Part shown: one piece after another, positions 1 through 64,000 of the stretch | Position numbering within the stretch: position 1 is the stretch's first letter | Layout: the number at the start of each line of letters is the position of its first letter | Source: Escherichia coli | Lineage (GTDB): Bacteria > Pseudomonadota > Gammaproteobacteria > Enterobacterales > Enterobacteriaceae | Assembly (NCBI RefSeq): GCF_048403405.1 | Contig: NZ_CP183129.1 | DNA: 64,000 nucleotides | Reading direction: 5' to 3' (one strand) | Notes under the pieces: generated by a model | Database searches by the model: none | What the model saw: the letters and a program-made list of their open reading frames with translations, nothing else | Told to the model about the DNA's origin: nothing | Position numbers and translations under genes: made by a program

Positions 1-157
1 GAGGTTTTTGCGATATTTAGCTTTTGTCGTTGGAAAATTCGCTATTTTTTTGACTTAAGTTAAACAACATCCCTTATTGCTGGCAGGTTATTAAACTGTT
101 GAGCGAGGGTAAAGGATAGTGTCAAATAGCCATCATACTTCAATGAGAGGCAATGAC

Positions 158-1198
158 ATGAGCGACAACATCCGTGTTGGGTTGATTGGGTATGGTTATG
201 CGAGCAAAACCTTCCATGCGCCCCTGATTGCGGGCACGCCCGGGCTGGAACTGGCGGTAATCTCCAGCAGCGATGAAACAAAAGTAAAAGCCGACTGGCC
301 AACGGTTACGGTTGTCTCTGAGCCGAAGCATCTGTTTAACGATCCCAACATAGACCTGATTGTCATTCCTACACCCAACGATACCCATTTCCCGTTAGCC
401 AAAGCGGCGCTTGAGGCGGGTAAACATGTGGTCGTTGATAAACCCTTTACCGTGACACTGTCACAAGCGCGAGAGCTGGAAGCGCTGGCAAAAAGCCTGG
501 GGCGTGTGCTGTCTGTATTCCATAACCGTCGCTGGGATAGCGATTTCCTGACGCTAAAAGGTTTGCTCGCGGAAGGCGTACTGGGTGAAGTTGCTTACTT
601 TGAGTCTCATTTTGACCGCTTCCGTCCGCAGGTGCGCGATCGTTGGCGTGAACAGGGCGGCCCTGGCAGCGGTATCTGGTACGATTTAGCACCGCATCTT
701 CTTGATCAGGCCATTACGCTATTTGGTTTACCGGTTAGCATGACGGTAGATTTGGCACAGTTACGGCCCGGAGCGCAGTCGACTGATTATTTCCACGCCA
801 TCTTGTCCTATCCGCAGCGGCGAGTCATTTTACACGGCACCATGCTGGCAGCCGCTGAGTCAGCACGTTATATCGTGCATGGATCCCGAGGCAGTTATGT
901 GAAATATGGCCTCGATCCACAGGAAGAACGTCTGAAAAATGGCGAGCGTCTGCCGCAGGAAGACTGGGGCTACGATATGCGTGATGGCGTACTTACCCGC
1001 GTGGAAGGTGAGGAACGTGTCGAAGAAACGCTGTTGACAGTACCAGGGAATTATCCGGCTTACTATGCGGCTATTCGTGATGCGTTAAATGGCGATGGTG
1101 AAAATCCGGTTCCGGCAAGTCAGGCAATCCAGGTAATGGAGTTGATTGAGCTGGGCATCGAATCCGCCAAACATCGCGCGACGCTGTGCCTTGCGTGA
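158..1198 (+). CDS. ydgJ: Gfo/Idh/MocA-family NAD(P)-dependent oxidoreductase YdgJ
   Basis: Supplied ORF 119..1198 contains the recalled 346-aa YdgJ from internal ATG at 158 (MSDNIRVGLIGYGYASK, Rossmann GxGxxG-like N-terminus); GAGAGG RBS upstream of 158. Confidence 0.9.
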   Translation: MSDNIRVGLIGYGYASKTFHAPLIAGTPGLELAVISSSDETKVKADWPTVTVVSEPKHLFNDPNIDLIVIPTPNDTHFPLAKAALEAGKHVVVDKPFTVTLSQARELEALAKSLGRVLSVFHNRRWDSDFLTLKGLLAEGVLGEVAYFESHFDRFRPQVRDRWREQGGPGSGIWYDLAPHLLDQAITLFGLPVSMTVDLAQLRPGAQSTDYFHAILSYPQRRVILHGTMLAAAESARYIVHGSRGSYVKYGLDPQEERLKNGERLPQEDWGYDMRDGVLTRVEGEERVEETLLTVPGNYPAYYAAIRDALNGDGENPVPASQAIQVMELIELGIESAKHRATLCLA

Positions 1199-1233
1199 AA
1201 AGAGGATGGTGCAATTAGCACCATCCATTTTTG

Positions 1234-2235
1234 TTACTTCGCAGCGACTTTTTCTCGCAGTGCGCGTTTTTCCTCTGCGCTGAGGAAAGCCATTTCCAGA
1301 CCATTAATCTGCGCCTGGCGGATTTGCTCGCGGGATAACCCAGCAGCCGGCGCGGCAACGGTATATTCGTGAATGATATCCACTCCCTGTACGCCGGGAT
1401 CGTCAGTGTTAATGCTGGCACGAATGCCATGCTCAAGGAACGTTTTCAGCGGATGTGCCGCCAGCTCTGCCACGGTGCTGGTCTGAATATTGGAGGTCAG
1501 ACAGGATTCAATACCAATTTGCTGCTCGGCGAGAAAATCCATCAGCGCCCGATCTTCAATGGCTTTTACGCCATGTCCAATACGTTCCGCCCCCAGTTCA
1601 CGAATCGCCTGCCAGATGCTTTCCGGCCCGGCAGCTTCGCCTGCATGGACGGTAATATGCCAGCCCGCATCACGCGCGCGGTTGAAGTGAGAAAGGAACA
1701 GACTTCCCGGGAAACCAAGTTCATCACCGGCTAAATCAAGTGCGGTAATCTGGTCACGATGGGCTAAAAAGGCCTCCAGCTCTTGCTGACAGGCAGCTTC
1801 ACCGAAGGTCCGGCTCATAATGCCGATAAGCTTCGCCTGCACACCAAAGGTACGGCAACCTTCACATACGCCATCGATCACCGCTTCGACAACACCCGCT
1901 ACAGGCAGCTGATGAGCCATTGCCATGTAGCCCGGTGAAAAACGCAGCTCGACATAGTGCAGGCCGTTACGGGATGCATCTTCAATGTTTTCAAATGCCA
2001 CGCGGCGACAGGCATCAAGAGAGGCGAGAACTTTAACGCCCCAGTCAAGTTTGGTCAGAAAGCTCACCAGATCGGGTTCGTTGGCAATGACCTGAACGTG
2101 GGGAATCAGTGTTGCCAGGGATTGTGCAGGAAGCGAGATATTATACTGGCGGCCAAGTTCAAGAATGGTCTGGGGACGAATGTTGCCATCAAGGTGGCGA
2201 TGGATATCAGTTAATGGCAGGGTGGTATCAATCAT
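1234..2235 (-). CDS. add: adenosine deaminase
   Basis: 333-aa translation with the HxH metal-binding N-terminus (DIHRHLDG) and full-length match to recalled E. coli Add. Confidence 0.95.
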
Positions 2236-2338
2236 GGTCGCACTCTTTTTCTGGATATAAAAGTGCGCACCATTATAAAAACAAAGCAGGGTAAAAATCC
2301 ACGATTGCGCAACGATTTTTTACGTTGCGCAATTGGGG

Positions 2339-3511
2339 TTAGCGAACAGCGCGGATGGCGTTAATTAATCCAGCCACACCTTTTTCCAGTTTCGAACGCG
2401 GGCACCCGGCATTGAGACGGACAAAACCACGACCTTCTTCACCGTAGGTATACCCCGGCATGATCGCGACCTTCTCTTGCTCGATAAGCGCTTTTTGCAA
2501 CGCGTTGTCGTCAATATTCAACGGACGTAGATCAATCCAGGCCAGATAAGTGGATTGCGGGATCTGCCAGTTGAGTTCAGGGAACGCGGCGTTCATTTTA
2601 TCTGCGATATACGTCAGGTTATCTTTCAGATAGACGCGTAAGGCATCCAGCCACGGCGCGCCTTGCTGATAGGCGGCGATATGGGCAGTTAACGCCAGTA
2701 CTGAAGGGGAAGAAAGGCCATCACGTCCTTTCAGTGCCGATAAATAGGCATCACGGCTGCTGCTATTTTCTATAATCCCGTAAGCACCGGTCAGGGCGGG
2801 AATATTGAAACTTTTCGATCCCGACGTTAGCAATGCCCAGTCTCCGCGCGCCACATTACTCCAGGGAATATGCGGCTGCTCGCCCCAAACCATATCCATA
2901 TGGATTTCATCGGAAATAACCCGCACACCATGACGCTCGCACAGGTCAGCCATGATCTCCAGCTCATCGCACGTCCACACTTTCCCGGTAGGATTCTGTG
3001 GGCTACACAGGAGCATAATTTTACATTCTGGTTTCGCCAACACGGCTTCCAGCTTGCCCATATCGCAAAACCAGCCGTCAGCCTGCTTCTCTAAAGCAAC
3101 GGGCATTACTGTGCGCTGGTTACCTTCAATGGCCTTGTAAAATGCGTCATAGGCGGGTGTGTGGATCACCACGCCTTCACCTGTTTCAGACCACTGACGA
3201 ATCAGTTCTGAAACCATATAGATAACAGAAGGGCCATACACCACCGATTGCGTATCAATTGCGGTGTAATGCTGGGTGGAAAACCAGTGGGCAATAGCCG
3301 CGAGAAACTCATCGTTTTTCCAGCGGCTGTAGCCAAACACGCCGTGCATCAGGCGCTGATTCAGCGCCTCGATAATGCAGGGGGCAGTGGCAAAATCCAT
3401 GTCTGAAATCGTGAACGGTAACAGGTCAGCAGTGCCGAAACGGTCAGCGACATAATCCCACTGCGTACACCATGTGCCATGACGATCCACGACCTTTGAA
3501 AAATCGAACAT
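2339..3511 (-). CDS. malY: PLP-dependent cystathionine beta-lyase / maltose regulon modulator MalY
   Basis: 390-aa translation recognised as MalY (aminotransferase class I/II fold); immediately downstream of malX as in the malXY operon. Confidence 0.95.
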   Translation of the reverse strand: MFDFSKVVDRHGTWCTQWDYVADRFGTADLLPFTISDMDFATAPCIIEALNQRLMHGVFGYSRWKNDEFLAAIAHWFSTQHYTAIDTQSVVYGPSVIYMVSELIRQWSETGEGVVIHTPAYDAFYKAIEGNQRTVMPVALEKQADGWFCDMGKLEAVLAKPECKIMLLCSPQNPTGKVWTCDELEIMADLCERHGVRVISDEIHMDMVWGEQPHIPWSNVARGDWALLTSGSKSFNIPALTGAYGIIENSSSRDAYLSALKGRDGLSSPSVLALTAHIAAYQQGAPWLDALRVYLKDNLTYIADKMNAAFPELNWQIPQSTYLAWIDLRPLNIDDNALQKALIEQEKVAIMPGYTYGEEGRGFVRLNAGCPRSKLEKGVAGLINAIRAVR

Positions 3512-3520
3512 ATCTTATCC

Positions 3521-6316
<2,796 letters not shown>

Positions 6317-6427
6317 CCCTCTCTTTATCTGCTATACCTGGTAGTGTCCTTTCCTCAAGGTTAATGATAAAAAATGTGGCACACAGGCGGTGCCTTTTAT
6401 TTTTACTGAAGTTCACAGGAGGTTTAT

Positions 6428-7195
6428 GTGTTTAATTCTGACAACCTGAGACTCGACGGAAAATGTGCCATCATCACAGGTGCCGGTGCAGGTATTGGTA
6501 AAGAAATTGCCATTACATTCGCGACAGCTGGCGCATCTGTGGTGGTCAGTGATATTAACGCCGATGCAGCTAATCATGTTGTAGATGAAATTCAACAACT
6601 GGGTGGTCAGGCATTTGCCTGGCGCTGCGATATTACTTCCGAACAGGAACTCTCTGCACTGGCAGACTTTGCCGTCAGTAAGCTGGGTAAAGTTGATATC
6701 CTGGTTAACAACGCCGGTGGCGGTGGGCCTAAACCGTTTGATATGCCAATGGCAGATTTTCGCCGCGCTTATGAACTGAATGTATTTTCTTTTTTCCATC
6801 TGTCACAACTTGTTGCGCCAGAAATGGAAAAAAATGGCGGTGGCGTTATTCTGACCATTACTTCTATGGCGGCAGAAAATAAAAATATAAACATGACCTC
6901 CTATGCATCATCTAAAGCTGCGGCCAGTCATCTGGTCAGAAACATGGCGTTTGACCTGGGTGAAAAAAATATTCGGGTGAATGGCATTGCGCCGGGGGCA
7001 ATATTAACCGATGCCCTGAAATCCGTTATTACACCTGAAATTGAACAAAAAATGTTACAGCACACACCGATTAGACGTCTGGGCCAACCGCAAGATATTG
7101 CTAACGCGGCGCTGTTCCTTTGCTCGCCTGCAGCCAGCTGGGTAAGCGGACAAATTCTCACCGTCTCCGGTGGTGGGGTACAGGAGCTCAATTAA
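6428..7195 (+). CDS. hdhA: 7-alpha-hydroxysteroid dehydrogenase (SDR family)
   Basis: 255-aa SDR with TGAGAGIG cofactor motif and YxxxK active site (YASSKAA); GTG start at 6428 read in sequence (the adjacent ATG at 6426 is out of frame). Confidence 0.95.
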   Translation: MFNSDNLRLDGKCAIITGAGAGIGKEIAITFATAGASVVVSDINADAANHVVDEIQQLGGQAFAWRCDITSEQELSALADFAVSKLGKVDILVNNAGGGGPKPFDMPMADFRRAYELNVFSFFHLSQLVAPEMEKNGGGVILTITSMAAENKNINMTSYASSKAAASHLVRNMAFDLGEKNIRVNGIAPGAILTDALKSVITPEIEQKMLQHTPIRRLGQPQDIANAALFLCSPAASWVSGQILTVSGGGVQELN

Positions 7196-7207
7196 TACAC
7201 TAACGGA

Positions 7208-7238
7208 CCGGTAAACAACCGTGCGTGTTGTTTACCGG
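7208..7238 (+). terminator. inverted repeat downstream of hdhA (putative terminator or REP-like element)
   Basis: Palindrome ccggtaaacaacc-gtgcg-tgttgtttaccgg seen directly after the hdhA stop; no clear T-tract follows, so the assignment is tentative. Confidence 0.35.
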
Positions 7239-7415
7239 GATAAACTCATCAACGTCTCAGCTAAATAACTGGCAGCCAAATCACGGCTATTGGTTAACCA
7301 ATTTCCGAGTGAAAAGTATACGAATAGAGTGTGCCTTCGCACTATTCAACAGCAATGATAGGCGCTCACCTGACAACGCGGTAAACTAGTTATTCACGCT
7401 AACTATAATGGTTTA

Positions 7416-8006
7416 ATGATGGATAACATGCAGACTGAAGCACAACCGACACGGACCTGGATCCTCAATGCTGCCAGAGAGATTTTTTCAGAAAATGGAT
7501 TTCACAGTGCCTCGATGAAAGCCATCTGTAAATCTTGCGCCATTAGTCCCGGGACGCTCTATCACCATTTCATCTCCAAAGAAGCCCTGATTCAGGCGAT
7601 TATCTTACAGGACCAGGAGAGGGCGCTGGCCCGTTTCCGGGAACCGATTGAAGGGATTCATTTCGTTGACTATATGGTCAAGTCTATTGTCTCTCTCACC
7701 CATGAAGCCTTTGGACAACGGGCGCTGGTGGTCGAAATTATGGCGGAAGGGATGCGTAACCCACAGGTCGCCGCCATGCTTAAAAATAAGCATATGACGA
7801 TCACGGAATTTGTTGCCCAGCGGATGCGTGATGCCCAGCAAAAAGGCGAGATAAGCCCAGACATCAACACGGCAATGACTTCACGTTTACTGCTGGATCT
7901 GACCTACGGTGTACTGGCCGATATCGAAGCGGAAGATCTGGCGCGTGAAGCGTCGTTTGCTCAGGGATTACGCGCGATGATTGGCGGTATCTTAACCGCA
8001 TCCTGA
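7416..8006 (+). CDS. uidR: TetR-family repressor of the uid operon
   Basis: 196-aa translation with TetR-type N-terminal HTH; directly upstream of uidA. Confidence 0.95.
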   Translation: MMDNMQTEAQPTRTWILNAAREIFSENGFHSASMKAICKSCAISPGTLYHHFISKEALIQAIILQDQERALARFREPIEGIHFVDYMVKSIVSLTHEAFGQRALVVEIMAEGMRNPQVAAMLKNKHMTITEFVAQRMRDAQQKGEISPDINTAMTSRLLLDLTYGVLADIEAEDLAREASFAQGLRAMIGGILTAS

Positions 8007-8345
8007 TCCTCTCTCTCTTTCCGCGGGCTGGTGACAACTGAGCCCGCGTTTCATATCGTAATTTCTCTGTGCAAAAATTATCCTTCCCGGGTTCGGAGAA
8101 TTCCCCCCAAAATATTCACTGTAGCCATATGTCATGAGAGTTTATCGTTCCCAATATGCTCGAACGAACGTTCGATTGCTTATTTTGTGTCTTATGTCAA
8201 CGCTGTTTTAAAGATTAATGCGATCTATATCACGCTGTGGGTATTGCAGTTTTTGGTTTTTTGATCCCGGTGTCAGTTCTTTTTATTTCCATTTCTCTTC
8301 CATGGGTTTCTCACAGATAACTGTGTGCAACACAGAATTGGTTAA

Positions 8346-11578
<3,233 letters not shown>

Positions 11579-11616
11579 TATTCAATAAAAATAATCAGAA
11601 CATCAAAGGTGCAACT

Positions 11617-12882
11617 ATGAGAAAAATAGTGGCCATGGCCGTTATTTGCCTGACGGCTGCCTCTGGCCTTACCTCTGCTTACGCGGCGCAACTGGCTGAC
11701 GATGAAGCGGGACTACGCATCAGACTGAAAAACGAATTGCGCAGGGCTGATAAGCCCAGTGCTGGCGCGGGAAGAGATATTTACGCATGGGTACAGGGAG
11801 GATTGCTCGATTTCAATAGTGGTTATTATTCCAATATTATTGGCGTTGAAGGCGGAGCGTATTATGTTTATAAATTAGGTGCTCGTGCTGATATGAGTAC
11901 CCGGTGGTATCTTGATGGTGATAAAAGTTTTGGCTTTGCCCTGGGGGCAGTAAAAATAAAACCCAGTGAAAATAGTCTGCTTAAATTAGGTCGCTTCGGG
12001 ACGGATTATAGTTATGGTAGCTTACCTTATCGTATTCCGTTAATGGCTGGCAGTTCGCAACGTACATTACCGACAGTTTCTGAAGGAGCATTAGGTTATT
12101 GGGCTTTAACGCCAAATATTGATCTGTGGGGAATGTGGCGTTCACGAGTATTTTTATGGACCGATTCAACAACCGGTATTCGTGATGAAGGGGTGTATAA
12201 CAGCCAGACGGGAAAATACGATAAACACCGCGCACGTTCTTTTTTAGCCGCCAGTTGGCATGATGATACCAGTCGCTATTCTCTGGGGGCATCGGTACAG
12301 AAAGATGTATCCAATCAGATACAAAGTATTCTCGAGAAAAGCATACCGCTTGACCCGAATTATACGTTGAAAGGGGAGTTGCTCGGCTTTTACGCGCAAC
12401 TCGAAGGTTTAAGTCGTAATACCAGCCAGCCCAATGAAACGGCGTTGGTTAGTGGACAATTGACCTGGAATGCGCCGTGGGGAAGCGTATTTGGCAGTGG
12501 TGGTTATTTGCGCCATGCAATGAATGGTGCCGTGGTGGATACCGACATTGGCTATCCCTTTTCATTAAGTCTTGATCGTAACCGTGAAGGAATGCAGTCC
12601 TGGCAATTGGGTGTCAACTATCGTTTAACGCCGCAATTTACGCTGACATTTGCACCGATTGTGACTCGCGGCTATGAATCCAGTAAACGAGATGTGCGGA
12701 TTGAAGGCGCGGGTATCTTAGGTGGTATGAACTATCGGGTCAGCGAAGGGCCGTTACAAGGGATGAATTTCTTTCTTGCTGCCGATAAAGGACGGGAAAA
12801 ACGCGATGGCAGTGCGCTGGGCGATCGCCTGAATTACTGGGATGTGAAAATGAGTATTCAGTATGACTTTATGCTGAAGTAA
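11617..12882 (+). CDS. uidC: glucuronide outer-membrane channel
   Basis: 421-aa protein with N-terminal signal peptide (MRKIVAMAVICLTAASGLTSAYA) and C-terminal aromatic residue typical of beta-barrels; third gene of uidABC. Confidence 0.95.
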   Translation: MRKIVAMAVICLTAASGLTSAYAAQLADDEAGLRIRLKNELRRADKPSAGAGRDIYAWVQGGLLDFNSGYYSNIIGVEGGAYYVYKLGARADMSTRWYLDGDKSFGFALGAVKIKPSENSLLKLGRFGTDYSYGSLPYRIPLMAGSSQRTLPTVSEGALGYWALTPNIDLWGMWRSRVFLWTDSTTGIRDEGVYNSQTGKYDKHRARSFLAASWHDDTSRYSLGASVQKDVSNQIQSILEKSIPLDPNYTLKGELLGFYAQLEGLSRNTSQPNETALVSGQLTWNAPWGSVFGSGGYLRHAMNGAVVDTDIGYPFSLSLDRNREGMQSWQLGVNYRLTPQFTLTFAPIVTRGYESSKRDVRIEGAGILGGMNYRVSEGPLQGMNFFLAADKGREKRDGSALGDRLNYWDVKMSIQYDFMLK

Positions 12883-12890
12883 CAAATAAC

Positions 12891-12917
12891 GCCGGAGAGA
12901 AAAATCTCCGGCGTTTT
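12891..12917 (+). terminator. intrinsic terminator after uidC (possibly bidirectional with ydgA)
   Basis: GC hairpin gccggagag-aaaaa-tctccggc followed by gtttt, 9 nt after the uidC stop. Confidence 0.7.
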
Positions 12918-12926
12918 GGCTGTGAA

Positions 12927-14435
12927 TTACTGCTGCGGAATAGCGGGTACAGCCGGAACGTTTAATGCCGGCATTGCAAACATCCCAACAAAATCTTCCA
13001 GTGGCATTTTCTGCCCGTTTAACGTGATCTGACCGTTAGCATATTGCAGGCTGGTGGTGATGGTATTGTCCTGCAAGGTGGTCAGGCGGAACATCTGCCC
13101 CATTGCTGACGCACCTTCAACTTGCTGTTTCGCCAGTTTTTTTGCTTGATCTTCCTGATAACCTTCCAGCTTCGCTACCTGAGTCATAAACTCAGTTGCC
13201 ATATCCACCGGAATGGTCAGTTTCGCATCCAGAGATTTAACCGAGCGGTCTACTTCCTGCGCCAGCGTTTGCGGCGCTTCTTTAGTCGTTGCCGGATCTT
13301 TCAGGAACAGCGACAGATTCAGCGCACTTTCACCCTGACTGTTTTTCCAGCTTAGCGGCGCGATAGTAATCACCGGATCGCCTTTCAACATCAGCGGCAG
13401 GGCGCTAAAGAAGGCTTCCGTCACTTTCTCCTGATAAAGTTCGGGATTGTTGGCAATTTCTGGCTGTGCCAGCAGCGCCTGAGTTTGCGCGTTATATTGC
13501 TGGCTAAACTGATGCCAGGCTTCACCATCAATCTGGCCGACTTTTAAAGTCAGCTTGCCGCTGCCCAGATCCTGATTCTGTACCTTCAGGCTGTTTAGCG
13601 AGTAATCCAGTTGGCTATTGATCGTTTTACCGTCATTGACCAGATCCGATTTACCGCTGATCTCCATGCCTTCCAGCAGTGCCAGTTCTTTGCCTTCCAC
13701 TGAAATGGTCATTTTTTCCAGCGACAGTTTTTGATTTCCTACGCGCTCACCAAAACTTGCCAGCGTGCTGGAACCGTCGGTTTTCAGATTATTAAAGGTC
13801 AACTGTACTTTCTGGTTGTATTCGTTAACCGCGTCTATCCGACCACTTTGCGCCTCCCCGGAAAGGGAGATAGCTTTGCCGTCTCTGTCTGCATTTAACT
13901 GGAACTCGCCGCCGCTAAAGGCGACTTTTTCATCCTTTTGCTCGTAATTCAGTGGCTTGAGCGAAATATCGGAACTGGAATCACCTCTGTAACCAATGCG
14001 GGAGTTAATCTCAAAAGGCGTTTCACCTTTTGCCATATCAAACAGTGGCTTGCTAACTTCGTTATTAACCAGCGTGGTTTGAATTGATGCCATCGACGGG
14101 ATCAGGTTCAGTTTTTTTAGCTGGGCAAGGGGGAAGGGACCATGATCAACTGATTCGTTGAAGATGACGCTCTGACCGCTTTTAATCCACGGATTTTCTT
14201 TCCCGGCAATGGGTTTCACCAATAGTTGCAGCTGACTGCTGAATACGCCGCGATGATAGTTTTGATAACTCACTTCCAGGTTGGATTCAGGAGCGGTCAG
14301 TTTGAGTTGCGCGTTCGCCTGCGCGACCATGTCTTCGAGATGGGTTTCAATCTTCTTGCCTGTATACCATGCGCCGCCTGTCCAGACTACGCCTAGCGCA
14401 ACAATGACGCCTACCGCTACCAGCGATTTATTCAT
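12927..14435 (-). CDS. ydgA: DUF945-family exported protein YdgA
   Basis: 502-aa translation with N-terminal signal/anchor segment (MNKSLVAVGVIVALGVVWTGGAWY); position between uidC and manA as in K-12. Confidence 0.9.
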   Translation of the reverse strand: MNKSLVAVGVIVALGVVWTGGAWYTGKKIETHLEDMVAQANAQLKLTAPESNLEVSYQNYHRGVFSSQLQLLVKPIAGKENPWIKSGQSVIFNESVDHGPFPLAQLKKLNLIPSMASIQTTLVNNEVSKPLFDMAKGETPFEINSRIGYRGDSSSDISLKPLNYEQKDEKVAFSGGEFQLNADRDGKAISLSGEAQSGRIDAVNEYNQKVQLTFNNLKTDGSSTLASFGERVGNQKLSLEKMTISVEGKELALLEGMEISGKSDLVNDGKTINSQLDYSLNSLKVQNQDLGSGKLTLKVGQIDGEAWHQFSQQYNAQTQALLAQPEIANNPELYQEKVTEAFFSALPLMLKGDPVITIAPLSWKNSQGESALNLSLFLKDPATTKEAPQTLAQEVDRSVKSLDAKLTIPVDMATEFMTQVAKLEGYQEDQAKKLAKQQVEGASAMGQMFRLTTLQDNTITTSLQYANGQITLNGQKMPLEDFVGMFAMPALNVPAVPAIPQQ

Positions 14436-14535
14436 AATGATTATCCATAAAATGAAATCAGGCGGACTGGCCGCCTGAAGGTGTTATAAGCCTTTAATAA
14501 GCTTAGCAAGAGATGTTAATTTTTTCAGTAAGCTC

Positions 14536-15711
14536 TTACAGCTTGTTGTAAACACGCGCTAAACGGCCGTGGCCTTTGACAGTCACCGGTGATTCGTTGG
14601 CGGCAATAAACGCTGATTCACCCGGTTTAAGCTGTAACTGCTGAGAACCTTTCCACAGCGTTGCATCGCCTTCGACGCAGAACAAAATGGCGGCACTCTG
14701 CTGGCTGATGGTGGTTTCTTTATCACTAAGGTCATGCAGCGAGAAGGCAAAATCATCCACAGGAATCGGGAAGTCCAGTTCTGCACCTTGTTTCACCGGC
14801 TGGGTCAACAACTGGTTAGCCGGTTTGGCTTCGAACTTCACATTGGCAACCAGTTCCGGAATATCAATGTATTTAGGCGTCAGACCCGCACGCAGCACGT
14901 TATCGGAGTTCGCCATCACTTCCAGCGCCACGCCTTGCAGGTAAGCGTGCGGTGTTTCAGCGAACAGGAACATCGCTTCGCCAGGATTCAATTTCACCAC
15001 ATTCAGCAACAGCGGGGAGAACAGACCGCTGTCATCCGGGTAAAATTCAGAAATTAAACGAATTGTTTGCCACGGTTCACCCTGCTGGCTGTCAAGGGCC
15101 GATTTTAAAATCGCCAGCGCGCGGGATTTTTCTTCACCCTGCATATTCAACAGGCTGGCGAACAGTTCGCTTAAACGTTCGGCATCAGGCTGTTGTAAAA
15201 AGTGAGCAATCGCCGGATGTGCACCTGCGACCGGCTGGAGCAGGGAGACAATCTCGGAAAACTCACGAAACGCGTTCATCGCAAGGAAAGGCGTCAGCGC
15301 AAAAACCAGCTCCGGCTTGTGGTTAGGATCTTTATAGTTACGCTCGGCGGCATCCAACGGAATACCTGCGGCATTTTCTTTGGCAAAACCGATTTCAGAA
15401 TTGCGTTTGTTTGGATGAACCTGAATGGAGAGCGGCTGTGCTGCGCATAATACTTTGAACAGGAAAGGCAGTTCGCCAAAGCGTTTGGCAACGGCCTCTC
15501 CGAGCAGAGTCGATTTATCACTCTCAATCACATCACGCAGTGAAACGATATCTCCGGCGGCATTCTGCACTCGTGAACTGCTTTTCGGATGTGCGCCCAT
15601 CCACAGCTCGGCCATCGGCTGGCTGGACGGATTTTCCATACCATAAAGTTCAGTCAACGCCGTTTTGCTGCCCCAGGCATAGTTTTGCACTGAGTTAATG
15701 AGTTTTTGCAT
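14536..15711 (-). CDS. manA: mannose-6-phosphate isomerase
   Basis: Supplied ORF 14536..15789 has a 26-codon extension; recalled 391-aa ManA starts at MQKLINSVQNYAWGSK (cat at 15709..15711). Confidence 0.95.
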   Translation of the reverse strand: MQKLINSVQNYAWGSKTALTELYGMENPSSQPMAELWMGAHPKSSSRVQNAAGDIVSLRDVIESDKSTLLGEAVAKRFGELPFLFKVLCAAQPLSIQVHPNKRNSEIGFAKENAAGIPLDAAERNYKDPNHKPELVFALTPFLAMNAFREFSEIVSLLQPVAGAHPAIAHFLQQPDAERLSELFASLLNMQGEEKSRALAILKSALDSQQGEPWQTIRLISEFYPDDSGLFSPLLLNVVKLNPGEAMFLFAETPHAYLQGVALEVMANSDNVLRAGLTPKYIDIPELVANVKFEAKPANQLLTQPVKQGAELDFPIPVDDFAFSLHDLSDKETTISQQSAAILFCVEGDATLWKGSQQLQLKPGESAFIAANESPVTVKGHGRLARVYNKL

Positions 15712-15909
15712 GATCAATCCCTGTTTTAATGTGGAAATTAATCCCGCTATTAAAGCAAGAATCCTACGGGAAGTAACCTGGAGCCGCAAAAAGTCGTACT
15801 AGTCTCAGTTTTTGTTAAAAAAGTGTGTAGGATATTGTTACTCGCTTTTAACAGGGCAACGGAACACCCGCCCAGAGCATAACCAAACCAGGCAGTAAGT
15901 GAGAGAACA

Positions 15910-17556
15910 ATGTCAAACAAACCCTTTCATTATCAGGCTCCTTTTCCACTCAAAAAAGATGATACTGAGTATTACCTGCTAACCAGCGAACACGTTAGCG
16001 TATCTGAATTTGAAGGGCAGGAGATTTTGAAAGTCGCACCCGAAGCGTTAACTTTGTTGGCGCGTCAGGCGTTTCATGATGCGTCATTTATGCTGCGTCC
16101 GGCTCACCAACAACAGGTGGCCGACATTCTGCGTGACCCGGAAGCCAGCGAAAATGATAAATATGTGGCGCTGCAATTCCTGCGCAACTCCGACATCGCC
16201 GCAAAAGGCGTTCTGCCAACCTGTCAGGATACCGGCACCGCGATTATTGTTGGTAAAAAAGGGCAGCGTGTATGGACCGGTGGCGGTGATGAAGCGGCGC
16301 TGGCACGCGGTGTCTATAACACTTATATCGAAGATAATCTGCGCTACTCGCAAAACGCGCCGCTGGATATGTATAAAGAGGTGAATACCGGCACCAATCT
16401 ACCAGCGCAGATCGATCTTTATGCCGTTGATGGCGACGAGTACAAATTCCTCTGTATCGCCAAAGGTGGCGGTTCGGCAAACAAGACGTATCTCTATCAG
16501 GAAACCAAAGCGTTACTGACGCCGGGGAAACTGAAAAATTACCTGGTTGAGAAGATGCGCACGCTGGGTACGGCGGCCTGTCCTCCGTATCATATTGCGT
16601 TCGTTATTGGTGGAACTTCTGCAGAAACGAACCTTAAAACGGTGAAACTGGCTTCCGCTAAATACTATGATGAACTGCCAACGGAAGGGAATGAGCACGG
16701 ACAGGCGTTCCGCGATGTGGAACTGGAAAAAGAATTGCTGATCGAAGCGCAAAATCTTGGTCTGGGTGCGCAGTTTGGCGGTAAATACTTCGCTCACGAC
16801 ATCCGCGTGATTCGCCTGCCACGTCACGGCGCATCCTGCCCGGTCGGTATGGGCGTCTCCTGTTCTGCTGACCGTAATATCAAAGCAAAGATCAACCGTC
16901 AGGGGATTTGGATCGAAAAACTGGAACATAATCCAGGCAAATATATCCCGGAAGAGCTGCGCAAAGCGGGAGAAGGCGAAGCGGTGCGCGTTGACCTTAA
17001 CCGTCCGATGAAAGAGATCCTCGCACAGTTGTCGCAGTATCCCGTTTCTACACGCTTATCGCTGAATGGCACGATTATCGTTGGTCGTGATATTGCTCAC
17101 GCCAAACTGAAAGAGCGGATGGATAACGGCGAAGGGCTGCCGCAGTATATTAAAGATCATCCGATTTACTACGCGGGTCCGGCCAAAACGCCGGAAGGTT
17201 ATGCCTCCGGTTCTCTTGGCCCAACGACCGCCGGACGGATGGATTCTTATGTCGATCAACTGCAAGCGCAGGGCGGAAGTATGATCATGCTGGCGAAAGG
17301 CAACCGCAGCCAGCAGGTGACGGATGCCTGTAAAAAACACGGCGGTTTCTACCTCGGTAGTATCGGTGGTCCGGCAGCTGTATTGGCGCAGGGAAGTATT
17401 AAGAGCCTGGAATGTGTTGAATATCCGGAACTGGGAATGGAAGCCATCTGGAAAATTGAAGTGGAAGATTTCCCGGCATTTATCCTTGTGGATGATAAAG
17501 GAAATGACTTCTTCCAGCAGATACAACTCACACAGTGCACCCGCTGTGTGAAATAA
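15910..17556 (+). CDS. fumA: class I fumarate hydratase (Fe-S, aerobic)
   Basis: 548-aa translation recognised as FumA. Confidence 0.95.
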
Positions 17557-17561
17557 ACAGA

Positions 17562-17586
17562 GCCGCCCTTCGGGGCGGTTTTTTTA
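17562..17586 (+). terminator. Rho-independent terminator after fumA
   Basis: agccgccc-ttcg-gggcggtt hairpin followed by a run of T residues immediately after the fumA stop. Confidence 0.8.
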
Positions 17587-17698
17587 CATGGCACGAAAGA
17601 CCAAACATTTGTTATCAAATAGTAAATAATAAGTGAGCTAAAAGTTGCTTAACGAAAGCAAAACAGAAAGAAAAAATTAATCAGGTGAGGAGCAGGCC

Positions 17699-21406
<3,708 letters not shown>

Positions 21407-21409
21407 CGC

Positions 21410-22129
21410 TTATTCCCATGCATGAGGCGCAAAAAGATAGCCTTTGTTACGCACAGTTTTAATGCGATAAGGTTCTGCGGCGTTATCGAGCAGTTTTTTT
21501 CTTAACCGCGAAATAGCCACGTCCACGCTACGATCCAGTCCGTCATAACTGACGCCACGTAAATTTTTCAGCAATGCATCGCGGTCCATGATTTGCCCAG
21601 CATGGGTAGCTAATTCCCACAATAATTCGAAATCAGCTGTCGAGAGCGAGATTTCAGTGTTAGCCAGGGTGACTACGCGGTTGATAGGATCGATGGTCAA
21701 CGTGCCGAAATGCAGGGCTTTGTAGGGAGTCAGAGACGTTTCCTGAAGACCTTTGCTCAGTGTGGCTTGCTCATTCTGACGCAAATGCAAACGTAAACGC
21801 GCTAACAAAACAGCAGGGGGCGTCGTTTTGAGAATATAGTCGCAGGCTCCCATTTCCAGTGCCAGGATGTGGTTCATATCGCTATCGAGAGAGGTTAGAA
21901 GAACAATTGGTCCGGACCACTTTGCGCGTAAATCACGACAAATGGTCATGCCGTCCTTGCCTGGTAGCATGATGTCGAGTAACACCAAATCCGGATTTTC
22001 TCGCAGAATAGTTTCTTCGGCCTGGTCGCCGCGCGGCTCTACGGTAACCTGCATATCATGTTTTGCCAGGTACGCGGCAATCAGTGAACCGACTTCCGCA
22101 TCATCTTCCACAAATACGATAGTGTTCAT
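21410..22129 (-). CDS. rstA: OmpR-family response regulator RstA
   Basis: Supplied ORF 21410..22189 has an extension; recalled 239-aa RstA begins MNTIVFVEDDAEVG (cat at 22127..22129). Receiver domain plus winged-helix output. Confidence 0.9.
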   Translation of the reverse strand: MNTIVFVEDDAEVGSLIAAYLAKHDMQVTVEPRGDQAEETILRENPDLVLLDIMLPGKDGMTICRDLRAKWSGPIVLLTSLDSDMNHILALEMGACDYILKTTPPAVLLARLRLHLRQNEQATLSKGLQETSLTPYKALHFGTLTIDPINRVVTLANTEISLSTADFELLWELATHAGQIMDRDALLKNLRGVSYDGLDRSVDVAISRLRKKLLDNAAEPYRIKTVRNKGYLFAPHAWE

Positions 22130-22257
22130 ATTATTCACGGTAGATATAAAAACGTCACAATACACCGCGCTGTTTTTACTTACTATCAATCGTTTCTAAA
22201 CAAGTTTTCATCAGGTATTCTACTGATGACTTGTTATGGAAGTGTTAAGGTAAAAAG

Positions 22258-22593
22258 ATGGGGCTGGTAATCAAAGCCGCGCTCGGTGCGCTGGTAGTGC
22301 TGTTGATTGGTGTTTTAGCAAAAACGAAAAATTATTATATCGCCGGGCTGATCCCACTTTTCCCGACCTTTGCGCTCATCGCGCATTATATTGTTGCCAG
22401 CGAACGCGGCATTGAAGCCTTACGCGCAACCATCATTTTTAGCATGTGGTCGATTATTCCCTATTTTGTTTACCTGGCGTCGCTGTGGTATTTCACCGGA
22501 ATGATGCGCTTGCCCGCCGCTTTTGTTGGTTCTGTTGCGTGTTGGGGGATAAGCGCATGGGTGTTGATTATATGCTGGATAAAGCTGCATTAA
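22258..22593 (+). CDS. ydgC: GlpM-family inner-membrane protein YdgC
   Basis: 111-aa hydrophobic protein; convergent 4-nt overlap with the folM stop. Confidence 0.9.
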   Translation: MGLVIKAALGALVVLLIGVLAKTKNYYIAGLIPLFPTFALIAHYIVASERGIEALRATIIFSMWSIIPYFVYLASLWYFTGMMRLPAAFVGSVACWGISAWVLIICWIKLH

Positions 22594-23312
22594 CGCAGAT
22601 GACGACCGCCATCAAGAGGGAAACTGCGTCCGGTGACAAAGCAGCTGGTAAGTAAGTAATCGACCAGGTCGATCACTTCTTTCTCGCCAGGCGCGGTTTT
22701 CATCAGTGATTTATTCAGCGCCTGTTGTCGATATTCGGCATCATCATGTTCATTAAACAGGATCAGCGATGGCGCAATAGAATTCACTTTCACTTCCGGT
22801 GCCAGCTTGCGGGCAAACGAGCGGGTCATATTATCCAGTGCCGCTTTGCTTGCAGCATACGCAACATGTTTGTCGCTACCGCGCTCCACCACATAATCGG
22901 TAAAGTGAATGATATCGCTGGCGGCGTGTCCGTGCCCACGCAGTAATCTTTCCAGCGCATGGTTGAGCAGGTATGGGGTATTAACGTGGATCTGCATCAT
23001 GCAAGCCAGTACGTCGGCCAGTGGTGTACCTGGTTTTTCTGCCATCCACGCACTGGCGTTATGCAAAATAGCACGCAGACCATGGGTGCTTTTTAGTACT
23101 TCATCGGCAAACGCCATCACACCGTCGTTGGTCGAAAAATCAGCCTGAATACACTGCGCACCTGCGTTAATCAGTCCATCAATGGCTGGATAGTGCGTCC
23201 GATAGCTGATAATCACCGGTTGCTTTTGATTAATGAAATGCCATGCGAGGGCGAGGCCGATGCGACGACCACCGCCAGTAATTAATATTGGCAAGGGCTG
23301 GGCTTTACCCAT
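22590..23312 (-). CDS. folM: dihydromonapterin / dihydrofolate reductase (SDR family)
   Basis: 240-aa SDR (ITGGGRRIG cofactor motif; YAASKAAL active site) recognised as FolM. Confidence 0.9.
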   Translation of the reverse strand: MGKAQPLPILITGGGRRIGLALAWHFINQKQPVIISYRTHYPAIDGLINAGAQCIQADFSTNDGVMAFADEVLKSTHGLRAILHNASAWMAEKPGTPLADVLACMMQIHVNTPYLLNHALERLLRGHGHAASDIIHFTDYVVERGSDKHVAYAASKAALDNMTRSFARKLAPEVKVNSIAPSLILFNEHDDAEYRQQALNKSLMKTAPGEKEVIDLVDYLLTSCFVTGRSFPLDGGRHLR

Positions 23313-23348
23313 CGTTATCTCCTTTGCTATCCAACGATGGGATGAACG

Positions 23349-24731
23349 TTATCCCACCAGCATCCAGGTCGCCGGAACTGAGGCAATTAACAGCATGCCA
23401 ATCAGCACCATTTCCTGACGATTCAGTACATTATCATGGGTATGCGTTTTACGCGCGTACAGGAAAACCAGCAGCCCCGGTGCATACAGAACAACGGATA
23501 ACAGCAAGTGCATTGGACCAGAGGCGTACAATAACCATAAGCCATAAATGCAGGCACCGACACCTACCGCTTTATGCAGTGGACGGGTTGCGATTTTCAG
23601 CAAGAACGCGCCGACCAGGAAATAGGGCACCAGAATCATTTCTGAGGCGATGGTCAGCAACGTGTTGTAATCGGAACCGGTCAGCCAGATGAGTACCAGA
23701 CAAATTTGCACGCAGATGTTGGTCAACCACAGTGAGGCGGATGGCGCAGCTTGTGTGTTCTGGCGCGCAAAAATGCGCGGGAATGCTTTATGAGTGGCGG
23801 CCAGGAACGGAACTTCTGCCGCCATGATGGTCCAGCTTAAGTACGCGCCGCAAACGGAAACGATTAAACCGGCAGCGATGATGATTTCGCCCCATGGTCC
23901 CATCATTTCCACCATCAGACCGGCCATTGACGGGTTACGAATTTCAGCCAGTTCAGGACGTGCCACCACACCCAACGAAAGCAGCGTTACCAGCAAGTAA
24001 ACGCCCAGAGCGGAGAGAACCGCCAGCAGTGTCGCTTTGCCAACATCACGTTTATTACGCGCACGCGCAGAAACAACCACGGCACCTTCCACACCAATGA
24101 AAACCCACAGGGTGATCAGCATGGTGTTTTTCACCTGTTCCCAAACGGGTACGCCAAGTGCAAGTCCGGTGAAGTCGAGCTTGAAGGTATCCAGTTTGAA
24201 CATCATCATCGCCAACACAACAAACAGACCCAGCGGCAACAGTTTTGCCAGTGTTGCCACCAGGTTAATGCTGGCAGCGGTTTGCACCCCGCGCAGGATC
24301 AAAAAGTGAACAATCCACAATAAAGCCGATGCACCGACGATCGATTGCCAGGTATTACCATCGCCAAACAGGCGCAATTCCGGCGTGTCCGTAAAAAAGC
24401 TTAACGCGGAAAAAACGATCACCAGATAGGAGACGTTGGCGATGACCGCGCACAGCCAGTATCCCCATGCGGAACAAAAGCCGATTAGCTCGCCAAACCC
24501 TTCGCGGGCATAGGTAAAGATACCGCCGTCAAGTTCGGGACGAATGCGCGTGAGGATCAGCATGGCAAAGGCCAGCAATAAAATGCCAGCGCCAGTAATG
24601 CCCCAGCCGATGAGCAGTGCTGCCGGGCTGGCAACTGCTGCCATATTTTGCGGCAGACTGAAAACACCCGCGCCCAGCATTGAGCTTAATACCAGCGCGG
24701 TGAGTGCGCTCAGTCCCAGTTTCTTTTCCAT
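23349..24731 (-). CDS. ydgI: APC-family basic amino acid antiporter (ArcD-like) YdgI
   Basis: 460-aa polytopic membrane protein at the K-12 ydgI position. Confidence 0.9.
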   Translation of the reverse strand: MEKKLGLSALTALVLSSMLGAGVFSLPQNMAAVASPAALLIGWGITGAGILLLAFAMLILTRIRPELDGGIFTYAREGFGELIGFCSAWGYWLCAVIANVSYLVIVFSALSFFTDTPELRLFGDGNTWQSIVGASALLWIVHFLILRGVQTAASINLVATLAKLLPLGLFVVLAMMMFKLDTFKLDFTGLALGVPVWEQVKNTMLITLWVFIGVEGAVVVSARARNKRDVGKATLLAVLSALGVYLLVTLLSLGVVARPELAEIRNPSMAGLMVEMMGPWGEIIIAAGLIVSVCGAYLSWTIMAAEVPFLAATHKAFPRIFARQNTQAAPSASLWLTNICVQICLVLIWLTGSDYNTLLTIASEMILVPYFLVGAFLLKIATRPLHKAVGVGACIYGLWLLYASGPMHLLLSVVLYAPGLLVFLYARKTHTHDNVLNRQEMVLIGMLLIASVPATWMLVG

Positions 24732-24867
24732 CGATATCCAGTGATTAAAACGTGATAAGAAGAATAAATATTAGGGCAAAACGCATAAAAATGGAGTTTG
24801 CCACTGAAGCGCGGGATTTTACGAAGAGATGTGTCTGCATGCAATGGTCGCGGGGAAATTTGTGACT

Positions 24868-24897
24868 AAAAATGCGAAAGGCGGCATCAAGCCGCCT
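24868..24897 (-). terminator. intrinsic terminator after ydgH
   Basis: Hairpin aggcggc-atcaa-gccgcct; on the minus strand it is followed by a T-rich tract, about 20 nt past the ydgH stop. Confidence 0.6.
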
Positions 24898-24916
24898 TAT
24901 AGGAGTAACTGAATAG

Positions 24917-25861
24917 TTATTTATACAGATCTGCGCTGACGGTCAGGTTATTACCACGTTCCTGCCACTGGCGGGTGATGTGGTAATATTTAGCACCTTT
25001 CTTCGCGGCACGTTTCGCAACCTGATAGGAGACTTCAGTCATGTTGCCGTAGTTGCCAGAGAATTTGATGCTGTCGAACGGGACCATCATCGCTGCGGTC
25101 GCTTTGTTCAGTTCTTCGACTTTAGTGCCGTCAGGAAGCGTGACAGTGTAACGCCCGCCTTTTGATGACTGGGTTTCAAAGAAGCGACCGACTTCAGAGC
25201 TTGGTGATGCGGTAGTCGCAACACCCGGAATCTCAACTTTCTTCGCGGCTTCGCCACCGGCAGCCAGAGCTGCACGTCCTGCTTCGGAATCTGCCGGGAT
25301 CACATCCGGGCTCTGGACGATACGTTTCTTCGCATCTTTTTTATAGATGAATGCAGTAATACGCTGGTTGCCGCCCTGGTTGGCATCGATTTGACGAACG
25401 ATGTAGAAAGAGTAGGCACCTTTCGCTTTTGCCGCTTTGGTGATGGCATCATTGACTTCTGGCTGGCTACGATAGAAGCCCTGGACGGTGACCGTGTCAA
25501 ACGGTTCAATCAGAACAGCCTGATCTTTCGGCAGTTCGACAACACCGTTAATTACGCGATTACTTGTTTCTTCTGCTTTTTCAGCATCGGCTTTATAGAG
25601 GTCAGCGACCACACGCCAGTTACCGCTGTTACCAAAATCAGAAGTGTCGACAACATAAAAAGAGGCGGCACCTTCTTTATCTGCGCGACGAGAAACGGCT
25701 TTCACCGCTTCGCCAATAGCATTAAAACGACCGGTAACCACTACACGGTCAAAAGGTTTAACCGCTGCCGCTTGCTCCGGTGTCAGTTCTGTTGCTGCGT
25801 TAACGGAGAATGCCGTAGCAGAAAGCAGTGCCGACGCCAGGAGGGTGTTCTTAAGCTTCAT
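24917..25861 (-). CDS. ydgH: DUF1471 (YdgH/BhsA/McbA-like) periplasmic protein
   Basis: 314-aa protein with signal peptide and three internal DUF1471-like repeats (recurring FYVV/FYIV segments). Confidence 0.9.
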   Translation of the reverse strand: MKLKNTLLASALLSATAFSVNAATELTPEQAAAVKPFDRVVVTGRFNAIGEAVKAVSRRADKEGAASFYVVDTSDFGNSGNWRVVADLYKADAEKAEETSNRVINGVVELPKDQAVLIEPFDTVTVQGFYRSQPEVNDAITKAAKAKGAYSFYIVRQIDANQGGNQRITAFIYKKDAKKRIVQSPDVIPADSEAGRAALAAGGEAAKKVEIPGVATTASPSSEVGRFFETQSSKGGRYTVTLPDGTKVEELNKATAAMMVPFDSIKFSGNYGNMTEVSYQVAKRAAKKGAKYYHITRQWQERGNNLTVSADLYK

Positions 25862-26321
25862 AAAAATAATCCTTCGCCTTGCGCAAACCAGGTACTGGTA
25901 TTGTTATTAACGAGAAACGTGGCTGATTATTGCATTTAAACGGTGTAACTGTCTGCGTCATTTTTCATATCACATTCCTTAAGCCAATTTTAATCCTGCT
26001 CAAATGACCGTCTATGCTTAAAAAACAGCCGTATCAGCATCAATACTACTGAAGCAACTGAATTGTATAAGTTAATTTAATGTTAAGTAGTGATTCGTGC
26101 CGGGGCGATGTCTCGTTTTACCTGACCGTCGAAGACAATTATCAGTCTTTATCCAACGTTCTAAGGTGTTTATCCCACTATCACGGCTGAATCGTTAATA
26201 TTTTGCGAGTTCACGCCGAAATACTGATTTTTGGCGCTAGATCACAGGCATAATTTTCAGTACGTTATAGGGCGTTTGTTACTAATTTATTTTAACGGAG
26301 TAACATTTAGCTCGTACATGA

Positions 26322-27917
<1,596 letters not shown>

Positions 27918-27924
27918 GGGGTAA

Positions 27925-29316
<1,392 letters not shown>

Positions 29317-29321
29317 CCCTG

Positions 29322-29350
29322 ACGGCCTCTGCGGAGGCCGTCACTCTTTA
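29322..29350 (+). terminator. putative bidirectional terminator between pntB and tqsA
   Basis: Hairpin acggcctc-tgcg-gaggccgt followed by a T-rich stretch; overlaps the convergent tqsA stop. Confidence 0.5.
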
Positions 29351-30375
29351 TTGAGATCGCTTAACAGAACGGCGATGCTTTGACCTCCCGCTGTTTGTTC
29401 AAGCGCAATTTTGACAATAATTGTCAACGGCACGGAAAGCAGCATACCCACCGGTCCTAACAACCATCCCCAAAAAATCAACGACAAAAATACCACCAAT
29501 GTGGAAAGCCCCAGCCCACGCCCCATGATGCGTGGCTCCAGAATATTGCCGAAGACCAGATTAATCAGCAGATATCCCGCCAGCACGAACAACGCTTCGT
29601 AGAAGCCATTAAACACCAGTACCTGAGCGATAGGGGGGATTGCCGCGAGAACTGAACCAATATTCGGGATGTAATTAAGCGCAAAGGCCAGCAATCCCCA
29701 GACAAAAGCGAAGCGAACATCGAGTGCGGCGAGCATCGCCCAGGCGACCAGGCCGGTGATGATGCTGATGGCTGTTTTCAGCACCAGATAATGAGACACA
29801 CTGTCAATCGCACGCTGAATCGCCGCCATCCCTTCAACCGGACGCGCCATCATTTGCTGAAATTTTCCGGGCAATTGTGGCACTTCGAGCAGCATAAACA
29901 GCACCGTCAGCAGCAATAAAAATATTGATGACATGGCATTAGATAACTGCGTCAATAAGTTGGTGAGCAACGTCATCGCCGCGTTCGGATCAATGTAATG
30001 CGCCAGCTGGTCAACTGAGACGTCAATCCCTACGCGTTGCAACAACGGTTCAAGCGCTTGCAGCGGCGTCATAATAGAGTTGCGATATTGCGGTAACGTC
30101 CGCGTCAACTCGTTGAGTGCGGAACCCAGATAAGCTAACAGCAACACCATCGCCATCACGATGATGGTCATCAAAATCGACACCGCCAGTACACGCGGCA
30201 CTCGCCAGCGGACCATGTGTTGCACCAGCGGGTTAAGAATAACAGCAATAAATAATGCGAGAATAAACGGCACGATGATCTCGGCGGCAAAACGGATACC
30301 GCAGAGAATAATGACCAGCATTCCCAACATAATGACGATTTTTAGGCCATTGAGCGTGATGATCGGCTTTGCCAT
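29341..30375 (-). CDS. tqsA: autoinducer-2 exporter (AI-2E family)
   Basis: 344-aa polytopic membrane protein at the K-12 tqsA (ydgG) position. Confidence 0.9.
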
Positions 30376-30786
30376 GCTTGTCCCCGTTTTTTCTTCCTTT
30401 GCTAATAATAATGTCTTTTTCGCTCCGTCATCATAACGAAAATCAAACTGCTCAGGTAAAGAAGTGAAAATATTTTGAGTTAATTCTTAAGCTATGATAC
30501 AAATCAGGCGTGTTCAACTACCGAGGACAATTATCATCCGCGATGACGAGAAGCAACACTGCGGATAATTGTAATATTATGGACAATTTTTTCAGGACGT
30601 TATTTTCTACATTTACCCATCTTCGTACCTCATCCACTATCTTGCTCGTAGGTGAGCAGCACTGGCGCAACGCGCTTTAGTCCTTTCTTCTGCCTAAGCT
30701 TGCGCTATGCGCGGGGCTTGACCACTTTACTTTGGTTTCGCTGAAATAAGCGAAAATTAAAATAATTCTCTTGCAGGAGAAGGACA

Positions 30787-31152
30787 ATGTATATTTATTG
30801 GATTTTATTAGGCCTGGCTATTGCTACGGAAATTACCGGTACGCTGTCAATGAAATGGGCGAGCGTCAGTGAGGGAAATGGCGGCTTTATTTTAATGCTG
30901 GTGATGATTTCTCTGTCGTATATATTTCTCTCTTTCGCCGTTAAAAAAATCGCCTTAGGCGTGGCTTATGCGCTGTGGGAAGGTATCGGTATTTTATTTA
31001 TTACCTTGTTTAGCGTTTTGTTATTCGACGAAAGTTTATCGCTGATGAAAATTGCCGGGTTAACCACCCTGGTGGCCGGGATTGTATTGATCAAATCAGG
31101 TACCCGTAAAGCGCGTAAACCTGAACTGGAGGTGAACCATGGCGCAGTTTGA
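30787..31152 (+). CDS. mdtJ: SMR-family spermidine exporter subunit MdtJ
   Basis: 121-aa four-helix SMR-type protein. Confidence 0.9.
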
Positions 31153-31468
31153 ATGGGTTCACGCCGCCTGGCTGGCATTGGCAATCGTGCTGGAAATCGT
31201 TGCTAACGTTTTTTTGAAATTTTCTGACGGCTTTCGTCGCAAAATATTTGGCTTGCTCTCCCTGGCGGCGGTGCTGGCTGCCTTTAGTGCGCTTTCTCAG
31301 GCCGTTAAAGGGATCGACTTGTCTGTCGCTTATGCATTGTGGGGCGGGTTTGGTATTGCCGCCACGTTAGCCGCAGGTTGGATCTTGTTTGGTCAACGGT
31401 TAAATCGTAAAGGCTGGATTGGCCTGGTCTTGCTGTTGGCTGGAATGATCATGGTGAAACTTGCCTGA
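31139..31468 (+). CDS. mdtI: SMR-family spermidine exporter subunit MdtI
   Basis: 109-aa SMR-type protein; start overlaps the mdtJ 3' end by 14 nt. Confidence 0.9.
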
Positions 31469-31474
31469 TGAACA

Positions 31475-31505
31475 CGCTGCCCGCACTGTCGGGCAGCGTT
31501 TGAAC
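31475..31505 (+). terminator. intrinsic terminator after mdtI
   Basis: Hairpin cgctgcccg-cactgt-cgggcagcg followed by a T-rich tract; overlaps the convergent ydgD 3' end. Confidence 0.7.
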
Positions 31506-31506
31506 A

Positions 31507-32328
31507 TTATTTTTGCGACAGTTGATCCAGCTTGTCGCGAAAACCGGTAACAGAAATGGCCCGGTTATCGGCGCGCCAGCGATCTTTCGCGGCAGGAGCC
31601 GAACTTTGCACCCCAATTAATTGCCAGCCGTCATTGGTATGCAACATCAGAGGCGAACCGCTGTCACCCGGCAAGGTATCGCACTGATGTGACATCACCG
31701 ACGTTTGCGCCCAGCCAGTCACTTCACAGTTTTGATGACTGTACAACGTATCGAGATGATCTTCAGGGTATCCTGCCTGAGTCACTTTACGGCCAGCCGA
31801 TTTTAATGCGGCGGTAAGCGCGGCTTTATCTCCCTCAAATAACGGCAACGGTGTAATGCCAGAAGGGGGATTACGTAGCACAATCAAACCGAAGTCCCAC
31901 GGCGCAGCTGCGGGAGGAACAATCCAACCATCCCCATCTGCTTTTAACCGCTTTCCCAGTGTCGGATCAACGCGGCCTTCTATGTCGTGGATCTCATAGC
32001 GCCAAAGACCTTTATTTGACACGAAACGCAGCGCTACCGCTTTATCGGCTTTACCCTTTGGCGGCGTCAATAAACAGTGTCCTGCCGTTAATGCCAGATT
32101 GGGTGCAATCAGCGTCGCCGTACATAAATTGCCGCTGGCCGTTTCCAGTTGGCCAACCGCATCCCACGGTGATTGGGTCGTGTCATTCACTGGCACACGA
32201 TCATCATGACCAAAAAACAGGGTGCTGACCTCATCGTTTGCCGATTTGGCAACGTCTGGTTTATCTGCAAACACAAAAGCAGACGTCAAACTAATTGCAC
32301 CCAACACTACAGCAATGGTTGTACGCAT
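31507..32328 (-). CDS. ydgD: secreted trypsin-like serine protease YdgD
   Basis: 273-aa protein with signal peptide, TAGHC histidine motif and GDSGSPL serine motif. Confidence 0.9.
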
Positions 32329-32427
32329 ATCACACTCTGGTGGGTAATTATGATTATTAAAAGCAAACCCTCATAAATACTATAGACGGGACGGGATGAA
32401 AGTGGGAGTAAAATCAGATAACTACGA

Positions 32428-32511
32428 TCAGGAAAGATAAAAACGGGCGGCAATCAGTGCGCATAAAATAAGGATGATAAGAATGAACTCAAAGCGATAA
32501 CGGCCCACCAT
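32428..32511 (-). CDS. ydgU: 27-aa hydrophobic micro-protein
   Basis: Hand-translated minus-strand ORF MVGRYRFEFILIILILCALIAARFYLS between asr and ydgD; below the ORF-track size cut-off. Matches my memory of a 27-aa YdgU at this position. Confidence 0.55.
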   Translation of the reverse strand: MVGRYRFEFILIILILCALIAARFYLS

Positions 32512-32603
32512 ACTACCCTCCGCTAAAGGCGGTGCTAAACGTTATCCGCTTAGCACCGTAATTTTCAGGCGCGAGGGGGCGCGCCAGCATTACTATTGAT
32601 AAC

Positions 32604-32912
32604 TTACGCTGCGGGTTGTGCAGCAGGTTTTGCCGGTTGCTGATGGCTGTGTTTCTTGGCGTGTTTCTTCGCTGCCTGCGCTTTTTGTTCAGGAGCTTTC
32701 TGTTCAGCTTTGGCATTTTTATGATGCTTTTTAGCCGCCTGCGCTTTCTGGGCAGGTGCTGCTTTATGCTGTTTTTTATGATGTGTGGTTTTCGCCGGCG
32801 CTGCTTTGGTGGTCGTCGCAGTCGGAGCAGGTGTGGTCGCAGTCTCTGCAGCAAAGGCAGCAGAAGACAGACCCATAGCAGCGGCAACAACCAGAGCTAA
32901 TACTTTTTTCAT
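32604..32912 (-). CDS. asr: acid shock protein precursor
   Basis: Supplied ORF 32604..32939 has an extension; recalled 102-aa Asr starts [21 protein letters not shown] (cat at 32910..32912) and continues as a low-complexity Lys/Ala/Gln/His-rich repetitive protein. Confidence 0.9.
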
Positions 32913-33335
32913 TGTCATACCCTCAATTTGTTTTTTCATTTAACCCCACTGCGGGGCCGTTGAAATAACTATATCCCTGGGAATGGCAGACTTCCGTGAG
33001 TGGTTGGTTTCAGCGTGTAACGATATGTACAAACGCTGAATAAATTACAGCGTTGATAATAACGTATTGTGACTTAAGGGAAATTTAGCTACCAATAATA
33101 GTAGTCTTGATCGGGTTAACTATTTTACTACTTACAAAGCGGTAGAATAACTGCGCATCAGTAATAAATGACACACAGCAAAATGAATCCGTTTATTTGG
33201 GTACTTATAATCCTGATGACACTAGATGCGCTGCGGGAATTGGCTGGCGCTTCGTCTATTTTAGGATGGCTATTAACGTTGGTTTGAGCAGACAATAAGT
33301 CCGGATGGGTATTTACCGCAGTCCGGACTTATTTT

Positions 33336-34589
33336 TCAGGCGTGCAGACGACGATGCAAACGCGTCCCGACCAGCAGAGCAATGACCAGCATCAGAGCAA
33401 TAAATGCGCCGACGCCGTTCCAGCCATAGTTATGCCAGAAAACACCACCCAGCGTCCCGGCAATACTCGACCCCAGATAGTAACTGAACAGATACAGCGA
33501 GGAGGCCTGGCCTTTAGCGCGTTTTGCTCGGGGGCCGATCCAGCTGCTGGCTACTGAGTGGGCTGCGAAGAATCCGGCTGAGAAGAGTAACATTCCGGCA
33601 AAGATCAGCCACAGCGAGCTAAATAAGGTCATCAGTAAACCAAACAGCATAACCCCCGTCGAAAACAACATCACCGGACCGCGCCCATAGCGGGTGGTCA
33701 TGGTTCCGGCTTTGGGTGAGCTCCATGTACCGGTCAAATAGGCCAGCGATAATAAGCCAACCACAGCCTGACTGACATGCCAGGGGGAGAGCATCAACCG
33801 ATAGCCGATGTAATTAAACAGCGTGACGAACGACCCCATCAGCAAAAAGCCTTCTGCGAACAATAACGGTAATCCCCGGTCACGCCAGTGCAGACGAAAG
33901 TTGATAAACAACGTCTTAGGTCGCAGCGAAGTCGGGCGAAAATGGCGTGATTCAGGGAGGATTTTCCAGAACATTAACGCCGAGGCCAGCGCGAAACAAC
34001 CGATTGCCGCCAGCGCAATTCGCCAGTTGAAAAAGTCCGTGAAGACACCGCTAATTAAGCGTCCGCTCATGCCGCCAATTGAGTTGCCGCTGATATACAA
34101 CCCCATCGAAAAGGCCACGAAACTGGGGTGGATTTCCTCACTAAGATAAGTCATGCCAACAGCTGCTACGCCACTTAACGAAAGCCCAATCAAGGCGCGC
34201 ATAATCAAAATGCCGTGCCAGCTGGTCATCATTGTTGAAAGTAATGTGCAAATGGAGGCCAACAGTAGCGCCGTTACCATCACTGGTTTGCGACCAATGG
34301 CATCGGATAGCGGGCCAGTAAACAGCAAACCGATAGCCAACATCGCCGTGGAAATGGACAGTGAAATACTACTGTTCGCGGGTGTTAAGCCAAACTCTTG
34401 TGAAAGCACCGGAAGGATAGGTTGCACACAATAGAGAAGTGCGAAGGTTGCCAGTCCGGCAGAGAACAGCGCCAGGGTGACGCGCATAAATTGCGGCGTA
34501 CCGCGTTTAATAAATTGATTTGGCTGAGAAATGCTTTGCTTGTCAGTGTCGCTTGCCGGAGCGCCATCAACAGTTGTAGTACGGCTCAC
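33336..34589 (-). CDS. ynfM: MFS transporter YnfM
   Basis: 417-aa, about 12-helix MFS-like protein; divergent from LysR regulator ynfL. Confidence 0.9.
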   Translation of the reverse strand: MSRTTTVDGAPASDTDKQSISQPNQFIKRGTPQFMRVTLALFSAGLATFALLYCVQPILPVLSQEFGLTPANSSISLSISTAMLAIGLLFTGPLSDAIGRKPVMVTALLLASICTLLSTMMTSWHGILIMRALIGLSLSGVAAVGMTYLSEEIHPSFVAFSMGLYISGNSIGGMSGRLISGVFTDFFNWRIALAAIGCFALASALMFWKILPESRHFRPTSLRPKTLFINFRLHWRDRGLPLLFAEGFLLMGSFVTLFNYIGYRLMLSPWHVSQAVVGLLSLAYLTGTWSSPKAGTMTTRYGRGPVMLFSTGVMLFGLLMTLFSSLWLIFAGMLLFSAGFFAAHSVASSWIGPRAKRAKGQASSLYLFSYYLGSSIAGTLGGVFWHNYGWNGVGAFIALMLVIALLVGTRLHRRLHA

Positions 34590-34695
34590 TTGAAATCCTT
34601 GCTAAATATGCCTGTGGATCAGGCTTATGAATAGATTAGGAAAATCGAATTGTTCTGTCTAATATATTAATAATCTCAAATAAGATGTTTTAAAT

Positions 34696-35589
34696 ATGAA
34701 TATTGAACTTCGTCATCTGCGTTACTTTGTTGCGGTTGCAGAAGAGCTGCATTTCGGGCGCGCCGCTGCCCGCCTGAATATTTCGCAACCACCGCTAAGT
34801 CAACAGATTCAGGCGCTGGAGCAACAAATTGGTGCCCGACTGCTGGCACGGACCAATCGCAGTGTATTGCTGACGGCAGCAGGAAAACAGTTTCTTGTAG
34901 ATAGTCGGCAAATCCTGTCTATGGTGGATGATGCTGCCGCTCGCGCTGAAAGACTGCATCAGGGTGAAGCGGGGGAGTTGCGCATTGGTTTTACTTCGTC
35001 CGCTCCTTTTATTCGGGCGGTGTCCGATACGTTATCGCTGTTTCGCCGTGATTATCCCGATGTCCATTTACAAACCCGCGAAATGAACACTCGCGAGCAA
35101 ATCGCTCCGCTCATTGAAGGAACGCTGGATATGGGATTGCTGCGTAACACAGCGTTACCGGAGACGCTTGAACACGCAGTCATCGTCCATGAACCGCTTA
35201 TGGCGATGATCCCGCACGATCATCCCCTGGCAAATAACCCGAGTGTAACGCTGGCTGAACTGGCGAAAGAACCCTTTGTCTTTTTTGATCCGCACGTAGG
35301 GACAGGGCTGTATGACGATATTCTCGGGCTGATGCGACGTTACAATTTGACGCCCGTCATCACTCAGGAGGTGGGTGAGGCAATGACCATCATCGGTCTG
35401 GTTTCCGCTGGTCTGGGTGTTTCAATTTTGCCTGCGTCATTTAAACGTGTTCAGCTCAACGAAATGCGCTGGGTGCCGATTGCTGAAGAGGATGCGGTTT
35501 CTGAAATGTGGTTGGTCTGGCCGAAACACCATGAACAAAGTCCGGCTGCGCGTAACTTTCGTATTCATCTGCTGAATGCTCTCAGGTGA
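34696..35589 (+). CDS. ynfL: LysR-family transcriptional regulator
   Basis: 297-aa protein with LysR N-terminal HTH (LRHLRYFVAVAEELHFGRAAARLNISQPPLSQQI). Confidence 0.9.
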   Translation: MNIELRHLRYFVAVAEELHFGRAAARLNISQPPLSQQIQALEQQIGARLLARTNRSVLLTAAGKQFLVDSRQILSMVDDAAARAERLHQGEAGELRIGFTSSAPFIRAVSDTLSLFRRDYPDVHLQTREMNTREQIAPLIEGTLDMGLLRNTALPETLEHAVIVHEPLMAMIPHDHPLANNPSVTLAELAKEPFVFFDPHVGTGLYDDILGLMRRYNLTPVITQEVGEAMTIIGLVSAGLGVSILPASFKRVQLNEMRWVPIAEEDAVSEMWLVWPKHHEQSPAARNFRIHLLNALR

Positions 35590-35723
35590 GGGAAATTTCA
35601 GCGAAAAAGCCCGAAAAATGTGCTGTTAATCACATGCCTAAGTAAAAATTTGACGACACGTATTGAAGTGCTTCACCATAGCCTACAGATTATTTCGGAG
35701 CGCGAAAATATAGGGAGTATGCG

Positions 35724-36944
35724 GTGGTTGCTGAAAATCAGCCTGGGCACATTGATCAAATAAAGCAGACCAACGCGGGCGCGGTTTATCGCCTGATTGA
35801 TCAGCTTGGTCCAGTCTCGCGTATCGATCTTTCCCGTCTGGCGCAGCTGGCTCCTGCCAGTATCACTAAAATTGTCCGTGAGATGCTCGAAGCACACCTG
35901 GTGCAAGAGCTGGAAATCAAAGAAGCGGGGAACCGTGGCCGTCCGGCAGTGGGGCTGGTGGTTGAAACTGAAGCCTGGCACTATCTTTCTCTGCGCATTA
36001 GTCGCGGGGAGATTTTCCTTGCTTTGCGCGATCTGAGCAGCAAACTGGTAGTGGAGGAGTCGCAGGAACTGGCGTTAAAAGATGATTCGCCATTGCTGGA
36101 TCGTATCATTTCCCATATCGATCAGTTTTTTATCCGCCACCAGAAAAAACTTGAGCGTCTGACTTCGATTGCCATTACCTTGCCGGGAATTATTGATACG
36201 GAAAATGGTATTGTACATCGCATGCCGTTCTACGAGGATGTAAAAGAGATGCCGCTCGGCGAGGCGCTGGAGCAGCATACCGGCGTACCGGTTTATATTC
36301 AGCATGATATCAGCGCATGGACGATGGCTGAGGCCTTGTTTGGTGCCTCACGCGGGGCGCGCGATGTGATTCAGGTAGTTATCGATCACAACGTGGGGGC
36401 GGGCGTCATTACCGATGGTCATCTGCTACACGCAGGCAGCAGTAGCCTCGTGGAAATAGGTCACACGCAGGTCGACCCGTATGGGAAACGCTGTTATTGC
36501 GGGAATCACGGCTGCCTCGAAACCATCGCCAGTGTGGACAGTATTCTTGAGCTGGCACAGCTGCGTCTTAATCAATCCATGAGCTCGATGTTACATGGAC
36601 AGCCGTTAACCGTGGACTCATTGTGTCAGGCGGCATTGCGCGGCGATCTACTGGCAAAAGACATCATTACCGGGGTGGGCGCGCATGTCGGGCGCATTCT
36701 TGCCATCATGGTGAATTTATTTAACCCACAAAAAATACTGATTGGCTCACCGTTAAGTAAAGCGGCAGATATCCTCTTCCCGGTCATCTCGGACAGCATC
36801 CGTCAGCAGGCCCTTCCTGCGTATAGTCAGCACATTAGCGTTGAGAGTACTCAGTTTTCTAACCAGGGCACGATGGCAGGCGCTGCGCTGGTAAAAGACG
36901 CGATGTATAACGGTTCTTTGTTGATTCGTCTGTTGCAGGGTTAA
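35724..36944 (+). CDS. mlc: ROK-family global repressor Mlc (DgsA)
   Basis: 406-aa ROK protein with C-terminal zinc motif (CYCGNHGCLE); GTG start read at 35724. Confidence 0.95.
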   Translation: MVAENQPGHIDQIKQTNAGAVYRLIDQLGPVSRIDLSRLAQLAPASITKIVREMLEAHLVQELEIKEAGNRGRPAVGLVVETEAWHYLSLRISRGEIFLALRDLSSKLVVEESQELALKDDSPLLDRIISHIDQFFIRHQKKLERLTSIAITLPGIIDTENGIVHRMPFYEDVKEMPLGEALEQHTGVPVYIQHDISAWTMAEALFGASRGARDVIQVVIDHNVGAGVITDGHLLHAGSSSLVEIGHTQVDPYGKRCYCGNHGCLETIASVDSILELAQLRLNQSMSSMLHGQPLTVDSLCQAALRGDLLAKDIITGVGAHVGRILAIMVNLFNPQKILIGSPLSKAADILFPVISDSIRQQALPAYSQHISVESTQFSNQGTMAGAALVKDAMYNGSLLIRLLQG

Positions 36945-37068
36945 CATTTTTTAACTGTTCTACCAAAATTTGCGCTATCTCAATTTGGGCCAGGAAAGCA
37001 TAACTTAGACTTTCAAGGTTAATTATTTTCCTGGTTTATATTTGTGAAGCATAACGGTGGAGTTAGTG

Positions 37069-37764
37069 ATGCTGAAGCGTTTCTTTATTACCGGTACAGA
37101 CACTTCTGTAGGGAAAACGGTGGTTTCCCGCGCATTGCTACAAGCGTTAGCCTCCCAGGGAAAAACGGTTGCGGGATATAAACCCGTAGCGAAGGGGAGC
37201 AAAGAGACACCCGAAGGGCTGCGTAATAAAGATGCCCTGGTGTTGCAGAGTGTTTCAACCATCGAACTGCCTTATGAAGCAGTGAATCCTATCGCGTTAA
37301 GCGAAGAAGAAAGTAGCGTGGCGCACAGTTGCCCAATCAATTACACCCTCATTTCAAACGGCCTGGCAAACCTGACCGATAAAGTCGATCATGTGGTGGT
37401 AGAAGGGACTGGCGGCTGGCGCAGTCTGATGAATGATTTGCGTCCGCTCTCTGAATGGGTGGTGCAGGAACAACTGCCGGTGTTGATGGTTGTCGGTATT
37501 CAGGAAGGTTGCATTAACCATGCACTGCTAACAGCTCAGGCGATCGCCAACGACGGGCTACCGCTCATTGGCTGGGTGGCTAACCGAATCAACCCAGGAC
37601 TTGCGCATTATGCGGAAATCATTGATGTGCTCGGTAAAAAACTTCCGGCACCGCTCATTGGTGAACTGCCTTATCTGCCGCGCGCCGAACAGCGTGAACT
37701 GGGGCAATACATCCGCTTAGCTATGCTTCGCAGTGTGCTGGCGGTAGATAGAGTCACGGTGTAA
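37069..37764 (+). CDS. ynfK: dethiobiotin synthetase paralogue
   Basis: Recalled 231-aa protein from the internal ATG at 37069 ([21 protein letters not shown]-loop); 3' end overlaps the convergent clcB 3' end by about 48 nt. Confidence 0.9.
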
Positions 37765-38973
37765 CGTCCGCGAAATTACCGACGCAATTACGCAGGCAAT
37801 CAATAAACCGGGGAGTAGCTGATACTCCCCGGTCATTTCACATATCATCAACGTCGACATAATCGGCGCGTGCGTGGTTGCCGCCAACAGTGTCGCCATC
37901 CCGGTCAATCCGAGTAAAAGCGTAATTTCTTCGCCATCAGGGAACCATAATCCCAGGCTACGACCATACAACATGCCAATGGCAAGACCGATAAATAGCG
38001 TCGGTGTAAAGACACCACCGGGCGCGCCAGAACCACTACTCGCCAGCACGGCAAACAGTTTACAGAGGAAGATCCCGGCAATGATCATTAACAGTGGCGG
38101 AGCGGTTAAAAAGGATTGTACGGTGCTATAGCCGTTGCCCCACACTGCAGGTGTGAACAGGGAAAGCAGACCCACGATCAACCCGCCCAGTGCCAGTTGC
38201 CAGGGCGGCGCAAGCTTGAGACTTACAAATTCACGATGACAGGCGTTCATCAACGTTAACAACAGTGGTCCGCACAGACCTGCCAGCACACCTGTACTGA
38301 TAATCAGCGCATAGTCACGAGCCTGAACCGTCACTGAGAGTTGTACACTGTAGAGTAACGCGTCGCTATGATTAATCAGATTGCTAACCAGCAATGCCAC
38401 GACGGCGGAAATAATCACCGGGCCGAGAGAGGCCAACATCATAGTGCCAAACAGCACTTCGGCTATAAATAAACTGCCAGCAAGCGGGGCGCGATAGGCC
38501 GCAGCCATTCCCGCCGCAGCTCCACAGGCGATCCATAATTTCCACTCCTGGCGTGGCGTAAAACGTTGGGCAAAACAGGAGGCGGCAAGGGCAGCTAAAA
38601 GAATCATCGCACCTTCGCGACCAATTGCACTGCCGCTGGTTACTACCAGCAGAGAGGCAAGGGATTTAACCAGGCTTGCTGCGTAATCAAACTGCCCATC
38701 GGTTTGCAACGCTTCCATGTAATCGGTCGGCGCATGAGGGCGTTGCTGGGTAAATTTCTGCCAGCCCATCAGCAACAAACCCGCCGCCAGTCCGCCGAGC
38801 GCCGGAGTTAGCAGCCGTCGCCAGGGGGAAAGATTTGTCGCTGCATTGACCAGACTGCCCGAGTCATTATTGAGGAACAACCACTCCAGTAGCAGCATTG
38901 CATGACGAAACCCGGCAACGGCAAAGGCCGCAAGAATACCGACGACTGTTGCGATAAGCAGACGGCGGAACAT
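37717..38973 (-). CDS. clcB: ClC-family voltage-gated chloride channel
   Basis: Supplied ORF has a 12-codon extension; recalled 418-aa ClcB begins [12 protein letters not shown] (cat at 38971..38973); ClC selectivity motifs GSGAPGG and GREG present. Confidence 0.9.
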
Positions 38974-39166
38974 AGTGCGCAGATCCGGATAGATGTGTAG
39001 ATGATGCATGAGCAGAAATGGGCAATGAAATACGGGCGACTATTTTGCGGCAAAAGAAGCCAGACGCAAAAGCAGTGCGTGCTTTAAGAGATAAAAAACG
39101 TGACACTGTAACCTATTATTGCCGAATTGCGCCTAATCGACACCATCCGGCAATATTACGGTGATC

Positions 39167-39781
39167 CTATCGAAAGAGTGGTTTAACCGCGACAGGAATT
39201 AACAGTTGTGATTGCCATTGCGCCAGCGTTAAGCGAGCCAGTTCACCCAGTGCACGGTAGAAAGGGTGTTCTGCTTTTTCGATAAAAACGTCAAGAAAAC
39301 GTGTTGACCACGGAAAAAGGTGCCATGCCAGCAATTCTTCGCATTCTGTCTGGCGACCATTCTCCGCCAACCACGCAGCCATCAACAGCAGTGAACCAAA
39401 ATGATCTTCCGGTTCGTTTTGCTTCATTTCAAACTGAATGCCTTTCTCGCGCATCCACTGACGAAGTGCCAATGTTGAATCGCCAAACAGCACAGATTCG
39501 CGATCCAGCCAGACCGACCCCCACGGCGGTGATGGCAGAGCCCACGGACCGACAAACAAACGCTGCCAGGCCTGGGCGCGAGTCTCTTCACTCTGTGCCT
39601 GAAAAGCCGTCACCAGCGGCGCTAATGACGCTTCTGGTAGAGGCCACTGAGTTTCCCAGCCGTCACGGGTGAGTACCGCAACCAGAGGTGCGGCTTCCGC
39701 ACTCTCTGGAGCGTAATAAAACAGCGCGCCCAACACGCGCGCCGCGACAGAAAAATTATCTTGCTGTGAAAAATGGGTCAT
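39167..39781 (-). CDS. dmsD: Tat proofreading chaperone for DMSO-reductase-type enzymes
   Basis: Recalled 204-aa DmsD from internal start MTHFSQQDNFSVAARV (cat at 39779..39781); last gene of the ynfEFGH-dmsD operon. Confidence 0.9.
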   Translation of the reverse strand: MTHFSQQDNFSVAARVLGALFYYAPESAEAAPLVAVLTRDGWETQWPLPEASLAPLVTAFQAQSEETRAQAWQRLFVGPWALPSPPWGSVWLDRESVLFGDSTLALRQWMREKGIQFEMKQNEPEDHFGSLLLMAAWLAENGRQTECEELLAWHLFPWSTRFLDVFIEKAEHPFYRALGELARLTLAQWQSQLLIPVAVKPLFR

Positions 39782-39823
39782 TCCTAACATCCTGAAATGT
39801 GCGGGTTGCCCCGCACCAATTTG

Positions 39824-40678
39824 TTAACCTGCAATAGCCATTCCTACCGTCATGTGCAGGCCATAAAAGAGCACACGCCCGATCATCTCACCGCCAAGTA
39901 TGAGGATTAGCCCCAGAACAAGTCCGGCAACGTGAGGTTCACGGCGACGAATGAGCGGACAAAGCCAGCATCCTAGACCTGCGCATAACAATACCACACG
40001 CCAGACCTGTAAGGAGGCGTAATCTGGTACCAGTGCGCTGGCTTGTTGTACGGATGAGTGAATAGACGCCAGAGACAAACCTTGCAGCACAATCACCCCG
40101 GCACAAGCGATCAGCGCCAGAACGCTAATGATGGCAAAGGGTGTGGTATTAAATGTAATGCGGGCTGCCCGCAGAATTGCGGCAGCAAGTATTGGACCGC
40201 TCAACAATACTGTCAGGAAGAAAGCCAGCGTAGTGTAACCGTTATGCCAGGTTGGCACTGTGTCGATTTGATACACGCAGGTCATCATCCAGACGAAAAT
40301 GACGCCGAGCGCCATGCTGACAAGTAACCAGAGTTTCCCCAACGCTTGCGGCATTTTACCGATGACTGCCACCAGCCACCATAATCCGCCAACGGCAAAA
40401 AATATTGAACCGGCAGCAATTTCGTTACTCAGACCAGAAGCACCGATTCGATTCAGCGAGTTAAACGCTCGCAGTGGCGATCCCAGGTGCATGACAGAGG
40501 CAATAAACCCGATGCCCATCAACAGCCAGAGGAAAAACATGCCACGGACAATACGCTGACGGTCTGCGTCATTATTGGCGGCGAACCAGCCAATTCCGCT
40601 AACAATCAGCGCGCCTACTACGCATTGACCCAATACGGTAAAGATAACCAGTGGCCATTCATGCCATCCATTTCCCAT
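39824..40678 (-). CDS. ynfH: DmsC-type membrane anchor subunit
   Basis: Supplied ORF has a long extension; recalled 284-aa YnfH starts MGNGWHEWPLVIFTVLGQ (cat at 40676..40678), one nt after the ynfG stop. Confidence 0.9.
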   Translation of the reverse strand: MGNGWHEWPLVIFTVLGQCVVGALIVSGIGWFAANNDADRQRIVRGMFFLWLLMGIGFIASVMHLGSPLRAFNSLNRIGASGLSNEIAAGSIFFAVGGLWWLVAVIGKMPQALGKLWLLVSMALGVIFVWMMTCVYQIDTVPTWHNGYTTLAFFLTVLLSGPILAAAILRAARITFNTTPFAIISVLALIACAGVIVLQGLSLASIHSSVQQASALVPDYASLQVWRVVLLCAGLGCWLCPLIRRREPHVAGLVLGLILILGGEMIGRVLFYGLHMTVGMAIAG

Positions 40679-40679
40679 T

Positions 40680-41297
40680 TTACACTTCCTCCGGATTAGC
40701 CAGATAACCAGTGGTATCGCCGGTCGGGCGGCTATTGGCGTTAGGTTTGATAACGATATTGGGTTTTGTGAAATGCGCGCGCGGCAGTGGCGCGACGGCA
40801 GCCAGAGTGCCGTGCTTCTGGCGCAGCTCTTCAATTGGACCGAACTCAAGTGCACGCAGCGGGCAGGATTCGACACATATGGGTTGTTTCCCCTCGGCGA
40901 CGCGCGAATAACAACCATCGCACTTCGTCATGTGCCCTTTTTCAGCATTGTACTGTGGCGCGCCGTACGGACAAGCCATGTGGCAGTAGCGGCAGCCGAT
41001 ACAAACATCTTCATCAACCACCACAAAGCCATCTTCACGCTTATGCATTGCGCCGCTGGGGCAGACTTTTGTACATGCGGGGTCATCGCAATGGTTACAG
41101 GAGATGGAGAGATAATAAGCGAACACGTTCTGGTGCCAGACGCCATTATCTTCCTGCCAGTCGCCGCCAGCATATTCATAAATACGGCGGAAACTGACTT
41201 CCGGGCCAAGATCTTTAAAATCTTTGCACGCCAGTTCGCAGGTTTTACAGCCAGTACAGCGGCTGGAATCGATAAAAAATCCATATTGTGTGGTCAT
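40680..41297 (-). CDS. ynfG: DmsB-type 4Fe-4S ferredoxin subunit
   Basis: 205-aa protein with four Cys clusters (CxxCxxCxxxC-type). Confidence 0.95.
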   Translation of the reverse strand: MTTQYGFFIDSSRCTGCKTCELACKDFKDLGPEVSFRRIYEYAGGDWQEDNGVWHQNVFAYYLSISCNHCDDPACTKVCPSGAMHKREDGFVVVDEDVCIGCRYCHMACPYGAPQYNAEKGHMTKCDGCYSRVAEGKQPICVESCPLRALEFGPIEELRQKHGTLAAVAPLPRAHFTKPNIVIKPNANSRPTGDTTGYLANPEEV

Positions 41298-41307
41298 GGG
41301 CTACTCC

Positions 41308-43731
41308 TTAAACCTTTTCGATCTGGACAAGATTGCTGTGCGACGGGTTTCCCTTTGCCAGCGGTGAAGGGCGGTGAGAGGTCAGAATATTGATACTGCC
41401 GCCGTGATCGACCCGGTCACCAAACATATCCGCTTTAAGCCACGCACCTTGCCCGATGGCGGTAACGCCAGGCAGAATACGCGGAGTCACTTTTGCGGCA
41501 ATCAGCATTTCTCCATTATTGTTAAATACCCGCACGGTATCGCCATGACGGATACCGCGTGCCTGAGCATCAATAGGGTTGATCCACACCTCTTGTGGGC
41601 AGGCCTGCTGTAACACATCAATATTGCCGTAGCTGGAGTGGGTACGCGCTTTGTAGTGGAAGCCCGTTAGCTGCAGTGGATAGGTTTTCCGCAGGGGATC
41701 GTCCCAGCCATCAAAACCTGGGGTATACGCAGGAAGGGGATGAATAATTTCATCTTTTTTCAATTCCCAGGTATCCGCAATCGTCGCCAGTCGTTCAGAA
41801 TAAATTTCGATTTTCCCCGAAGGTGTTTTCAACGGGTTTGCCTGTGGATCTTCACGGAATGCGCGGAAAGCGACGTAGTGTTCTTCCGGGCATTTTTTCT
41901 TAAAGATCCCGGTCGTTTTCATCTCCTCGTAGTCGGGCATCTCAGGGTTACGTTCCTTCGTTTTCGCATGGAGATATTTGATCCATTCATGCTGACTGCG
42001 ACCTTCAGTAAAGGTTTGATAAACGTCTGGTCCTAAGCGTTTGGCGACTTCGCTCAGCATCCAGTAGATGGGTTTGCGTTCAAATTTTGCTGAGGTTGCG
42101 GGTTGGGCGAGGATCACATAGCCCATATTCCCGGCAGATTCGTGAGAGATAAGGTCTTCTTGCTCTGTTGGCATCAGGTCGGGCAACAGGATATCGCAAT
42201 ACTTAGCCGAGGCCGTCATGAAGTGGTCAATGCCAACAATCATCTCGCACTTGCTGTCATCCTGAAGCACCTCATGGGTGTGATTGATGTCGCCATGTTG
42301 ATTGATCAATGTGTTACTGGCGTAGCACCATAAAAACTTGATGGGGACATCCAGTTTTTCTTTTCCACGAACACCATCACGGGTCGCGGTCATTTCCGTA
42401 CCATGGTCGATGGCATCTGTCCATGTAAAGACGGAAATCTGCGTTTTAACAGGATTCTCAAGCATCGGGAACCATTCTACCCCCAGATCCCAGCTACCTT
42501 CGCGTACACCTGAGTTGCCGCCGTTTATGCCGACGTTACCGGTGAGAACGGAAAGCATGGCAATAGCGCGGGACGTTTGCTCGCCGTTGGAGTGTCGTTG
42601 TGGCCCCCAACCCTGACAAATATAAGCAGGTTTTGCTGAACCGATCTCTCGTGCCAACTGGATAATTTTTTCTGCCGGGATGCTGGTGATTTTTGCTGCC
42701 CATTCCGGCGTTTTAGCTATGCCGTCAGGCCCTTCGCCCAGAATATAGGCTTTATAATGCGCGTTACGTGGTGCGTTGGCGGGCAGCGTTTTTTCATCGT
42801 AACCAACACAATATTTGTCGAGAAATGGCTGATCGACCATGTTTTCAGTAATCAGTACCCAGGCAATCGCACAGGCCAGTGCGCCATCGGTGCCTGGGCG
42901 AATGGGCAGCCATTCATCTTCACGCCCGGCAGCAGTGTCGTTATAACGTGGATCGATGACGATCATGCGTGCGTTTGAACGTTCTCGGGCTTGCTCGACG
43001 TAGTAAGTGACACCACCGCCGCTCATCCGGGTTTCTGCCGGGTTATTTCCGAACATAACGACCAGTTTCGTATTGGCTATATCATCCGGGCTGTTGCCAT
43101 CATTGGCACCGAACATATAACTCATTGCGGCACTGATTTGAGCGGTACTGTAGCTGCCATAGCGACTGAGAAAACCACCGCAAGAGTTCATCAGACGGTA
43201 CGGGACGTTCGAGTTGGTGATGTTTCCGCCATCTACGCCTGTTCCGTACAGGACATGTACAGCCTCATTGCCGTATTCTTTCAGGATCCGCCGAAGATTA
43301 TCACTGATGGTATCCAGGGCTTCATCCCAACTTATCCGTTCAAATTTACCTTCACCGCGCTTGCCGACGCGCTTCATGGGATATTTCAACCTGTCAGGAT
43401 GATTCATCCGTCGGCGGATAGAGCGCCCGCGTAAACACGCCCGAACCTGATGATTACCGTAGACGTCGTCACCTGTCGTATCAGACTCCACCCAGTACAC
43501 GGTGTCATCTTTCACATGCAAACGTAACAGACAGCGGCTCCCGCAGTTAACGGTGCAGGAACTCCAGACCGCTTTCTCTTCTACCGGTGCCTCTGCCGCT
43601 CGGACCATTTGGGAAAATGGCAGAGTGAAAGCACTGCTTGCCAGCGCAAGACTGCCAAGTGCGGAGGTTTTCATCAGACTTCTACGGCTGATTTCAGCCT
43701 TCATGAGCGCCTCTGTGATATGGATTTTCAT
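41308..43731 (-). CDS. ynfF: molybdopterin oxidoreductase catalytic subunit (DmsA paralogue) with Tat signal
   Basis: About 807-aa protein with twin-arginine signal (SRRSLMKTSALGSLALA) and N-terminal Cys cluster; start taken at the second Met of the supplied ORF (MMKIH...), so it is uncertain by one codon. Confidence 0.9.
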   Translation of the reverse strand: MKIHITEALMKAEISRRSLMKTSALGSLALASSAFTLPFSQMVRAAEAPVEEKAVWSSCTVNCGSRCLLRLHVKDDTVYWVESDTTGDDVYGNHQVRACLRGRSIRRRMNHPDRLKYPMKRVGKRGEGKFERISWDEALDTISDNLRRILKEYGNEAVHVLYGTGVDGGNITNSNVPYRLMNSCGGFLSRYGSYSTAQISAAMSYMFGANDGNSPDDIANTKLVVMFGNNPAETRMSGGGVTYYVEQARERSNARMIVIDPRYNDTAAGREDEWLPIRPGTDGALACAIAWVLITENMVDQPFLDKYCVGYDEKTLPANAPRNAHYKAYILGEGPDGIAKTPEWAAKITSIPAEKIIQLAREIGSAKPAYICQGWGPQRHSNGEQTSRAIAMLSVLTGNVGINGGNSGVREGSWDLGVEWFPMLENPVKTQISVFTWTDAIDHGTEMTATRDGVRGKEKLDVPIKFLWCYASNTLINQHGDINHTHEVLQDDSKCEMIVGIDHFMTASAKYCDILLPDLMPTEQEDLISHESAGNMGYVILAQPATSAKFERKPIYWMLSEVAKRLGPDVYQTFTEGRSQHEWIKYLHAKTKERNPEMPDYEEMKTTGIFKKKCPEEHYVAFRAFREDPQANPLKTPSGKIEIYSERLATIADTWELKKDEIIHPLPAYTPGFDGWDDPLRKTYPLQLTGFHYKARTHSSYGNIDVLQQACPQEVWINPIDAQARGIRHGDTVRVFNNNGEMLIAAKVTPRILPGVTAIGQGAWLKADMFGDRVDHGGSINILTSHRPSPLAKGNPSHSNLVQIEKV

Positions 43732-43791
43732 CATTACTCACTTATTGCTTTTCAAACAAAATGTCATGTCAGAATTTATGGTTGTAGTGGG

Positions 43792-46218
43792 TTATATTTT
43801 TTCGATCTCGACCAGATTAGTGTGCTGCGGGTTTCCCTTCGCCAGTGGTGAAGGGCGCAGAGTGGTTAGCGTATTCACACAGCCGCCGTGGTCGATTTTA
43901 TCGCCAGACATATTGGCCTCGTGCCAGGCTCCCTGGCCCATAGCGCTAACCCCAGGGAGAATGCGTGGTGTTACTTTGGCTGGTAGCCGAACTTCGCCAC
44001 GATGGTTAAACACCCGCACCATATCGCCGTTGGCAATCCCACGTTTCTGTGCATCTATAGGGTTGATCCACACCTCCTGACGGCAGGCTGCCTTCAGGAC
44101 ATCAATATTGCCGTAGGTCGAGTGGGTACGGGATTTGTAATGGAAACCAAACAGTTGCAGTGGGAAGGTTCTACGTTCAGGGGAGTCCCAGCCTTCAAAG
44201 GTTGAGGCATAAACTGGCAGTGGGCTTATCACTTCATCTTTTTCCAGTTCCCAGGTACGGGCAATTTCCGCCAGCTTGCTGGAATAAATTTCAATCTTAC
44301 CGGAAGGCGTTTTAAGTGGATTTTCCTCGGGGTCGTCACGAAATGCTTTGTAGGCGACAAAATGACCATTGGGATCTTTACGCTTATAGATACCCATTTT
44401 TTTCAGTTCGTCGTAAGACGGTAACGCCGGATCTTTGGCAAGCATTTTGGCGTACAGATGTTGTAACCATTGTTCCTGCGTGCGACCTTCTGTGAACTTT
44501 TGATAGACGTCAGGTCCAAGACGTTTCGCGACCTCACTCAGGATCCAGTAAATCGGTTTGCGTTCGAATTTTTCGCTGGTGACTGGCTGGAGGAAAATGA
44601 GATATCCCATGTTACCGGCGTAGTCGTTAGGAATTATATCTTCCTGCTCAACGGTCATCAGGTCTGGCAGCAGAATGTCGGCATATTTTGCCGATGAGGT
44701 CATAAAGTTTTCGATGACCACAATCATTTCGCATTTCGATTCGTCCTGCAGAATTTCATGCGTTTTGTTGATGTCAGAATGCTGATTAACCAGGGTATTT
44801 CCCGCGTAGTTCCAGATGAACTTAATGGGCACATCCAGTTTATCTTTGCCCCGGACGCCGTCGCGGATTGCCGTCATTTGCGGGCCATGATCGATAGCAT
44901 CTGTCCAGCTGAAGCAGGAGATTGACGTTTTGACCGGATTATCCAGCACCGGTAGGCGTTCTATGGTAATGGTATAGGTCGATTCACGCGCGCCACTATT
45001 CCCGCCGCTGATGCCGACATTGCCCGTCAAAATAGGCAACATAGCAATAGCGCGTGCGGTCAGCTCACCGTTTGCCTGGCGTTGCGGCCCCCAACCCTGG
45101 CAGATATAAGCGGGTTTTGCTGTGCCAATTTCACGCGCCAGTTTGATGATACGGTCCACCGGGATACCGGTAATTTGCGAAGCCCACTGCGGCGTTTTCG
45201 CTGTTTTATCGTCACCTTCACCAAGAATATAGGCTTTATAGTGACCATTTTTTGGTGCATCTGCGGGTAAGGTTTTTTCGTCATAGCCGACGCAGTATTT
45301 ATCGAGAAAAGGTTGATCAACGAGATTTTCGTTAATCAATACCCAGGCAATACCCGCAACCAGCGCGGCATCGGTGCCCGGGCGAATAGGTAGCCATTCG
45401 TCTTCACGACCAGCAGCTGTATCGGTATATCGCGGATCGATAACAATCATTTTTGCGTTCGATTTCTCGCGCGCTTTTTCAAGAAGATAAGTGATGCCAC
45501 CGCCGCTCATGCGGGTTTCTGCCGGGTTGTTACCAAACATCACGACCAGCTTGCTGTTTTCAATATCCGTGGTGCTGTTGCCATCATTACTGCCGTAGGT
45601 GTAGGGCATGGCACAGGAAATTTGCGCGGTGCTGTAGGAGCCATACTGGTTGAGTGAACCGCCGTAGCAGTTCATCAGGCGTTTGACCGCCGAGGCGGAT
45701 GGCGAAGAGCGGGTCATATTGCCGCCAACGATCCCTGAAGAGTACTGAATATATACAGCCTCATTGCCATATTGTTCGACGGTTTTTTTCAGGCTACTGG
45801 CGATAGTATCCAGGGCTTCATCCCAGCTAATCCGTTCGAATTTGCCTTCGCCGCGTTTGCCCACGCGTTTCATTGGGTAATTCAAGCGATCGGGATGATT
45901 AATACGCCGACGGATGGAGCGACCGCGCAAACAGGCACGTACTTGATGATTGCCATACTCGTCGTTGCCGGTGTTGTCAGTTTCCACCCAGGTCACTTCA
46001 TTATCTTTAACATGCAGACGAAGTGCACAGCGGCTACCACAGTTGACGGAACAGGCACCCCAGACCACTTTCTCGCTGGCCTGCTGTACCGCTGCCGCTG
46101 CACTGCGCAGGGTGAACGGTAAAGAAAAACCGCCTGCAGCCAGCGCCAGAGAACCTATCGCGGTAGATTTAACGAGTGTTCTGCGGCTGATGCCCACCAT
46201 TTGTTCATTTTTGGACAT
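43792..46218 (-). CDS. ynfE: molybdopterin oxidoreductase catalytic subunit (DmsA paralogue) with Tat signal
   Basis: 808-aa protein with twin-arginine signal (SRRTLVKSTAIGSLALAAG); tandem paralogue of ynfF. Confidence 0.9.
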   Translation of the reverse strand: MSKNEQMVGISRRTLVKSTAIGSLALAAGGFSLPFTLRSAAAAVQQASEKVVWGACSVNCGSRCALRLHVKDNEVTWVETDNTGNDEYGNHQVRACLRGRSIRRRINHPDRLNYPMKRVGKRGEGKFERISWDEALDTIASSLKKTVEQYGNEAVYIQYSSGIVGGNMTRSSPSASAVKRLMNCYGGSLNQYGSYSTAQISCAMPYTYGSNDGNSTTDIENSKLVVMFGNNPAETRMSGGGITYLLEKAREKSNAKMIVIDPRYTDTAAGREDEWLPIRPGTDAALVAGIAWVLINENLVDQPFLDKYCVGYDEKTLPADAPKNGHYKAYILGEGDDKTAKTPQWASQITGIPVDRIIKLAREIGTAKPAYICQGWGPQRQANGELTARAIAMLPILTGNVGISGGNSGARESTYTITIERLPVLDNPVKTSISCFSWTDAIDHGPQMTAIRDGVRGKDKLDVPIKFIWNYAGNTLVNQHSDINKTHEILQDESKCEMIVVIENFMTSSAKYADILLPDLMTVEQEDIIPNDYAGNMGYLIFLQPVTSEKFERKPIYWILSEVAKRLGPDVYQKFTEGRTQEQWLQHLYAKMLAKDPALPSYDELKKMGIYKRKDPNGHFVAYKAFRDDPEENPLKTPSGKIEIYSSKLAEIARTWELEKDEVISPLPVYASTFEGWDSPERRTFPLQLFGFHYKSRTHSTYGNIDVLKAACRQEVWINPIDAQKRGIANGDMVRVFNHRGEVRLPAKVTPRILPGVSAMGQGAWHEANMSGDKIDHGGCVNTLTTLRPSPLAKGNPQHTNLVEIEKI

Positions 46219-46416
46219 AACTCACTCCCTGTTCTTTATCGTTATATAAAAGTTTATATATTGAATATTTAGCGCGCTAACAATAGAGGGAGTCTACCTA
46301 TTTTGGGTTAAGAATTATTAATCCATATCAATAGAAGGGTATGAGTAATAAGGTGGGATTATGTTGTATGTTCAAATCGCCGGATGTGTCGTATCCGGCG
46401 TGCAGTCGATAATGTA

Positions 46417-46722
46417 TTACTGCGGTTCGGCAGGCGCGCCATCCTGGGTAGACTGCGCGGGAGCAGAGACGTTACCGCTGGTGGTGCGGGTGTAGAGAAT
46501 TTTATGCGTATCATTAGCGCAATGCCCGACGACCTGGGAATCAGGCTGATCAACCTGGTCATTGGGTACAATACTTAACGTGAAGCTGCTTTCGGGAACG
46601 CCATTATTGATAATGCGCTGTGATATATCGCTCTGTATGCGCTCACAGGATCCCGGCGCGGCGAGTACCGCGGGTGAGGCGAGGGCGAGCAGAAGCGCGG
46701 CACAGCAGGTTGAGAGTTTCAT
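46417..46722 (-). CDS. ynfD: small secreted DUF1161 protein
   Basis: Recalled 101-aa YnfD from internal start MKLSTCCAALLLALASPAVLA (cat at 46720..46722). Confidence 0.85.
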   Translation of the reverse strand: MKLSTCCAALLLALASPAVLAAPGSCERIQSDISQRIINNGVPESSFTLSIVPNDQVDQPDSQVVGHCANDTHKILYTRTTSGNVSAPAQSTQDGAPAEPQ

Positions 46723-46829
46723 CATAAGCTCCTTACGCGAAGATAACTTCTTTAAGCATAGCATTTAACGTGTAAAGTACTGTATTTGCTACTATGATTG
46801 AGAATCATCTCTACTCTCTGGTGACTGTT

Positions 46830-47540
46830 GTGAAATACAAATTACTGCCATGCTTACTCGCGATATTCCTCACAGGATGTGACCGCACAGAGGTAACACT
46901 TTCATTTACCCCTGAGATGGCCAGTTTCTCTAATGAATTCGATTTTGATCCGCTGCGTGGTCCGGTAAAAGATTTCACTCAGACATTAATGGATGAGCAA
47001 GGTGAAGTGACGAAACGTGTTTCGGGGACTTTGTCGGAAGAAGGCTGTTTTGATTCACTCGAATTACTGGATCTGGAAAATAATACCGTGGTCGCTCTGG
47101 TACTGGACGCCAATTATTACCGTGATGCCCAGACACTGGAGAAAAGAGTTCGTTTGCAGGGAAAATGCCAGCTTGCTGAATTACCTTCTGCCGGGGTGAG
47201 CTGGGAAACCGATGATAATGGCTTTGTGATTAAAGCCAGCAGCAAACAGATGCAGATGGAATATCGCTATGATGATCAGGGGTATCCGCTGGGTAAAACC
47301 ACGAAAAGTAACGACAAAACATTATCTGTCAGCGCCACGCCATCAACGGATCCGATCAAAAAATTAGATTACACAGCGGTTACTTTACTGAATAATCAAC
47401 GGGTTGGTAATGTAAAACAGAGCTGCGAATATGACAGTCACGCCAATCCCGTGGACTGTCAGCTAATCATTGTTGATGAAGGAGTAAAACCCGCCGTCGA
47501 ACGGGTTTACACCATCAAAAATACTATCGATTATTATTAA
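46830..47540 (+). CDS. ynfC: UPF0257 lipoprotein
   Basis: Recalled 236-aa YnfC with lipobox (LLAIFLTGC) from an inferred GTG start 12 codons into the supplied ORF; I could not verify this start base by base. Confidence 0.75.
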   Translation: MKYKLLPCLLAIFLTGCDRTEVTLSFTPEMASFSNEFDFDPLRGPVKDFTQTLMDEQGEVTKRVSGTLSEEGCFDSLELLDLENNTVVALVLDANYYRDAQTLEKRVRLQGKCQLAELPSAGVSWETDDNGFVIKASSKQMQMEYRYDDQGYPLGKTTKSNDKTLSVSATPSTDPIKKLDYTAVTLLNNQRVGNVKQSCEYDSHANPVDCQLIIVDEGVKPAVERVYTIKNTIDYY

Positions 47541-47542
47541 TG

Positions 47543-48103
47543 CTATTGTGCGGTCGGCTTCAGTAGAGTCTGACCCGGTGTTTTGTGCTCTGCCAGATAC
47601 TGATGCTGGAATATGCACATGCGAATGGCATTACGATATTGACCATTAATAAAGAACTCGTGCATCAATTCACCTTCAACCGTAAAGCCAAGCTTGCGGT
47701 AAATGTGAATCGCTTTTTCATTCTCTTTATCGACGATCAGATACAGCTTATAGAGATTAAGAACGGTGAAGCCATAGTCCATTGCTAATTTTGCGGCACG
47801 CGTTGCCAGACCTTTCCCCTGATATTCCGGGGAGATAATTATCTGAAATTCTGCGCGGCGATGAACATGGTTAATTTCCACCAGCTCCACCAGACCGGCT
47901 TTTTCGCCGTCACATTCCACCACAAAGCGCCGTTCGCTCTGATCGTGAATATGCTTATCGTACAGATCAGAGAGTTCAACAAAGGCTTCGTAGGGTTCCT
48001 CAAACCAGTAACGCATCACACTGGCGTTATTGTCGAGTTGATGTACATAGCGTAAATCTTCACGCTCCAGCGGGCGTAGCTTAACACTGTGGGCGCTTGG
48101 CAT
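47543..48103 (-). CDS. speG: spermidine N1-acetyltransferase (GNAT)
   Basis: 186-aa GNAT protein recognised as SpeG. Confidence 0.95.
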
Positions 48104-48137
48104 AACGTGTCCTTACATTCCTTAAATCAATAACAGG

Positions 48138-48479
48138 TTAGGGGGTAATAACGCGGCCAGTTCGACGGTCCAGGCAGCGCAAAGTATTTGGCTCCCAGTA
48201 GGCATTGATGTTGGCGCTTTGCTCACATTTATCGCGGTTATCAAAAGCGGCGTCGGCTTTATCCCACTCTTTTTCAGTGCGTTTATTCACTTTCTGGCGC
48301 AGATTGCGCGTGTCATTCCATTGCTCTTTTTCCATAGCGGCGTGCTGGCGGCTTTGTGCACTGTCGCCAGACTCAATCACCAGTTTGTTAGTTTCGGCAT
48401 GAACAGTTGTGCTCAATGCCAGTGTGCAAGGCAGCAGAAAAGCGAGCAGGCCAATTCGTTTGCTGAGAGTAATTTTCAT
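48138..48479 (-). CDS. ynfB: UPF0482 exported protein
   Basis: 113-aa protein with signal peptide at the K-12 ynfB position. Confidence 0.9.
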
Positions 48480-48613
48480 AATTCATTCCCTATGTGAATG
48501 ATTAAAGGTGATTCTACACCATCCACTGCGAACGCAAAACGTACCAGGAGGATGTTTATATTGATGATATTATGTCGTCCTATAACTATACATGATGTCA
48601 ATAAGTGACAAAG

Positions 48614-48940
48614 ATGATTAAAACAACGTTACTATTTTTTGCTACTGCGCTGTGTGAAATTATTGGATGCTTTCTGCCCTGGTTGTGGTTAAAACGAAAC
48701 GCCAGTATCTGGCTGTTGCTTCCGGCGGGGATTTCTCTGGCACTGTTTGTCTGGTTGTTAACGTTGCATCCTGCGGCGAGTGGGCGTGTTTACGCGGCTT
48801 ATGGTGGCGTTTATGTCTGCACGGCGTTGATTTGGCTGCGCGTTGTGGATGGCGTGAAACTGAGTCTTTATGACTGGACGGGGGCGTTGATTGCGCTTTG
48901 CGGCATGTTGATCATTGTTGCGGGCTGGGGGCGCGCGTAA
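48614..48940 (+). CDS. ynfA: UPF0060 small membrane protein
   Basis: Recalled 108-aa protein from the internal ATG at 48614 ([26 protein letters not shown]). Confidence 0.85.
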
Positions 48941-49145
48941 GGACATAAATCCATTTTATCAATAAGATACGAGGAAGTGTCAGCTGACAAAAGGTATTCT
49001 ATTTCATCTTTTGTCAACCATTCACGGCGTAAATATACGCCTTTTTTTGTGATCACTCCGGCTTTTTTTGATCTTCATACTTGTATGGTAGTAGCTCAGT
49101 TGCGTAGATTTCATGCATCACGACAAGCGATGCAAGGAATCGAAC

Positions 49146-50360
49146 ATGAAGATCGTAAAGGCTGAAGTTTTTGTTACCTGTCCGGGGCGTAATTTCGTCA
49201 CATTAAAAATCACCACTGAGGACGGTATTACGGGCCTTGGGGATGCCACCCTCAATGGACGTGAGCTTTCCGTGGCCTCTTATTTGCAGGATCACCTTTG
49301 TCCGCAGCTTATTGGTCGCGATGCACACCGTATCGAAGATATCTGGCAGTTTTTCTATAAAGGAGCTTACTGGCGTCGCGGCCCGGTGACGATGTCGGCC
49401 ATTTCAGCGGTTGATATGGCGCTGTGGGATATTAAAGCCAAAGCTGCCAACATGCCGCTTTACCAGTTACTCGGCGGCGCGTCTCGTGAAGGGGTGATGG
49501 TTTATTGCCATACCACCGGTCACAGTATTGATGAAGCTCTGGATGATTATGCTCGTCATCAGGAGCTGGGATTCAAAGCCATCCGCGTGCAGTGCGGAAT
49601 CCCTGGTATGAAAACCACCTACGGCATGTCGAAAGGTAAAGGTCTGGCTTATGAACCCGCAACCAAAGGACAGTGGCCGGAAGAGCAGCTGTGGTCGACG
49701 GAGAAATACCTCGATTTCATGCCGAAATTGTTTGACGCGGTACGTAACAAGTTTGGTTTTAATGAACATTTGCTGCATGACATGCACCATCGCTTAACGC
49801 CTATTGAAGCGGCGCGCTTTGGTAAAAGCATTGAAGATTATCGCATGTTCTGGATGGAAGACCCGACGCCTGCGGAAAACCAGGAATGCTTCCGTCTCAT
49901 TCGCCAACATACCGTCACACCCATCGCGGTGGGTGAAGTCTTCAACAGCATCTGGGACTGCAAGCAACTGATTGAAGAGCAACTTATCGATTATATCCGC
50001 ACCACGCTGACCCATGCAGGCGGAATTACCGGTATGCGCCGGATTGCCGATTTTGCTTCGTTGTATCAGGTACGTACTGGCTCACACGGTCCTTCCGATT
50101 TGTCACCAGTCTGCATGGCTGCGGCGCTGCACTTTGATCTGTGGGTCCCCAATTTCGGTGTTCAGGAGTACATGGGTTATTCCGAACAAATGCTTGAAGT
50201 CTTCCCGCACAACTGGACTTTCGATAACGGCTATATGCATCCGGGAGACAAACCGGGTCTTGGCATCGAATTCGATGAAAAGCTGGCGGCGAAATATCCC
50301 TATGAACCTGCTTATCTGCCAGTCGCACGTCTGGAAGATGGCACGCTGTGGAACTGGTAA
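49146..50360 (+). CDS. rspA: starvation-sensing protein RspA (enolase-superfamily mannonate dehydratase-like)
   Basis: Recalled 404-aa RspA from [17 protein letters not shown] (atg at 49146). Confidence 0.9.
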
Positions 50361-50371
50361 GGAGTAAGATA

Positions 50372-51391
50372 ATGAAAAGCATTTTAATTGAAAAACCGAA
50401 TCAACTGGCAATTATCGAACGCGAAATACCCACCCCGTCAGCGGATGAAGTACGAGTAAAAGTGAAACTTGCCGGAATTTGTGGTTCGGATAGCCATATT
50501 TATCGTGGGCATAATCCTTTTGCGAAATATCCGCGCGTCATTGGTCATGAATTCTTTGGCGTCATTGATGCAGTGGGTGAAGGCGTGGAAAGCGCCAGAG
50601 TCGGTGAACGCGTTGCTGTCGATCCGGTGGTCAGCTGTGGGCATTGCTATCCGTGCTCTATAGGTAAGCCGAACGTTTGTACAACACTGGCTGTATTAGG
50701 TGTGCACGCTGACGGTGGTTTCAGTGAATATGCCGTGGTTCCGGCAAAAAATGCGTGGAAAATTCCTGAAGCAGTGGCCGATCAATATGCGGTGATGATC
50801 GAACCTTTTACCATTGCGGCGAACGTAACCGGTCATGGTCAACCGACTGAAAATGATACCGTTCTGGTTTACGGTGCCGGTCCAATCGGCCTGACGATCG
50901 TTCAGGTATTAAAAGGCGTCTATAACGTTAAAAATGTGATTGTTGCCGATCGCATTGATGAACGACTGGAAAAAGCGAAAGAGAGCGGGGCTGACTGGGC
51001 GATTAATAACAGCCAGACACCGCTTGGCGAGATTTTCGCTGAAAAAGGCATAAAGCCGACATTAATTATCGATGCGGCTTGCCATCCTTCAATCCTGAAA
51101 GAAGCCGTAACGCTGGCTTCTCCGGCGGCACGTATTGTATTGATGGGCTTCTCCAGTGAACCGTCTGAAGTGATTCAGCAAGGAATTACCGGAAAAGAAC
51201 TCTCTATTTTCTCTTCACGCTTAAATGCAAATAAATTCCCGGTCGTTATCGACTGGTTAAGTAAAGGGTTAATTAAACCAGAAAAATTAATTACCCATAC
51301 GTTTGATTTCCAGCATGTTGCTGATGCCATTAGTTTATTTGAACAGGATCAAAAACATTGCTGCAAAGTCTTACTCACTTTTTCTGAATAA
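50372..51391 (+). CDS. rspB: starvation-sensing protein RspB (Zn-dependent alcohol dehydrogenase family)
   Basis: Recalled 339-aa RspB from MKSILIEKPNQLAI (atg at 50372, AAGGAG RBS); zinc-ligand GHEFFG and GCG motifs. Confidence 0.9.
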   Translation: MKSILIEKPNQLAIIEREIPTPSADEVRVKVKLAGICGSDSHIYRGHNPFAKYPRVIGHEFFGVIDAVGEGVESARVGERVAVDPVVSCGHCYPCSIGKPNVCTTLAVLGVHADGGFSEYAVVPAKNAWKIPEAVADQYAVMIEPFTIAANVTGHGQPTENDTVLVYGAGPIGLTIVQVLKGVYNVKNVIVADRIDERLEKAKESGADWAINNSQTPLGEIFAEKGIKPTLIIDAACHPSILKEAVTLASPAARIVLMGFSSEPSEVIQQGITGKELSIFSSRLNANKFPVVIDWLSKGLIKPEKLITHTFDFQHVADAISLFEQDQKHCCKVLLTFSE

Positions 51392-51448
51392 TACCAATAA
51401 CGGCGAGTAAGTAGTACGCATCTTACCTCTTTTTTAGAGATAACCATT

Positions 51449-51559
51449 ATGACAATAGAAAAACACGAAAGAAGCACTAAGGATTTGGTGAAAGCAGCAG
51501 TATCGGGATGGCTGGGCACAGCGCTTGAATTTATGGATTTCAAGAGTCATGCGTGTTAA
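51449..51559 (+). pseudogene. ydfJ: 5' fragment of MFS transporter gene ydfJ, truncated by prophage insertion
   Basis: Hand-translated MTIEKHERSTKDLVKAAVSGWLGTALEFMDF matches my memory of the YdfJ N-terminus; the frame then runs into a stop after 5 foreign codons (KSHAC) at the prophage junction. Confidence 0.6.
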
Positions 51560-51578
51560 CTGTTTGATAAATATTAAA

Positions 51579-52859
51579 TTAATTTTTCATTGCTTCGTTA
51601 TGGGGCATGGTTGGGGCAAACTCGCTTAACTGTGTATTTAACAAAGCTACCTGTGCATTATTGTTTTCAGACATCCATTTTCCGTATACCTGAAATACCA
51701 TTTGCGCATCTGCATGGCCCATCTGGTTTGCTATAAATGCCGGGTTAGCACCAGCTGTCAGCGACCAGCAGGCATAAGTATGTCTCGACTGATATGATTT
51801 TCGATGGCGGAGTCCGGCACGTTTTATCGCTGCGTCCCACATCTGCCTTATTGAGTCAACGGTAAAATGGTCACCATAATTTTTTACTCTCGCTGACACT
51901 TCAGGTTGAAAAACAAAGGTGCATTTTTGTTTTTCTGTTCTGCCATACTCTCTGAGGTGAACATCAATGATATGCTCTTTGCTCAGTCTCGTTAATGTCA
52001 TCTGACTCCGGAGAGCGTCGATTGCTGGCTTAATAAGATGAATGACCCGATTGGTTCCCGCCTGTGTTTTTGGTACCGTGAAACGGTCTTTTGCTAAATT
52101 TCTCCTGATCATCATTGTTCCATTTTTCAGATCTATGTCCTCCCATCCAAGTGCACACAGCTCACCAGGGCGAACGCCAGTATAAACAGAAACACACCAT
52201 AAATTTTTGGCTTGCTGATTTCTGCACGCATCGATAAGACGGATGAATTCCTCCCGCGAAAGAGGATCCGGAATGGTTCTTGATTCCTTTAATGGCGAGA
52301 TCCCCTTAAACGGATTATCTGCCAGGTAACCGTTATCAACACCAAACTGGAACACGGCGTTAAGATTTGTCATGTAATTATTTACAGTTACAGCCGATCT
52401 CCCTGGTTGTGTAACAATATAGTTACTTTTGGGGATCTGGTATCCAGTCAGTAGCTCTTTACGAACCTCCAGTAATTTTTCTTTATTAATCGATGAGGCA
52501 AGATTTTTTTCACCGATTATGCTCAGGATATTTTTGATGACGGCACGGTATGTGTTGAGTGATGTTTTGGCGACTTCAGTTTCTTTCAGTGCCAGAAATT
52601 TTTCAGCCAGTTCTTTTATGGTTAAATCTTGTCGGGCCTCACCAAATTTTTCCAGATTGCGTGAGGAGGGAAACTGTTTTGCATAGTCGAAAACACCAGT
52701 TTTTATTGCGTAACAAACAGAGGAGCGTAGTTCACCTGCAACGCGCCTGTTTTTTGCTGTGTCAGGAACCCCCAGATTTTCCCTGACTCTTACGCCTTTA
52801 TAAACAAACCAGATACGTAATTTCCCTCCATGGTTTTCCACGCCTGTCGGATATTTCAT
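51579..52859 (-). CDS. phage tyrosine integrase (lambda Int family)
   Basis: About 426-aa protein with an R...HxxR...Y-type catalytic C-terminus (GLRHRKSYQSRHTYA region). Start placed at the Met with the better upstream purine-rich spacing; the supplied ORF start at 52874 is the alternative. Confidence 0.85.
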   Translation of the reverse strand: MKYPTGVENHGGKLRIWFVYKGVRVRENLGVPDTAKNRRVAGELRSSVCYAIKTGVFDYAKQFPSSRNLEKFGEARQDLTIKELAEKFLALKETEVAKTSLNTYRAVIKNILSIIGEKNLASSINKEKLLEVRKELLTGYQIPKSNYIVTQPGRSAVTVNNYMTNLNAVFQFGVDNGYLADNPFKGISPLKESRTIPDPLSREEFIRLIDACRNQQAKNLWCVSVYTGVRPGELCALGWEDIDLKNGTMMIRRNLAKDRFTVPKTQAGTNRVIHLIKPAIDALRSQMTLTRLSKEHIIDVHLREYGRTEKQKCTFVFQPEVSARVKNYGDHFTVDSIRQMWDAAIKRAGLRHRKSYQSRHTYACWSLTAGANPAFIANQMGHADAQMVFQVYGKWMSENNNAQVALLNTQLSEFAPTMPHNEAMKN

Positions 52860-52893
52860 TTCAACTTCTCTCATTAGTTAGTGTGGCTTTTAG

Positions 52894-53145
52894 TCAAGTA
52901 AGATGACGTCTTGGTCTCGCTGATGCCTGGCGCTCAATCCAGCGATCAATTTCTTCCAGGTTGTAAAAGCATGGACTGTTATCCCATGGCATACCGTCAT
53001 GAGCGACATGCTTATATTCCCTTCCTTCCATAAACGATTTTTCCCGGGCCTTTTTTAACGTACCTTTTTTTATTCCTTTCAGCGCAATTAACTGCTCTTC
53101 GGATACCCATTTGCCGGGAGAGACAATCATGATTACTTCGCTCAT
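52894..53145 (-). CDS. excisionase-like small DNA-binding protein
   Basis: 83-aa basic protein directly upstream of the integrase in the same orientation; annotated by size and position. Confidence 0.6.
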   Translation of the reverse strand: MSEVIMIVSPGKWVSEEQLIALKGIKKGTLKKAREKSFMEGREYKHVAHDGMPWDNSPCFYNLEEIDRWIERQASARPRRHLT

Positions 53146-53217
53146 CGATTTCTTTATCTCTTACATCAGACGAGCGCCGGTTGCAGAATACCAGTCACAA
53201 CCGGCGACAGTTGAACA

Positions 53218-55689
53218 TTAAGAATCAGCCTGACTCGGGATCAGTTTTTGCCAGATAACTGAAACGTATTTTGCCTGGTAACGGGCGTCATCAAGTGCAT
53301 TATGGCGCTCACCTTCGAATGGAATAGCCGTTCTGGCATCGAAGTCTATGGCTTTCCCCAGCTCAACGATTGTGCGTACATCGCGATCGTTGTAGTAACG
53401 CCACGGGCAGGGGATCCCCTGCCGTTCGTATGAACGGCGCAAAATCGTGTTGTCGAAGTTGGCTCCATTTCCCCAAACCTGAACAAAAAATTCACCGGAG
53501 TTTTCGTCGATAAATTCCCGCAATTGTAACAGTGCATCATCTAACGGGATTTCATCGGTCATAATGGCAGATTGCGCTTCGCGTGATTGCTTAAGCCACC
53601 ATTTAATGGTGTCCCGATCAATGACTCCGCCAGCAGTTTCCAGATCGATAGTCTTACTAAATTCCGGTCCCATATCTCCGGTTTGCGGATCGAAAAATAT
53701 TGCACCTATTGAGATGATCGGGGCATCAGGATTTTTTCCCATGGTTTCAAGGTCGATCATTAGATGGTCACACGTCCTGCTGGTGGATGTGATTTCGTGA
53801 TGACCGTTCACCTTAATTGGGTGATCTGCCGTCTCGCCAGTTTCATTATCGCTATTGTGATGCTGATTGCCGCCAGTGTTCTCCTTGTGTGGATGTTCAG
53901 CGCCTTCCATTTCCTCCGGATCATCTTCCTGAACTTCAACCTGATACTCTTCATCGAATGTTTCTTGGTATGTTGCGTCGCCCATCACCGCGCCACAATC
54001 AGGGCAGTTGCCGCCGCCGGTCTGACCGCAGGCGGTGCAGGCTTTTTCCACTTCCTGTTGCGCCACTGGTTCAGGCTGTTTCGTTTCTGGCTCGTTTTGT
54101 AACGCATTTGGACTGTTTTGTTCCGCTTTTTGGTAGTTCCGTTCCGATTCATGCTGGTTCTGGTTCACAGAATCGCGGGTCTGGATCCCCTTAACCCATT
54201 TCGGATCATTCGGGTCACTAATCCCTTCAACAAATTCACCACGTGATGCAGCAAGCAACTTATCGGCGTCAGGCTGGCTGATATTGGCTGCCTGCATAAT
54301 TTTGTTTACTTCGTCAGCGGTAACTTTTATCGGCTCTGGTTGTTCTGAATCTTCAGCGGTATCTACATTTTGCGGTAAGCCCGTGTATGTGCCATTTTTT
54401 CGGGCAAAATATTCTTCTTTTGTGATTTCAGTGGCGCCAGCAGCCAGTGCCTTATCCAGACCAGAAAGTTTGTTTGCGCGACCGTATTTTTCTCCGTCCT
54501 TATCTGCGAAGAGGAAATAGAACGGCCCCTCACGCTCTACAGATGGTTCAGTTTCCGGCGCGGTTTCATTTTTTGGGATATCAGATACCTCAGTTTCCAC
54601 TGCATCAGTTTGTGTTTCTGATGACTGGAGAACAGCAACAGTGCCCAGGTCTGTTTCTTCATTCTCAAACACGCCCTTTGTCGTCAGGTATTCGCAGATA
54701 TATTTGTTCAGTGCTACGGGATCTTTGTGAATGTCGATCGGACGCTCACGGACAAGGCCAAAAATAGTTTGGCGGTCGTAGCGAAGGGCATCAGGCTGTT
54801 TGCGTATTGATGCCGAGATACGCTTCCAGTCTTCGCGGTCGTTGTCGATAACTTCTTTTTTTGCCCAGCGATGGATGCTGCCGTCAATGTTTCCGGCATC
54901 CACATCACCAGGCCAGAGAGCGTAGGCCAGTTCGTCATCCAGTGTTTTCCATGTCTGCTTGTATTCGCGATGAATGGCAGCAATGACCGAGCTGATTTTT
55001 CCTGTTGAATTTTCAGTGTACTGTTGATTGGCTCTGGCGCGGGCGAGATCAACAACAGACGTGTATTTTCCGGTTTCCTTGCGTTCACCTTCGCGACGTT
55101 TTTTCCAGATGCGCATCTCTGCCTGAATTTCGGGCCATTTAGCACCAGGAATACATTTATGCTTAACCCACCCAATGGCGTGCAACTTAAGCTCCGGATA
55201 CATGGCGTTAACTTCTGGCATTTTCATCAACGCTTCAACGATATGTCCGTCGAATGTTGCCATGTCTTCCTGCAACAATTCCTGTGCGCTAATAACCATA
55301 TCAACGGTGATGTTTTCACATGTGTCGAACTTAACCATGACAGCGTTCTGTACTTCAGGGGCCAGCTTGTCAAAAGTGACGTTCATCGGATCGGATTCAG
55401 TCTCAACCGGGACAAAAGAAGCAGACTCCTCATCCCAGCGGTTTTCCTGCATATATTCAGCATCCCATGAATCGAGGGCAGGGCGGGGTATGCCAGGTTT
55501 ATCCTCGCAGACAATAAATTTATAAGCGCAGTCCTGAGCAGCCGGATAATGTTCCAGGAATTGCCAGTGAAATTTTGCTCGAGCACGGCGTTCGTCGCCA
55601 GCTTCAATGGCTGTGGCTACAGCCACAGCGCCTTCTTCCCTTGTTGCCAGTTCGTCAGGAATAGCGGCGCAAATAAAGACTTTACTCAT
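53218..55689 (-). CDS. prophage exonuclease (exodeoxyribonuclease VIII-like; C-terminal DEDDh/DnaQ-type 3'-5' exonuclease domain)
   Basis: 823-aa protein; the C-terminal part has Exo I (MIDLETMG), Exo II (GANFD) and Exo III (HNALDDA) motifs; a central acidic low-complexity tract with a CxxC-x7-CxxC knuckle (CTACGQTGGGNCPDC). It sits where K-12 Qin has the truncated ydfE. Confidence 0.75.
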   Translation of the reverse strand: MSKVFICAAIPDELATREEGAVAVATAIEAGDERRARAKFHWQFLEHYPAAQDCAYKFIVCEDKPGIPRPALDSWDAEYMQENRWDEESASFVPVETESDPMNVTFDKLAPEVQNAVMVKFDTCENITVDMVISAQELLQEDMATFDGHIVEALMKMPEVNAMYPELKLHAIGWVKHKCIPGAKWPEIQAEMRIWKKRREGERKETGKYTSVVDLARARANQQYTENSTGKISSVIAAIHREYKQTWKTLDDELAYALWPGDVDAGNIDGSIHRWAKKEVIDNDREDWKRISASIRKQPDALRYDRQTIFGLVRERPIDIHKDPVALNKYICEYLTTKGVFENEETDLGTVAVLQSSETQTDAVETEVSDIPKNETAPETEPSVEREGPFYFLFADKDGEKYGRANKLSGLDKALAAGATEITKEEYFARKNGTYTGLPQNVDTAEDSEQPEPIKVTADEVNKIMQAANISQPDADKLLAASRGEFVEGISDPNDPKWVKGIQTRDSVNQNQHESERNYQKAEQNSPNALQNEPETKQPEPVAQQEVEKACTACGQTGGGNCPDCGAVMGDATYQETFDEEYQVEVQEDDPEEMEGAEHPHKENTGGNQHHNSDNETGETADHPIKVNGHHEITSTSRTCDHLMIDLETMGKNPDAPIISIGAIFFDPQTGDMGPEFSKTIDLETAGGVIDRDTIKWWLKQSREAQSAIMTDEIPLDDALLQLREFIDENSGEFFVQVWGNGANFDNTILRRSYERQGIPCPWRYYNDRDVRTIVELGKAIDFDARTAIPFEGERHNALDDARYQAKYVSVIWQKLIPSQADS

Positions 55690-55782
55690 TTTGTTTTAAC
55701 CTCATGACAGATTTAAGGATGAACAAATCCCTGCCATTGCTGGAATATAAGAATGAAACCGGATATTTATTACGGAACTGTT

Positions 55783-55974
55783 TTAAAGACCTGCCGGGAT
55801 TTCGATATTATCCTGGTGAATAACTTTATCGACCGGGTAACAGTTACCGGGAATTTTCTGTTCGGTTGCTGCAGTCATACACTCCTGCATTGTCCTGTGA
55901 ACACTGACTGCAATATCAACTGGCACTCCGGAAACAAGAAAAACTGTCAGAACAAGCGCAAATGCTGAATTCAT
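55783..55974 (-). CDS. ydfD: prophage lysis protein YdfD
   Basis: 63-aa protein MNSAFALVLTVFLVSGVPVDIAVSVHRTMQECMTAATEQKIPGNCYPVDKVIHQDNIEIPAGL, close to my memory of K-12 YdfD; N-terminal hydrophobic segment. Confidence 0.85.
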   Translation of the reverse strand: MNSAFALVLTVFLVSGVPVDIAVSVHRTMQECMTAATEQKIPGNCYPVDKVIHQDNIEIPAGL

Positions 55975-56159
55975 TGTGCACATCCTTTTGGCATCAGACG
56001 TAAACGAGCCAGCATTGAAACAATGCATATTTTATTTAATAGCTCCCGTTCTTGTTTTCTCTTGTTAATGGCATCTTCAGTAAATACAGGGTTACTGATA
56101 GTGACACCAATTTCAAAACAACCTTCAGACGTATTAACGTTTGGTAATAACGTTTTCAT
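55971..56159 (-). CDS. dicB: cell-division inhibitor DicB
   Basis: 62-aa protein MKTLLPNVNTSEGCFEIGVTISNPVFTEDAINKRKQERELLNKICIVSMLARLRLMPKGCAQ, matching my memory of DicB; 4-nt overlap with ydfD. Confidence 0.9.
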   Translation of the reverse strand: MKTLLPNVNTSEGCFEIGVTISNPVFTEDAINKRKQERELLNKICIVSMLARLRLMPKGCAQ

Positions 56160-56333
56160 TATCGCGTCCTCAACAATGAATTTTGTGATGCAGTGCCTGG
56201 TGCCTCCAGGTGACGTTAACCAGTTAACAATTAACGTCGGATACAGAGAATCCACCCATAACACTGTTTTTGGTTTTAACTGTTCCGCGTGCGCTTAGCC
56301 GCATTCACCGCATCACAAAATTCACTTTAAAAA

Positions 56334-56386
56334 CGGCGGCAGAGCAGTCACGGAGTAAAACTGATACCGCCAAACGTCACCAGAAA
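56334..56386 (-). ncRNA. dicF: DicF small regulatory RNA
   Basis: Minus-strand sequence TTTCTGGTGACGTTTGGCGGTATCAGTTTTACTCCGTGACTGCTCTGCCGCC matches my memory of the 53-nt DicF; the exact 3' end is not determinable from sequence. Confidence 0.85.
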
Positions 56387-56645
56387 ATTGATAACAGAGG
56401 GCGTTGCAGCGGGGTTGTCACTTAAGCGTATGGTCAACCTGACAACTCGGTGTCCTCAACGGGGAAGGAATAACCCCGCCATACTTACCGCCGCGCCATT
56501 TTGCGGGTTGCCACAACCGGAAGCGCACGGTCGAATTAAATTTAACGACACCGTACAGTGAGACGAACTTCGCCGTGCGCTTTCGTGTTGTGTGCCTGCT
56601 TTTAACCACGTCAGGCGAGGTGGTATCCTTAAAATCACCACAGTT

Positions 56646-57221
56646 TTAAGGATTCATTAAGCAATGTCGCAACCACCAATAAATCCGCTTAAGAACATGA
56701 AAATTGATTACTGGTATAAAGCGCTTACAGTTGTTGGCGCTGCGTTGTTTGTCTTTAATGGAACGTCTTTTTTTGACAGATATCCCGTTGTTCCATTGGG
56801 TTTTTTGTCCTCCGGCATCTTTTTTATTGGTTTGGGGGAGTGGATTAATCACCCTCTCAAAGTGAGATTTATTGGTCCTGGAGTTTGGACTCGTGGATAT
56901 AATCGTTCTTCGTGCGCACTCGGTATCATCTTCGACATACTTGGTTGTTTCCTGATTGTTACAGGAGTCGTCAAGTTCTTCTGATGTAAAACCGCAAATG
57001 GGGCACGTAACGGGAATTTTGAAAAGCGTTTCTCCGGGTTCCAGAACAAAATTTTCTGCGGTCTGATTTTGCTTCTCATATTTGTGCTCCGCGTCATTGT
57101 GAGAGCACATTCTTATTCTGAGTGCCTGTTTAAACTCACTGAAGCTGAGAGCTTCTTCGCCTTCGGCAAGGCCTTCGAAGTATTCTTCGTAAGCCTTTTC
57201 CATGATTGTGTCGAAATCCAT
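56646..57221 (-). CDS. hypothetical early-left protein (ydfB/ydfC region)
   Basis: Start MDFDTIMEKAYEEYFEGL at 57221 with AGGTGAG RBS, 1 nt after the ydfA stop; contains a CPxC knuckle (PVTCPICGF). The C-terminal two-thirds is low-complexity N/K/R-rich and overlaps the plus-strand ORF, so the true 3' end is uncertain. Confidence 0.45.
   Translation of the reverse strand: MDFDTIMEKAYEEYFEGLAEGEEALSFSEFKQALRIRMCSHNDAEHKYEKQNQTAENFVLEPGETLFKIPVTCPICGFTSEELDDSCNNQETTKYVEDDTECARRTIISTSPNSRTNKSHFERVINPLPQTNKKDAGGQKTQWNNGISVKKRRSIKDKQRSANNCKRFIPVINFHVLKRIYWWLRHCLMNP
56664..56984 (+). CDS. candidate 106-aa three-helix membrane protein, antisense to the early-left operon
   Basis: ORF with three hydrophobic segments and basic residues in the loops, AAGGA about 11 nt upstream of the ATG, G-rich first codon positions. 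It is exactly codon-antisense to the 3' part of the minus-strand ORF 56646..57221, so only one of the two is likely to be real. Confidence 0.4.
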   Translation: MSQPPINPLKNMKIDYWYKALTVVGAALFVFNGTSFFDRYPVVPLGFLSSGIFFIGLGEWINHPLKVRFIGPGVWTRGYNRSSCALGIIFDILGCFLIVTGVVKFF

Positions 57222-57222
57222 A

Positions 57223-57378
57223 TCACTCACCTGAGTTTCTTTCCAGCCAGCGACGGGCACCATTTTCGGTTTTAAACGTTTTGCTTTTGGTATACGTCAT
57301 CGCGGTGAACGTGCCGTCCTGGTTGGGGAACACGCCACATACCAGAGATTCGCTGTTGCCAAGATCGATAGTATCCAT
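57223..57378 (-). CDS. ydfA: small prophage protein YdfA
   Basis: 51-aa protein MDTIDLGNSESLVCGVFPNQDGTFTAMTYTKSKTFKTENGARRWLERNSGE, matching my memory of K-12 YdfA; first gene after the left operator. Confidence 0.8.
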   Translation of the reverse strand: MDTIDLGNSESLVCGVFPNQDGTFTAMTYTKSKTFKTENGARRWLERNSGE

Positions 57379-57491
57379 GCTGACCTCATTTCCCCTTAAC
57401 GCCGGGGTCGCGGAACTGTTTGCTGAGAACACCGTGCGGTGTCTTGATGGAAAGTAATTTAGAATAACCTAACATGAGAGGCAAGTGTTTT

Positions 57492-57511
57492 TTGTTAGAT
57501 TGATCTAACAA
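57492..57511. promoter_or_regulatory. palindromic operator (GTTAGA-N4-TCTAAC) between dicA and ydfA (early-left promoter region)
   Basis: Seen in sequence: TTGTTAGAT-TG-ATCTAACAA, perfect 9-bp half-sites; same half-site as the operator in the dicA-dicC intergenic region. Confidence 0.65.
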
Positions 57512-57546
57512 AAAGAGTGGGCGCAACTAATCACTTGAAAAGAATG

Positions 57547-57954
57547 TTATTTTATTGATTTATTTTTACGCGCTTTAAGCATTTCTTCGAAGAGTTTGTT
57601 GAAGTTTTCTACTCTTGCGCGCATTTCAGACAGCAAGGCTTCCTGCTCGGAAGATGGAAGAGCATCGAATAATTCGATCAATTCTTTGTGGTTGGGAGTT
57701 AGCTCTGTTTCCACATGAAGTTCTTGTGCAGGCACTGGTGCCTTGTCTTCGTCACCAAACATTAGCCATGTAGGTGAGCACTTCAGAGCATCCGCTAAAG
57801 CAAACAATCGTTTTCCGACTGGCTGGGTTTCGTCTCTTTCCCATTGTGAAATTGTGACGTGAGCAACTCCAGCGAGGCGCGCAGCTTCTCGTTGTGTTAA
57901 GCGTAATTCTTTTCGTCGCGCCAGAACTCGCTGGCCTAGGGTTCTTGTATCCAT
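57547..57954 (-). CDS. dicA: DicA-like HTH_XRE immunity repressor (cI functional analogue)
   Basis: 135-aa protein with XRE-type HTH (LRLTQREAARLAGVAHVTISQWERDE); similar to, but clearly diverged from, my remembered K-12 DicA; divergent from the Cro-like gene. Confidence 0.85.
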   Translation of the reverse strand: MDTRTLGQRVLARRKELRLTQREAARLAGVAHVTISQWERDETQPVGKRLFALADALKCSPTWLMFGDEDKAPVPAQELHVETELTPNHKELIELFDALPSSEQEALLSEMRARVENFNKLFEEMLKARKNKSIK

Positions 57955-57976
57955 AGTTAGGTAATTCTAATTTTTC

Positions 57977-58020
57977 TTGACTTAGGTATCCCGCGCACAA
58001 TAATGTTAGAAAAGTCTAAC
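57977..58020 (+). promoter_or_regulatory. dicC-type promoter with overlapping palindromic operator
   Basis: TTGACT (57977..57982), about 18-bp spacer, TAATGT (58001..58006), overlapped by the palindrome GTTAGA-AAAG-TCTAAC (58005..58020); GGGGG RBS before the dicC-like start. Confidence 0.6.
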
Positions 58021-58031
58021 AAGAGGGGGCT

Positions 58032-58262
58032 TTGATGCTTAAAGTTGACGCAATTACTTTTTTTGGCAGCAAAACAAAGCTTGCCAATGCCGCAGGAGTG
58101 AGACTGGCAAGTGTTGCTGCTTGGGGGATACTGGTTCCTGAAGGTCGCGCGATGCGTCTACAGGAGGCATCTGGCGGGGAGCTTCAGTATGATCCCAAAG
58201 TTTATGACGAATATCGTAAGACGAAGCGGGCGGGGCGGTTGAACAATGAAAATCACTCCTGA
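58032..58262 (+). CDS. dicC: DicC-like Cro-type repressor
   Basis: 76-aa protein; its C-terminal half (EGRAMRLQEASGGELQYDPKVYDEYRKTKRAGRLNNENHS) matches my memory of DicC. Confidence 0.85.
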   Translation: MMLKVDAITFFGSKTKLANAAGVRLASVAAWGILVPEGRAMRLQEASGGELQYDPKVYDEYRKTKRAGRLNNENHS

Positions 58263-58767
58263 ACAGGCTCGTGAGGCTCTGGATGCCTGGATATGTCGAC
58301 CAGGAATGACACAGGAGCAGGCGACGATATTAATCACTGAAGCATTCTGGGCTTTGAAAGAGCGCCCGAACATCGATGTTCAGCGTGTCACATATGAAGG
58401 TGGCGCGGTTGATCAGCGAGCGCTTAGCGTTAATCGAGTGAAGATATTCGAACGCTGGAAGGCTATCGACACCAGGGATAAGCGTGAAAAGTTCACAGCG
58501 CTAGTGCCTGCAATTATGGAGGCTATCCGGATTAGTGATTTCAGGTTGTATCGTGAGATCAGTGATGGAAAAAGTATTACGTACATGATCGCCGGGTTAA
58601 ATAAAGAATATGGCGATGTGGTGGAATCCGGACTGCTTTTTGCAGATCCTGCCGTTGTAGATCGTGAAACTGACGAACTTATAGAAAAAGCAATTGCTTT
58701 CAAGCTTGCGTATCGACAGCAATACCAACAAAAAGCTGGATGGAATTATGAGTCTTCTTTTTGCTGA
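58246..58767 (+). CDS. hypothetical protein in the cII-equivalent position (possibly YdaT-like)
   Basis: 173-aa ORF overlapping the dicC-like 3' end by 17 nt; the YdaT/cII-analogue assignment is by position only. Confidence 0.4.
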   Translation: MKITPEQAREALDAWICRPGMTQEQATILITEAFWALKERPNIDVQRVTYEGGAVDQRALSVNRVKIFERWKAIDTRDKREKFTALVPAIMEAIRISDFRLYREISDGKSITYMIAGLNKEYGDVVESGLLFADPAVVDRETDELIEKAIAFKLAYRQQYQQKAGWNYESSFC

Positions 58768-59713
58768 ACGCCCACTGGTTATAAACACGCAGCTGGCAAT
58801 GAAAATCGGCTTAAACGAAGCCATTGTTTTGCAACAACTGCACTACTGGTTGAGAGATACCAACTCCGGTATGGAATGTGATGGTGTTCGCTGGATTTAT
58901 AACACAACGGAACAATGGCTGGAACAGTTCCCATTCTGGTCAGAGTCAACGTTAAAGCGCGCGTTTGCAAGTCTGAAAACGCTGGGGCTTTTGCGTTGTG
59001 AAAAGCTCAATAAATCAAAGCGCGATATGACCAATTTCTACACGATCAACTATGGGAGCGAGCTTTTAGATGGTGGCAAATTGAACGAATCCATCGGTTC
59101 AAAATGCGCCGCTCCATCAGGTCAAAATGACACGATGGAAGAGGTCAAAATGAAACGCTCCATTGGTTCAAAACGACCCAATGTCATCGGGTCAAAATGG
59201 CCTGATGATCTTACAGAGAATACAACAGAGATTACTACAGAGAATAAAAACACTTTTCGTCCGGAAGCTTCGCAACCGGACCCGCAGACGACTGAACAGG
59301 ATTTTTTAACCCGGAACCCCGACGCGGTTGTGTTTAGTGTGAAAAAACGCCAGTGGGGTAGCAGGGAGGATTTGGCGTGTGCGCAGTGGATTTGGGGGCG
59401 GATCGTGAACCTTTACGAACAGGCTGCCAGCGACGATGGAGAGATCATGCGACCAAAAGAGCCTAACTGGACAGCCTGGGCCAATGACGTGCGCACAATG
59501 CGGATGCTGGATGGCAGAAGCCACAGACAAATTTGCGAAATGTTTGGTCGGGTACAGCGGGATCCATTCTGGGTAAAAAACATCATGAGCCCGTCAAAAC
59601 TCCGCGAAAAATGGGACGAACTGGTCATCCGCCTGGGACGTTCACCTGTACAGCGTTGTGTTAATCATATTTCTGAACCGGATACAGAAATTCCGCCTGG
59701 TTTCAGGGGATAA
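58748..59713 (+). CDS. phage replication initiator / replisome organiser (lambda O-like)
   Basis: N-terminal wHTH-like segment (LAMKIGLNEAIVLQQLHYWL) typical of phage replisome-organiser N-domains; the gene contains an iteron array followed by an AT-rich tract; the protein has the corresponding IGSK peptide repeats. Start codon uncertain (58694 or 58748). Confidence 0.7.
   Translation: MSLLFAERPLVINTQLAMKIGLNEAIVLQQLHYWLRDTNSGMECDGVRWIYNTTEQWLEQFPFWSESTLKRAFASLKTLGLLRCEKLNKSKRDMTNFYTINYGSELLDGGKLNESIGSKCAAPSGQNDTMEEVKMKRSIGSKRPNVIGSKWPDDLTENTTEITTENKNTFRPEASQPDPQTTEQDFLTRNPDAVVFSVKKRQWGSREDLACAQWIWGRIVNLYEQAASDDGEIMRPKEPNWTAWANDVRTMRMLDGRSHRQICEMFGRVQRDPFWVKNIMSPSKLREKWDELVIRLGRSPVQRCVNHISEPDTEIPPGFRG
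59093..59200. repeat. origin-like iteron array inside the O-like gene
   Basis: Five direct repeats of (A/T)TCNGGT(T)CAAAA(T/C)G spaced 21-25 bp apart (about 59096, 59120, 59144, 59165, 59190), followed by an AT-rich stretch (about 59200..59260). Confidence 0.65.
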
Positions 59714-59753
59714 GTGTTGATTTCAGGTCATGAGATAATTTTAAGGGGGACTT

Positions 59754-60155
59754 GTGGCAAAAGTTTTTACACAAGAAGAGCGGGAAAAAATTAAAGGGCA
59801 GGTTGTTGAACTCGTACGCCGGAGTGGGCGTGAGACGTTACGGCAACTGGAAGTCAAGACAGGTGCGACAAGATATCTGATGAGCGTTCTCGCAAGAGAG
59901 CTGGTTGCCAGCGGCGATGTATACAACTCTGGTTACGGGTTATTCCCGTCTGAACAGGCGCGTAAGGACTGGCAAAATGCCCGTAAAAAGCTCTCAAGGG
60001 CAAAGCTGAAGAAACCATCTGCGGTTGATCCGGACCTTATCTGGTCATTACCTGACGGAGAAATACGTCGCTACGACAGGCGTCAGAACATAATCTGCCG
60101 CGAGTGCCGGAAGAGTGAAGTTATGCAGCGCATACTGGCATTTTATCAGGGATAA
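59754..60155 (+). CDS. hypothetical prophage protein
   Basis: 133-aa ORF with GTG start and strong AAGGGGGA RBS; basic, contains a CxxC pair (CRECRK); function unknown. Confidence 0.55.
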   Translation: MAKVFTQEEREKIKGQVVELVRRSGRETLRQLEVKTGATRYLMSVLARELVASGDVYNSGYGLFPSEQARKDWQNARKKLSRAKLKKPSAVDPDLIWSLPDGEIRRYDRRQNIICRECRKSEVMQRILAFYQG

Positions 60156-60688
60156 TGTTAGGTATTTTAGACGTTACTAGATTAAAAAGCATTAGTTCAG
60201 GAGTGAATTGACATTCTCATTTTTCATGGCACAGGGTAGATCTGGCGTGGTTGTCCGCTTTGTGCCAACAGCGGACGTTACTAACGAAACTGTGAGTTAA
60301 AAACGGGAGCTGGTCACCTCCATCCCGCGAAATGGAATTCAAAAATGCCCTCATGTACGGTACTTCTAGTCTGATGTGAGCATTTTCGTGGATTTTTTCG
60401 AGCCACTCCAACGAATGATTACATTCAGTTTCGGGCACTAAAACGTCATAAATCCGCAAGTTGAGGAGTAGCGATCAGCCAATTGGTTAAAAAACAGCTT
60501 TAATTCCCTTTTTCAAGCAGGCTCCTTGTCGCACGTCTGGTGCATCCAATTCATTTCAGTTACCCTGATGCCATACTGGCACGGACTAGCTCTCTTAATT
60601 GGCGCTGGTTTGTTAACCTTGTCCGCTGTCGGGTCTTTGTAAGTTGTAATTCCTAAACTAGCATAATTTTATTATAAGGCCTCTTACT

Positions 60689-61714
60689 ATGCACATTTTA
60701 TCTGTTTCAAAAAAGGAAGTTGGAAGAGCTGGGGATAGATTAGTTTCTCAGTTTGGTACAGGTGAAAAATATAAAGAGGAAGATGTACAAATTCTTCATG
60801 AGTGGAGGATGTTGCATTTATATCCTTTAAGTAAAATACAATTTTATATGGAAAGAGAGGCTATTTCCTTAAACAAAAATGCGTTACTATCCTCTAGAAT
60901 TAAGAGGATGCCTTCCATTGTTACTAAGCTTTCTAGATTTCCTGATATGAAGTTAAATAAGATGCAGGATCTTGGTGGGTGCCGGGCTATTTTAAATAAT
61001 CTGGATCAAGTGTATGATTTAGTTAATAAAATAAAATCATCTAAATTCTCACATGAACTAGTTAGAATGGATGATTACATGATAGACGTGAAAGATTCTG
61101 GTTATAGAAGCTTTCATATGGTCTATTCATTCCAAAATAAAAAATTTCCATCTTTAAATGGGTTGCGCATTGAAATGCAAATAAGAACAGCTATTCAACA
61201 TAGCTGGGCTACAGCAGTTGAAATGGTTGGTTTGTTTCGAAAGGAATCATTGAAATCTGGTTTTGGTGATGCAAGATGGCTTAGGTTTTTTGAATTGGTA
61301 TCAGAGCTTTTTTATAAACTTGAGTATGAAAAAGAACCATCTGGGAGTTATATAAAAATATCAGAAGAATTAAGTTATTTATCCGTCGAGTTGAATGTTT
61401 TCGATATATTAGCTGCTTACAATGCCGTAGTTAGCCATATTGAGGGTAGCAAAAAATATGATAAAGGACTTTGCATAATTGTTGTTGATACCATAAAGCG
61501 GAATATAAATATAAAGAGCTTCGAAAATCACAATCATGCGAAGGCGGCAGAAGCTTATGTCGAGTCTGAAAAATACTGCGCGGAAAATAAAGGCTGTGAA
61601 GTGGCTATGGTTTCTGTTAGTTCAATTAGTGAATTAAAAAATGCATATCCTGCTTACTTTTTAGATACGAAAACTTTTTTAAATTATCTCAGTAGGTATG
61701 TTTTTATAAAATAA
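60689..61714 (+). CDS. RelA/SpoT-domain nucleotide pyrophosphokinase (toxSAS-like; candidate fused CapRel-type toxin-antitoxin defence protein)
   Basis: 341-aa protein with the four synthetase motifs in order: RIKRMPSIVTK, DLGGCRAIL, YRSFHMVY, EMQIRTAIQHSWATAVE. No HD hydrolase, TGS or ACT domains; about 130 C-terminal residues unassigned. The gene is markedly AT-rich compared with its flanks. Confidence 0.8.
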   Translation: MHILSVSKKEVGRAGDRLVSQFGTGEKYKEEDVQILHEWRMLHLYPLSKIQFYMEREAISLNKNALLSSRIKRMPSIVTKLSRFPDMKLNKMQDLGGCRAILNNLDQVYDLVNKIKSSKFSHELVRMDDYMIDVKDSGYRSFHMVYSFQNKKFPSLNGLRIEMQIRTAIQHSWATAVEMVGLFRKESLKSGFGDARWLRFFELVSELFYKLEYEKEPSGSYIKISEELSYLSVELNVFDILAAYNAVVSHIEGSKKYDKGLCIIVVDTIKRNINIKSFENHNHAKAAEAYVESEKYCAENKGCEVAMVSVSSISELKNAYPAYFLDTKTFLNYLSRYVFIK

Positions 61715-62448
61715 AAAATGTTATCTGGAGTGGTCTGAATTCTACTAACTTAGTTTTTTCAGACCGCTTCTGACCACAATGGCCTGTGAGGTTCTGCTGC
61801 TAGTCAACATAAAATAACAAAGCCGGCAGGTGGTGGTTGTTGTAAAGTTATTCAATGACATTCATGGAGGCTTAAGCGAATTATTTGTCCCTGGTCGGTA
61901 TGGTGGCAACAGCTTGTTGCGAGAATTTGGCTAATTTGGACTGACTTCCGCTCCTTGCTCAAAGCGGACTAGAAGGTTAGCTTGTGTCGGACTTTGCGTA
62001 TTAAAAGAAGTGCTGGTGGTGACTAGTGGTTGAGCCCCATTTCCACAGAAAAAATCAGAGAAACTATACCCAATAGTTGTATTGAATCACTGACGAGACA
62101 GCCTCATATTCATCAGGACTGGTGTACGTCCAATACAGGAGGTTGTGGTGCTGGTTCTCAAATGTGCGCTGGCTATTACGGCTGTAATGGCGATTTATTG
62201 TCTTGCTATTGTTCTTATGGATCGCCTTTCTGACTGATTTCATATTGGCGAGGTAAAGGTAGTTAAGTAGAATGGCTGCGGGTGCTTGAGGCTATCTGCC
62301 TCGGGCATGAACACCAAAGGCAGATAGAGAAAAGCCCCAGTTAACATTACGCGTCCTGCAAGACGCTTAACATTAATCTGAGGCCAATTTCATGCTAGAC
62401 ACATGTAGGTTAGCCTCTTACGTGCCGGAAGGCAAGGAGAAGCAGGCT

Positions 62449-62604
62449 ATGAAGCAGCAAAAGGCGATGTTAATCGCCCTGATCGTCATCTGTTTAACCG
62501 TCATAGTGACGGCACTGGTAACGAGGAAAGACCTCTGCGAGGTACGAATCCGAACCGGCCAGACGGAGGTCGCTGTCTTCACAGCTTACGAACCTGAGGA
62601 GTAA
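62449..62604 (+). CDS. hokD: Hok/Gef-family membrane toxin
   Basis: 51-aa protein MKQQKAMLIALIVICLTVIVTALVTRKDLCEVRIRTGQTEVAVFTAYEPEE, matching my memory of HokD; AAGGAGA RBS; upstream fold-back elements typical of hok mRNAs. No relB/relE ORFs are present upstream. Confidence 0.9.
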   Translation: MKQQKAMLIALIVICLTVIVTALVTRKDLCEVRIRTGQTEVAVFTAYEPEE

Positions 62605-62820
62605 GAGACCCGGCGAGGGAGAAATCCCTCGCCACCTCTGATGTGGCAGGCATCCTCAACGCACCCGCACTTAACCCGCTTCGGCGGGTTTTTGTTTTTA
62701 TTTTCAACGCGTTTGAAGTTCTGGACGGTGCCGGAATAGAATCAAAAATACTTAAGTAGCGCGCAGGGATAAGAGGGATGGTCCCTTAAAGGGGAGAGCT
62801 AATTATCCGGAAGAATTCTG

Positions 62821-63072
62821 ATGATGAACATCGAAGAACTGCGTAAAATTTTTTGTGAAGATGGCCTCTATGCTGTGTGCGTTGAAAATGGAAATCTTGT
62901 TAGTCATTACCGCATTATGTGTTTGCGAAAGAATGGGGCTGCGTTAATTAATTTTGTGGATGGTCGAGTGACAGACGGATTTATCTTGCGCGAAGGTGAG
63001 TTTGTCACTTCATTACAGGCACTGAAAGAGATCGGAATAAAAGCAGGCTTTTCAGCTTTTGCAGAAGAATAA
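62821..63072 (+). CDS. rem: Qin prophage protein Rem
   Basis: 83-aa protein MMNIEELRKIFCEDGLYAVCVENG..., matching my memory of K-12 Rem; downstream of hokD as in K-12. Confidence 0.8.
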   Translation: MMNIEELRKIFCEDGLYAVCVENGNLVSHYRIMCLRKNGAALINFVDGRVTDGFILREGEFVTSLQALKEIGIKAGFSAFAEE

Positions 63073-63138
63073 ACTCATCTACAATCTTGCGCGGGGCTGA
63101 ACTCCCGCTGAGTAACACCGTGCCACCGGAGAAAACCG

Positions 63139-63417
63139 ATGGCACGCAACGTAAAATATTACAATTCTGATAATTCGCCCGTTCTTGCCTGCACGCACGG
63201 GCGGTATTCTCACGCATTCAAGTCTGAATGGTTCCAGCACCCTCCATGCACTGCAGAACAGGCCGAATGGCTGATTCATTCTTACCGCAGGCGCGGGTTC
63301 GAGGTTAAGAAAGCTCTCAGTCTCGACTATCGGCACTGGATAATCTCTGTCAGGCTGCCTTATTCCGAACGCCCACCACGTGCGTCCCGCACTTTCCAGC
63401 AACGGATCTGGAGGTAA
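63139..63417 (+). CDS. hypothetical prophage protein
   Basis: 92-aa ORF whose stop immediately precedes, with a GGAGG RBS embedded for, the following gene. Confidence 0.5.
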   Translation: MARNVKYYNSDNSPVLACTHGRYSHAFKSEWFQHPPCTAEQAEWLIHSYRRRGFEVKKALSLDYRHWIISVRLPYSERPPRASRTFQQRIWR

Positions 63418-63418
63418 C

Positions 63419-64000
63419 GTGCGGGTATTACTTAGACCTGTTCTGGTGCCTGAGCTTGGGCTGGTGGTCCTTAAGCCGGGCCGTGAATCCATACAGATAT
63501 TTCATAATCCTCGAGTGCTGGTGGAACCGGAACCAAAAAGCATGCGTAATCTGCCATCCGGAGTCGTTCCTGCCGTTCGCCAGCCGCTGGCGGAAGACAA
63601 AACATTGCTGCCGTTTTTTAGTAACGAACGGGTGATTCGTGCTGCTGGCGGCGTTGGCGCATTGTCTGACTGGCTATTACGTCATGTTACATCCTGCCAG
63701 TGGCCTAATGGCGATTACCATCACACTGAAACAGTCATTCACCGTTATGGTACCGGCGCAATGGTGTTGTGCTGGCACTGCGACAACCAACTGCGTGACC
63801 AGACATCGGAATCACTGGAGCTGCTTGCTCAACAAAATCTGACAGCATGGGTGATTGACGTCATCCGTCACGCAATAAGCGGTACGCAGGAGCGGGAATT
63901 ATCTTTGGCTGAATTATCCTGGTGGGCGGTCTGCAATCAGGTGGTGGATGCACTACCTGAGGCTGTATCGCGTCGTTCGCTGGGATTACCAGCGGAAAAA
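63419..64000 (+). CDS. YdfU-like prophage protein (5' part only; runs off the window)
   Basis: Hand-translated from a GTG at 63419 with GGAGG RBS: VRVLLRPVLVPELGLVVLKPGRESIQIF..., open to the window end (194 codons). Absent from the ORF track because it has no in-window stop. Confidence 0.6.
   Translation, partial: MRVLLRPVLVPELGLVVLKPGRESIQIFHNPRVLVEPEPKSMRNLPSGVVPAVRQPLAEDKTLLPFFSNERVIRAAGGVGALSDWLLRHVTSCQWPNGDYHHTETVIHRYGTGAMVLCWHCDNQLRDQTSESLELLAQQNLTAWVIDVIRHAISGTQERELSLAELSWWAVCNQVVDALPEAVSRRSLGLPAEK

Follow-up and report, generated by a model that had tools for sequence, protein, structure and literature searches.

Diverged tandem genes ynfE and ynfF of Escherichia coli and rare in-register hybrids between them in other strains

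The ynfEFGH-dmsD operon of E. coli (b1587-b1591) is a paralogue of DmsABC and encodes a selenate/tellurate reductase, according to papers citing Lubitz & Weiner 2003, Guymer et al. 2009 and Fujita et al. 2021 (PMC5203670; PMC12724226; Fujita 2021 via PMC12096835). The operon has been described, with 71% identity between YnfE and YnfF, which are treated as paralogous isoenzymes, YnfF being the minor contributor in Salmonella (PMC5203670; PMC12724226), and the region from -60 to +24 of ynfF is reported to confer repression by RyhB (PMC4666370). Short direct repeats are also known to undergo deletion independently of RecA, through sister-strand exchange or template switching (Lovett et al. 1993, as cited in PMC12074656; PMC5426353; PMC7145654), and PMC12074656, citing Watt et al. 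1985, gives a RecA MEPS of 23-27 bp for efficient recombination. DmsA is the nearest relative of the two catalytic subunits: it belongs to the same family (TIGR02166), has the same three Pfam domains, is exported by Tat with the DmsD chaperone and shares 64-69% identity with YnfE and YnfF; in E. coli its gene lies at another locus. Two patterns of exchange between duplicates serve as references here. The tufA/tufB pair is an example of concerted evolution by gene conversion in bacterial duplicates, and Lepore-type pairs, such as haemoglobin delta-beta and the red/green opsins, are more than 90% identical and recombine via long identical tracts.

The window (the whole 64,000-nucleotide stretch of DNA that was analysed) is an ordinary segment of the E. 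coli chromosome and holds this same operon on a single strand (Table 1): two A subunits, then the Fe-S subunit, a DmsC-like anchor and DmsD. YnfE scores 1795.9 bits against NCBIfam NF041885 (curated cut-off 1675) and YnfF 1774.5 bits against NF041884 (curated cut-off 1650). Both contain PF04879 (Fe4S4), PF00384 (molybdopterin) and PF01568 (MGD-binding), and their translations show a twin-arginine signal (SRRTLVK in YnfE, SRRSLMK in YnfF) and a CxxCxxxC motif; with the three domains and the Tat signal, both are A subunits of the DmsA/YnfE type within the DMSO reductase family. The two genes are adjacent in the same orientation and both are intact, with no hybrid in the window. Over the pair, the sequence matches K-12 at 98.3% and strain TUM14771 at 100% identity, and the ynfE annotated in the latter is 100% identical to that of the window. 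Gene order, domains and the published identity all agree with the known operon, from which the window itself does not differ. The gene names, layout and tandem paralogy assigned by the first-pass annotation are therefore right, as judged by open reading frames, NCBIfam cut-offs and annotation. We also observed a dmsA-like gene directly after ynfE in Serratia, Rahnella and Ewingella.

Table 1. Features of the ynfEFGH-dmsD locus in the window and the identity tracts discussed in the text
Feature	Position	Strand	Position in ynfE (nt)	ynfF partner	Remarks
ynfE	43792..46218	-			upstream catalytic (A) subunit gene; 2427-nt ORF, 808 aa
ynfE-ynfF spacer	43735..43791	-			57 nt; 60 nt with the RefSeq ynfF start
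ynfF	41308..43734	-			downstream paralogous A-subunit gene; longest ORF 2427 nt, 808 aa; RefSeq start 43731, giving 807 aa
ynfG-ynfH-dmsD	39167..41297	-			remainder of the operon
ynfG	40680-41297	-			shared Fe-S subunit; ORF, family match, annotation
ynfH	39824-40678	-			membrane anchor; ORF, family match, annotation
dmsD	39167-39790	-			Tat chaperone; ORF, family match, annotation
Type B tract, ynfE side	45515..45528	-	691-704	43031-43044	AACCCGGCAGAAAC, 14 nt
Type C tract, ynfE side	45190..45198	-	1021-1029	42706-42714	AAAACGCCG, 9 nt
Type A tract, ynfE side	45065..45072	-	1147-1154	42581-42588	8 nt; AACGGCGA in the parent proxy G3/10, AACGGTGA in the window
Type D tract, ynfE side	44926..44931	-	1288-1293	42442-42447	AAAACG, 6 nt
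Last shared tract ahead of the ynfE stop	43799..43808	-		41315-41324	AGATCGAAAA
29-mer, exact copy	43829..43857	+			near the ynfE 3' end
29-mer, second copy	41345..41373	+			near the ynfF 3' end; 2 mismatches (27/29)

The first-pass annotation had also described long near-identical DNA stretches shared by ynfE and ynfF, and these are absent. In a protein-guided codon alignment the genes are 70.1% identical over 2403 aligned nt (71% for the proteins), with 79%, 84% and 48% identity at codon positions 1, 2 and 3, respectively, and in the window no stretch of 50 nt or more reaches 95% identity. No exact run exceeds 20 nt (17 nt is the maximum in K-12), and the best windows of 30, 100 and 300 nt contain 29, 83 and 230 matches. 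When the codon columns were shuffled 2000 times, the means for these four measures were 20.9, 28.1, 82.5 and 228.3, and the observed values were reached in 25-64% of the shuffles. Given that run lengths and best windows equal the shuffled values, no segment exceeds what a uniform 70% predicts, and the existence of unusually similar segments is ruled out. Nor are runs of identical synonymous codons above chance between the two genes (longest 7, permutation mean 9.0); where the residue is identical, the same codon is used in 52% of columns, while codon usage by itself predicts 43%. A separate repeat search returned blocks of 273-300 nt with 72-78% identity at spacings of 2484 or 2496. The 29-mer that had been quoted as an example does recur near both 3' ends, with 0 matches in the shuffles, and the 123 nt surrounding it are 76% identical between the genes. 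The suggested pairwise alignment thus confirms the short segment and not the long near-identity, and it comes close to the outcome, protein-level similarity with diverged DNA, that had been named in advance as refuting the claim. Synonymous sites are close to saturation and the similarity is largely at the level of protein.

A pattern like that of tufA/tufB, likewise duplicates within one genome, would place paralogues closer to each other than to their orthologues, along the entire gene or within tracts; it fails for ynfE and ynfF. Orthologues from 80 Enterobacterales species share 79-96% identity with E. coli YnfE, against 71% for its own YnfF, and E. coli YnfF has 89-91% identity with its orthologues in Salmonella, C. 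amalonaticus and Pseudocitrobacter. The Kimura distance between YnfE and YnfF is 0.355, against 0.126 for YnfE between E. coli and Salmonella and 0.236 for YnfE between E. coli and Budvicia. A neighbour-joining tree gave bootstraps of 100 for the YnfF clade and 99 for the YnfE clade, and 262 quartet sites supported orthology, as compared with 64 each for the paralogue grouping and the null topology. Among ten E. coli strains, 46/87 and 23/63 SNPs matched the paralogue, no run of them was carried by one strain, and no conversion tract was found. Gene conversion was thus negative in three tests (species quartets, tree and SNP tracts), and the suggestion that the pair is a substrate for it is unsupported. 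As to the age of the duplication, the tree has a long YnfF stem (0.168 vs 0.029, for which long-branch attraction is possible), and columns polarised with DmsA comprise 6 E-derived and 19 F-derived, 3 of the 6 being common to nearly all distant YnfE orthologues, a dating that appears suggestive, not decisive. The feature is already known, and the paralogues behave as expected of old duplicates.

Strains with ynfE/ynfF fusions, which the first-pass annotation had predicted, do exist: we observed four independent in-register hybrids in E. coli. A flank-joining search for a missing gene unit in 5,426 complete E. coli genomes identified 10 (0.18%) that lack exactly one unit and represent two events (types A and B), and draft assemblies supplied two further events (types C and D). 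All four junction types are in register with 2484 bp lost, the spacer between the genes is deleted in every fusion, and each complete-genome hybrid is an intact 2427-nt ORF (808 aa) with a clean switch from ynfE-type to ynfF-type sequence. Like Lepore-type hybrids, these ynfE'-'ynfF genes are in-frame products that begin as the upstream gene and end as the downstream one, with exactly one repeat unit lost; the parent genes differ from Lepore-type pairs in being 70% identical, in junction tracts of 6-14 nt and in that no reciprocal triplication was seen. A junction query for a tandem triplication found 5290 places in 5289/5426 genomes, the extra place lying on a plasmid. The ynfEFGH-dmsD literature retrieved makes no mention of hybrid alleles in other strains, and no prior report of ynfE/ynfF hybrids was found in the literature searched, which may be incomplete; the fusions are a modest new detail.

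The longest identity between the genes, 20 nt, is below the 23-27 bp MEPS, and the pair thus lacks an efficient RecA/RecBCD substrate. We infer that short-homology or homeologous sister-strand exchange, or template switching, probably generated the hybrids, rather than classical RecA/RecBCD recombination. The hybrids resemble RecA-independent short-repeat deletions in having direct repeats a few kb apart and junction identities below the RecA MEPS; ynfE and ynfF differ from simple short repeats in that the flanking 70% homeology may help the copies align. Under a null of microhomology only, the probability of in-register junctions is ~0.003 for all four events, a figure that includes types C and D, which were found via a full-length protein cluster that favours in-register products, and ~0.19 for the two unbiased events alone; an in-register bias of the junctions is only weakly established.

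From these observations, we hypothesize that the membrane-bound molybdoenzyme YnfEFGH, exported by Tat with the chaperone DmsD, can have either YnfE or YnfF as its catalytic subunit, and that the two genes evolve as two separate orthologous lineages whose remaining similarity, evenly spread, would be kept by protein-level selection and not by ongoing DNA exchange. The direct orientation and 2484-bp spacing of the copies would allow rare misalignment; an exchange resolved within an identity tract of 6-14 nt would then delete exactly one repeat unit and leave a single in-frame hybrid, with the 5' part of ynfE and the 3' part of ynfF, between ynfD and ynfG. To this reading, i.e. old diverged tandem duplicates with no concerted evolution and rare short-tract in-register deletion, we assign a probability of roughly 0.85. 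Tolerance of the hybrids probably reflects extensive redundancy between the two subunits and an operon that the cell can do without; this view of dispensability is based on ynfF pseudogenes (546), operon deletions (89) and IS insertions.

An opposite reading would be that recent duplication or continuing gene conversion keeps long near-identical segments, which then provide a substrate for efficient homologous recombination. Tandem direct orientation, the 27/29 match near both 3' ends and the existence of fusions are what one would expect from it, but the longest run and the best 100-nt window (83%) both equal the shuffled expectation, identity at third positions is 48%, orthologues resemble each other far more than the paralogues do, conversion-like quartet sites equal the null with no SNP tracts, and fusions occur in only 0.18% of genomes. 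No fusion of types A-D crosses over in the quoted 29-mer. We consider this reading very improbable, and what survives of the proposed substrate for unequal recombination is that fusions occur, rarely (10/5,426) and through 6-14-nt tracts outside the region of the 29-mer. Equally hard to credit is that the hybrids are assembly artefacts. Repeats can collapse in assemblies, and type D possibly comes from a single isolate; however, ~30% of positions distinguish the two paralogues, a divergence well beyond what assemblers would merge, and the junctions are all clean, in frame and at homologous positions. Moreover, three sources (NIH, Alberta and Virginia) contributed complete genomes with an identical type A (carriers ECONIH4, CAVP776 and 0H15-0H26), whose exact protein is on 68 contigs. 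Type B is present in two separate submissions, JCC-EE 7 and FELIX_MS533, and types C (protein P0020, loci L101/L102) and D (protein P0021, loci L103/L104) occur in both NCBI and independent Logan assemblies; the loci of each hybrid type are mutually 100% identical.

It might also be argued that loci with a single gene preserve an ancestral one-copy state, into which ynfF was inserted later in some lineages. Most Enterobacterales genera do have ynfE-ynfG-ynfH-dmsD without ynfF, and in these genera the 3' end of ynfE and the spacer (AAGGTTTAAGGAGTA...ATG) resemble the ynfF-ynfG junction, which makes Escherichia whittamii ambiguous. Yet the E. coli hybrids are built from ordinary ynfE alleles in their 5' parts and ordinary E. 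coli ynfF alleles in their 3' parts (in type A, 100% identical over 1.9 kb to ynfF of G3/10) and therefore require a two-gene parent, and the single-gene genera contain no ynfF-type blocks; old E/F chimeras were accordingly rejected there, the longest F-type run being 2 at 99 diagnostic columns. We regard an ancestral one-copy state as improbable, if slightly less so than the two readings above. In E. whittamii the switch from ynfE-type to ynfF-type sequence takes in the final 5 nt together with the spacer, and the AGATCGAAAA tract would be the junction at which ynfF was lost. We rejected this species as a clean fifth fusion, given that single-gene genera have the same 3' end and spacer; for the same reason the case for a secondary loss of ynfF is a phylogenetic one, namely that Salmonella, C. 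amalonaticus and Pseudocitrobacter have an orthologous ynfF and the Escherichia ancestor should therefore have had it as well. The exchange process that we propose for the E. coli hybrids may also be how E. whittamii, and perhaps other genera, lost ynfF.

Little is at stake in the window itself. The pair offers a quantified case in which tandem genes 70% alike, with no run above 20 nt, still give rise to rare in-register hybrids without gene conversion. The hybrids join the signal peptide and Fe-S end of YnfE to the C-terminal part of YnfF and are without the RyhB-targeted ynfF leader, the spacer between the genes falling inside the -60 to +24 region; with domains swapped and this leader lost, they might differ in regulation or substrate range. 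That YnfE-YnfF hybrids form again and again in natural E. coli populations, persist in at least one lineage (type A) and are active enzymes altered in these respects is a speculative proposal, and one we think unlikely. If it were true, the hybrids would be ready-made natural domain swaps for separating the functions of YnfE and YnfF; the natural chimeras could help to map differences between the two proteins. Hybrids A and D score below both NCBIfam cut-offs and B and C barely above that for YnfF. We stress a caution for annotation and pangenome work: existing annotation either calls the hybrids YnfF or gives them a generic 'DmsA/YnfE/YnfF family' name.

The same caution extends to other lesions of the locus, which are commoner than fusions. 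A ynfF deletion pseudogene is present in 546 complete genomes (~10%), including strains used in studies of these reductases, the operon is deleted in 89 genomes, and IS insertions occur as well. The remaining deletions found in the genome search, those of AZ 191, FDAARGOS_1285, Z1323HEC0422/0399 and the UPEC 536 type, join out-of-register positions that share 0-3 nt of microhomology, and we rejected them as paralogue-mediated events. Frequent pseudogenisation is likewise mentioned in PMC13322260.

The region 41308-46218 (4911 nt) is 100% identical in six complete E. coli genomes and 95-99% identical to most other complete E. coli genomes, and matching genomes such as TUM14771 annotate the pair as ynfE and ynfF. 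The feature is the already-known ynfEFGH-dmsD operon, within a window that is as a whole a core region running from ydgJ to eamA, near tus. Both A-subunit translations carry twin-arginine signals and Pfam Fe4S4, molybdopterin and MGD-binding domains. The ORF layout bears out the first-pass annotation in describing ynfE and ynfF as adjacent, co-oriented paralogues. It had also claimed long near-identical DNA stretches, which we do not find: in a protein-guided codon alignment the genes share 71% amino-acid identity, as previously published (PMC5203670), and 70% nucleotide identity (79%, 84% and 48% at codon positions 1, 2 and 3), and the longest common exact run is 20 nt, against a mean of 20.9 when codon columns are shuffled. 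The best 30-, 100- and 300-nt windows contain 29, 83 and 230 matches (shuffle means 28.1, 82.5 and 228.3), and the observed run and window values are attained by 25-64% of shuffles. The 29-mer offered as an example is exact at 43829-43857; its second copy, at 41345-41373, matches at 27 of 29 positions, and the surrounding 123 nt are 76% identical between the genes. Identical-residue columns use the same codon in 52% of cases, where codon usage alone predicts 43%, and runs of identical synonymous codons between the two genes are not above chance length. An independent repeat search of the window returned 273-300-nt ynfE/ynfF blocks of 72-78% identity. Taken together, the run, window, codon and repeat results show an even, moderate similarity left by protein constraint.

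The proposed survey for ynfE/ynfF fusions in other strains proved productive. We searched 5,426 complete genomes with a query in which the 2-kb upstream and 2-kb downstream flanks were placed end to end; its halves merge into one match only in genomes that lack about 2 kb or more of the sequence between them. Joined matches reached 80% or more of the query length in 12 genomes, and in ten of these the match spans exactly 6027 bp, one 2484-bp gene unit short. In each of these ten, a single intact 2427-nt ORF lies between ynfD and ynfG, its ynfE-type sites giving way cleanly to ynfF-type ones; two alleles, types A and B, are represented. Type A is identical over 6.4 kb across its strains, and its protein is found on 68 contigs by exact-sequence look-up; the ynfF of G3/10, its parent proxy, is 100% identical to its 3' part. 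Types C and D, found in the protein cluster of type A, have the same locus context, and each of them occurs in an NCBI assembly as well as in a Logan assembly made independently. The chimerism is visible in the NCBIfam scores, hybrids A and D falling below both the YnfE and YnfF cut-offs and B and C barely above that of YnfF. Because the scores fall around curated cut-offs, naming is mixed: four hybrid proteins (P0016, P0001 and the type C and D proteins, P0020 and P0021) are annotated as YnfF or as a generic 'DmsA/YnfE/YnfF family' protein, and name-based pangenome counts will therefore overlook hybrids. We found no prior report of them in the literature searched. No tandem triplication was seen, the ynfE-ynfF junction query matching 5290 places in 5289 genomes. 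One plasmid record in the E. coli genome collection carries a copy of the junction region.

Features of the ynfE-ynfF locus in the window, and crossover intervals of hybrid genes in other strains
Feature	Position	Strand	Details
ynfE	43792-46218	-	ORF; NCBIfam YnfE 1795.9 (cut-off 1675)
ynfE-ynfF spacer	43735-43791	-	57 nt
ynfF	41308-43734	-	NCBIfam YnfF 1774.5 (cut-off 1650); RefSeq start 3 nt later
ynfG, ynfH, dmsD	downstream of ynfF	-	operon order
Hybrid type A	ynfE nt 1147-1154		8-nt tract AACGGCGA; ECONIH4, CAVP776, six 0H isolates
Hybrid type B	nt 691-704		14-nt tract AACCCGGCAGAAAC; JCC-EE 7, FELIX_MS533; K-12-like
Hybrid type C	nt 1021-1029		tract AAAACGCCG; protein cluster of type A
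Hybrid type D	nt 1288-1293		tract AAAACG; protein cluster of type A

The hybrids are like Lepore-type products of unequal crossover, but the ynfE and ynfF copies are far more diverged. PMC12074656, citing Watt et al. 1985, puts the minimal efficient processing segment (MEPS) for RecA/RecBC recombination at 23-27 bp; unlike efficient RecA substrates, the two genes lack the required length of identity, their longest shared run being 20 nt in the window and 17 nt in K-12. Since these identities are below the MEPS and the junction tracts measure 6-14 nt (longer tracts were available between the genes), we infer that hybrids would arise when misaligned sister copies, on rare occasions, undergo short-homology or homeologous exchange, for which a RecA-independent sister-strand mechanism (Lovett et al. 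1993, cited in PMC12074656; discussed in PMC5426353) is a candidate route. The in-register bias exceeds the microhomology-only expectation (about 0.003), a figure inflated by how types C and D came to light. Elsewhere in the survey, deletions were out of register and showed microhomology of 0-3 nt.

We scanned for orthologues in one genome per bacterial species. YnfE orthologues occur in 80 Enterobacterales species (79-96% identity), every one of them closer to E. coli YnfE than is the E. coli paralogue YnfF, and most genera have the order ynfE-ynfG-ynfH-dmsD; a ynfF orthologue (89-91%) behind ynfE is confined to Salmonella, Citrobacter amalonaticus and Pseudocitrobacter. The duplication looks old, because in a neighbour-joining tree YnfF forms a single clade (bootstrap 100) that is sister to all YnfE (bootstrap 99). 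A faster-evolving YnfF drawn to this position by long-branch attraction is an alternative for which the long YnfF stem (0.168 vs 0.029) and the few polarised synapomorphies leave room. Gene conversion, also put forward by the first-pass annotation, gains no support from the orthologue identities or the tree, nor from site patterns in E. coli/Salmonella quartets, where 262 sites favour orthology and 64 group the paralogues, equal to the count for the null third topology; quartets built with Citrobacter or Pseudocitrobacter give a similar picture. Among ten E. coli strains, paralogue-matching minor alleles form no tract carried by one strain, and single-gene genera contain no YnfF-type blocks. 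The pair thus behaves differently from concertedly evolving duplicates.

Nine loci from Serratia, Rahnella, Ewingella and Budvicia link the two operons. In the first three genera the gene directly after the ynfE-like one resembles dmsA (75-82% identity to E. coli DmsA), and dmsB, dmsC and dmsD come next; in Budvicia a full ynfE-G-H set adjoins a full dmsA-B-C-dmsD set. These gene orders hint at a former adjacency of the ynf and dms operons. In C. amalonaticus (locus L028, 10957-11836) two DmsB-like matches overlap in the ynfG region, suggesting that the Fe-S subunit gene is internally duplicated or carries a frameshift.

Escherichia whittamii (locus L013, 6001-8440) has ynfE-ynfG-ynfH-dmsD and lacks ynfF. 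Its single gene keeps ynfE-type sequence as far as the last shared tract (AGATCGAAAA) and is ynfF-type thereafter, with ynfF-type last codons and then the ynfF-ynfG spacer. An in-register loss of ynfF would account for this structure; because single-gene genera have the same 3' end, the case is a phylogenetic inference.

That fusions are tolerated is plausible, since the paralogues are described as isoenzymes, YnfF contributes little in Salmonella (PMC5203670, PMC12724226) and the locus frequently decays. A ynfF pseudogene with two internal deletions, of 580 bp (ynfF nt 715-1294) and 274 bp (nt 2069-2342), occurs in 546 of the 5,426 complete genomes; its record coordinates resemble those of the YnfF locus of EC958 (ST131), the strain used in a published ynfF expression study (PMC12096835). 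A 6379-bp deletion (window about 40010-46390) in 89 genomes, including UPEC 536, F11 and ECONIH2, runs from 30 nt past ynfD to ynfH nt 669 with 3-nt microhomology, removing ynfE, ynfF, ynfG and most of ynfH and retaining dmsD. The pair is also interrupted by IS1 in ynfE (AH04), by IS30 in ynfF (ECONIH5, ABWA45, LR536430) and by an ISEc52-family element (2EC1). In a 2026 pangenome study, ynfE and ynfF rank with the metabolic genes that most frequently become pseudogenes (PMC13322260).

All fusions lack the ynfE-ynfF spacer, which falls inside the -60 to +24 region that, according to PMC4666370, brought a ynfF-lacZ fusion under repression by the sRNA RyhB; regulation of the hybrids may be altered. 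The excerpted Table 1 of that paper does not include ynfE among RyhB-repressed genes, so regulation may differ between the two paralogues even though they share an operon.

Follow-up and report, generated by a model that had tools for sequence, protein, structure and literature searches.

The question raised by the locus studied here is whether a ydfJ reading frame that breaks off next to an integrase gene marks a true prophage end, and whether that prophage may still leave the chromosome. Prophages at the Qin locus are found in 48% of strains; they measure between 11 and 97 kb, and degraded copies are frequent (PMC6379469). As the integrase gene intQ is mutated in most of them, integrity is not universal at this site (PMC6379469). 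In this study, we analysed a stretch of 64,000 nucleotides of Escherichia coli DNA, referred to here as the window, and compared its junction with empty sites, free phage genomes, and related lysogens. Positions 51531-51541 very probably represent the attL core of a lambdoid prophage of the Qin/mEp460 family, inserted in codons 29-31 of ydfJ and equipped with full-length int and xis genes, which is likely to be excisable.

On the chromosomal side, the junction is preceded by rspA (49113-50360) and, immediately beside the insertion site, rspB (50372-51391, plus strand), an open reading frame that carries the rspB annotation in the strains A0 34/86, MS 69-1, and K-12. From the ATG at 51449, the sequence encodes MTIEKHERSTKDLVKAAVSGWLGTALEFMDF, the first 31 codons of ydfJ (51449-51541, plus strand), which constitute the B arm of attL; judged by its sequence, the identity of this segment with ydfJ is a matter of homology and not of chance. 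After codon 31 the frame reads KSHAC and a stop codon, as opposed to QLYSL (QLYSLGAALVF) in intact YdfJ, and the first base off ydfJ is 51542, an A instead of a C, from which point the DNA is of phage origin. The result is a hybrid open reading frame of 36 codons, 31 from ydfJ and five from the phage (51449-51559, plus strand), whose translation is that of the K-12 ynfP (b4534) protein. The preliminary description had ydfJ readable for 31 codons and breaking off at about 51541/51542; these coordinates proved exact, and the flank is that of TUM14771, a strain with an intact ydfJ.

The core itself, TTATGGATTTC (51531-51541), is common to attP and attB, contains the crossover region, and occurs as a single copy in the window. 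The ATG within it is codon 29 of ydfJ, so that the insertion falls at codons 29-31 of this MFS-transporter gene; this also explains why the ydfJ on the attR side is annotated as a 1,284-nt gene in K-12 and why a 28-codon truncation of ydfJ has been described (PMC6379469). In strain SK1144, whose ydfJ is intact, attB reads …GCGCTTGAATTTATGGATTTC / CAGTTATATTCG… (the two halves are separated here by a slash), and in the free phage HannyBb attP reads …ACCTGTGAATT-ATGGATTTC / AAGAGTCATGCG…. The window has …GCGCTTGAATTTATGGATTTC / AAGAGTCATGCG…, to which attB contributes its left half and attP its right half, and the attR of A0 34/86, MS 69-1, and K-12, …ACCTGTGAATT-ATGGA(T/C)TTC / CAGTTATATTCG…, is the reciprocal product. 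A core in ydfJ and an attL of this composition, which characterize insertions of the Qin/mEp460 type, are thus both present. The prophage junction proposed earlier within ydfJ is identified as a true attL by this four-way comparison, which supports a genuine Int-made attL of a Qin-family prophage.

According to this geometry, a phage tyrosine integrase joined attP (…GTGAATT-ATGGATTTC / AAGAGTCATG…) to attB (…CTTGAATTTATGGATTTC / CAGTTATATT…) within the shared TTATGGATTTC. The left product of this reaction is seen in the window, where codons 1-31 of ydfJ run on into five codons of phage origin, as in the K-12 ynfP reading frame; the far-end product, as it occurs in relatives, leaves a ydfJ able to restart at Met29. 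The P' arm of attL (51542-51620) contains two TGGGGCA repeats (51601-51607 and 51612-51618), which lie within the 3' end of int and are also present in the P arm of the HannyBb attP; they may be considered candidate arm-type Int sites. A repeat scan of the HannyBb attP region returned weak two-copy families only, TGGGGCA (family D2) among them. In the HannyBb annotation, an open reading frame for a ‘hypothetical protein’ (23911-24144) runs straight across attP and probably does not correspond to a real gene.

The integrase gene (51579-52874, minus strand) is convergent with ydfJ, and its stop codon lies 37 bp past the junction. The open reading frame encodes a full-length tyrosine integrase of 431 amino acids; RefSeq places the start at the ATG at 52859, five codons later, which gives 426 amino acids. 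Pfam profiles identified an N-terminal arm-binding domain (PF12167, Arm-DNA-bind_2, E 3.7e-23, residues 9-72) and a catalytic domain (PF00589, Phage_integrase, E 8.7e-18, residues 206-397), and the protein also matches PHROG 1, integrase (E 2.6e-76). NCBIfam gave far sub-threshold Xer-type matches only for Int, and an NCBIfam profile search of Xis gave no match; the family assignments of both proteins were taken from Pfam and PHROGs instead. The full-length integrase with a convergent stop right after the junction, as it was first noticed, is hence borne out, with both domains in place.

Catalytic residues were assigned from a HMMER alignment to the Tn1549 Int (PDB 6EMY) and from the Int proteins of VT1-Sakai and BP-4795. 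In the former alignment, R235, K269 (PKT), R364-H365 (RHT), H387 (GH), and Y397 fall at conserved positions, and the complete set assigned to this Int consists of R235, K269, Y361 at the His-I position, R364, H387, and Y397. An inactivating lesion among the catalytic residues, against which the preliminary description had cautioned, was looked for, and on the HMMER alignment the residues are in place. The tyrosine at the His-I position is apparently a trait of the family rather than a lesion, as the Int proteins of VT1-Sakai and BP-4795, at 62% identity, have the same KSYQSRHTYACWS box. A MAFFT alignment to lambda Int, with which the protein shares 24% identity, was also tried for the assignment and dropped, as it placed the HxxR box (box II) off by about four residues. 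With its catalytic domain, catalytic residues, and N-terminal arm-binding domain, the protein fits the tyrosine recombinases of the lambda-type heterobivalent class. It is identical to the Int of strain A0 34/86 and differs by one residue each from those of the phages HannyBb (A428S) and PhiR42_1 (G27D). Recombination of attP with attB by this Int, and of attL with attR under the direction of Xis, are putative activities of the window copy; they are deduced indirectly from the att geometry, the scarless empty site in the same backbone, and the presence of an almost identical Int in deposited phages.

Upstream of int, and in the same orientation, lies a gene for an 83-amino-acid protein (52894-53145, minus strand), which ends 19 bp before the int start. 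The protein matches the DUF1233 ‘putative excisionase’ family of Pfam (PF06806, E 1.9e-31) over model positions 1-69 of 70, as well as PHROG 539, excisionase (E 1.4e-35), and it is identical in HannyBb, PhiR42_1, and A0 34/86. A DUF1233 excisionase is recognized by a full-length profile match directly upstream of int on the same strand, which is what was found. The gene is the excisionase-like one mentioned in the preliminary description and lies just beyond the interval given there.

In systems of the lambda type, Int binds core and arm sites, and Xis together with host bending proteins directs excision between attL and attR. The module described here is similar to that of lambda in having a heterobivalent Int with an N-terminal arm-binding domain, a small xis upstream of int in the same operon, and an attP beside the int stop codon, with the P' arm overlapping the int 3' end. 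It differs from lambda in the sequence of Int (24% identical), in the DUF1233 family of its Xis, in its core, in the tyrosine that replaces the first catalytic histidine, and in its target, which is inside a coding sequence, whereas that of lambda lies between gal and bio. On derepression, Int and Xis with host IHF and Fis, as in lambda, would recombine attL with attR; excision would release a circle of about 44-45 kb and restore ydfJ intact.

The genes that follow are those expected of the early region of a Qin/mEp460-type phage, i.e., an exonuclease gene, ydfD, dicB, DicF, a dicA/dicC-type switch, hok/sok, and rem. The exonuclease (823 amino acids; 53218-55689, minus strand) matches PHROG 2082 over its full length; K-12 retains a truncated remnant of it, the ydfE pseudogene. 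With coordinates taken from the colinear A0 34/86 annotation, ydfD (55783-55974) and dicB (55971-56159) follow on the minus strand, and DicB is 100% identical to its K-12 counterpart. The DicF small RNA (56334-56385, minus strand) was identified by Rfam RF00039 with 72.5 bits (gathering score 48). A DicA-like repressor of 135 amino acids with a helix-turn-helix motif (57547-57954, minus strand) faces genes on the plus strand for a DicC/Cro-like regulator (58035-58262) and a YdaT/CII-like protein (58246-58767), both recognized from the A0 34/86 annotation, comparison with K-12 proteins, and PHROG matches. An O-like replication initiator (58748-59713) and a DUF977/Ren-like protein (59754-60155), a pair supported by PHROG 391 and PHROG 142 as well as by annotation, complete this part of the plus strand. 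Further to the right on the same strand are the sok RNA (62280-62454; Rfam RF01794, 117 bits), hokD (62449-62604, from annotation), and rem (62821-63072), which encodes a DicA antirepressor 96% identical to K-12 Rem, its function being known from published work (PMC10448788).

Between the replication genes and hok/sok, in the position of a moron, lies a gene for a CapRel-like protein of 341 amino acids with a RelA/SpoT domain (60689-61714, plus strand), which is cargo outside the integration module and belongs to a block missing from HannyBb. The protein matches the ‘RelA/SpoT family protein’ of PDB 7ZTB/9ERV over its full length (E 2.6e-34) and the PADLOC candidate system PDC-S33 (E 5e-119). 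We take PDB 7ZTB to be the fused toxin-antitoxin defence protein CapRel SJ46. A separate mosaic block, 56630-57235, distinguishes the window from MS 69-1. It holds, in the window as well as in A0 34/86 and HannyBb, an open reading frame for a protein of 205 amino acids (56646-57263, minus strand; PHROG 35040, unknown function), which is left unannotated by RefSeq in A0 34/86, where a ‘ydfB pseudogene’ is called instead.

The prophage is closely related to Qin of K-12 (U00096 1632277-1652745), with which it shares the insertion site, the attL including the 36-codon ynfP reading frame, dicB (100% at the protein level), DicF, rem (96%), the hok/sok module, ydfU, and ydfD. The integrase of K-12 Qin had been described beforehand as a pseudogene, and indeed intQ (b1579) is flagged as such and abuts IS2E. 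It is without the first approximately 45 residues, and the remaining 387 (45-431) are 99.7% identical to the window Int, differing by L307F only. Through IS2E, K-12 Qin has been deprived of xis, of the N-terminal arm-binding part of Int, and of the larger part of its exonuclease gene, whereas the window keeps all of them. In addition, K-12 Qin measures 20.5 kb and is without head or tail genes, its DicA-type immunity allele is 57% identical to that of the window, and its moron region contains relBE-ydfV-flxA in place of the RelA/SpoT gene.

A second set of relatives comprises the deposited phages mEp460_ev081 (LR597641), HannyBb (PP925841), PhiR42_1 (PV340562), and Tritos (OV696610), which are free phage genomes, in contrast to the integrated element of the window, known from sequence alone. 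This Int occurs in all four genomes at a minimum of 99.3% identity (99.3-99.8%, the lower value being that of mEp460_ev081 and Tritos), and their Xis is identical to that of the window. The int-xis module at attL therefore matches modules of deposited phages, including that of mEp460_ev081, which is reported to be a functional temperate phage with dicA, dicB, dicF, and rem (PMC10448788). The HannyBb attP supplies the exact phage halves of both attL and attR. These phages cover 61-79% of the window prophage DNA at 96-98% identity, and relative to HannyBb the window has mosaic replacements of the repressor allele (52% identity) and of the RelA/SpoT region, for which HannyBb has no equivalent. 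The STEC prophages known as PPydfJ (O26:H11 strain 11368, O157:H7, and O177:H25) share the integration locus and, by published description, carry type III effector loci (nleC, nleG) and intra-prophage attB sites and form clusters (PMC8112680); none of these features is seen in the window's 12.5 kb.

The window ends 12.5 kb into the prophage (12,459 phage bases), and the right part, of approximately 32 kb, lies beyond its edge. A search of the 64-kb window for the continuation of ydfJ, allowing up to three mismatches, gave no match, nor was a second core found. As the prophage runs off the right edge, attR was taken from relatives. The second ydfJ fragment and the matching att site that the preliminary description expected are consequently outside the window, and they are intact in the nearest relatives, A0 34/86 and MS 69-1. 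Six complete genomes, MS 69-1 and TUM14771 among them, match the flank from 28000 to 51448 at 100.0% identity. The prophage of MS 69-1 is complete, with terminase, portal, a protease-capsid fusion, tail genes, J, tail fibres, pin, ydfK, and ynfT, and ends in attR and the 3' part of ydfJ. The closest prophage, that of A0 34/86, is colinear with the window and 99.8% identical over its 12,459 phage bases without an indel; no match above 99.8% to the prophage part was found among RefSeq complete genomes. It measures 45,273 bp and, mosaic blocks aside, is colinear over its whole length with the HannyBb genome (45,272 bp), including the terminase, portal, capsid, tail, lysis, and pin regions. Both A0 34/86 and MS 69-1 thus harbour one complete lambdoid prophage of about 44-45 kb at ydfJ, with attR and the ydfJ 3' part; small pseudogenes called by RefSeq in the two copies are ydfB, cspF, and a tail-fibre assembly fragment. 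By analogy with these two genomes, the part of the prophage outside the window is probably complete too, and its right end would read …GTGAATTATGGATTTCCAGTTATATTCG… followed by ydfJ codons 32-455. Outside the prophage, a 6.4-kb segment of the window (40010-46378) is deleted in A0 34/86, which keeps a short DmsC/YnfH-family remnant; the counterpart in the genomes with the identical backbone contains ynfE and ynfF (selenate/tellurate reductase subunits).

In TUM14771, ydfJ is uninterrupted (NZ_CP128875.1 754759-756126; 1,368 nt). Its sequence agrees with the window at each of the 1,411 nt up to 51541 and with MS 69-1 at each of the 3,000 nt that run rightwards from the core. By these comparisons, TUM14771 is a scarless empty site (attB) in the same backbone, and it can serve as a natural control for the unoccupied site and is a candidate indicator host.

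At the core, the level of sequence divergence shifts abruptly. There are 45 differences to A0 34/86 in the 2,230 positions of the flank (2.0%), the last of them at 51520, and 25 in the 12,459 positions of the prophage (0.2%). The comparison with MS 69-1 gives the opposite picture, with no difference in the flank and the first prophage differences at 51551, 10 bp past the core; there are 29 differences up to 56630, then a swapped 0.6-kb block, and near-identity from 57314 to 64000. Our first guess, a prophage inherited vertically with the locus, was dropped because of this stepwise change. The step suggests recent Int-mediated integration or replacement at ydfJ, for which this is the expected pattern; hosts that are closely related may have acquired their prophages independently or by replacement. 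Homologous recombination alone is disfavoured, as it would require a crossover within about 10 bp. The step does not, however, prove that the present copy is able to excise. The same backbone occurs empty (TUM14771), with the MS 69-1 variant, and with the window variant, and divergence sets in 10 bp past the core. This suggests that Int-mediated integration or replacement took place at ydfJ repeatedly and very recently. On these grounds it is conceivable, if somewhat short of probable, that this lineage harbours the prophage as a temperate phage that is still active; its lysogeny would be under a DicA/Rem antirepressor switch that does without RecA cleavage, and its cargo would include a CapRel-like gene for defence. 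In that case, the strain would offer a natural setting in which to look for the signal that sets off Rem and the dicBF operon.

The preliminary description suggested mitomycin C or SOS induction for recovering the excised form. However, inducibility by these means should not be assumed, because the repressor is a homologue of DicA, whose published antagonist is the antirepressor Rem; the trigger of Rem is unknown (PMC10448788). From its short length (135 amino acids) and from its matches to transcriptional-regulator families only among the PHROGs, we infer that the repressor does not have a LexA-like cleavage (peptidase) domain. Derepression would probably proceed via Rem acting on the DicA-like repressor rather than via RecA-mediated cleavage. 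The repressor is 57% identical to K-12 DicA and 52% to that of HannyBb, and Rem is 96% identical to K-12 Rem; to act on all of these, one Rem would have to cope with widely divergent DicA alleles.

Could the junction be a mere endpoint of a deletion or rearrangement that happened to fall near an integrase gene, with no site-specific recombination involved? We found no supporting point for this explanation and consider it extremely improbable, as the break falls to the base in the 11-bp identity between the attP of the free phage and the attB of empty sites, the reciprocal attR is present in relatives, and the same junction occurs in thousands of genomes. It is also improbable, though less extremely so, that the prophage belongs to a tandem or composite cluster whose left end falls in the window; the int-xis pair beside rspB would then act with an internal att site and not with the 3' fragment of ydfJ. 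Two to four prophages may occur grouped at ydfJ, as has been described for O157:H7, O26:H11, and O177:H25 (PMC8112680), and against MS 69-1 the prophage looks like a hybrid, with a divergent left 5.8 kb and a nearly identical right part, which would fit a past double-lysogen intermediate; however, MS 69-1 and A0 34/86 carry single prophages, and the visible 12.5 kb has no sign of a second element.

The alternative with the greatest weight, which we still regard as unlikely, is that the prophage is grounded in spite of its intact int and xis genes, either by a lesion beyond the window or by lack of int-xis expression, and is as immobile as Qin in K-12. The right 32 kb could have lost attR or hold a mutated one, could contain an IS insertion, or could have suffered deletion of morphogenesis genes; the range of sizes and frequent decay of prophages at this locus, the small pseudogenes called in the A0 34/86 and MS 69-1 copies, and the unknown trigger of Rem are all compatible with such a fate. 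On the other hand, the two closest genomes hold complete prophages colinear with HannyBb and with intact attR, the visible 12.5 kb is free of frameshifts and IS elements relative to a deposited phage genome, and the same backbone occurs with a scarless empty site. As far as sequence comparison can tell, excision competence of the window prophage is likely.

The insertion site, the att sequence, the approximately 50% occupancy, and the existence of functional relatives are already known, and in these respects the element is ordinary; the finding matters little beyond correct annotation and will not surprise a specialist. Phages integrated in ydfJ have been reported in many strains, with an att sequence of 18-19 bp defined in the gene, and the attP-containing junction of the circular, excised form of a ydfJ prophage has been amplified by PCR and sequenced from O26:H11 strain 11368 (PMC8112680). 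What the element does provide is a view of K-12 Qin before decay, with full-length int, xis, and exonuclease genes and, in close relatives, the complete 44-45 kb genome, and the induction of a live Qin-type phage under Rem/DicA control could be studied in strains of this lineage. Among 5,426 complete E. coli genomes, the rspB-int-xis arrangement (at least 80% of the query) is present in 2,638, about half, and the uninterrupted rspB-ydfJ junction in 2,011.

What the first reader, a model, noticed from the sequence alone, without database searches (positions are those of the whole stretch)
53218..55689. 823-aa prophage exonuclease with a DnaQ-type C-terminal domain and no adjacent annealase
The C-terminal domain has DEDDh motifs (DLE, NFD, HNALDDA), which is a 3'-5' exonuclease fold rather than the lambda-Exo/RecE type nuclease. 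The middle is an acidic low-complexity linker with a CxxC-x7-CxxC knuckle. No recT/bet-like gene is adjacent. K-12 Qin retains only a fragment (ydfE) here, so the intact architecture is informative.
Basis: partly seen in the sequence, partly recalled or inferred. Interest (0 to 1): 0.45.

Follow-up and report, generated by a model that had tools for sequence, protein, structure and literature searches.

The report
RecE-like prophage protein with 3'-5' exonuclease
This is a real, intact and very common E. coli prophage gene already annotated as "exonuclease": it keeps a RecE-like front and middle but carries a T4-DexA-type 3'-to-5' exonuclease at its end, has no partner annealing protein, and its cellular role has not been tested.

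Summary
Window 53218-55689 (-) is an intact 823-codon ORF, the last gene of the dicA-ydfA-DicF-dicB-ydfD early-left operon of a Qin-type prophage at rspB, directly upstream of xis and int.

- **C-terminus:** residues 642-813 match Pfam PF16473 (Rv2179c-like DEDDh) at E 2.4e-67. All five catalytic residues are present and conserved in homologues. The only solved relative by sequence is T4 DexA, a DNA 3'-5' exonuclease.
- **Middle:** residues 262-627 align with RecE, roughly 80% identical over 469-627. The RecE N-terminal domain and the PD-(D/E)XK nuclease are absent.
- **K-12:** only the first 767 nt remain (ydfE), cut by IS2.
- **Annealase:** none in the window, and none in the complete phage HannyBb, which carries the same gene.

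The gene is ordinary in the sense of being known. It is full-length in 3536 of 5426 complete E. coli genomes, annotated in RefSeq, and covered by PHROG 2082 and Pfam YdfE_N/YdfE_C.

The added value is that it belongs to a modular family. One scaffold carries interchangeable heads:
- PD-(D/E)XK, followed by RecT in 5 of 5 loci.
- DEDDh, with no annealase in 0 of 9 loci.
- A Rad52-like annealase, mislabelled "exonuclease".

The most likely role is one-component 3'-end DNA processing during lytic growth. This is untested.

The parts
53218..55689 (-). Complete 823-aa ORF (with stop codon): exonuclease of the Qin-type prophage, the intact form of K-12 ydfE
   Evidence: ORF list. 100% identical to RefSeq WP_059330971.1 'exonuclease'. 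PHROG 2082 matches 1-822 of 823.
54985..55689 (-). Module A, residues 1-235: YdfE-type N-terminal scaffold. The model shows two sub-domains, 1-95 (alpha/beta) and 105-205 (helical).
54923..55689 (-). The part retained in E. coli K-12 (ydfE pseudogene); in K-12 IS2 follows directly
   Evidence: Query nt 1-767 are 99.9% identical in K-12 and then meet an IS2 transposase.
54610..54984 (-). Module B, residues 236-360: helical core (YdfE_C) shared by most family members, including RecE-type proteins
   Evidence: Local phmmer map of representatives. PF27432 YdfE_C named. BLASTP alignment with RecE starts at residue 262. pLDDT above 90 for 245-340.
53770..54609 (-). Residues 361-640: acidic linker. 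It includes a short conserved GPFYF...GRANK...EIT.EEY.ARK element (about 388-435) and a RecE-like stretch (469-627, roughly 80% identical to RecE).
   Evidence: BLASTP against Rac-type RecE. NCBIfam RecE model hits only 453-623. Composition. GPF motif recurs in the family.
53823..54267 (-). Patch of DNA-level similarity to recE (86.6% identity), a mosaic junction typical of lambdoid phages
   Evidence: Megablast hit H29: query nt 1423-1867 against an annotated recE.
53995..54039 (-). CxxC-x7-CxxC knuckle, residues 551-565; specific to this lineage
   Evidence: Regex on the translation. Present in 1 of 65 long representatives; RecE has AFNAC...CPDC, only three Cys.
53251..53766 (-). DEDDh 3'-5' exonuclease domain, residues 642-813: D646, E648, D746, H796, D801
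   Evidence: Pfam PF16473 E 2.4e-67. A profile of homologues hits T4 DexA 8kel at E 3.7e-15 and nothing else significant. Catalytic residues conserved. dN/dS 0.18.
52894..53145 (-). Excisionase gene directly downstream (72-nt gap)
   Evidence: Pfam DUF1233 putative excisionase, E 1.6e-31.
51579..52874 (-). Tyrosine integrase at the prophage end next to rspB
   Evidence: Pfam Arm-DNA-bind_2 and Phage_integrase. Same layout in RefSeq.
55783..55974 (-). ydfD (DUF1482 lysis protein) directly upstream, same strand
   Evidence: Pfam DUF1482, E 4.4e-25. Coordinates by register with the RefSeq annotation.
55971..56159 (-). dicB (cell-division inhibitor), same operon
   Evidence: Pfam DicB E 9.6e-40 on residues 36-97 of the longer ORF. 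RefSeq annotation.
56334..56385 (-). DicF sRNA, same operon
   Evidence: Rfam RF00039, 72.5 bits against a gathering score of 48.
57547..57954 (-). dicA-type repressor gene at the head of the leftward operon. dicC (cro-like) lies divergently at 58032-58262 (+).
   Evidence: Pfam HTH_3 and P22_Cro. K-12 layout.

Best explanation
The gene encodes a three-part phage protein of the RecE family whose nuclease head is a different enzyme from RecE's.

**Shown:**
- The N-terminal scaffold (YdfE_N plus YdfE_C, about 340 residues) and an acidic linker are homologous to the non-catalytic part of RecE-type proteins.
- The C-terminal 180 residues are a DEDDh (DnaQ-like) 3'-5' exonuclease. Its nearest characterised relative is phage T4 DexA.
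- The gene is the last gene of the DicA-controlled early-left operon, directly before xis-int.
- It has no cognate annealase.
- It is under purifying selection.
- It is carried by a plaque-forming phage as well as by cryptic prophages.

**Inferred:**
- When the operon is derepressed (prophage induction or infection), the protein acts on DNA rather than RNA and removes nucleotides from 3' ends of linear or nicked DNA.
- The scaffold does whatever it does for RecE: tethering the head to DNA ends or to a host factor.
- It works as a one-component end-processing function. It either feeds host recombination (these phages lack anti-RecBCD genes and are enriched in Chi sites) or exposes 5' overhangs that can anneal without a dedicated annealase.
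- It is not half of a two-component exonuclease/annealase recombinase.
For: **Identity of the head.**
- PF16473 scores E 2.4e-67.
- A profile of 32 homologues hits only T4 DexA (PDB 8kel, 'Exodeoxyribonuclease') at E 3.7e-15.
- D646, E648, D746, H796 and D801 are present and conserved in 64-69 of 70 aligned sequences.

**Scaffold shared with RecE.**
- BLASTP aligns residues 262-627 with RecE 295-609 at E 2e-60.
- The N-terminus weakly hits RecE of HK225 and of Gifsy-1 and Gifsy-2.

**The scaffold is a DNA-recombination module.** Among representatives that share it:
- Heads include PD-(D/E)XK, DEDDh and a domain whose AF2 model (pLDDT 84.8) hits human RAD52 in the top 26 places (E 3e-6, probability 1.0).
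- Pfam Rad52_Rad22 is the best, sub-threshold hit for that third head in 10 of 16 members.

**The head predicts the partner.**
- All 5 PD-(D/E)XK loci have a RecT gene immediately downstream (with 57, 110, 111, 112).
- None of 9 DEDDh loci has an annealase; xis and/or int follows directly (window).

**A stand-alone homologue sits in a Rec module.** The eps34 homologue gp34 (56% identical) lies in the order recombination protein gp36, SSB gp35, DEDDh gp34, Abc2 gp33. PMC12315714 also judges it a legitimate Rec-module member.

**Expression context.** No sigma-70-like promoter and no terminator were found between ydfD and the gene on the minus strand.

**Selection.** dN/dS against an O157 copy is 0.25 overall and 0.15-0.40 for every module.

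**Active phage.** HannyBb carries a 99.4% identical protein in the same layout. It has no annotated or detectable annealase, Gam or Abc2 and has 7 Chi octamers against 1.3 expected.
Against: - No biochemical or genetic test of this protein or of any scaffold-DEDDh fusion was found.
- 3'-5' DnaQ-type exonucleases usually inhibit rather than promote homologous recombination. PMC12315714 says so and declines to count int-proximal DnaQ genes as Rec-module members.
- The Pfam family is named after an RNase (Rv2179c), so an RNA substrate is not excluded.
- The head-partner rule rests on only 14 loci.
- A stand-alone E. coli DexA homologue (EcD) has been reported to act as an anti-T4 defence (PMC12153337). 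That suggests a different role.
Confidence: 0.5

Rival explanations
1. Defence or superinfection-exclusion nuclease. The DexA-like head selectively degrades incoming, possibly base-modified, phage DNA, as proposed for the stand-alone E. coli DexA homologue EcD ('HREX'). The gene is kept in cryptic prophages because it benefits the host.
For: - PMC12153337 reports that plasmid-borne EcD digests T4 DNA, spares unmodified DNA and protects against T4.
- The gene is intact in 3536 of 5426 complete E. coli genomes, often within decayed prophages such as this one.
- It is under purifying selection.
- Its operon neighbour DicB has a reported anti-phage role, according to the title of PMC6832061.
Against: - EcD is a different, stand-alone protein: by its cloning primers it starts MIDTET and ends TIPETYD. 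It is not among the 120 closest homologues of this domain.
- The DexA residue W152, proposed to recognise 5hmC, aligns with Tyr766 here and is variable among homologues.
- PADLOC gives only a generic Cas-associated DEDDh match, E 1.7e-5.
- The gene lies in an operon that DicA represses in lysogens, with no promoter of its own detected.
- This reading does not explain fusion of the same scaffold to RecE-type nuclease and Rad52-type annealase heads.
Confidence: 0.17
2. Host-DNA scavenging or host-takeover nuclease. Like T4 DexA in one of its two described roles, it degrades host DNA fragments to nucleotides during lytic growth.
For: - T4 DexA is the nearest characterised relative. [quoted passage not shown]
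- In mEp460 the stand-alone homologue lies in an early-left operon that also encodes a deoxyribonucleoside 5'-monophosphate phosphatase.
Against: - Established knowledge, not tested here: temperate lambdoid phages are not known to degrade host DNA wholesale.
- No endonuclease partner is present in the operon.
- This reading does not explain the RecE scaffold.
Confidence: 0.1
3. 3'-5' exoribonuclease. The head acts on RNA, as Rv2179c does, for example trimming operon transcripts (DicF is processed from the same transcript) or host RNAs.
For: - The Pfam family is named for the M. tuberculosis exoribonuclease Rv2179c.
- RefSeq names many copies '3'-5' exoribonuclease domain-containing protein'.
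- DicF lies in the same operon.
Against: - By sequence the only solved relative detected is the DNA exonuclease DexA; no other solved protein gave a significant match.
- Every alternative head on the same scaffold acts on DNA.
- The stand-alone homologue sits between SSB and Abc2 in eps34.
- K-12 makes DicF without an intact copy of this gene.
Confidence: 0.1
4. Decaying mosaic relic. An accidental recombination joined a RecE remnant to a stand-alone DEDDh gene, and the product has no function.
For: - A patch of 86.6% DNA identity to recE marks a recombination junction.
- Copies in K-12 (IS2-truncated) and ETEC1746 (frameshifted) are broken.
Against: - dN/dS is below 0.4 in every module.
- The architecture recurs in about 10 separate 50%-identity clusters with two different N-terminal modules.
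- It is intact in 65% of complete E. coli genomes and in plaque-forming phages.
Confidence: 0.03

Closest known systems
Exonuclease VIII (RecE) of the Rac prophage and its relatives (NCBIfam NF007259; Pfam PF06630 plus PF12684)
   Same: - Same genomic slot: late in the early-left operon, upstream of xis-int.
- Similar size.
- Homologous middle region: residues 262-627 align with RecE 295-609, roughly 80% identical over 469-627. This includes the acidic linker and the Cys-containing element.
- The shared module B (YdfE_C) is present.
   Different: - No PD-(D/E)XK nuclease domain and no PF06630 N-terminal domain.
- Scores 286 bits against the RecE equivalog cut-off of 1269.
- Opposite predicted polarity: 3'-5' instead of 5'-3'.
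- No RecT gene downstream, whereas 5 of 5 PD-(D/E)XK relatives have one.
Phage T4 exonuclease A (DexA; PDB 8kel and 8ken)
   Same: - Only solved-structure relative of the C-terminal domain by sequence: E 1.5e-6 with the single sequence and 3.7e-15 with a profile.
- DEDDh catalytic residues.
- Phage-encoded.
   Different: - DexA is a stand-alone 227-aa protein with extra loops.
- Identity is low and the printed alignment stops at DexA residue 162.
- DexA W152 aligns with Tyr766 here.
- The temperature-dependent dimer/tetramer switch and 5hmC recognition described in PMC12153337 were not testable here.
Stand-alone prophage and phage 'Rv2179c-like' DEDDh exonucleases of about 180-190 aa (for example mEp460 gp26, epsilon34 gp34; Pfam PF16473)
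   Same: - 56-90% identical to the C-terminal domain.
- Also in early-left operons: mEp460 gp26 lies directly upstream of xis.
- epsilon34 gp34 lies inside the Rec module between SSB and Abc2.
   Different: They lack the 640-residue RecE-like scaffold and linker.
Scaffold-annealase fusions (PHROG 2489, about 700-790 aa, annotated 'exonuclease'); possibly the 'RecE-2' proteins of PMC12315714
   Same: - Same YdfE_N and YdfE_C scaffold.
- Same conserved GPFY...GRANK element.
- Same operon position.
   Different: - The C-terminal head is a Rad52-fold annealase rather than a nuclease.
- They are followed by a Sipho_Gp157 gene.
- Identification with 'RecE-2' is my inference; the paper's supplement was not available.
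EcD / HREX, a stand-alone E. coli DexA homologue reported as anti-T4 defence (PMC12153337)
   Same: An E. coli-encoded DexA-family DEDDh exonuclease.
   Different: - A different protein: stand-alone, with different termini by its primers.
- Not among the close homologues of this domain.
- No defence test exists for the 823-aa protein.

Membership tests
DEDDh (DnaQ-like) 3'-5' exonuclease superfamily / Pfam PF16473 Rv2179c-like | Profile match above the curated gathering score | tested here: met
   226.5 bits against a cut-off of 27, E 2.4e-67, residues 642-813 covering profile positions 2-177 of 177.
DEDDh (DnaQ-like) 3'-5' exonuclease superfamily / Pfam PF16473 Rv2179c-like | Exo I D-x-E, Exo II D, Exo III H-x4-D catalytic residues | tested here: met
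   D646, E648, D746, H796 and D801 are present and conserved in 64-69 of 70 aligned sequences.
DEDDh (DnaQ-like) 3'-5' exonuclease superfamily / Pfam PF16473 Rv2179c-like | Metal-dependent 3'-5' exonuclease activity, and the substrate (DNA or RNA) | not testable with these tools
   Needs purified protein. The nearest characterised relative, T4 DexA, acts on DNA. The family namesake acts on RNA.
T4 DexA family | Significant sequence similarity to DexA | tested here: met
   8kel_A at E 1.5e-6 (single sequence) and E 3.7e-15 (profile).
T4 DexA family | Residues proposed for 5hmC recognition (DexA W152, D169) | tested here: inconclusive
   W152 aligns with Y766; this position is W in 23 and Y in 19 of 70 homologues. 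D169 lies beyond the aligned stretch.
Exonuclease VIII / RecE (NCBIfam NF007259 equivalog) | Whole-protein score above the curated cut-off | tested here: not met
   286 bits against a cut-off of 1269. Only residues 453-623 match.
Exonuclease VIII / RecE (NCBIfam NF007259 equivalog) | C-terminal PD-(D/E)XK nuclease domain (PF12684/DUF3799) | tested here: not met
   Absent here. Present in a Rac-type RecE scanned the same way.
Exonuclease VIII / RecE (NCBIfam NF007259 equivalog) | N-terminal Exonuc_VIII domain (PF06630) | tested here: not met
   Absent. It is replaced by the YdfE_N-type module.
Exonuclease VIII / RecE (NCBIfam NF007259 equivalog) | Homologous non-catalytic middle region | tested here: met
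   BLASTP E 2e-60 over residues 262-627.
Two-component phage recombinase (exonuclease plus single-strand annealing protein, 'SynExo') | A cognate annealase gene adjacent to, or in the same phage as, the exonuclease | tested here: not met
   - No annealase in the flanks.
- tblastn with six annealase types against the window and complete HannyBb gave no hit below E 0.05.
- None of 9 DEDDh-head loci has one.
Two-component phage recombinase (exonuclease plus single-strand annealing protein, 'SynExo') | 5'-3' dsDNA exonuclease that leaves 3' overhangs | tested here: not met
   The nuclease fold is DEDDh, which is 3'-5' by established knowledge of the superfamily. Polarity itself was not assayed.
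YdfE family (Pfam PF27430 YdfE_N and PF27432 YdfE_C) | Matches to both family models | tested here: met
   These models are not in the local Pfam copy. They are on record for proteins 95-99% identical over residues 1-358 and are named. K-12 ydfE is the truncated allele.
HREX / EcD anti-phage exonuclease | Close similarity to EcD, and stand-alone architecture | tested here: not met
   EcD's termini (MIDTET... and ...TIPETYD) were not found among the 120 closest homologues. This protein is a 823-aa fusion.
HREX / EcD anti-phage exonuclease | Protection against hmC phages; selective cleavage of modified DNA | not testable with these tools
   Needs plaque assays and nuclease assays. PADLOC gives only a generic DEDDh hit.

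The most novel reading that the evidence does not exclude
The RecE-family scaffold may be a general adaptor that delivers interchangeable DNA-end enzymes: a 5'-3' nuclease, a 3'-5' nuclease or a Rad52-type annealase. On that reading the DEDDh version, present in about two thirds of E. coli genomes, would be a previously unrecognised annealase-independent recombination or end-joining function of opposite polarity. It would resect 3' ends so that 5' overhangs anneal, much as full-length RecE boosts linear-linear recombination. This would explain how the many 'Rec-minus' lambdoid phages process DNA ends, and it could be useful for in-vivo cloning.
Probability: 0.12. Interest if true: 0.6.

Novelty: already known. 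Interest (0 to 1): 0.3.

Why it matters
As an object it adds little: the gene is annotated, very common and already covered by family models.

Its value is as a natural experiment on RecE. The non-catalytic two thirds of RecE have no known function, although they enhance linear-linear recombineering. Here the same scaffold is attached to a nuclease of opposite polarity and works without RecT.

Comparing the three head types on one scaffold could show what the scaffold does. It could also show whether the many lambdoid phages that lack a recognisable recombination module really lack all phage-encoded DNA-end processing.

A practical correction also follows. The PHROG 2489 and 7838 'exonucleases' appear to be Rad52-fold annealases.

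Tried and rejected
- **Retrieving EcD.** I tried to find the characterised E. coli DexA homologue (HAK9828821.1) from its cloning primers.
  - The forward primer core found 26 viral contigs, none with the right C-terminus.
  - The reverse primer core found nothing.
  - No match appeared among 120 homologues.
  - So I could not measure how close EcD is to this domain.
- **Zinc knuckle.** Rejected as a functional clue. It is present in only 1 of 65 long representatives and is incomplete in RecE.
- **Defence-system membership.** PADLOC gives only a generic Cas-associated DEDDh match.
- **Own promoter.** The sigma-70 scan found none on the minus strand between ydfD and the gene. This is a weak negative.
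- **Sequence evidence for Rad52 in the annealase-type relatives.** Both phmmer and a profile against PDB failed. Only the fold search and sub-threshold Pfam hits showed it.
- **Literature.** Searches for ydfE, for Rv2179c, and for RecE with DEDDh found no functional study of this protein.
- **Supplement.** The supplement of PMC12315714, which may list these proteins, is not held.
Full report
**1. The observation**

Window 53218-55689 on the minus strand is an uninterrupted ATG-started ORF of 823 codons. A GAGG ribosome-binding site lies about 10 nt upstream.
- D646-L-E648.
- N744-F-D746.
- H796-N-A-L-D-D801-A.
- C551-x2-C-x7-C-x2-C565.

Residues 506-640 are strongly acidic: 21% D+E against 5% K+R.

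The surroundings are those of a Qin-type prophage inserted next to rspB. The order is speG, ynfB, ynfA, rspA, rspB, then integrase (51579-52874), excisionase (52894-53145), this gene, ydfD, dicB, DicF RNA (56334-56385), a 205-aa ORF, ydfA and the dicA repressor. The divergent dicC/cro, ydaT-like and O-like genes follow.

An identical gene in the same layout is annotated in RefSeq as 'exonuclease', WP_059330971.1.

In E. coli K-12 the first 767 nt are 99.9% identical and then run into IS2. The K-12 'ydfE' is therefore the truncated allele.

**2. What the three parts are**

*The C-terminal domain.* It matches Pfam PF16473 (Rv2179c-like 3'-5' exoribonuclease domain) at E 2.4e-67, far above the curated cut-off.
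- Against all solved structures by sequence, only T4 DexA (PDB 8kel/8ken, 'Exodeoxyribonuclease') gave a significant match. The E-value is 1.5e-6 with the single sequence and 3.7e-15 with a profile of 32 homologues.
- The five catalytic residues are conserved in 64-69 of 70 aligned sequences.

*The middle.* It is not an anonymous linker. BLASTP against a Rac-type RecE aligns residues 262-627 with RecE 295-609 (E 2e-60). The alignment rises to roughly 80% identity over 469-627 and includes the acidic tract and the Cys element.
- There is even a patch of 86.6% DNA identity to recE, a typical lambdoid mosaic junction.
- The protein nevertheless fails the RecE equivalog model: 286 bits against 1269.
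- It lacks both RecE Pfam domains, the PF06630 N-terminus and the PF12684 PD-(D/E)XK nuclease. A true RecE scanned the same way has both.

*The knuckle.* The four-Cys knuckle occurs in only 1 of 65 long family representatives, and RecE has three of the four Cys. I do not treat it as a functional clue.

*The N-terminus.* Residues 1-360 have no hit in the local Pfam copy. In the large protein database, near-identical proteins carry the newer families PF27430 and PF27432, named YdfE_N and YdfE_C.
- An AlphaFold2 model built on 20 diverse homologues is locally confident (pLDDT 85). It shows three sub-domains (1-95, 105-205 and 245-340) joined by a disordered stretch.

**3. How common and how conserved**

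- The gene is full-length (at least 80% covered) in 3536 of 5426 complete E. coli genomes, with up to 10 related places per genome.
- It is present in isolated temperate phages such as HannyBb (99.4% identical protein). Its N-terminal region is 93-99% identical in Tritos, PhiR42_1, Evi and mEp460_ev081, and 87% identical in the PPompW prophages.
- It constitutes PHROG 2082.
- Against an O157:H7 copy, dN/dS is 0.25 overall and 0.15-0.40 in each module.
- It is therefore a functional gene, not debris, although individual copies are broken: K-12 by IS2 and ETEC1746 by a frameshift.

**4. The absent annealase**

- The flanking genes are ydfD and dicB upstream and xis and int downstream.
- I ran tblastn against the whole 64-kb window and against the complete 45-kb HannyBb genome. 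Queries were lambda Bet, P22 Erf, two RecT proteins, the eps34 recombination protein gp36, a Rad52-like domain, Gam, Abc2, NinB and SSB. No hit fell below E 0.05.
- HannyBb's PHROG-style annotation lists no annealase either.
- HannyBb carries 7 Chi octamers against about 1.3 expected. This fits the class of lambdoid phages without a Rec module that PMC12315714 proposes rely on host RecBCD.

**5. The family is modular, and this is the most informative result**

An exhaustive search with residues 1-358 found only 169 clusters at 50% identity. I mapped modules on the long representatives with Pfam and local phmmer. The family has these parts:
- Either a YdfE-type or a PF06630-type N-terminal module.
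- A core module B, present in most representatives.
- An optional acidic linker.
- One of several C-terminal heads.

The heads are as follows:
- PD-(D/E)XK, as in RecE.
- DEDDh, in about 10 clusters, combined with either N-terminal type.
- A domain of about 200 residues that no library names.
- A fourth, unidentified head (phrog_26058).

The unnamed head carries the motif GTSIN..YM.MRATE.FGP.G.GW...KKSLTDAIKKALS.LGFSADV.
- Its best Pfam hit in 10 of 16 members is Rad52_Rad22, just below threshold.
- Its AlphaFold2 model (pLDDT 84.8) hits human RAD52 in the top 26 places of a PDB fold search (E 3e-6, probability 1.0).
- These proteins are labelled 'exonuclease' in PHROGs 2489 and 7838. They are evidently scaffold-annealase fusions.

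One scaffold is thus joined to three different DNA-recombination activities. That argues the scaffold belongs to DNA-end metabolism and that the DEDDh head acts on DNA.

**6. The head predicts the neighbour**

- All five loci with a PD-(D/E)XK head have a RecT-family gene immediately downstream (with 57, 110, 111, 112).
- None of nine loci with a DEDDh head has any annealase. xis and/or int follows directly. The loci are the window, HannyBb, vB_EcoS-813R8, O157 FRIK804, ETEC1746 and four representatives from other clusters.
- By my own arithmetic, a 5-of-5 against 0-of-9 split has a Fisher exact probability of about 0.0005. The loci are few and not fully independent.
- The annealase-headed relatives are followed by a Sipho_Gp157 gene.

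**7. Stand-alone relatives**

The DEDDh domain also exists alone, at about 180-190 aa and 56-90% identity, in many enterobacterial prophages and phages.
- In mEp460 it lies directly upstream of xis with no annealase nearby.
- In Salmonella phage epsilon34 it is packed inside the canonical recombination module, in the order recombination protein gp36, SSB gp35, DEDDh gp34, Abc2 gp33.
- PMC12315714 independently calls the epsilon34 DnaQ gene a legitimate Rec-module member. The same paper notes that DnaQ-type genes near int are of uncertain role and that such nucleases usually inhibit recombination.

**8. Mechanism**

*Shown:* an intact, conserved DEDDh active site; a RecE-derived scaffold; position as the last gene of the DicA-repressed leftward operon, with no detected promoter or terminator separating it from ydfD; and no annealase.

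*Inferred:*
- On derepression the protein removes nucleotides from DNA 3' ends.
- The scaffold plays the same unknown targeting role as in RecE.
- The enzyme works alone. It either conditions ends for host recombination or exposes 5' overhangs for annealase-independent annealing.

I give this 0.5.

*Rivals:*
- An EcD/HREX-like defence nuclease (0.17), based on PMC12153337. It is weakened because EcD is a different stand-alone protein, by the repressed operon context, and by the scaffold's other fusions.
- DexA-like host-DNA scavenging (0.10).
- An RNase role suggested by the family name (0.10).
- A functionless relic (0.03), contradicted by the conservation data.

**9. Novelty and verdict**

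The object is already known at the level of annotation: RefSeq, PHROGs, Pfam families named after ydfE, and a 2025 survey that mentions DnaQ-type nucleases next to int.

No functional study of the fusion was found.

The modest interest lies in three things: the head-swap relation to RecE, the strict head-partner rule, and the mislabelled annealase fusions. Together they make the unexplained RecE scaffold experimentally approachable.

Interest 0.3.

Noticed in passing
Related proteins P0275, P0251, P0259, P0281, P0285 and others; loci L041 5001-7226 and L042 5001-7361: About 20 of the 150 listed representative clusters share this protein's YdfE_N/YdfE_C scaffold but end in a Rad52-fold annealase domain. 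The AF2 model hits human RAD52 at E 3e-6, and Pfam Rad52_Rad22 is just below threshold. PHROGs 2489 and 7838 label them 'exonuclease', which looks wrong. They are followed by a Sipho_Gp157 gene.
   Followed up: yes
window 60689-61714 (+), inside the low-GC stretch at about 60500-62000: A 341-aa ORF in a 35% GC island of the prophage matches the PADLOC candidate defence family PDC-S33 at E 5e-119. The near-identical RefSeq strain has a 'P-loop ATPase, Sll1717 family' gene at the corresponding place.
   Followed up: partly
window 56646-57263 (-): A 205-aa ORF with a CxxC motif lies between ydfA and DicF, where K-12 has ydfB and ydfC. It has no Pfam family and matches only PHROG 35040 (unknown function). 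The same ORF is present in phage HannyBb.
   Followed up: partly
window 53779-53786 (+), inside the exonuclease gene; HannyBb (L033) positions 26330, 35321, 35447, 35505, 41639 (+) and 35911, 35963 (-): A Chi octamer (GCTGGTGG) lies within the gene. The complete phage HannyBb has 7 Chi sites against about 1.3 expected, like the Chi-rich, Rec-module-less lambdoid phages described in PMC12315714.
   Followed up: partly
window 56334-56385 (-) and 62280-62454 (+): Rfam finds DicF (72.5 bits) in the same operon as the exonuclease. It also finds a sok antitoxin RNA (117 bits) further into the prophage, next to the hok-type region.
   Followed up: no
Related protein P0246 (702 aa), locus L039 5001-7109: A fourth type of family member has the same scaffold but a C-terminal region of about 300 aa with no recognisable domain (PHROG 26058, unknown function). 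It is followed directly by xis-int, like the DEDDh type.
   Followed up: no
Alignment A1 (65 long family representatives): One representative carries a Pfam RecT domain within the same polypeptide (E 2.3e-9). This is either a RecE-RecT fusion or a gene-calling or frameshift artefact. I did not identify which member it is.
   Followed up: no
window 53995-54039 (-) compared with RecE in L003 6588-9239: The CxxC-x7-CxxC element is complete only in this protein's own cluster. The homologous RecE stretch reads AFNAC...CPDC, with three Cys. Zinc binding, if any, is a recent acquisition or is being lost.
   Followed up: yes

Follow-up and report, generated by a model that had tools for sequence, protein, structure and literature searches.

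An intact dicF-dicB-ydfD module in the probable early-left operon of a Qin-type lambdoid prophage of Escherichia coli

The products of the dicF-dicB-ydfD module are already well characterised from the Qin prophage of Escherichia coli K-12. DicB acts through MinC and ZipA (PMC6832061), whereas YdfD, when expressed ectopically, lyses E. coli via inhibition of IspG, which its N-terminal domain is reported to bind; this lysis occurs only in cells that are dividing, and expressing DicB or SulA alongside YdfD prevents it (PMC8835842). The sRNA DicF is processed by RNase III as well as RNase E, with the RNase III site yielding a 190-nt precursor (PMC10448788). Comparable functions are found in lambda (Kil) and Rac (KilR), where a small division inhibitor is encoded at the same position of a repressor-controlled early-left operon, although the sequences are unrelated to DicB. 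To our knowledge, lambda has no DicF-like sRNA. According to PMC3961180, the inhibition of FtsZ by Kil is ZipA-dependent.

The window analysed here, a stretch of 64,000 nucleotides of E. coli DNA, holds the left 12.5 kb of an element that, judged by its sequence, is a Qin-type lambdoid prophage inserted next to rspB. As in K-12 Qin, the site adjoins rspB and the genes follow the order dicC, dicA, ydfA, dicF, dicB, ydfD; the hairpin cut by RNase III, the dicB leader, the operator half-sites, the promoter layout and rem are also shared. The module is an intact copy of the known dicF-dicB-ydfD and by homology corresponds to the early-left "kil-type" part of a Qin-like temperate phage. We consider it very probable that the region represents the early-left (pL-type) operon of this prophage, with dicF, dicB and ydfD intact and under the control of a repressor. 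The original prediction that all three were present and apparently intact was confirmed, the relevant features being as follows:

55783-55974, minus strand: ydfD, lysis protein (DUF1482), 63 aa (open reading frame; Pfam PF07358; K-12 alignment)
55971-56159, minus strand: dicB, cell-division inhibitor, 62 aa (Pfam PF05358; NCBIfam NF049927; K-12 alignment)
56160-56333, minus strand: dicF-dicB spacer, forming the structured dicB leader (folding; K-12 alignment)
56334-56386, minus strand: DicF sRNA, 53 nt including the terminator hairpin (Rfam RF00039; K-12 alignment)
56511-56595, minus strand: long hairpin preceding DicF, equivalent to the RNase III site of K-12 (folds; K-12 alignment)

DicB matched both Pfam PF05358 (E 2e-40, 136.8 bits, cutoff 27) and NCBIfam NF049927 (132.8 bits, cutoff 100) over its full length, and is identical to the K-12 protein at every position (62/62, 100%). 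The match of YdfD to Pfam PF07358 was similarly clear (E 2e-25, 88.7 bits, cutoff 25), with 61 of its 63 residues identical to K-12 YdfD and the substitutions V6A and E17V accounting for the remainder. DicF was recovered over model positions 1-52 of 52 by Rfam RF00039 (72.5 bits, gathering threshold 48, E 5e-14), and 52 of its 53 nucleotides are those of K-12 dicF, the sole change being C to G at the unpaired last base. When aligned exactly to K-12 Qin, as had been suggested as a check, ydfD, dicB and dicF proved free of frameshifts, stops and insertions, and this ruled out the idea that the module is a pseudogene or carries a lesion. The predicted 4-nt overlap of dicB and ydfD was seen as an ATGA at 55971-55974 (ydfD ATG, 55974-55972; dicB TGA, 55973-55971), and because the two genes are translationally linked in this way they are expected to be co-expressed. 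From its identity to the K-12 protein, DicB would be expected to bind MinC and block the Z ring (PMC6832061). Inhibition of IspG and lysis of dividing cells by YdfD are putative here; V6A and E17V fall in the N-terminal domain reported to bind IspG.

The RNA structures around DicF are also conserved. The window and K-12 versions of the upstream hairpin adopt the same fold of about 24 bp, with the differences being G-U to G-C changes on one side, and the position equivalent to the 5' end of the 190-nt DicF precursor is 56523. Homology to K-12 starts at 56603, just upstream of this hairpin, and extends through the 5' flank of DicF; the conserved hairpin and flank together predict that DicF is processed here as in K-12. 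The dicB leader differs from that of K-12 by four substitutions and is strongly structured (MFE -66.1 kcal/mol, z -5.7; 0/200 shuffles folded equally well), with a long closing helix in the predicted fold joining the sequence that follows the DicF terminator to the region abutting the dicB Shine-Dalgarno. It is common to P7 and to the kilR leader of phage Rac-SA53, the latter being 90% identical to the ~165-nt leader upstream of dicB, and the consensus fold contains 46 pairs, 4 of them with compensatory changes. In an Rfam E-value search of 55600-58300 the only match besides DicF was a sub-threshold one to STnc100, in the dicB leader (33.5 bits, cutoff 47).

The original prediction also held that derepression would lyse the cells, and this is not what the literature indicates, as co-expression of DicB prevents YdfD lysis (PMC8835842). 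The same finding bears on the possibility that the module is a host-killing cassette, which once derepressed would stop division and also use YdfD to lyse the host. An intact YdfD, together with the lysis through IspG inhibition obtained on ectopic expression, would fit such a role, but that lysis is division-dependent and is blocked by DicB or SulA, and dicB and ydfD would be co-expressed through the ATGA overlap. Furthermore, derepression in K-12 causes filamentation and inhibits growth, but neither effect is seen in a dicB dicF double mutant that retains ydfD (PMC10448788), and the full-length relatives of the present element would lyse their hosts by a holin/endolysin cassette. A host-killing role is thus improbable. 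Of the suggestion that DicB and DicF alter phage susceptibility, the part concerning DicB is well founded, since it gives approximately 100-fold resistance to lambda-like phages, but the part concerning DicF is not, as deletion of dicF or ydfD had minimal effect (PMC6832061). Thus, the earlier interpretation stands with regard to identification, intactness and regulatory context, but not for lysis on derepression or for a role of DicF in phage susceptibility.

The regulatory context that had been proposed, a DicA-like repressor with operators upstream of the module, was recovered together with a Cro-like gene and rem:

57456-57511, minus strand: dicBp-like early-left promoter with two operators (manual alignment with the dicA-ydfA intergenic region of K-12)
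57474-57459: early-left operator TGTTAGGTTATTCTAA (operator repeat)
57511-57492: early-left operator TTGTTAGATCAATCTAACAA (operator repeat)
57547-57954, minus strand: DicA-family repressor, 135 aa, HTH (NCBIfam NF007257; Pfam; K-12 alignment)
57956-58022, no strand assigned: divergent promoter/operator region (operator repeats; promoter scan)
57956-57970: operator GTTAGGTAATTCTAA, in the divergent promoter/operator region
58003-58022: operator ATGTTAGAAAAGTCTAACAA, in the divergent promoter/operator region
58035-58262, plus strand: DicC-like Cro repressor, 75 aa (NCBIfam NF007282; Pfam P22_Cro)
62821-63072, plus strand: rem, homologue of the Qin antirepressor (K-12 alignment)

The repressor passed the NCBIfam model NF007257, 'transcriptional repressor DicA' (224.7 bits, cutoff 101), but only 76 of its 135 residues (55%) are identical to K-12 DicA; Pfam detected HTH_3 alone in the protein and no S24 peptidase domain. 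The Cro-like protein scored 165.8 bits against the DicC model NF007282 (cutoff 130), and its C-terminal two-thirds are identical to K-12 DicC whereas the N-terminus is divergent. The region has the composition of a DicA/DicC-type switch: its repressor is S24-less, a Cro-like DicC gene diverges from it, and each of the two promoters has inverted-repeat operators. There are four TTAG-N6-CTAA operators, confined to the two immunity intergenic regions, compared to an expectation of 0.55 per window. Their outer half-sites are those of the experimentally validated K-12 operator Oc, TTGTTAG...CTAACAA (PMC3441716), but the centres differ. Since the operator centres differ and the repressor shares just 55% of its residues with K-12 DicA, the immunity specificity may differ from that of K-12; with the divergent DicC N-terminus as well, the element may be of another immunity type.

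The early-left promoter (TTGCCT at 57484-57479, a 17-nt spacer and TAAATT at 57461-57456; four of six consensus positions in each hexamer) is a candidate assigned from the layout it shares with the K-12 dicA-ydfA region, in which, as here, one operator sits between the -35 and the -10. A consensus scan, which gave promoter and terminator counts no higher than in shuffled sequence and so proves little alone, missed this promoter, found none for the membrane-protein gene described below, and identified a sigma-70-like promoter on the Cro side (57977-58004, plus strand; TTGACT, 16-nt spacer, AATAAT).

The 135-aa HTH repressor resembles the Gifsy-type short repressors (GfoR/GftR with GfoA) in being without the S24 autocleavage domain. 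The Rem homologue, 80 of whose 83 residues are identical to K-12 Rem, is a further likeness to Gifsy-type antirepressor control, as Rem relieves DicA repression in K-12 (PMC10448788). By analogy Rem could relieve the present, divergent repressor, but this action is putative, and the LexA-box pattern CTGT-N8-ACAG was absent from the prophage part of the window (51000-64000).

Between the early-left promoter and dicF the element departs from K-12. The remaining genes of the operon, and the gene found on the opposite strand, are:

57223-57378, minus strand: ydfA (DUF1391), first early-left gene (Pfam PF07151, E 9e-28; K-12 alignment)
56646-57221, minus strand: open reading frame of 191 aa (open reading frame; K-12 alignment)
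56664-56984, plus strand: three-TM membrane protein, 106 aa, in place of K-12 ydfC (homologues; tblastn; codon pattern)
53218-55689, minus strand: exonuclease, 823 aa, intact form of the K-12 ydfE pseudogene (open reading frame; Pfam Rv2179c-like exonuclease domain)
52894-53145, minus strand: excisionase (open reading frame; PGAP annotation of relatives at 99.4-99.8% identity)
51579-52874, minus strand: integrase, intact form of intQ (open reading frame; PGAP annotation of relatives; K-12 and HannyBb alignment)

YdfA is retained (49/51 residues identical to K-12), but the K-12 homology breaks at 56603/56604, where a 517-bp segment carrying the opposite-strand gene takes the place of ydfC in full and of the 3' part of ydfB, and of the K-12 series ydfA-ydfB-ydfC only ydfA and 34 codons of ydfB are left. 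The truncated ydfB is fused into the 191-aa frame, in which 34 aa of YdfB N-terminus are followed by a conserved ...IPVTCPICGF segment and then by about 112 codons exactly antisense to the membrane-protein gene; PGAP labels for it are inconsistent (truncated ydfB, 191-aa hypothetical protein, or none).

The opposite-strand gene belongs to a family for which we collected 60 homologues (100-112 aa, 34-100% identity, none with a Pfam domain), with the motifs DYWYKA and GLGEWINHPL invariant, and it gave no match in Pfam, PHROGs, NCBIfam or PADLOC. The segment that carries it occurs in 805 of 5426 complete E. coli genomes (~15%). Some records (HannyBb, mEp390_039 and some PGAP annotations) instead treat the 191-aa minus-strand frame as the real gene at 56646-56984. 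This was rejected, as the conserved coding frame there is that of the plus strand: tblastn to phage mEp390 gave E 4e-21 on the membrane-protein frame compared to 0.64 on the antisense frame, and substitutions are concentrated at third codon positions of the membrane-protein frame.

Lying between the promoter and dicF, and absent in K-12, the opposite-strand gene could lower read-through. In the extreme case collision, Rho polarity or an internal terminator would separate the module from its early-left promoter, leaving little or no DicF and DicB. The convergent gene inside the operon and the K-12 data, which indicate that DicF comes only from the dicBp transcript with no internal promoter (PMC10448788), are in line with such a block. 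However, the consensus scan, of limited weight alone, found no minus-strand terminator-like site between the promoter and dicF, and the minus frame is open across the antisense gene and closes some 50 nt short of the RNase III hairpin. In addition, this stop-free frame is kept in divergent phages, as expected if read-through matters, and the arrangement is stable in the 805 genomes. We therefore regard a loss of DicF and DicB expression as very unlikely.

The conservation of a stop-free frame antisense to the membrane-protein gene was, in our view, the most interesting observation made in this region. Across 13 divergent homologues the codons that would create antisense stops (TTA, CTA and TCA) were used at 0 of 205 positions, a strong signal, and a general avoidance of A-ending codons was ruled out as the cause, since such codons account for 20.7% of those in the other four-fold boxes. 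True dual coding was also rejected: in 42 pairs the antisense amino acid identity equalled the expectation for random synonymous codons (mean z -0.15), and no conservation of an antisense protein in the overlap was found beyond the constraint imposed by the sense frame. A tentative explanation, which is plausible but on which we would not rely, is a 'translate-through' cassette, in which a membrane-protein gene that is probably active in the lysogen lies antisense within an early operon, and selection has purged antisense-stop codons so that ribosomes can cross it, whether to keep dicF-dicB-ydfD-exo-xis-int free of Rho polarity or to produce a second, overprinted protein. Because the antisense protein is no more conserved than the sense frame imposes, an anti-polarity role is favoured over dual coding. 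If true, this could be a general phage solution for placing lysogeny-expressed cargo inside an early operon without polarity, the cargo being embedded antisense with its antisense frame kept stop-free.

A Qin prophage lies between rspB/ynfP and ydfJ. Here the prophage end lies near 51526 and its rspB-side junction is common to K-12 Qin; the element runs to the end of the window at 64000, and the ydfJ-side junction, beyond the window, was seen in the relative A0 34/86. The 2.6-kb block 55700-58300 is 99.6-99.8% identical to its best E. coli matches among those listed, in which PGAP annotates ydfD, dicB, ydfA and the Cro/CI pair. Phage records Tritos and vB_EcoS-640R1 also carry ydfD, dicB and dicF. 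The module itself is ordinary and occurs in most E. coli genomes, the dicBF locus being kept in 4751 of 5426 complete genomes (nearly 90%), often in several copies. This retention, the phage resistance given by DicB and the presence of only the left 12.5 kb in the window would suit a cassette that has been domesticated to serve the host within a prophage in decay, as K-12 Qin is, and that is maintained for phage defence or stress responses and not for the phage life cycle. Against this, the integrase, excisionase and 823-aa exonuclease are all intact, whereas their K-12 counterparts are pseudogenes interrupted by IS2; one relative (99.4% identity) is a full-length, ~45-kb prophage that includes terminase, capsid, tail and lysis genes; and HannyBb, a phage genome on deposit, has the same left arm (99.6% identity over 51526-57462). 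Domestication is consequently rather unlikely as the explanation, although it and a role in the phage life cycle do not exclude each other. A further difference from K-12 is that other cargo, among it a gene with a RelA/SpoT domain, stands in place of relBE and flxA. Judged from its relatives, the prophage appears to be a complete Qin-like element.

For the preferred reading, a repressor-controlled early-left operon, the gene identities, intact frames, conserved RNA-processing structures, operators and prophage context described above can be combined, by analogy, with functional steps established experimentally in K-12, where the sequences are the same or nearly so (PMC10448788, PMC6832061, PMC8835842, PMC5069750). 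In the lysogen, the DicA-family repressor would occupy the TTAG-N6-CTAA operators overlapping the early-left and divergent Cro promoters and keep the operon off, and repression could be lifted by Rem or by a spontaneous switch that the DicC-like Cro reinforces. The leftward transcript would then run through ydfA, the ydfB-derived frame, dicF, dicB, ydfD, the exonuclease, the excisionase and the integrase. RNase III would cut the hairpin upstream of dicF and RNase E would trim the product to the 53-nt DicF, which would pair with ftsZ and other mRNAs, while DicB would bring MinC to the septum and so block the Z ring; together they would cause filamentation. DicB may also block ManYZ-dependent entry of phage DNA, and DicB would be expected to mask the division-dependent lysis by YdfD, which is made from the same transcript. 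The module would thereby be the counterpart of Kil in lambda and of KilR in Rac. With a repressor only 55% identical to K-12 DicA, we are less sure of the strength of repression and of the action of Rem.

As DicF, DicB and YdfD are already known, the module adds nothing new in itself. Functional work has, however, been done almost entirely on the decayed Qin remnant of K-12, whereas here the same module is found in an apparently complete Qin-type phage with a different immunity region. This context would permit its natural role to be tested during induction and infection, with respect to a kil-type function, ManYZ-dependent superinfection exclusion and the relation of YdfD to the holin/endolysin cassette.

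By every sequence criterion tested, the dicF-dicB-ydfD module in the early-left operon of the Qin-like prophage falls within the dicBF system of K-12 Qin. As the original prediction had it, ydfD, dicB and DicF were all present and intact on the minus strand at 55783-56386, as judged from the open reading frames, matches to Rfam, Pfam and NCBIfam models, and comparison with K-12. The features of the module and its operon are:

55783-55974, minus strand: ydfD, 63 aa, passing the Pfam DUF1482 model
55971-56159, minus strand: dicB, 62 aa, passing the Pfam and NCBIfam DicB models
56160-56333, minus strand: dicF-dicB spacer, 174 nt, with a highly stable fold
56334-56386, minus strand: DicF, with an Rfam match at 56334-56385 of 72.5 bits against a gathering score of 48, over the full model length
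53218-55689: exonuclease, 823 aa
52894-53145: excisionase
51579-52874: integrase, 431 aa

Exact comparison with K-12 Qin (reference locus L002) revealed no frameshift, premature stop or insertion in the three module genes. DicB was identical at all 62 residues and YdfD at 61 of 63 (changes V6A and E17V), and DicF matched at 52 of 53 nucleotides, the sole change being C to G at the unpaired last base. The predicted 4-nt overlap of dicB and ydfD was also seen, as an ATGA in which the ATG of ydfD (55974-55972) and the TGA of dicB (55973-55971) overlap. YdfA passed the Pfam DUF1391 model and was identical to its K-12 counterpart at 49 of 51 residues.

The claim of a DicA-like repressor with conserved operators was likewise borne out, by a passed DicA model, retention of the half-sites of the K-12 operator Oc and a K-12-like layout. 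The immunity genes are:

57547-57954: DicA-family repressor with an HTH domain, NCBIfam DicA 224.7 bits (cutoff 101)
58035-58262: DicC-like gene, divergent from the repressor gene, passing the NCBIfam DicC model
62821-63072: Rem homologue, identical to K-12 Rem at 80 of 83 residues

The repressor shared only 76 of 135 residues with K-12 DicA, and a Pfam search found no S24 peptidase domain in it; the DicC-like protein was identical to K-12 DicC over its C-terminal two-thirds and differed at the N-terminus. The motif TTAG-N6-CTAA occurred four times in the 64-kb window (57459, 57495, 57957 and 58006), always in the two intergenic regions flanking the repressor gene, against 0.55 sites expected in shuffled sequence, and four sites were reached in none of 100 shuffles. 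Two of them read TTGTTAG-N6-CTAACAA or ATGTTAG-N6-CTAACAA, with the outer half-sites of K-12 Oc (TTGTTAGTCATAACTAACAA) but a different central six bases. In K-12, DicA occupies Oc in vivo, and altering one base of a half-site is enough to abolish binding (PMC3441716). By hand alignment the putative early-left promoter has the layout of the K-12 dicA-ydfA intergenic region, with a -35 element TTGCCT (TTGACC in K-12), a 17-nt spacer containing the operator and a -10 element TAAATT (TAATCT in K-12); a simple consensus scan did not flag it. The immunity type may differ from that of K-12. In K-12, repression by DicA is lifted by the antirepressor Rem (PMC10448788). Directly upstream of rem lies a plus-strand hok/sok type I toxin-antitoxin locus (62280-62603; Rfam sok, 117 bits at 62280-62454), and relatives carry an annotated hokD at the matching position.

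The window matches K-12 over rspB, ynfP and the intQ remnant and again over ydfE, ydfD, dicB and dicF, a pattern which suggests integration of the element at the Qin site. Whereas in K-12 Qin ydfE (cut by IS2) and intQ are pseudogenes, the window carries the exonuclease, excisionase and integrase instead. Strain A0 34/86 matches 48000-64000 at 99.4% identity; its element, a prophage some 45 kb long that ends at ydfJ, carries genes for terminase, portal, capsid, tail, tail fibres and lysis. The deposited Escherichia phage genome HannyBb (45,272 bp) is 99.6% identical to 51526-57462, a stretch reaching from int across the early-left promoter, and identity resumes at 95% from 58131 on. In the break between, the repressor, its operators and the first part of the Cro-like gene do not match, so the same left arm travels with different immunity regions. 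The phage records Tritos, vB_EcoS-640R1 and vB_EcoS-689R5 also contain ydfD, dicB and dicF. From these comparisons the module is best described as the 'kil-type' function in the early-left operon of a Qin-like temperate phage, with lambda Kil and Rac KilR as functional counterparts; only its immunity variant and the genes lying between promoter and dicF set it apart from K-12 Qin dicBF. The phage looks complete, judging past 64000 from its relatives only.

Other genes of the region were also noted. In the place of relBE, ydfV and flxA of K-12 Qin is a plus-strand gene (60689-61714) for a 341-aa RelA/SpoT-domain protein (Pfam PF04607) that matches the PADLOC candidate defence family PDC-S33 (E 5e-119) and phrog_4773. 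After the Cro-like gene come plus-strand genes for a YdaT-family protein (58246-58767; labelled CII-like in HannyBb) and a DUF977 protein (59754-60155; labelled Ren-like), and the Pfam YdaS/YdaT 'toxin' names fit oddly with an early-right regulator position. In the chromosomal part, two adjacent minus-strand ORFs of 808 aa each (41308-43734 and 43792-46218) are probably paralogues, possibly ynfE and ynfF of E. coli.

Homology to K-12 is 96.8% over about 1 kb (55600-56603) and so includes some 215 nt upstream of DicF. A long hairpin at 56511-56595 was the same in folds of the window and K-12 sequences, which differ by G-U to G-C changes in one arm. The counterpart of the 5' end of the K-12 190-nt DicF precursor falls at 56523 in its 3' arm, a position that agrees with published processing, in which the 190-nt species arises by RNase III cleavage and is then shortened to 53 nt by RNase E (PMC10448788). 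The dicF-dicB spacer folds at -66.1 kcal/mol (z -5.7; 0 of 200 shuffles equally stable), with the sequence directly after the DicF terminator pairing with the region abutting the dicB Shine-Dalgarno sequence. Its core shares about 90% identity with the kilR leader of phage Rac-SA53 and about 80% with a phage P7 segment; the segments compared are L015, 1482-1645, and L014, 1185-1330. A consensus fold of four sequences had 46 pairs, four with compensatory changes, and Rfam STnc100 gave a sub-threshold match (33.5 bits against a cutoff of 47). We read the spacer as a putative structured leader of early-left division-inhibitor genes, and it may be a regulatory leader common to such prophage genes.

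A sequence of events can be proposed from experiments in K-12, whose sequences here are the same or nearly so. In the lysogen the repressor would sit on operators overlapping the early-left promoter; derepression, which in K-12 occurs through Rem or by spontaneous switching requiring DicC (PMC10448788), would allow transcription through ydfA, the ydfB-derived ORF, dicF, dicB and ydfD, then exo, xis and int. DicF, once RNase III together with RNase E has released it, would repress its K-12 targets ftsZ, xylR, pykA and manXYZ (PMC6832061, PMC5069750), and DicB would act as in K-12, preventing Z-ring formation via MinC and ZipA and blocking phage DNA entry by the ManYZ route (PMC6832061). The further claim that derepression would lyse cells is at odds with published work: DicB or SulA, when co-expressed with YdfD, keeps it from lysing cells (PMC8835842), and the filamentation and growth inhibition seen on derepression in K-12 vanish in a dicB dicF double mutant (PMC10448788), so YdfD-driven lysis is not expected. 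Lysis in full-length relatives would come from the holin/endolysin cassette. Of the suggestion that DicB and DicF alter phage susceptibility, the part concerning DicB stands and that concerning DicF does not, as resistance depends on DicB and deletion of dicF or ydfD has minimal effect (PMC6832061).

Of 5426 complete E. coli genomes, 4751 contain matches to a 2.6-kb query (55700-58300), the median number of matching places in a genome being two. That the locus is widely retained, and present in multiple copies in O157:H7, is already published (PMC6832061, PMC5069750), so the module itself is already known. One feature of its neighbourhood, a membrane-protein gene with a stop-free antisense frame, could not be matched to anything described:

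56664-56984, plus strand: embedded gene, 106-aa membrane protein
56646-57221, minus strand: antisense ORF, 191 aa

At 56604-57120 an unrelated 517-bp segment, found in 805 of the 5426 genomes and nearly always at 99% identity or more, replaces the 3' end of K-12 ydfB together with the whole of ydfC. PGAP annotation of the identical 526-bp segment (56600-57125; loci L001, L004 and L005) is inconsistent across genomes, being nothing, a truncated ydfB, the 191-aa minus-strand WP_000344958.1 or the 106-aa plus-strand WP_122990131.1. We conclude that the plus-strand ORF is a real gene. For its product, 60 homologues 100-112 aa long were found in Yersinia, Herminiimonas, Reinekea and metagenomes, with identity as low as 34%, invariant DYWYKA and GLGEWINHPL motifs and three hydrophobic segments; substitutions in the gene cluster at the third positions of its codons. 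A tblastn search of phage mEp390 gave E 4e-21 on the plus frame against 0.64 on the antisense frame, and the annotated gene there, mEp390_039, lies on the strand opposite to the conserved frame. The protein had no match in Pfam, PHROGs, NCBIfam or PADLOC, and a consensus scan found no promoter for its gene. In other lambdoid prophages the homologue stands beside a CI-like repressor, opposing the early-left operon, and in mEp390-type phages directly after cro, opposing the pR operon and co-oriented with the repressor gene.

Starting as YdfB at 57221, the minus-strand ORF runs on without a stop along the exact codon-for-codon antisense of the embedded gene and ends at 56646, about 50 nt ahead of the RNase III hairpin. 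Among the loci covered (L008, L009, L012 and L068-L093), at least 12 divergent homologues on viral contigs (41-58% amino-acid identity, 41-53% G+C) also had this frame open, and their other two antisense frames had 3-17 stops. In 13 representatives the embedded gene used CTA in 0 of 126, TCA in 0 of 43 and TTA in 0 of 36 cases (0/205 in total), while A-ending codons made up 20.7% of the other four-fold boxes; the nominal probability is about 1e-17, for lineages that are not fully independent, and by the codon usage of neighbouring genes the chance of having no such codon is 0.0006-0.18 per gene. Antisense stops were present in three homologues: L010, in a non-phage context with genes on the same strand, and L067 and L083, both of 33-35% G+C. 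The minus strand is empty downstream of L067. L083, being embedded against an operon, is a counter-example.

We favour a reading in which translation continues unbroken over the embedded gene, which would shield the early transcript from Rho before dicF-dicB-ydfD-exo-xis-int. Alternatively, the frame might be kept open for an overprinted second protein. The non-overlapping N-terminal part of the ORF is conserved, with ...IPxxCP(I/V)CGF in enterobacterial and ...PGSVxxDExxxxVTLxGW in mEp390-type versions. Within the overlap, antisense identity equalled the value expected when randomly chosen synonymous codons encode the sense protein (mean z -0.15, 42 pairs), so selection seems to act against stop codons only and not on the antisense protein sequence. 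The stop-free frame speaks for a module still connected to its promoter despite the embedded gene, and the arrangement may represent a 'translate-through' anti-polarity design or overprinting.

Follow-up and report, generated by a model that had tools for sequence, protein, structure and literature searches.

The window, the whole 64,000-nucleotide stretch of the Escherichia coli genome that we analysed, contains a Qin-like lambdoid prophage with its dicB operon on the minus strand (Table 1). The stop codon of ydfA, the first gene of this operon, overlaps the ribosome binding site of a long minus-strand ORF, and dicB, ydfD and a gene for an 823-aa exonuclease are further members. A shorter ORF lies wholly inside the minus-strand ORF, on the opposite strand. 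A palindrome, TTGTTAGATTGATCTAACAA, at 57488..57510 between the DicA-type repressor gene and ydfA is likely the operator of the dicB-operon promoter. Some prophages that are otherwise nearly the same have a RelE/ParE-type toxin-antitoxin pair inserted between their repressor gene and ydfA (L012 2516..2988, L015 1039..1512). Directly 3′ of DicF, a sub-threshold Rfam match to STnc100 (56127..56336, minus strand; 33.5 bits against a gathering score of 47) covers the dicB leader.

Table 1 Features of the overlapping ORFs and the surrounding dicB operon
Feature	Position	Strand	Evidence or remark
DicA-type repressor gene	57547..57954	-	NF007257, 2.7e-67
dicB-operon promoter and operator	57433..57546		Position by analogy with K-12 (PMC10448788)
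ydfA (DUF1391), first gene of the dicB operon	57223..57378	-	
Early-operon ORF, 191 aa: YdfB N-terminus, cassette-borne CPxCGF segment and 112-aa antisense tail	56646..57221	-	
YdfB-like N-terminal 34 codons, Qin backbone	57120..57221	-	PGAP, phrog_2061; RBS AGGTGAG 57226..57232
Mosaic cassette relative to K-12 Qin, 520 bp	56604..57123		blastn of the window against MG1655
Coding segment in the minus frame, EPGETLFKIPVTCPICGFT, adjoining the overlap	56985..57050	-	Conserved with the cassette
Three-helix inner-membrane protein gene, 106 aa	56664..56984	+	Homologues, omega, AlphaFold2
Overlap tail of the minus ORF, stop-free, sequence unconstrained	56649..56984	-	
AAGGA Shine-Dalgarno-like site	56648..56652	+	aGGAt motif at 11-14 nt in other lineages
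Conserved non-coding block 5′ of the plus gene	56594..56632	+	Alignment of 9 lineages
DicF sRNA, downstream in the same operon	56334..56385	-	Rfam RF00039, 72.5 bits

Homology of the window to MG1655 runs from 57492 to 57124 and then from 56603 to 56300. As the K-12 homology stops at both of its edges, the intervening segment is a cassette, which stands in place of the 3′ end of K-12 ydfB, ydfC and about 120 nt. The flanking stretch 57124..57492 is 93.5 % identical to K-12 at the DNA level. An earlier note on this DNA had assigned the ORFs to the ydfB/ydfC region, a label that no longer fits since ydfC is absent from the window. K-12 Qin provides the same operon context, and the minus ORF opens with 34 codons of YdfB; K-12 however lacks the cassette, and its YdfB, a protein of 42 aa ending in ...KQALSSSAKSNG, ends independently, only residues 1-34 matching the minus ORF. 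PGAP retains just these codons, as a partial ydfB pseudogene with its C-terminus missing. The cassette is shared by Rac-like, P22/lambda-like and Yersinia prophage backbones.

The minus ORF comprises 191 aa when read from the ydfB ATG at 57221, or 205 aa if read from 57263 (56646..57263), and the plus ORF starts with ATG. Listing of the ORFs bore out that both strands are open throughout the overlap in exactly opposed register. In the minus frame the plus stop codon (TGA, 56982-56984) reads TCA (Ser), which places plus codon positions 1, 2 and 3 opposite minus positions 3, 2 and 1, and the plus gene is free of TTA, CTA and TCA codons. Codon resampling gives a 107-codon antisense frame in this register a 2-5 % chance of being open, and 7.7 % of the 107-codon windows in long ORFs of these phage loci were open in an empirical control. 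A single open instance is therefore mildly unusual, and the excess over chance lies in its recurrence in diverged relatives. The two ORFs had been thought mutually exclusive, yet the antisense frame is open in at least eight diverged phage lineages and is contiguous with a minus-strand segment under purifying selection, and neither frame rules out the other. Both are open and carry translation signals, while purifying selection on the amino-acid sequence within the overlap is found for the plus frame only.

The plus ORF is clearly a genuine gene, encoding a conserved small membrane protein under strong purifying selection. Sixty homologues, with identities down to 34 % and all of about 100-110 aa, were found in Yersinia, Herminiimonas, Reinekea and metagenomes, and a profile search of the family returned 485 representatives (clusters) at E ≤ 1e-3. 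Two motifs are invariant, (D/N)YWYK (DYWYKA) and GEW(I/V)NHP (GLGEW-NHP), and the protein encoded here shares with the family its length, the three transmembrane helices and the residues Y16 W17 Y18 K19 and G58 E59 W60 N62 H63 P64. An AlphaFold2 model (pLDDT 83.5) has a short hairpin and helices at residues 17-32, 42-62 and 85-105, in keeping with the three-helix membrane protein first proposed from the sequence. Within-E. coli diversity was too low for dN/dS, and cross-lineage sets were therefore used for the per-frame comparison that the earlier note had called for. Partitioned in the manner of OLGenie in four clusters, omega was 0.10-0.18 for the plus frame with confidence intervals below 0.3, and 0.62-1.37 for the minus frame (0.62-0.85 as dNN/dNS, 0.77-1.37 as dSN/dSS) with all intervals including 1. 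Among deeply diverged members, differences at plus codon positions 1, 2 and 3 were 0.44, 0.31 and 0.63, the third being the most variable, a pattern that indicates coding in the plus frame. The low omega, the homologue family and the third-position variability together contradict the suggestion that the plus ORF might be a shadow frame. The AAGGA site described upstream of it is present 11 nt 5′ of the ATG; a supposed richness in G at first codon positions proved marginal, with G at 0.28 against 0.29 for T and 0.26 for A.

Searches for a function were less informative. A Pfam scan of the plus protein gave a best E value of 0.11 and no SieB; Pfam, NCBIfam, PHROGs and PADLOC placed neither ORF in a functional family; a fold search of the model in the PDB returned nothing at E < 0.1; and its structural neighbours in AFDB50 were exclusively uncharacterised homologues. 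The Rfam scan had no match inside the overlap. A type I toxin-antitoxin system was considered and rejected, as the protein has 106 aa and three helices against fewer than about 60 aa and a single transmembrane segment for such toxins, and its antisense partner is the operon mRNA and not an sRNA. The gene is, as had been noted, oriented against the early-left (dicB) operon, and it occupies the slot held by sieB in Rac. In Rac, lambda and P22 sieB likewise lies antisense to the early-left operon beside the immunity region: K-12 Rac sieB (plus strand) is located just 3′ of the DUF1391 gene ydaF and opposite racR-ydaG-ydaF...kilR, as the gene described here is 3′ of the DUF1391 gene ydfA and opposite the dicB operon. 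The proteins themselves differ, SieB having 162 aa and no sequence or Pfam relationship to the 106-aa three-helix protein. A role in superinfection exclusion or defence would thus be a guess from position, prompted by a slot antisense to the early operon and beside the immunity region.

The non-coding block upstream of the plus gene is nearly invariant in the nine aligned lineages, though their coding regions are only about 50-88 % identical at the protein level. It comprises TTAACC at 56602..56607 (-35), a 16-nt spacer and TGgTATCCT at 56621..56629 (extended -10), and from its consensus and conservation we infer that it is a putative extended -10 promoter of the plus gene's own. Within the block, GCCTG(N13)CAGGC forms an inverted repeat overlapping both the putative -35 and the spacer. 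In one lineage (L084) both arms are changed, to GCCGG/CCGGC, and the repeat could be an operator carried along by the cassette. An RNA-structure reading of the block was discarded, the fold of the minus-sense RNA showing no unusual stability (z = 0.82). A generic promoter and terminator scan near the plus gene gave nothing useful and did not list the block.

The region is present in 804 of 5426 complete E. coli genomes, in 783 of the 804 at ≥ 99 % identity, and in the isolated phage HannyBb, whose annotation has the minus ORF as a CDS. RefSeq leaves the plus gene unannotated in most of the 804 genomes. PGAP calls the gene only when the minus ORF is broken by an IS3, as in strain 550 (WP_127712993.1), and elsewhere calls neither ORF. 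Lineages with an open antisense frame carry the gene antisense within early operons, namely the dicB operon here, Rac-like prophages, where it replaces sieB between KilR and the repressor, and the cro-cII interval of mEp390 and L089. Further open contexts are P22/lambda-like backbones, beside cI, and Yersinia prophages. In a second clade the gene is part of the early-right region, with cro on one side and a cII-like gene of that operon on the other, and its antisense ORF is mEp390 gp39. From where pRE lies in lambda, the clade-2 plus gene is oriented toward cro and cI (L089 2959..3429, L112 2462..2917), and the clade-2 minus ORF ends 16-23 nt before the cII-like start, so the two may be translationally coupled. 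Public strand annotation is inconsistent: in Burkholderia phage Bcep176 the annotated gene, gp33 (L113 2366..2830), is on the strand of the membrane protein and is extended N-terminally by 45 codons, and the mEp390 entry names it as similar to gp39 despite the opposite strand.

The closed lineages that we checked, Herminiimonas and Reinekea, are chromosomal, and chromosomal homologues have 4-17 antisense stops. A DUF5677 gene lies directly 3′ of the Herminiimonas family member (L114 5397..6179) and another a few kb away in the E. coli 55989 prophage (L002 7008..7101), a possible association. Locus L083 belongs to an Edwardsiella-like accessory island. Over 776..3666 it has the same ORF end, ...GWDLIKI.VICPICGFTSE*, twice, in both cases convergent with a gene for a small membrane protein; the two membrane proteins are of different families and an AbiH-like gene of 325 aa lies between them. 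The segment resembles a cargo or defence hotspot flanked by a duplicated gene end.

The start of the minus ORF had been judged convincing and remains so, with AGGTGAG 4 nt 5′ of the ATG, an N-terminus of net charge -9 and a CPxC segment that is coding. About 20 codons before the overlap read PGE..F.IP..CP(I/V)CGF in every lineage of clade 1, third positions varying synonymously while I-P-x-x-C-P-(I/V)-C-G-F is kept. Differences by codon position in this flank numbered 303/238/439, and pN/pS was 0.52 against 1.21 and 0.89 in the shifted frames. Clade 2 (mEp390, L086-L111, Pantoea) has a different N-domain, LE..PGSV..D...G.VTLIGW, with differences of 745/596/1022 and a pN/pS of 0.61 against 1.27 and 1.00. 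By these measures the predicted minus flank is coding and under purifying selection in both clades. Start codons with Shine-Dalgarno-like sites are found 30-47 codons 5′ of the overlap in most lineages. The family phrog_35040, which has no known function, matches the minus ORF over its full length (positions 1-205, E = 7.4e-150) and was probably built from the same called ORF. A search with the L083 CPxCGF protein found one homologue, in Edwardsiella, indicating that the CPxCGF N-terminal partner is not a family of its own. In L077 (1020..1856), L079 (2692..3531) and L015 (1716..2531) the open minus frame extends from a ydfA-type ribosome binding site through the membrane gene and the promoter block into ydfC, for 271-280 codons.

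Beyond this flank the minus ORF continues into the overlap as a tail of different character. The N/K/R-rich composition pointed out in the earlier note is confirmed (29 % N+K+R over 112 aa, net charge +9), and this low-complexity tail is, as judged from the comparisons, the hydropathic mirror of the membrane protein and devoid of detectable amino-acid constraint. A conserved positive charge was considered and rejected, charge ranging from -2 to +13 across lineages much as under synonymous resampling. Identity within the overlap is lower in the minus frame (about 65 % and about 38 %) than in the plus frame (84 % and 58 %, respectively). We looked for synonymous-site constraint in the overlap and found none, distant lineages using the same codon at conserved residues at a rate of 0.401 against 0.391 expected. 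Synonymous conservation in favour of the minus frame alone, which would have spoken against the plus gene, is therefore not seen, and the codon positions favour the plus frame. The absence of stops is the sole detectable constraint on the tail.

To assess stop-freedom we compared 23 clusters of the family, with at most 70 % identity between clusters, each taken as a lineage, against an expectation from local codon usage. Thirteen of the 23 have no antisense stop where 1.06 were expected, a P value of about 8.5e-17 that assumes independent lineages and depends on crude local codon tables drawn from ORF sets; independence is supported by the saturation of synonymous sites. Stop counts are bimodal, at either 0 or 4-17. 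All eight of the AT-rich enteric-phage lineages are open, each with a probability of being so of 0.003-0.03, as compared with 0.1-0.29 in high-GC lineages. Stops number 2-6 and 5-17 in the remaining antisense frames, hence TTA, CTA and TCA are avoided in-frame only and not as trinucleotides in general. Codon optimisation does not explain the avoidance either, as ATA, CCA and ACA occur at normal frequency and CTG is seldom used. Across the lineages compared, these counts show that enteric temperate phages keep the antisense frame stop-free while its predicted amino-acid sequence drifts. Single antisense stops occur in a few E. coli alleles (L012, L058, L076). In L083 the CPxCGF ORF ends two codons into the overlap and there are eight antisense stops, which indicates that the tail is dispensable in some settings.

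We lend roughly even credence to the reading that both ORFs are real and form one mobile cassette, pairing a membrane moron expressed in the lysogen with a read-through ORF of the early operon whose frame continuity is under selection. In the lysogen, the DicA-type repressor would silence the dicB operon and the membrane gene would then be transcribed from its own extended -10 promoter, with some membrane-level benefit to the lysogen. On derepression, transcription of the dicB operon would run head-on through the membrane gene, turning it off, and the uninterrupted minus ORF would keep ribosomes behind RNA polymerase across the convergent unit. Possible gains are shielding from Rho, passage of polymerase through collisions, and prevention of pairing with the plus mRNA and of cleavage by RNase III, such that DicF, DicB and the exonuclease genes could still be expressed. 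Translation itself, and not the tail peptide, would be what is selected. A more general proposal, which we put forward tentatively and hold at clearly less than even confidence, is that a read-through ORF lets temperate phages carry a convergent lysogen-expressed moron in an early operon, ribosome traverse being the sole selected property. If true, its genomic signature would be antisense stop avoidance without amino-acid constraint.

Certain observations sit uneasily with a simple anti-polarity account. Rac sieB, which differs from the plus gene in having seven antisense stops and no overlapping ORF, and the untranslated gaps of 260-480 nt that follow the minus ORF in clade 1 suggest that early operons tolerate untranslated stretches. 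Rac sieB also led us to discard antisense openness as a rule for all morons in this slot. A Rho loading site in the overlap was likewise rejected, the minus RNA having no rut-like excess of C over G there. Together with L083, these points leave a functional, sequence-insensitive tail as a serious rival, although we consider true dual coding unlikely. Under dual coding the hydrophilic tail of about 110 aa would be a functional part of the minus protein, for example by extending the CPxCGF or 'VTLIGW' N-domain with a disordered or nucleic-acid-binding region. The openness of the frame in at least eight lineages and the in-frame fusion of an N-domain to the tail in every mosaic are in its favour, as is Rac sieB itself, which shows that openness is no general need of the slot and so points to something specific to the cassette. 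Dual coding is opposed by the minus omega intervals that include 1, the lack of synonymous-site conservation at deep divergence, a charge and composition unbiased beyond the mirror of a membrane protein, the lower identity of the minus frame and the tail-less L083.

It is less probable still that the plus gene alone is functional and the minus ORF a shadow frame, arising from codon usage and shared ancestry and fused by chance to upstream coding sequence. This would accord with frame -1 generally having the fewest antisense stops, with the open control windows, with PGAP not calling the minus ORF, with the unconstrained tail and with the unremarkable probability of openness at high GC. It does not readily account for the uniformly open AT-rich enteric lineages at saturated synonymous sites, for bimodal stop counts that track context, or for a coding flank in the contiguous frame with conserved start signals. 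Doubtful to a slightly greater degree is a toxin/antidote-like or abortive-infection pair, in which a membrane effector would be controlled by the convergent CPxCGF (or GW) protein or by the antisense transcript. A small conserved domain in the minus frame invariably accompanies the membrane gene, the second CPICGFTSE ORF end of L083 is convergent with a different small membrane protein beside the AbiH-like gene, and Herminiimonas has its DUF5677 neighbour; against this, PADLOC, Pfam and NCBIfam gave no match, many family members stand alone and the N-domains differ between clades. We dismiss the reading implied by the HannyBb, mEp390 gp39 and phrog_35040 annotations, that the minus ORF alone is a gene and the plus ORF its shadow: gene callers favour the longer minus ORF and the P0061 cluster has 1798 members, but the codon-position pattern already refutes it, the plus omega is 0.1-0.2, and plus homologues of uniform length with invariant motifs exist where the antisense frame has 4-17 stops.

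The closest published analogue of the cassette is the antisense-overlapping pair olg1/gene 10 of Pseudomonas phage Fc02, both members of which have been shown experimentally to exclude superinfecting phage (PMC9936078). As here, the pair lies in the immunity region of a temperate phage; one member is on the lysogenic strand, and its partner comes second in the early lytic operon (PMC9936078). Fc02 is an unrelated, Mu/B3-like phage however, and both its products are proven functional proteins, whereas ours are known from sequence and the tail is unconstrained. Long ORFs antisense to established genes have also been described in E. coli O157:H7 (ano and others; PMC5960689, PMC9927249) and in P. 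aeruginosa (PMC8850804). They raise the same question, of a translated gene against a codon-usage artefact, and OLGenie-type tests are equally applicable to them. In those cases the embedded ORF is young, taxonomically restricted and argued to be under purifying selection; in the cassette openness persists across 40-50 % protein identity without amino-acid constraint, and the 'mother' gene is the short one. The published study of dicBF regulation does not treat the cassette region or Rho.

Most RefSeq annotations lack a conserved membrane-protein gene that about 15 % of complete E. coli genomes carry. The annotation pipeline appears to be defeated by the two overlapping ORFs, and phage annotators call the opposite strand. 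The gene adds an uncharacterised family at the classical exclusion or defence slot of lambdoid prophages. It also offers a case that can be tested comparatively, of an antisense frame that is kept open between deeply diverged lineages while the protein that it encodes can change freely. Such a case separates selection for translation from selection for the product and bears on the debate over bacterial 'shadow ORFs', and the cassette suggests how convergent morons and the expression of early operons are reconciled.

Follow-up and report, generated by a model that had tools for sequence, protein, structure and literature searches.

Two copies of an inverted repeat flank the gene of a DicA-like repressor in the 64,000 nucleotides of Escherichia coli DNA analyzed here (referred to as the window), one of them downstream of the repressor gene and the other in front of a divergently oriented cro-like gene. 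This raises the question of whether these repeats are the operators of a single repressor that controls both promoters, and whether they define the immunity specificity of the prophage, as proposed in a first-pass annotation made from the letters alone.

The repressor gene (57547..57954, minus strand) encodes a protein of 135 amino acids with a Pfam HTH_3 domain, which is homologous over its full length to DicA of strain K-12 (57% identity over 132 aa, E = 4e-55). Its residues 1 to 68 align without gaps to the N-terminal domain of the P22 c2 repressor (PDB 1adr and 2r1j, E = 1e-18). All Pfam matches of the 135-aa protein were to helix-turn-helix families, and a C-terminal domain for SOS cleavage was not among them. 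Transcribed divergently is the cro-like gene (58035..58262, plus strand; Pfam P22_Cro), the product of which is 86% identical to K-12 DicC; a gene for a YdaT-family protein is located at 58246..58767. Directly downstream of the repressor gene and on the same strand are ydfA (57223..57378, minus strand; Pfam DUF1391, annotated as ydfA in near-identical genomes), the small RNA DicF (56334..56385, minus strand; Rfam RF00039, 72.5 bits compared to a gathering score of 48), dicB (55971..56159, minus strand; mapped from the 99.9% identical locus L001), and ydfD, which is annotated in a 99.9% identical locus. The first gene of this repressed left operon is ydfA, DicF lies within it, and the cell division inhibitor DicB is its toxic cargo. 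The identities originally given to the repressor, the cro-like gene, and ydfA were confirmed by these matches.

The annotations of near-identical genomes include dicB, ydfD, and genes for an exonuclease, an excisionase, and an integrase adjacent to rspB, and a rem gene is present in the window at 62821..63072 (plus strand), with a product 96% identical to K-12 Rem. The integration site and the gene order dicC, dicA, ydfA, dicF, dicB, ydfD, plus rem, are like those of K-12 Qin. Judged by this gene content, the locus is the Qin-type immunity region of a prophage at the Qin attachment site, by rspB. At locus L089 of strain A0 34/86, a relative with 99.8% identity, the prophage is of full length (about 45 kb) and includes head, tail, and lysis genes plus rem; going by this similarity, the window prophage belongs to a still full-length lineage.

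Other features of the prophage were also recorded. The early-right region contains a gene for a 341-aa protein with a RelA/SpoT domain (60689..61714, plus strand; Pfam RelA_SpoT). Along its full length, this protein matches PDC-S33, a candidate defence family of PADLOC (E = 5e-119); the prophage may thereby carry an anti-phage gene of the alarmone or toxSAS type. The sok antitoxin RNA was found at 62280..62454 (plus strand; Rfam RF01794, 117 bits), and hokD is annotated downstream of the sok-equivalent position in a near-identical relative, as in K-12 Qin. An unannotated open reading frame for 106 aa (56664..56984, plus strand), opposite to the strand of the dicBF operon and between DicF and a truncated ydfB, replaces the ydfC region of K-12. 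Its product looks hydrophobic and may be a membrane protein; it had no match in Pfam or PADLOC.

How exceptional the repeats are was evaluated by scanning the complete 64-kb window. The exact pattern GTTAGANNNNTCTAAC, which is the GTTAGA-N4-TCTAAC palindrome already noticed on both sides of the repressor gene, matched only at 57494..57509 (GTTAGATTGATCTAAC) and at 58005..58020 (GTTAGAAAAGTCTAAC). All of 100 dinucleotide-preserving shuffles were free of an exact match, so that zero matches were expected and two were observed. The left copy is part of a perfect 20-bp palindrome at 57492..57511, TTGTTAGA-TTGA-TCTAACAA (as a whole, TTGTTAGATTGATCTAACAA), and it does lie between the stop of the repressor gene (57547) and the start of ydfA (57378), as had been noted. 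On the right side, the palindrome is perfect across 58004..58021, and its 20-mer at 58003..58022 is ATGTTAGAAAAGTCTAACAA. Left and right operators are 511 bp apart. From these sequences, the functional unit is the 20-mer TTGTTAG-N6-CTAACAA.

A motif scan for further copies, which had been suggested as a check of the first-pass annotation, gave no exact copy beyond these two but revealed two imperfect partners, each adjoining a perfect copy. With up to two mismatches allowed, just two extra sites appeared in the 64 kb, 57458..57473 (TTTAGAATAACCTAAC) and 57956..57971 (GTTAGGTAATTCTAAT), at a center-to-center distance from the neighboring perfect copy of 36 bp on the left and 49 bp on the right side. 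The expectation for the whole window at this threshold was 1.28 matches, which corresponds to an estimate of about 0.005 chance matches within 60 bp of a perfect site. When the 49.9 kb of the relative L089 were scanned, the same two sites alone had no more than 3 mismatches in 14 positions, with an expectation of 0.175 at up to two mismatches. An 18-mer pattern with up to three mismatches yielded 20 matches in the window compared to 20.4 expected ones, which is the chance level and uninformative concerning further copies. Remote operators, for instance near rem, were found neither in the window nor in the full-length relative L089. Each side carries one perfect and one imperfect site, so that a weaker partner is found at each promoter. 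No credible middle operator was present in the class of alleles to which the window belongs, and a clear tripartite operator was not seen.

The position of the right operator relative to the promoter of the cro-like gene dicC indicates how repression might work. The sole sigma-70-like promoter called in this region by a promoter scan is at 57977..58004 on the plus strand, with a −35 site TTGACT (57977..57982), a 16-bp spacer, and a −10 site AATAAT (57999..58004), which agree with the consensus in 10 of 12 positions. The second palindrome had been described as overlapping this −10 site, which is correct for the 20-mer, since it covers the last two bases of the hexamer, but not for the 16-bp core, which starts just past the hexamer and only abuts it. 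If transcription starts 7 nt past the −10 site, as assumed here, the operator would extend from about −8 to +12 of the promoter, and a bound repressor is therefore proposed to block RNA polymerase.

This site is the equivalent of the operator Oc of K-12, an inverted repeat of 20 nt between dicA and dicC with the sequence TTGTTAGTCATAACTAACAA (Yun et al. 2012, PMC3441716). Both contain TTGTTAG-N6-CTAACAA, located at −69 from the ATG of the repressor gene in K-12 and at −68 in the window, and the dicC promoter of K-12 (TTGACT-17-TATCTT, then GTTAG) is homologous to that of the window (TTGACT-16-AATAAT, then GTTAG). The differences are in the central 6 bp of the operator and in the repressor itself, which shares only the 57% of its residues mentioned above. 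DicA of K-12 binds Oc in vivo and no longer does so after a single A-to-C exchange in the core (CTAACAA to CTCACAA); bound to Oc, it represses dicC and activates dicA (PMC3441716). By analogy to K-12, the repressor on the right operator of the window may also stimulate its own weak divergent promoter.

Instead of being repressor operators, the palindromes could be sites for the cro-like DicC only, with the DicA-like repressor acting elsewhere or indirectly. Against this assumption stands the in vivo binding of K-12 DicA to Oc, which depended on dicA and on the operator sequence. Repressor and Cro share their operators in P22 and lambda, so that binding of DicC would leave binding of DicA possible. 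The paper on the O157 DicC contains no binding data.

The imperfect partner site on the right side, 57954..57973 (TAGTTAGGTAATTCTAATTT), adjoins the start codon of the repressor gene and resembles the site Oa of K-12. It contains the sequence TAGAAT (57964..57969, minus strand), which ends 9 nt upstream of the ATG and could be the −10 site of a weak repressor promoter. K-12 has TAGCAT at the equivalent place, and the dicA promoter was not obvious from the sequence according to Yun et al. (PMC3441716). No Shine-Dalgarno sequence is visible before the repressor ATG (57952..57973, minus strand), and the repressor mRNA may be nearly leaderless, like that of lambda cI starting from PRM; by the same analogy, the Oa-like site could act like OR3 of lambda. 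It is conserved across the repressor classes described below without following their class-specific base, so its role may be that of a DicC site, or it may be no more than promoter sequence. The K-12 sites Oa and Om, which had been defined by sequence alone, showed no binding of DicA in vivo (PMC3441716), and the two imperfect sites of the window may for this reason not act as repressor sites by themselves.

On the left side, the promoter of the ydfA-DicF-dicB operon was read by eye. Its inferred −35 site, TTGCCT (57479..57484, minus strand), and its inferred −10 site, TAAATT (57456..57461, minus strand), are separated by 17 bp and match the consensus at 8 of 12 positions, which is below the threshold of the promoter scan, so this promoter was not called. 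Both hexamers are collinear with those of dicBp of K-12: the window reads TTGCCT, then ctcATGTTAGgttattC, then TAAATT, and K-12 reads TTGACC, then gatATGTTAGtcatggC, then TAATCT. This alignment used the rows of the window, K-12, and L007 only, with the O157 and PPompW rows excluded. Transcription is predicted to start near 57449 for ydfA, near 58011 for the cro-like gene, and near 57957 for the repressor gene.

The imperfect left core operator (57456..57475), ATGTTAG-gttatt-CTAAATT in the orientation of the repressor gene, is located between the hexamers and has its right half over the inferred −10 site, and this overlap is plausibly the reason why the right half departs from CTAACAA. Its left half carries the class-specific base, TGTTAG in the window and TCTTAG in the SQA alleles described below, and its distance to the distal site is 35 to 36 bp in every class. 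The left distal operator, the perfect palindrome at 57492..57511, is found 7 bp upstream of the inferred −35 site, at about −62 to −43 of the inferred promoter. That the perfect site is upstream of the −35 site and not over the core promoter counts against the operator reading preferred here. The same position is occupied by TTGTTAG-n6-CTAACAA with eight different centers in loci of the window class, while one half is degenerate in K-12 (CATACAA), where the window has a perfect palindrome. The spacing of 36 bp between the two left sites corresponds to about 3.4 helical turns, which does not favor simple side-by-side cooperativity. In the proposed mechanism, the perfect distal operator would work with the weaker site at 57456..57475 over the −10 site, and both together would silence the toxic dicBF operon. 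In K-12, DicA strongly represses dicBp, and Rem relieves this repression (PMC10448788).

The left distal palindrome is located 36 bp downstream of the stop codon of the repressor gene, and its RNA folds as an 11-bp hairpin (−9.6 kcal/mol, z-score −6.2), which would agree with a terminator or processing signal of the repressor transcript, that is, an RNA or DNA hairpin and not a protein site. The stem is nevertheless A/U-rich with only 2 G-C pairs, it is followed by an A run and not by a U tract, on both strands, and a terminator scan called nothing at 57492..57511. Homologues keep the half-site sequence and show no compensatory changes that would maintain the pairing. The homologous left sites of K-12 (ATGTTAG...CATACAA) and of SQA alleles (AGCTTAG...CTACACA) are not palindromes at all, indicating that the sequence is conserved and not the pairing. 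Moreover, the identical half-site recurs at the cro-like promoter. The A/U-rich stem, the missing 3' U tract, the negative terminator scan, and the non-palindromic homologues led to the rejection of the hairpin, which is an extremely improbable explanation of this site.

Whether the same repressor may read both sites was evaluated with 160 related loci obtained from IMG/VR by two scans, plus the reference loci. Across these approximately 160 loci, the half-sites are conserved and the central 6 bp drift. Every allele with the residues T-Q-R at positions 20 to 22 of the repressor, which is the class of the window, has TTGTTAG-n6-CTAACA at −68 or −69 from the repressor ATG, plus one or two further copies past the stop codon of the repressor gene; the distance of −68 or −69 was fixed in all alleles surveyed. 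Between the T-Q-R alleles, which have 30 different N-terminal domains with identities to the window protein as low as 54%, the central 6 bp vary freely (for example, actttt, atattc, gtatgt, tcataa, or ccatgg). In 24 distinct TQR upstream regions, the information content was 1.83 bits for the half-sites, 1.03 bits for the central 6 bp, and 0.90 and 1.39 bits for the flanks.

Position 3 of the half-site, counted at the Oc position, changed together with the repressor allele. Alleles with T-Q-R at residues 20 to 22 and (A or S)-H at residues 31 to 32 have TTGTTAG-n6-CTAACAA, with a G at position 3 in 117 of 118 half-sites. Those with S-Q-A and A-H, the type of O157 and PPompW, have (C/T)CCTTAG-n6-CTAAGGA, with a C in 8 of 8 half-sites, and those with T-Q-K and S-D have (A/T)AATTAG-n6-CTAATA(A/C), with an A in 6 of 6 half-sites. 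On the left side, the operators of each class show the same dependence, and in SQA alleles their left half carries the class base C (TCTTAG or ACTTAG). Many SQA loci encode a cro-like protein with the same helix-turn-helix, GSKTKLANAAGVRLASVAAW, as that of the window class; the class-specific base thus tracks the repressor and not Cro, and DicC was rejected as the reader of this base. This co-variation of position 3 with the N-terminal domain of the repressor, at an unchanged DicC helix-turn-helix, is a further argument against palindromes that serve DicC only, which are, all points taken together, very unlikely. A single repressor specificity for both promoters, as deduced originally from the identical half-sites, is on the other hand supported by the match to the K-12 Oc, the conservation of the half-sites, and the co-variation of position 3.

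The window class shares the 33 bp next to the repressor ATG (57955..57987, including the −35 site TTGACT of the cro-like promoter) without any difference with the O157/PPompW (SQA) class, L004, L006, and L008, and the remainder of the intergenic region, including the Oc-like part, is class-specific. This indicates a recombination or mosaic junction inside the intergenic region, and the palindromes might be remnants of such junctions without a regulatory role. Alternatively, they may serve mainly a host factor such as YjdC (DicD), which was enriched at the dic locus of K-12 in ChIP-qPCR (PMC9283627). The shared mosaic segment, however, excludes the class-specific Oc-like site, the half-sites are conserved against drifting flanks, and a host factor would not explain operators that change with the repressor allele of the prophage. 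A host factor site or a junction remnant is thus very unlikely, even more so than sites used by DicC only, and the repressor remains the preferred reader of the palindromes.

The N-terminal domains of the TQR and SQA repressors are separated by residues 6, 8, 20, 22, 23, and 25, and it may be guessed that Arg22 reads operator position 3. In P22, the c2 repressor (R-Q-A, Asn32) has a T at the contacted position equivalent to position 3. The SQA and TQK classes comprise three distinct N-terminal domains each, so that the co-variation rests on few independent events. It is a tentative proposal, with somewhat more to doubt than to rely on, that a single base pair of the operator divides the DicA-family repressors into at least three groups that are hetero-immune to each other. 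These would be a G group with T20-Q21-R22 and His32, a C group with S-Q-A and His32, and an A group with T-Q-K and Asp32.

A repressor with another arrangement of repeats was found in the Cronobacter phage phiES15 (L005, repressor gene 2501..2905). It is 52% identical, has TQQ/SS at the respective residues, and was excluded from the class comparison. The flanks of its gene contain no TTAG-N6-CTAA site. Inspected by eye, they contain oppositely arranged repeats, with CTAAC-TTTT-GTTAG located downstream of the repressor gene and CTAAC-TAAT-GTTAT upstream of it, which points to an unchanged half-site read by a dimer of different geometry.

Taken together, the two palindromes very probably serve a Qin-type DicA/DicC immunity switch as its high-affinity operators, and we infer that the window allele of the repressor binds them. 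A dimer would read the 7-bp half-sites TTGTTAG and CTAACAA with its N-terminal helix-turn-helix, and the 6 bp between them would probably not be contacted. DicC probably uses the same sites as the repressor, binding their shared TTAG...CTAA core plus the weak site at the repressor start, which would give a two-state switch.

Among the known systems closest to this switch is P22 c2/Cro: the N-terminal domain of the repressor is homologous, the cro-like proteins belong to the same Pfam family, P22_Cro, and the operators of P22 are also palindromic with conserved outer contacted bases and a variable center, with position 3 as a specificity position. The P22 repressor contacts operator positions 2 to 7 but not the central 4 bp, and it loses specific binding when the T at position 3 is replaced by C (PMC4267663). 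The P22 operator is shorter, 18 bp with a 4-bp center (ATTTAAG-N4-CTTAAAT) compared to 20 bp with a 6-bp center in the window, and P22 c2 is longer, with 216 aa compared to 135 aa. Compared to lambda CI/Cro, the repressor and cro genes are likewise divergent, and the operators occupy promoters that resemble PR and PL. On the right side, the start of cro is covered by the strongest site, and a weak site is at the position of OR3, over the repressor promoter or start. The differences are a lack of sequence homology to CI, one strong and one weak site per side in place of the three graded sites of lambda, and a distance of only 511 bp between the left and right operators.

P22 c2 loses its activity when RecA mediates the cleavage of an alanyl-glycyl bond, a site that K-12 DicA is reported to lack (PMC10448788). 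In this respect, the switch is like the Gifsy GfoR/GfhR type, with a short repressor without a RecA cleavage site that is relieved by a small antirepressor. Rem is the K-12 example of this antirepressor-controlled type, and with its 96% identical copy in the window, release of the switch probably occurs via Rem and not by RecA-stimulated cleavage of the repressor. The text of the Lally 2025 compendium does not mention DicA or DicC. The Rem proteins are 96% identical although their putative target repressors share only 57% identity. If Rem acts directly, the repressor surface that it targets must belong to the conserved residues, perhaps those of the C-terminal segment LF(D/N)ALP...NFNKLFEE.

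Concerning the immunity of the prophage, the palindromes almost certainly are the operator pair of its switch, but the specificity, being that of DicA of K-12 Qin, is common to both prophages and not private to that of the window. The switch has already been described for K-12 Qin, and the window contains an ordinary, correctly read immunity switch. New are the exact 20-bp unit, the two partner sites, the geometry of the promoters, and the position 3 that sorts the alleles into at least three groups. There is little new biology in this, yet a still-complete Qin-type prophage is wired like the switch of the cryptic Qin prophage of K-12 over the toxic dicB/DicF division inhibitors. Its practical value is a precise operator map for the window allele and a predicted cross-immunity with K-12 DicA. 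The link between position 3 and the repressor allele could be used to sort the Qin-like prophages of E. coli genomes into immunity groups. If this holds true, the window prophage would share the G group with K-12 Qin although the repressors are only 57% identical, and co-resident or incoming Qin-type phages of the G group would cross-repress each other's dicBF and cro promoters.
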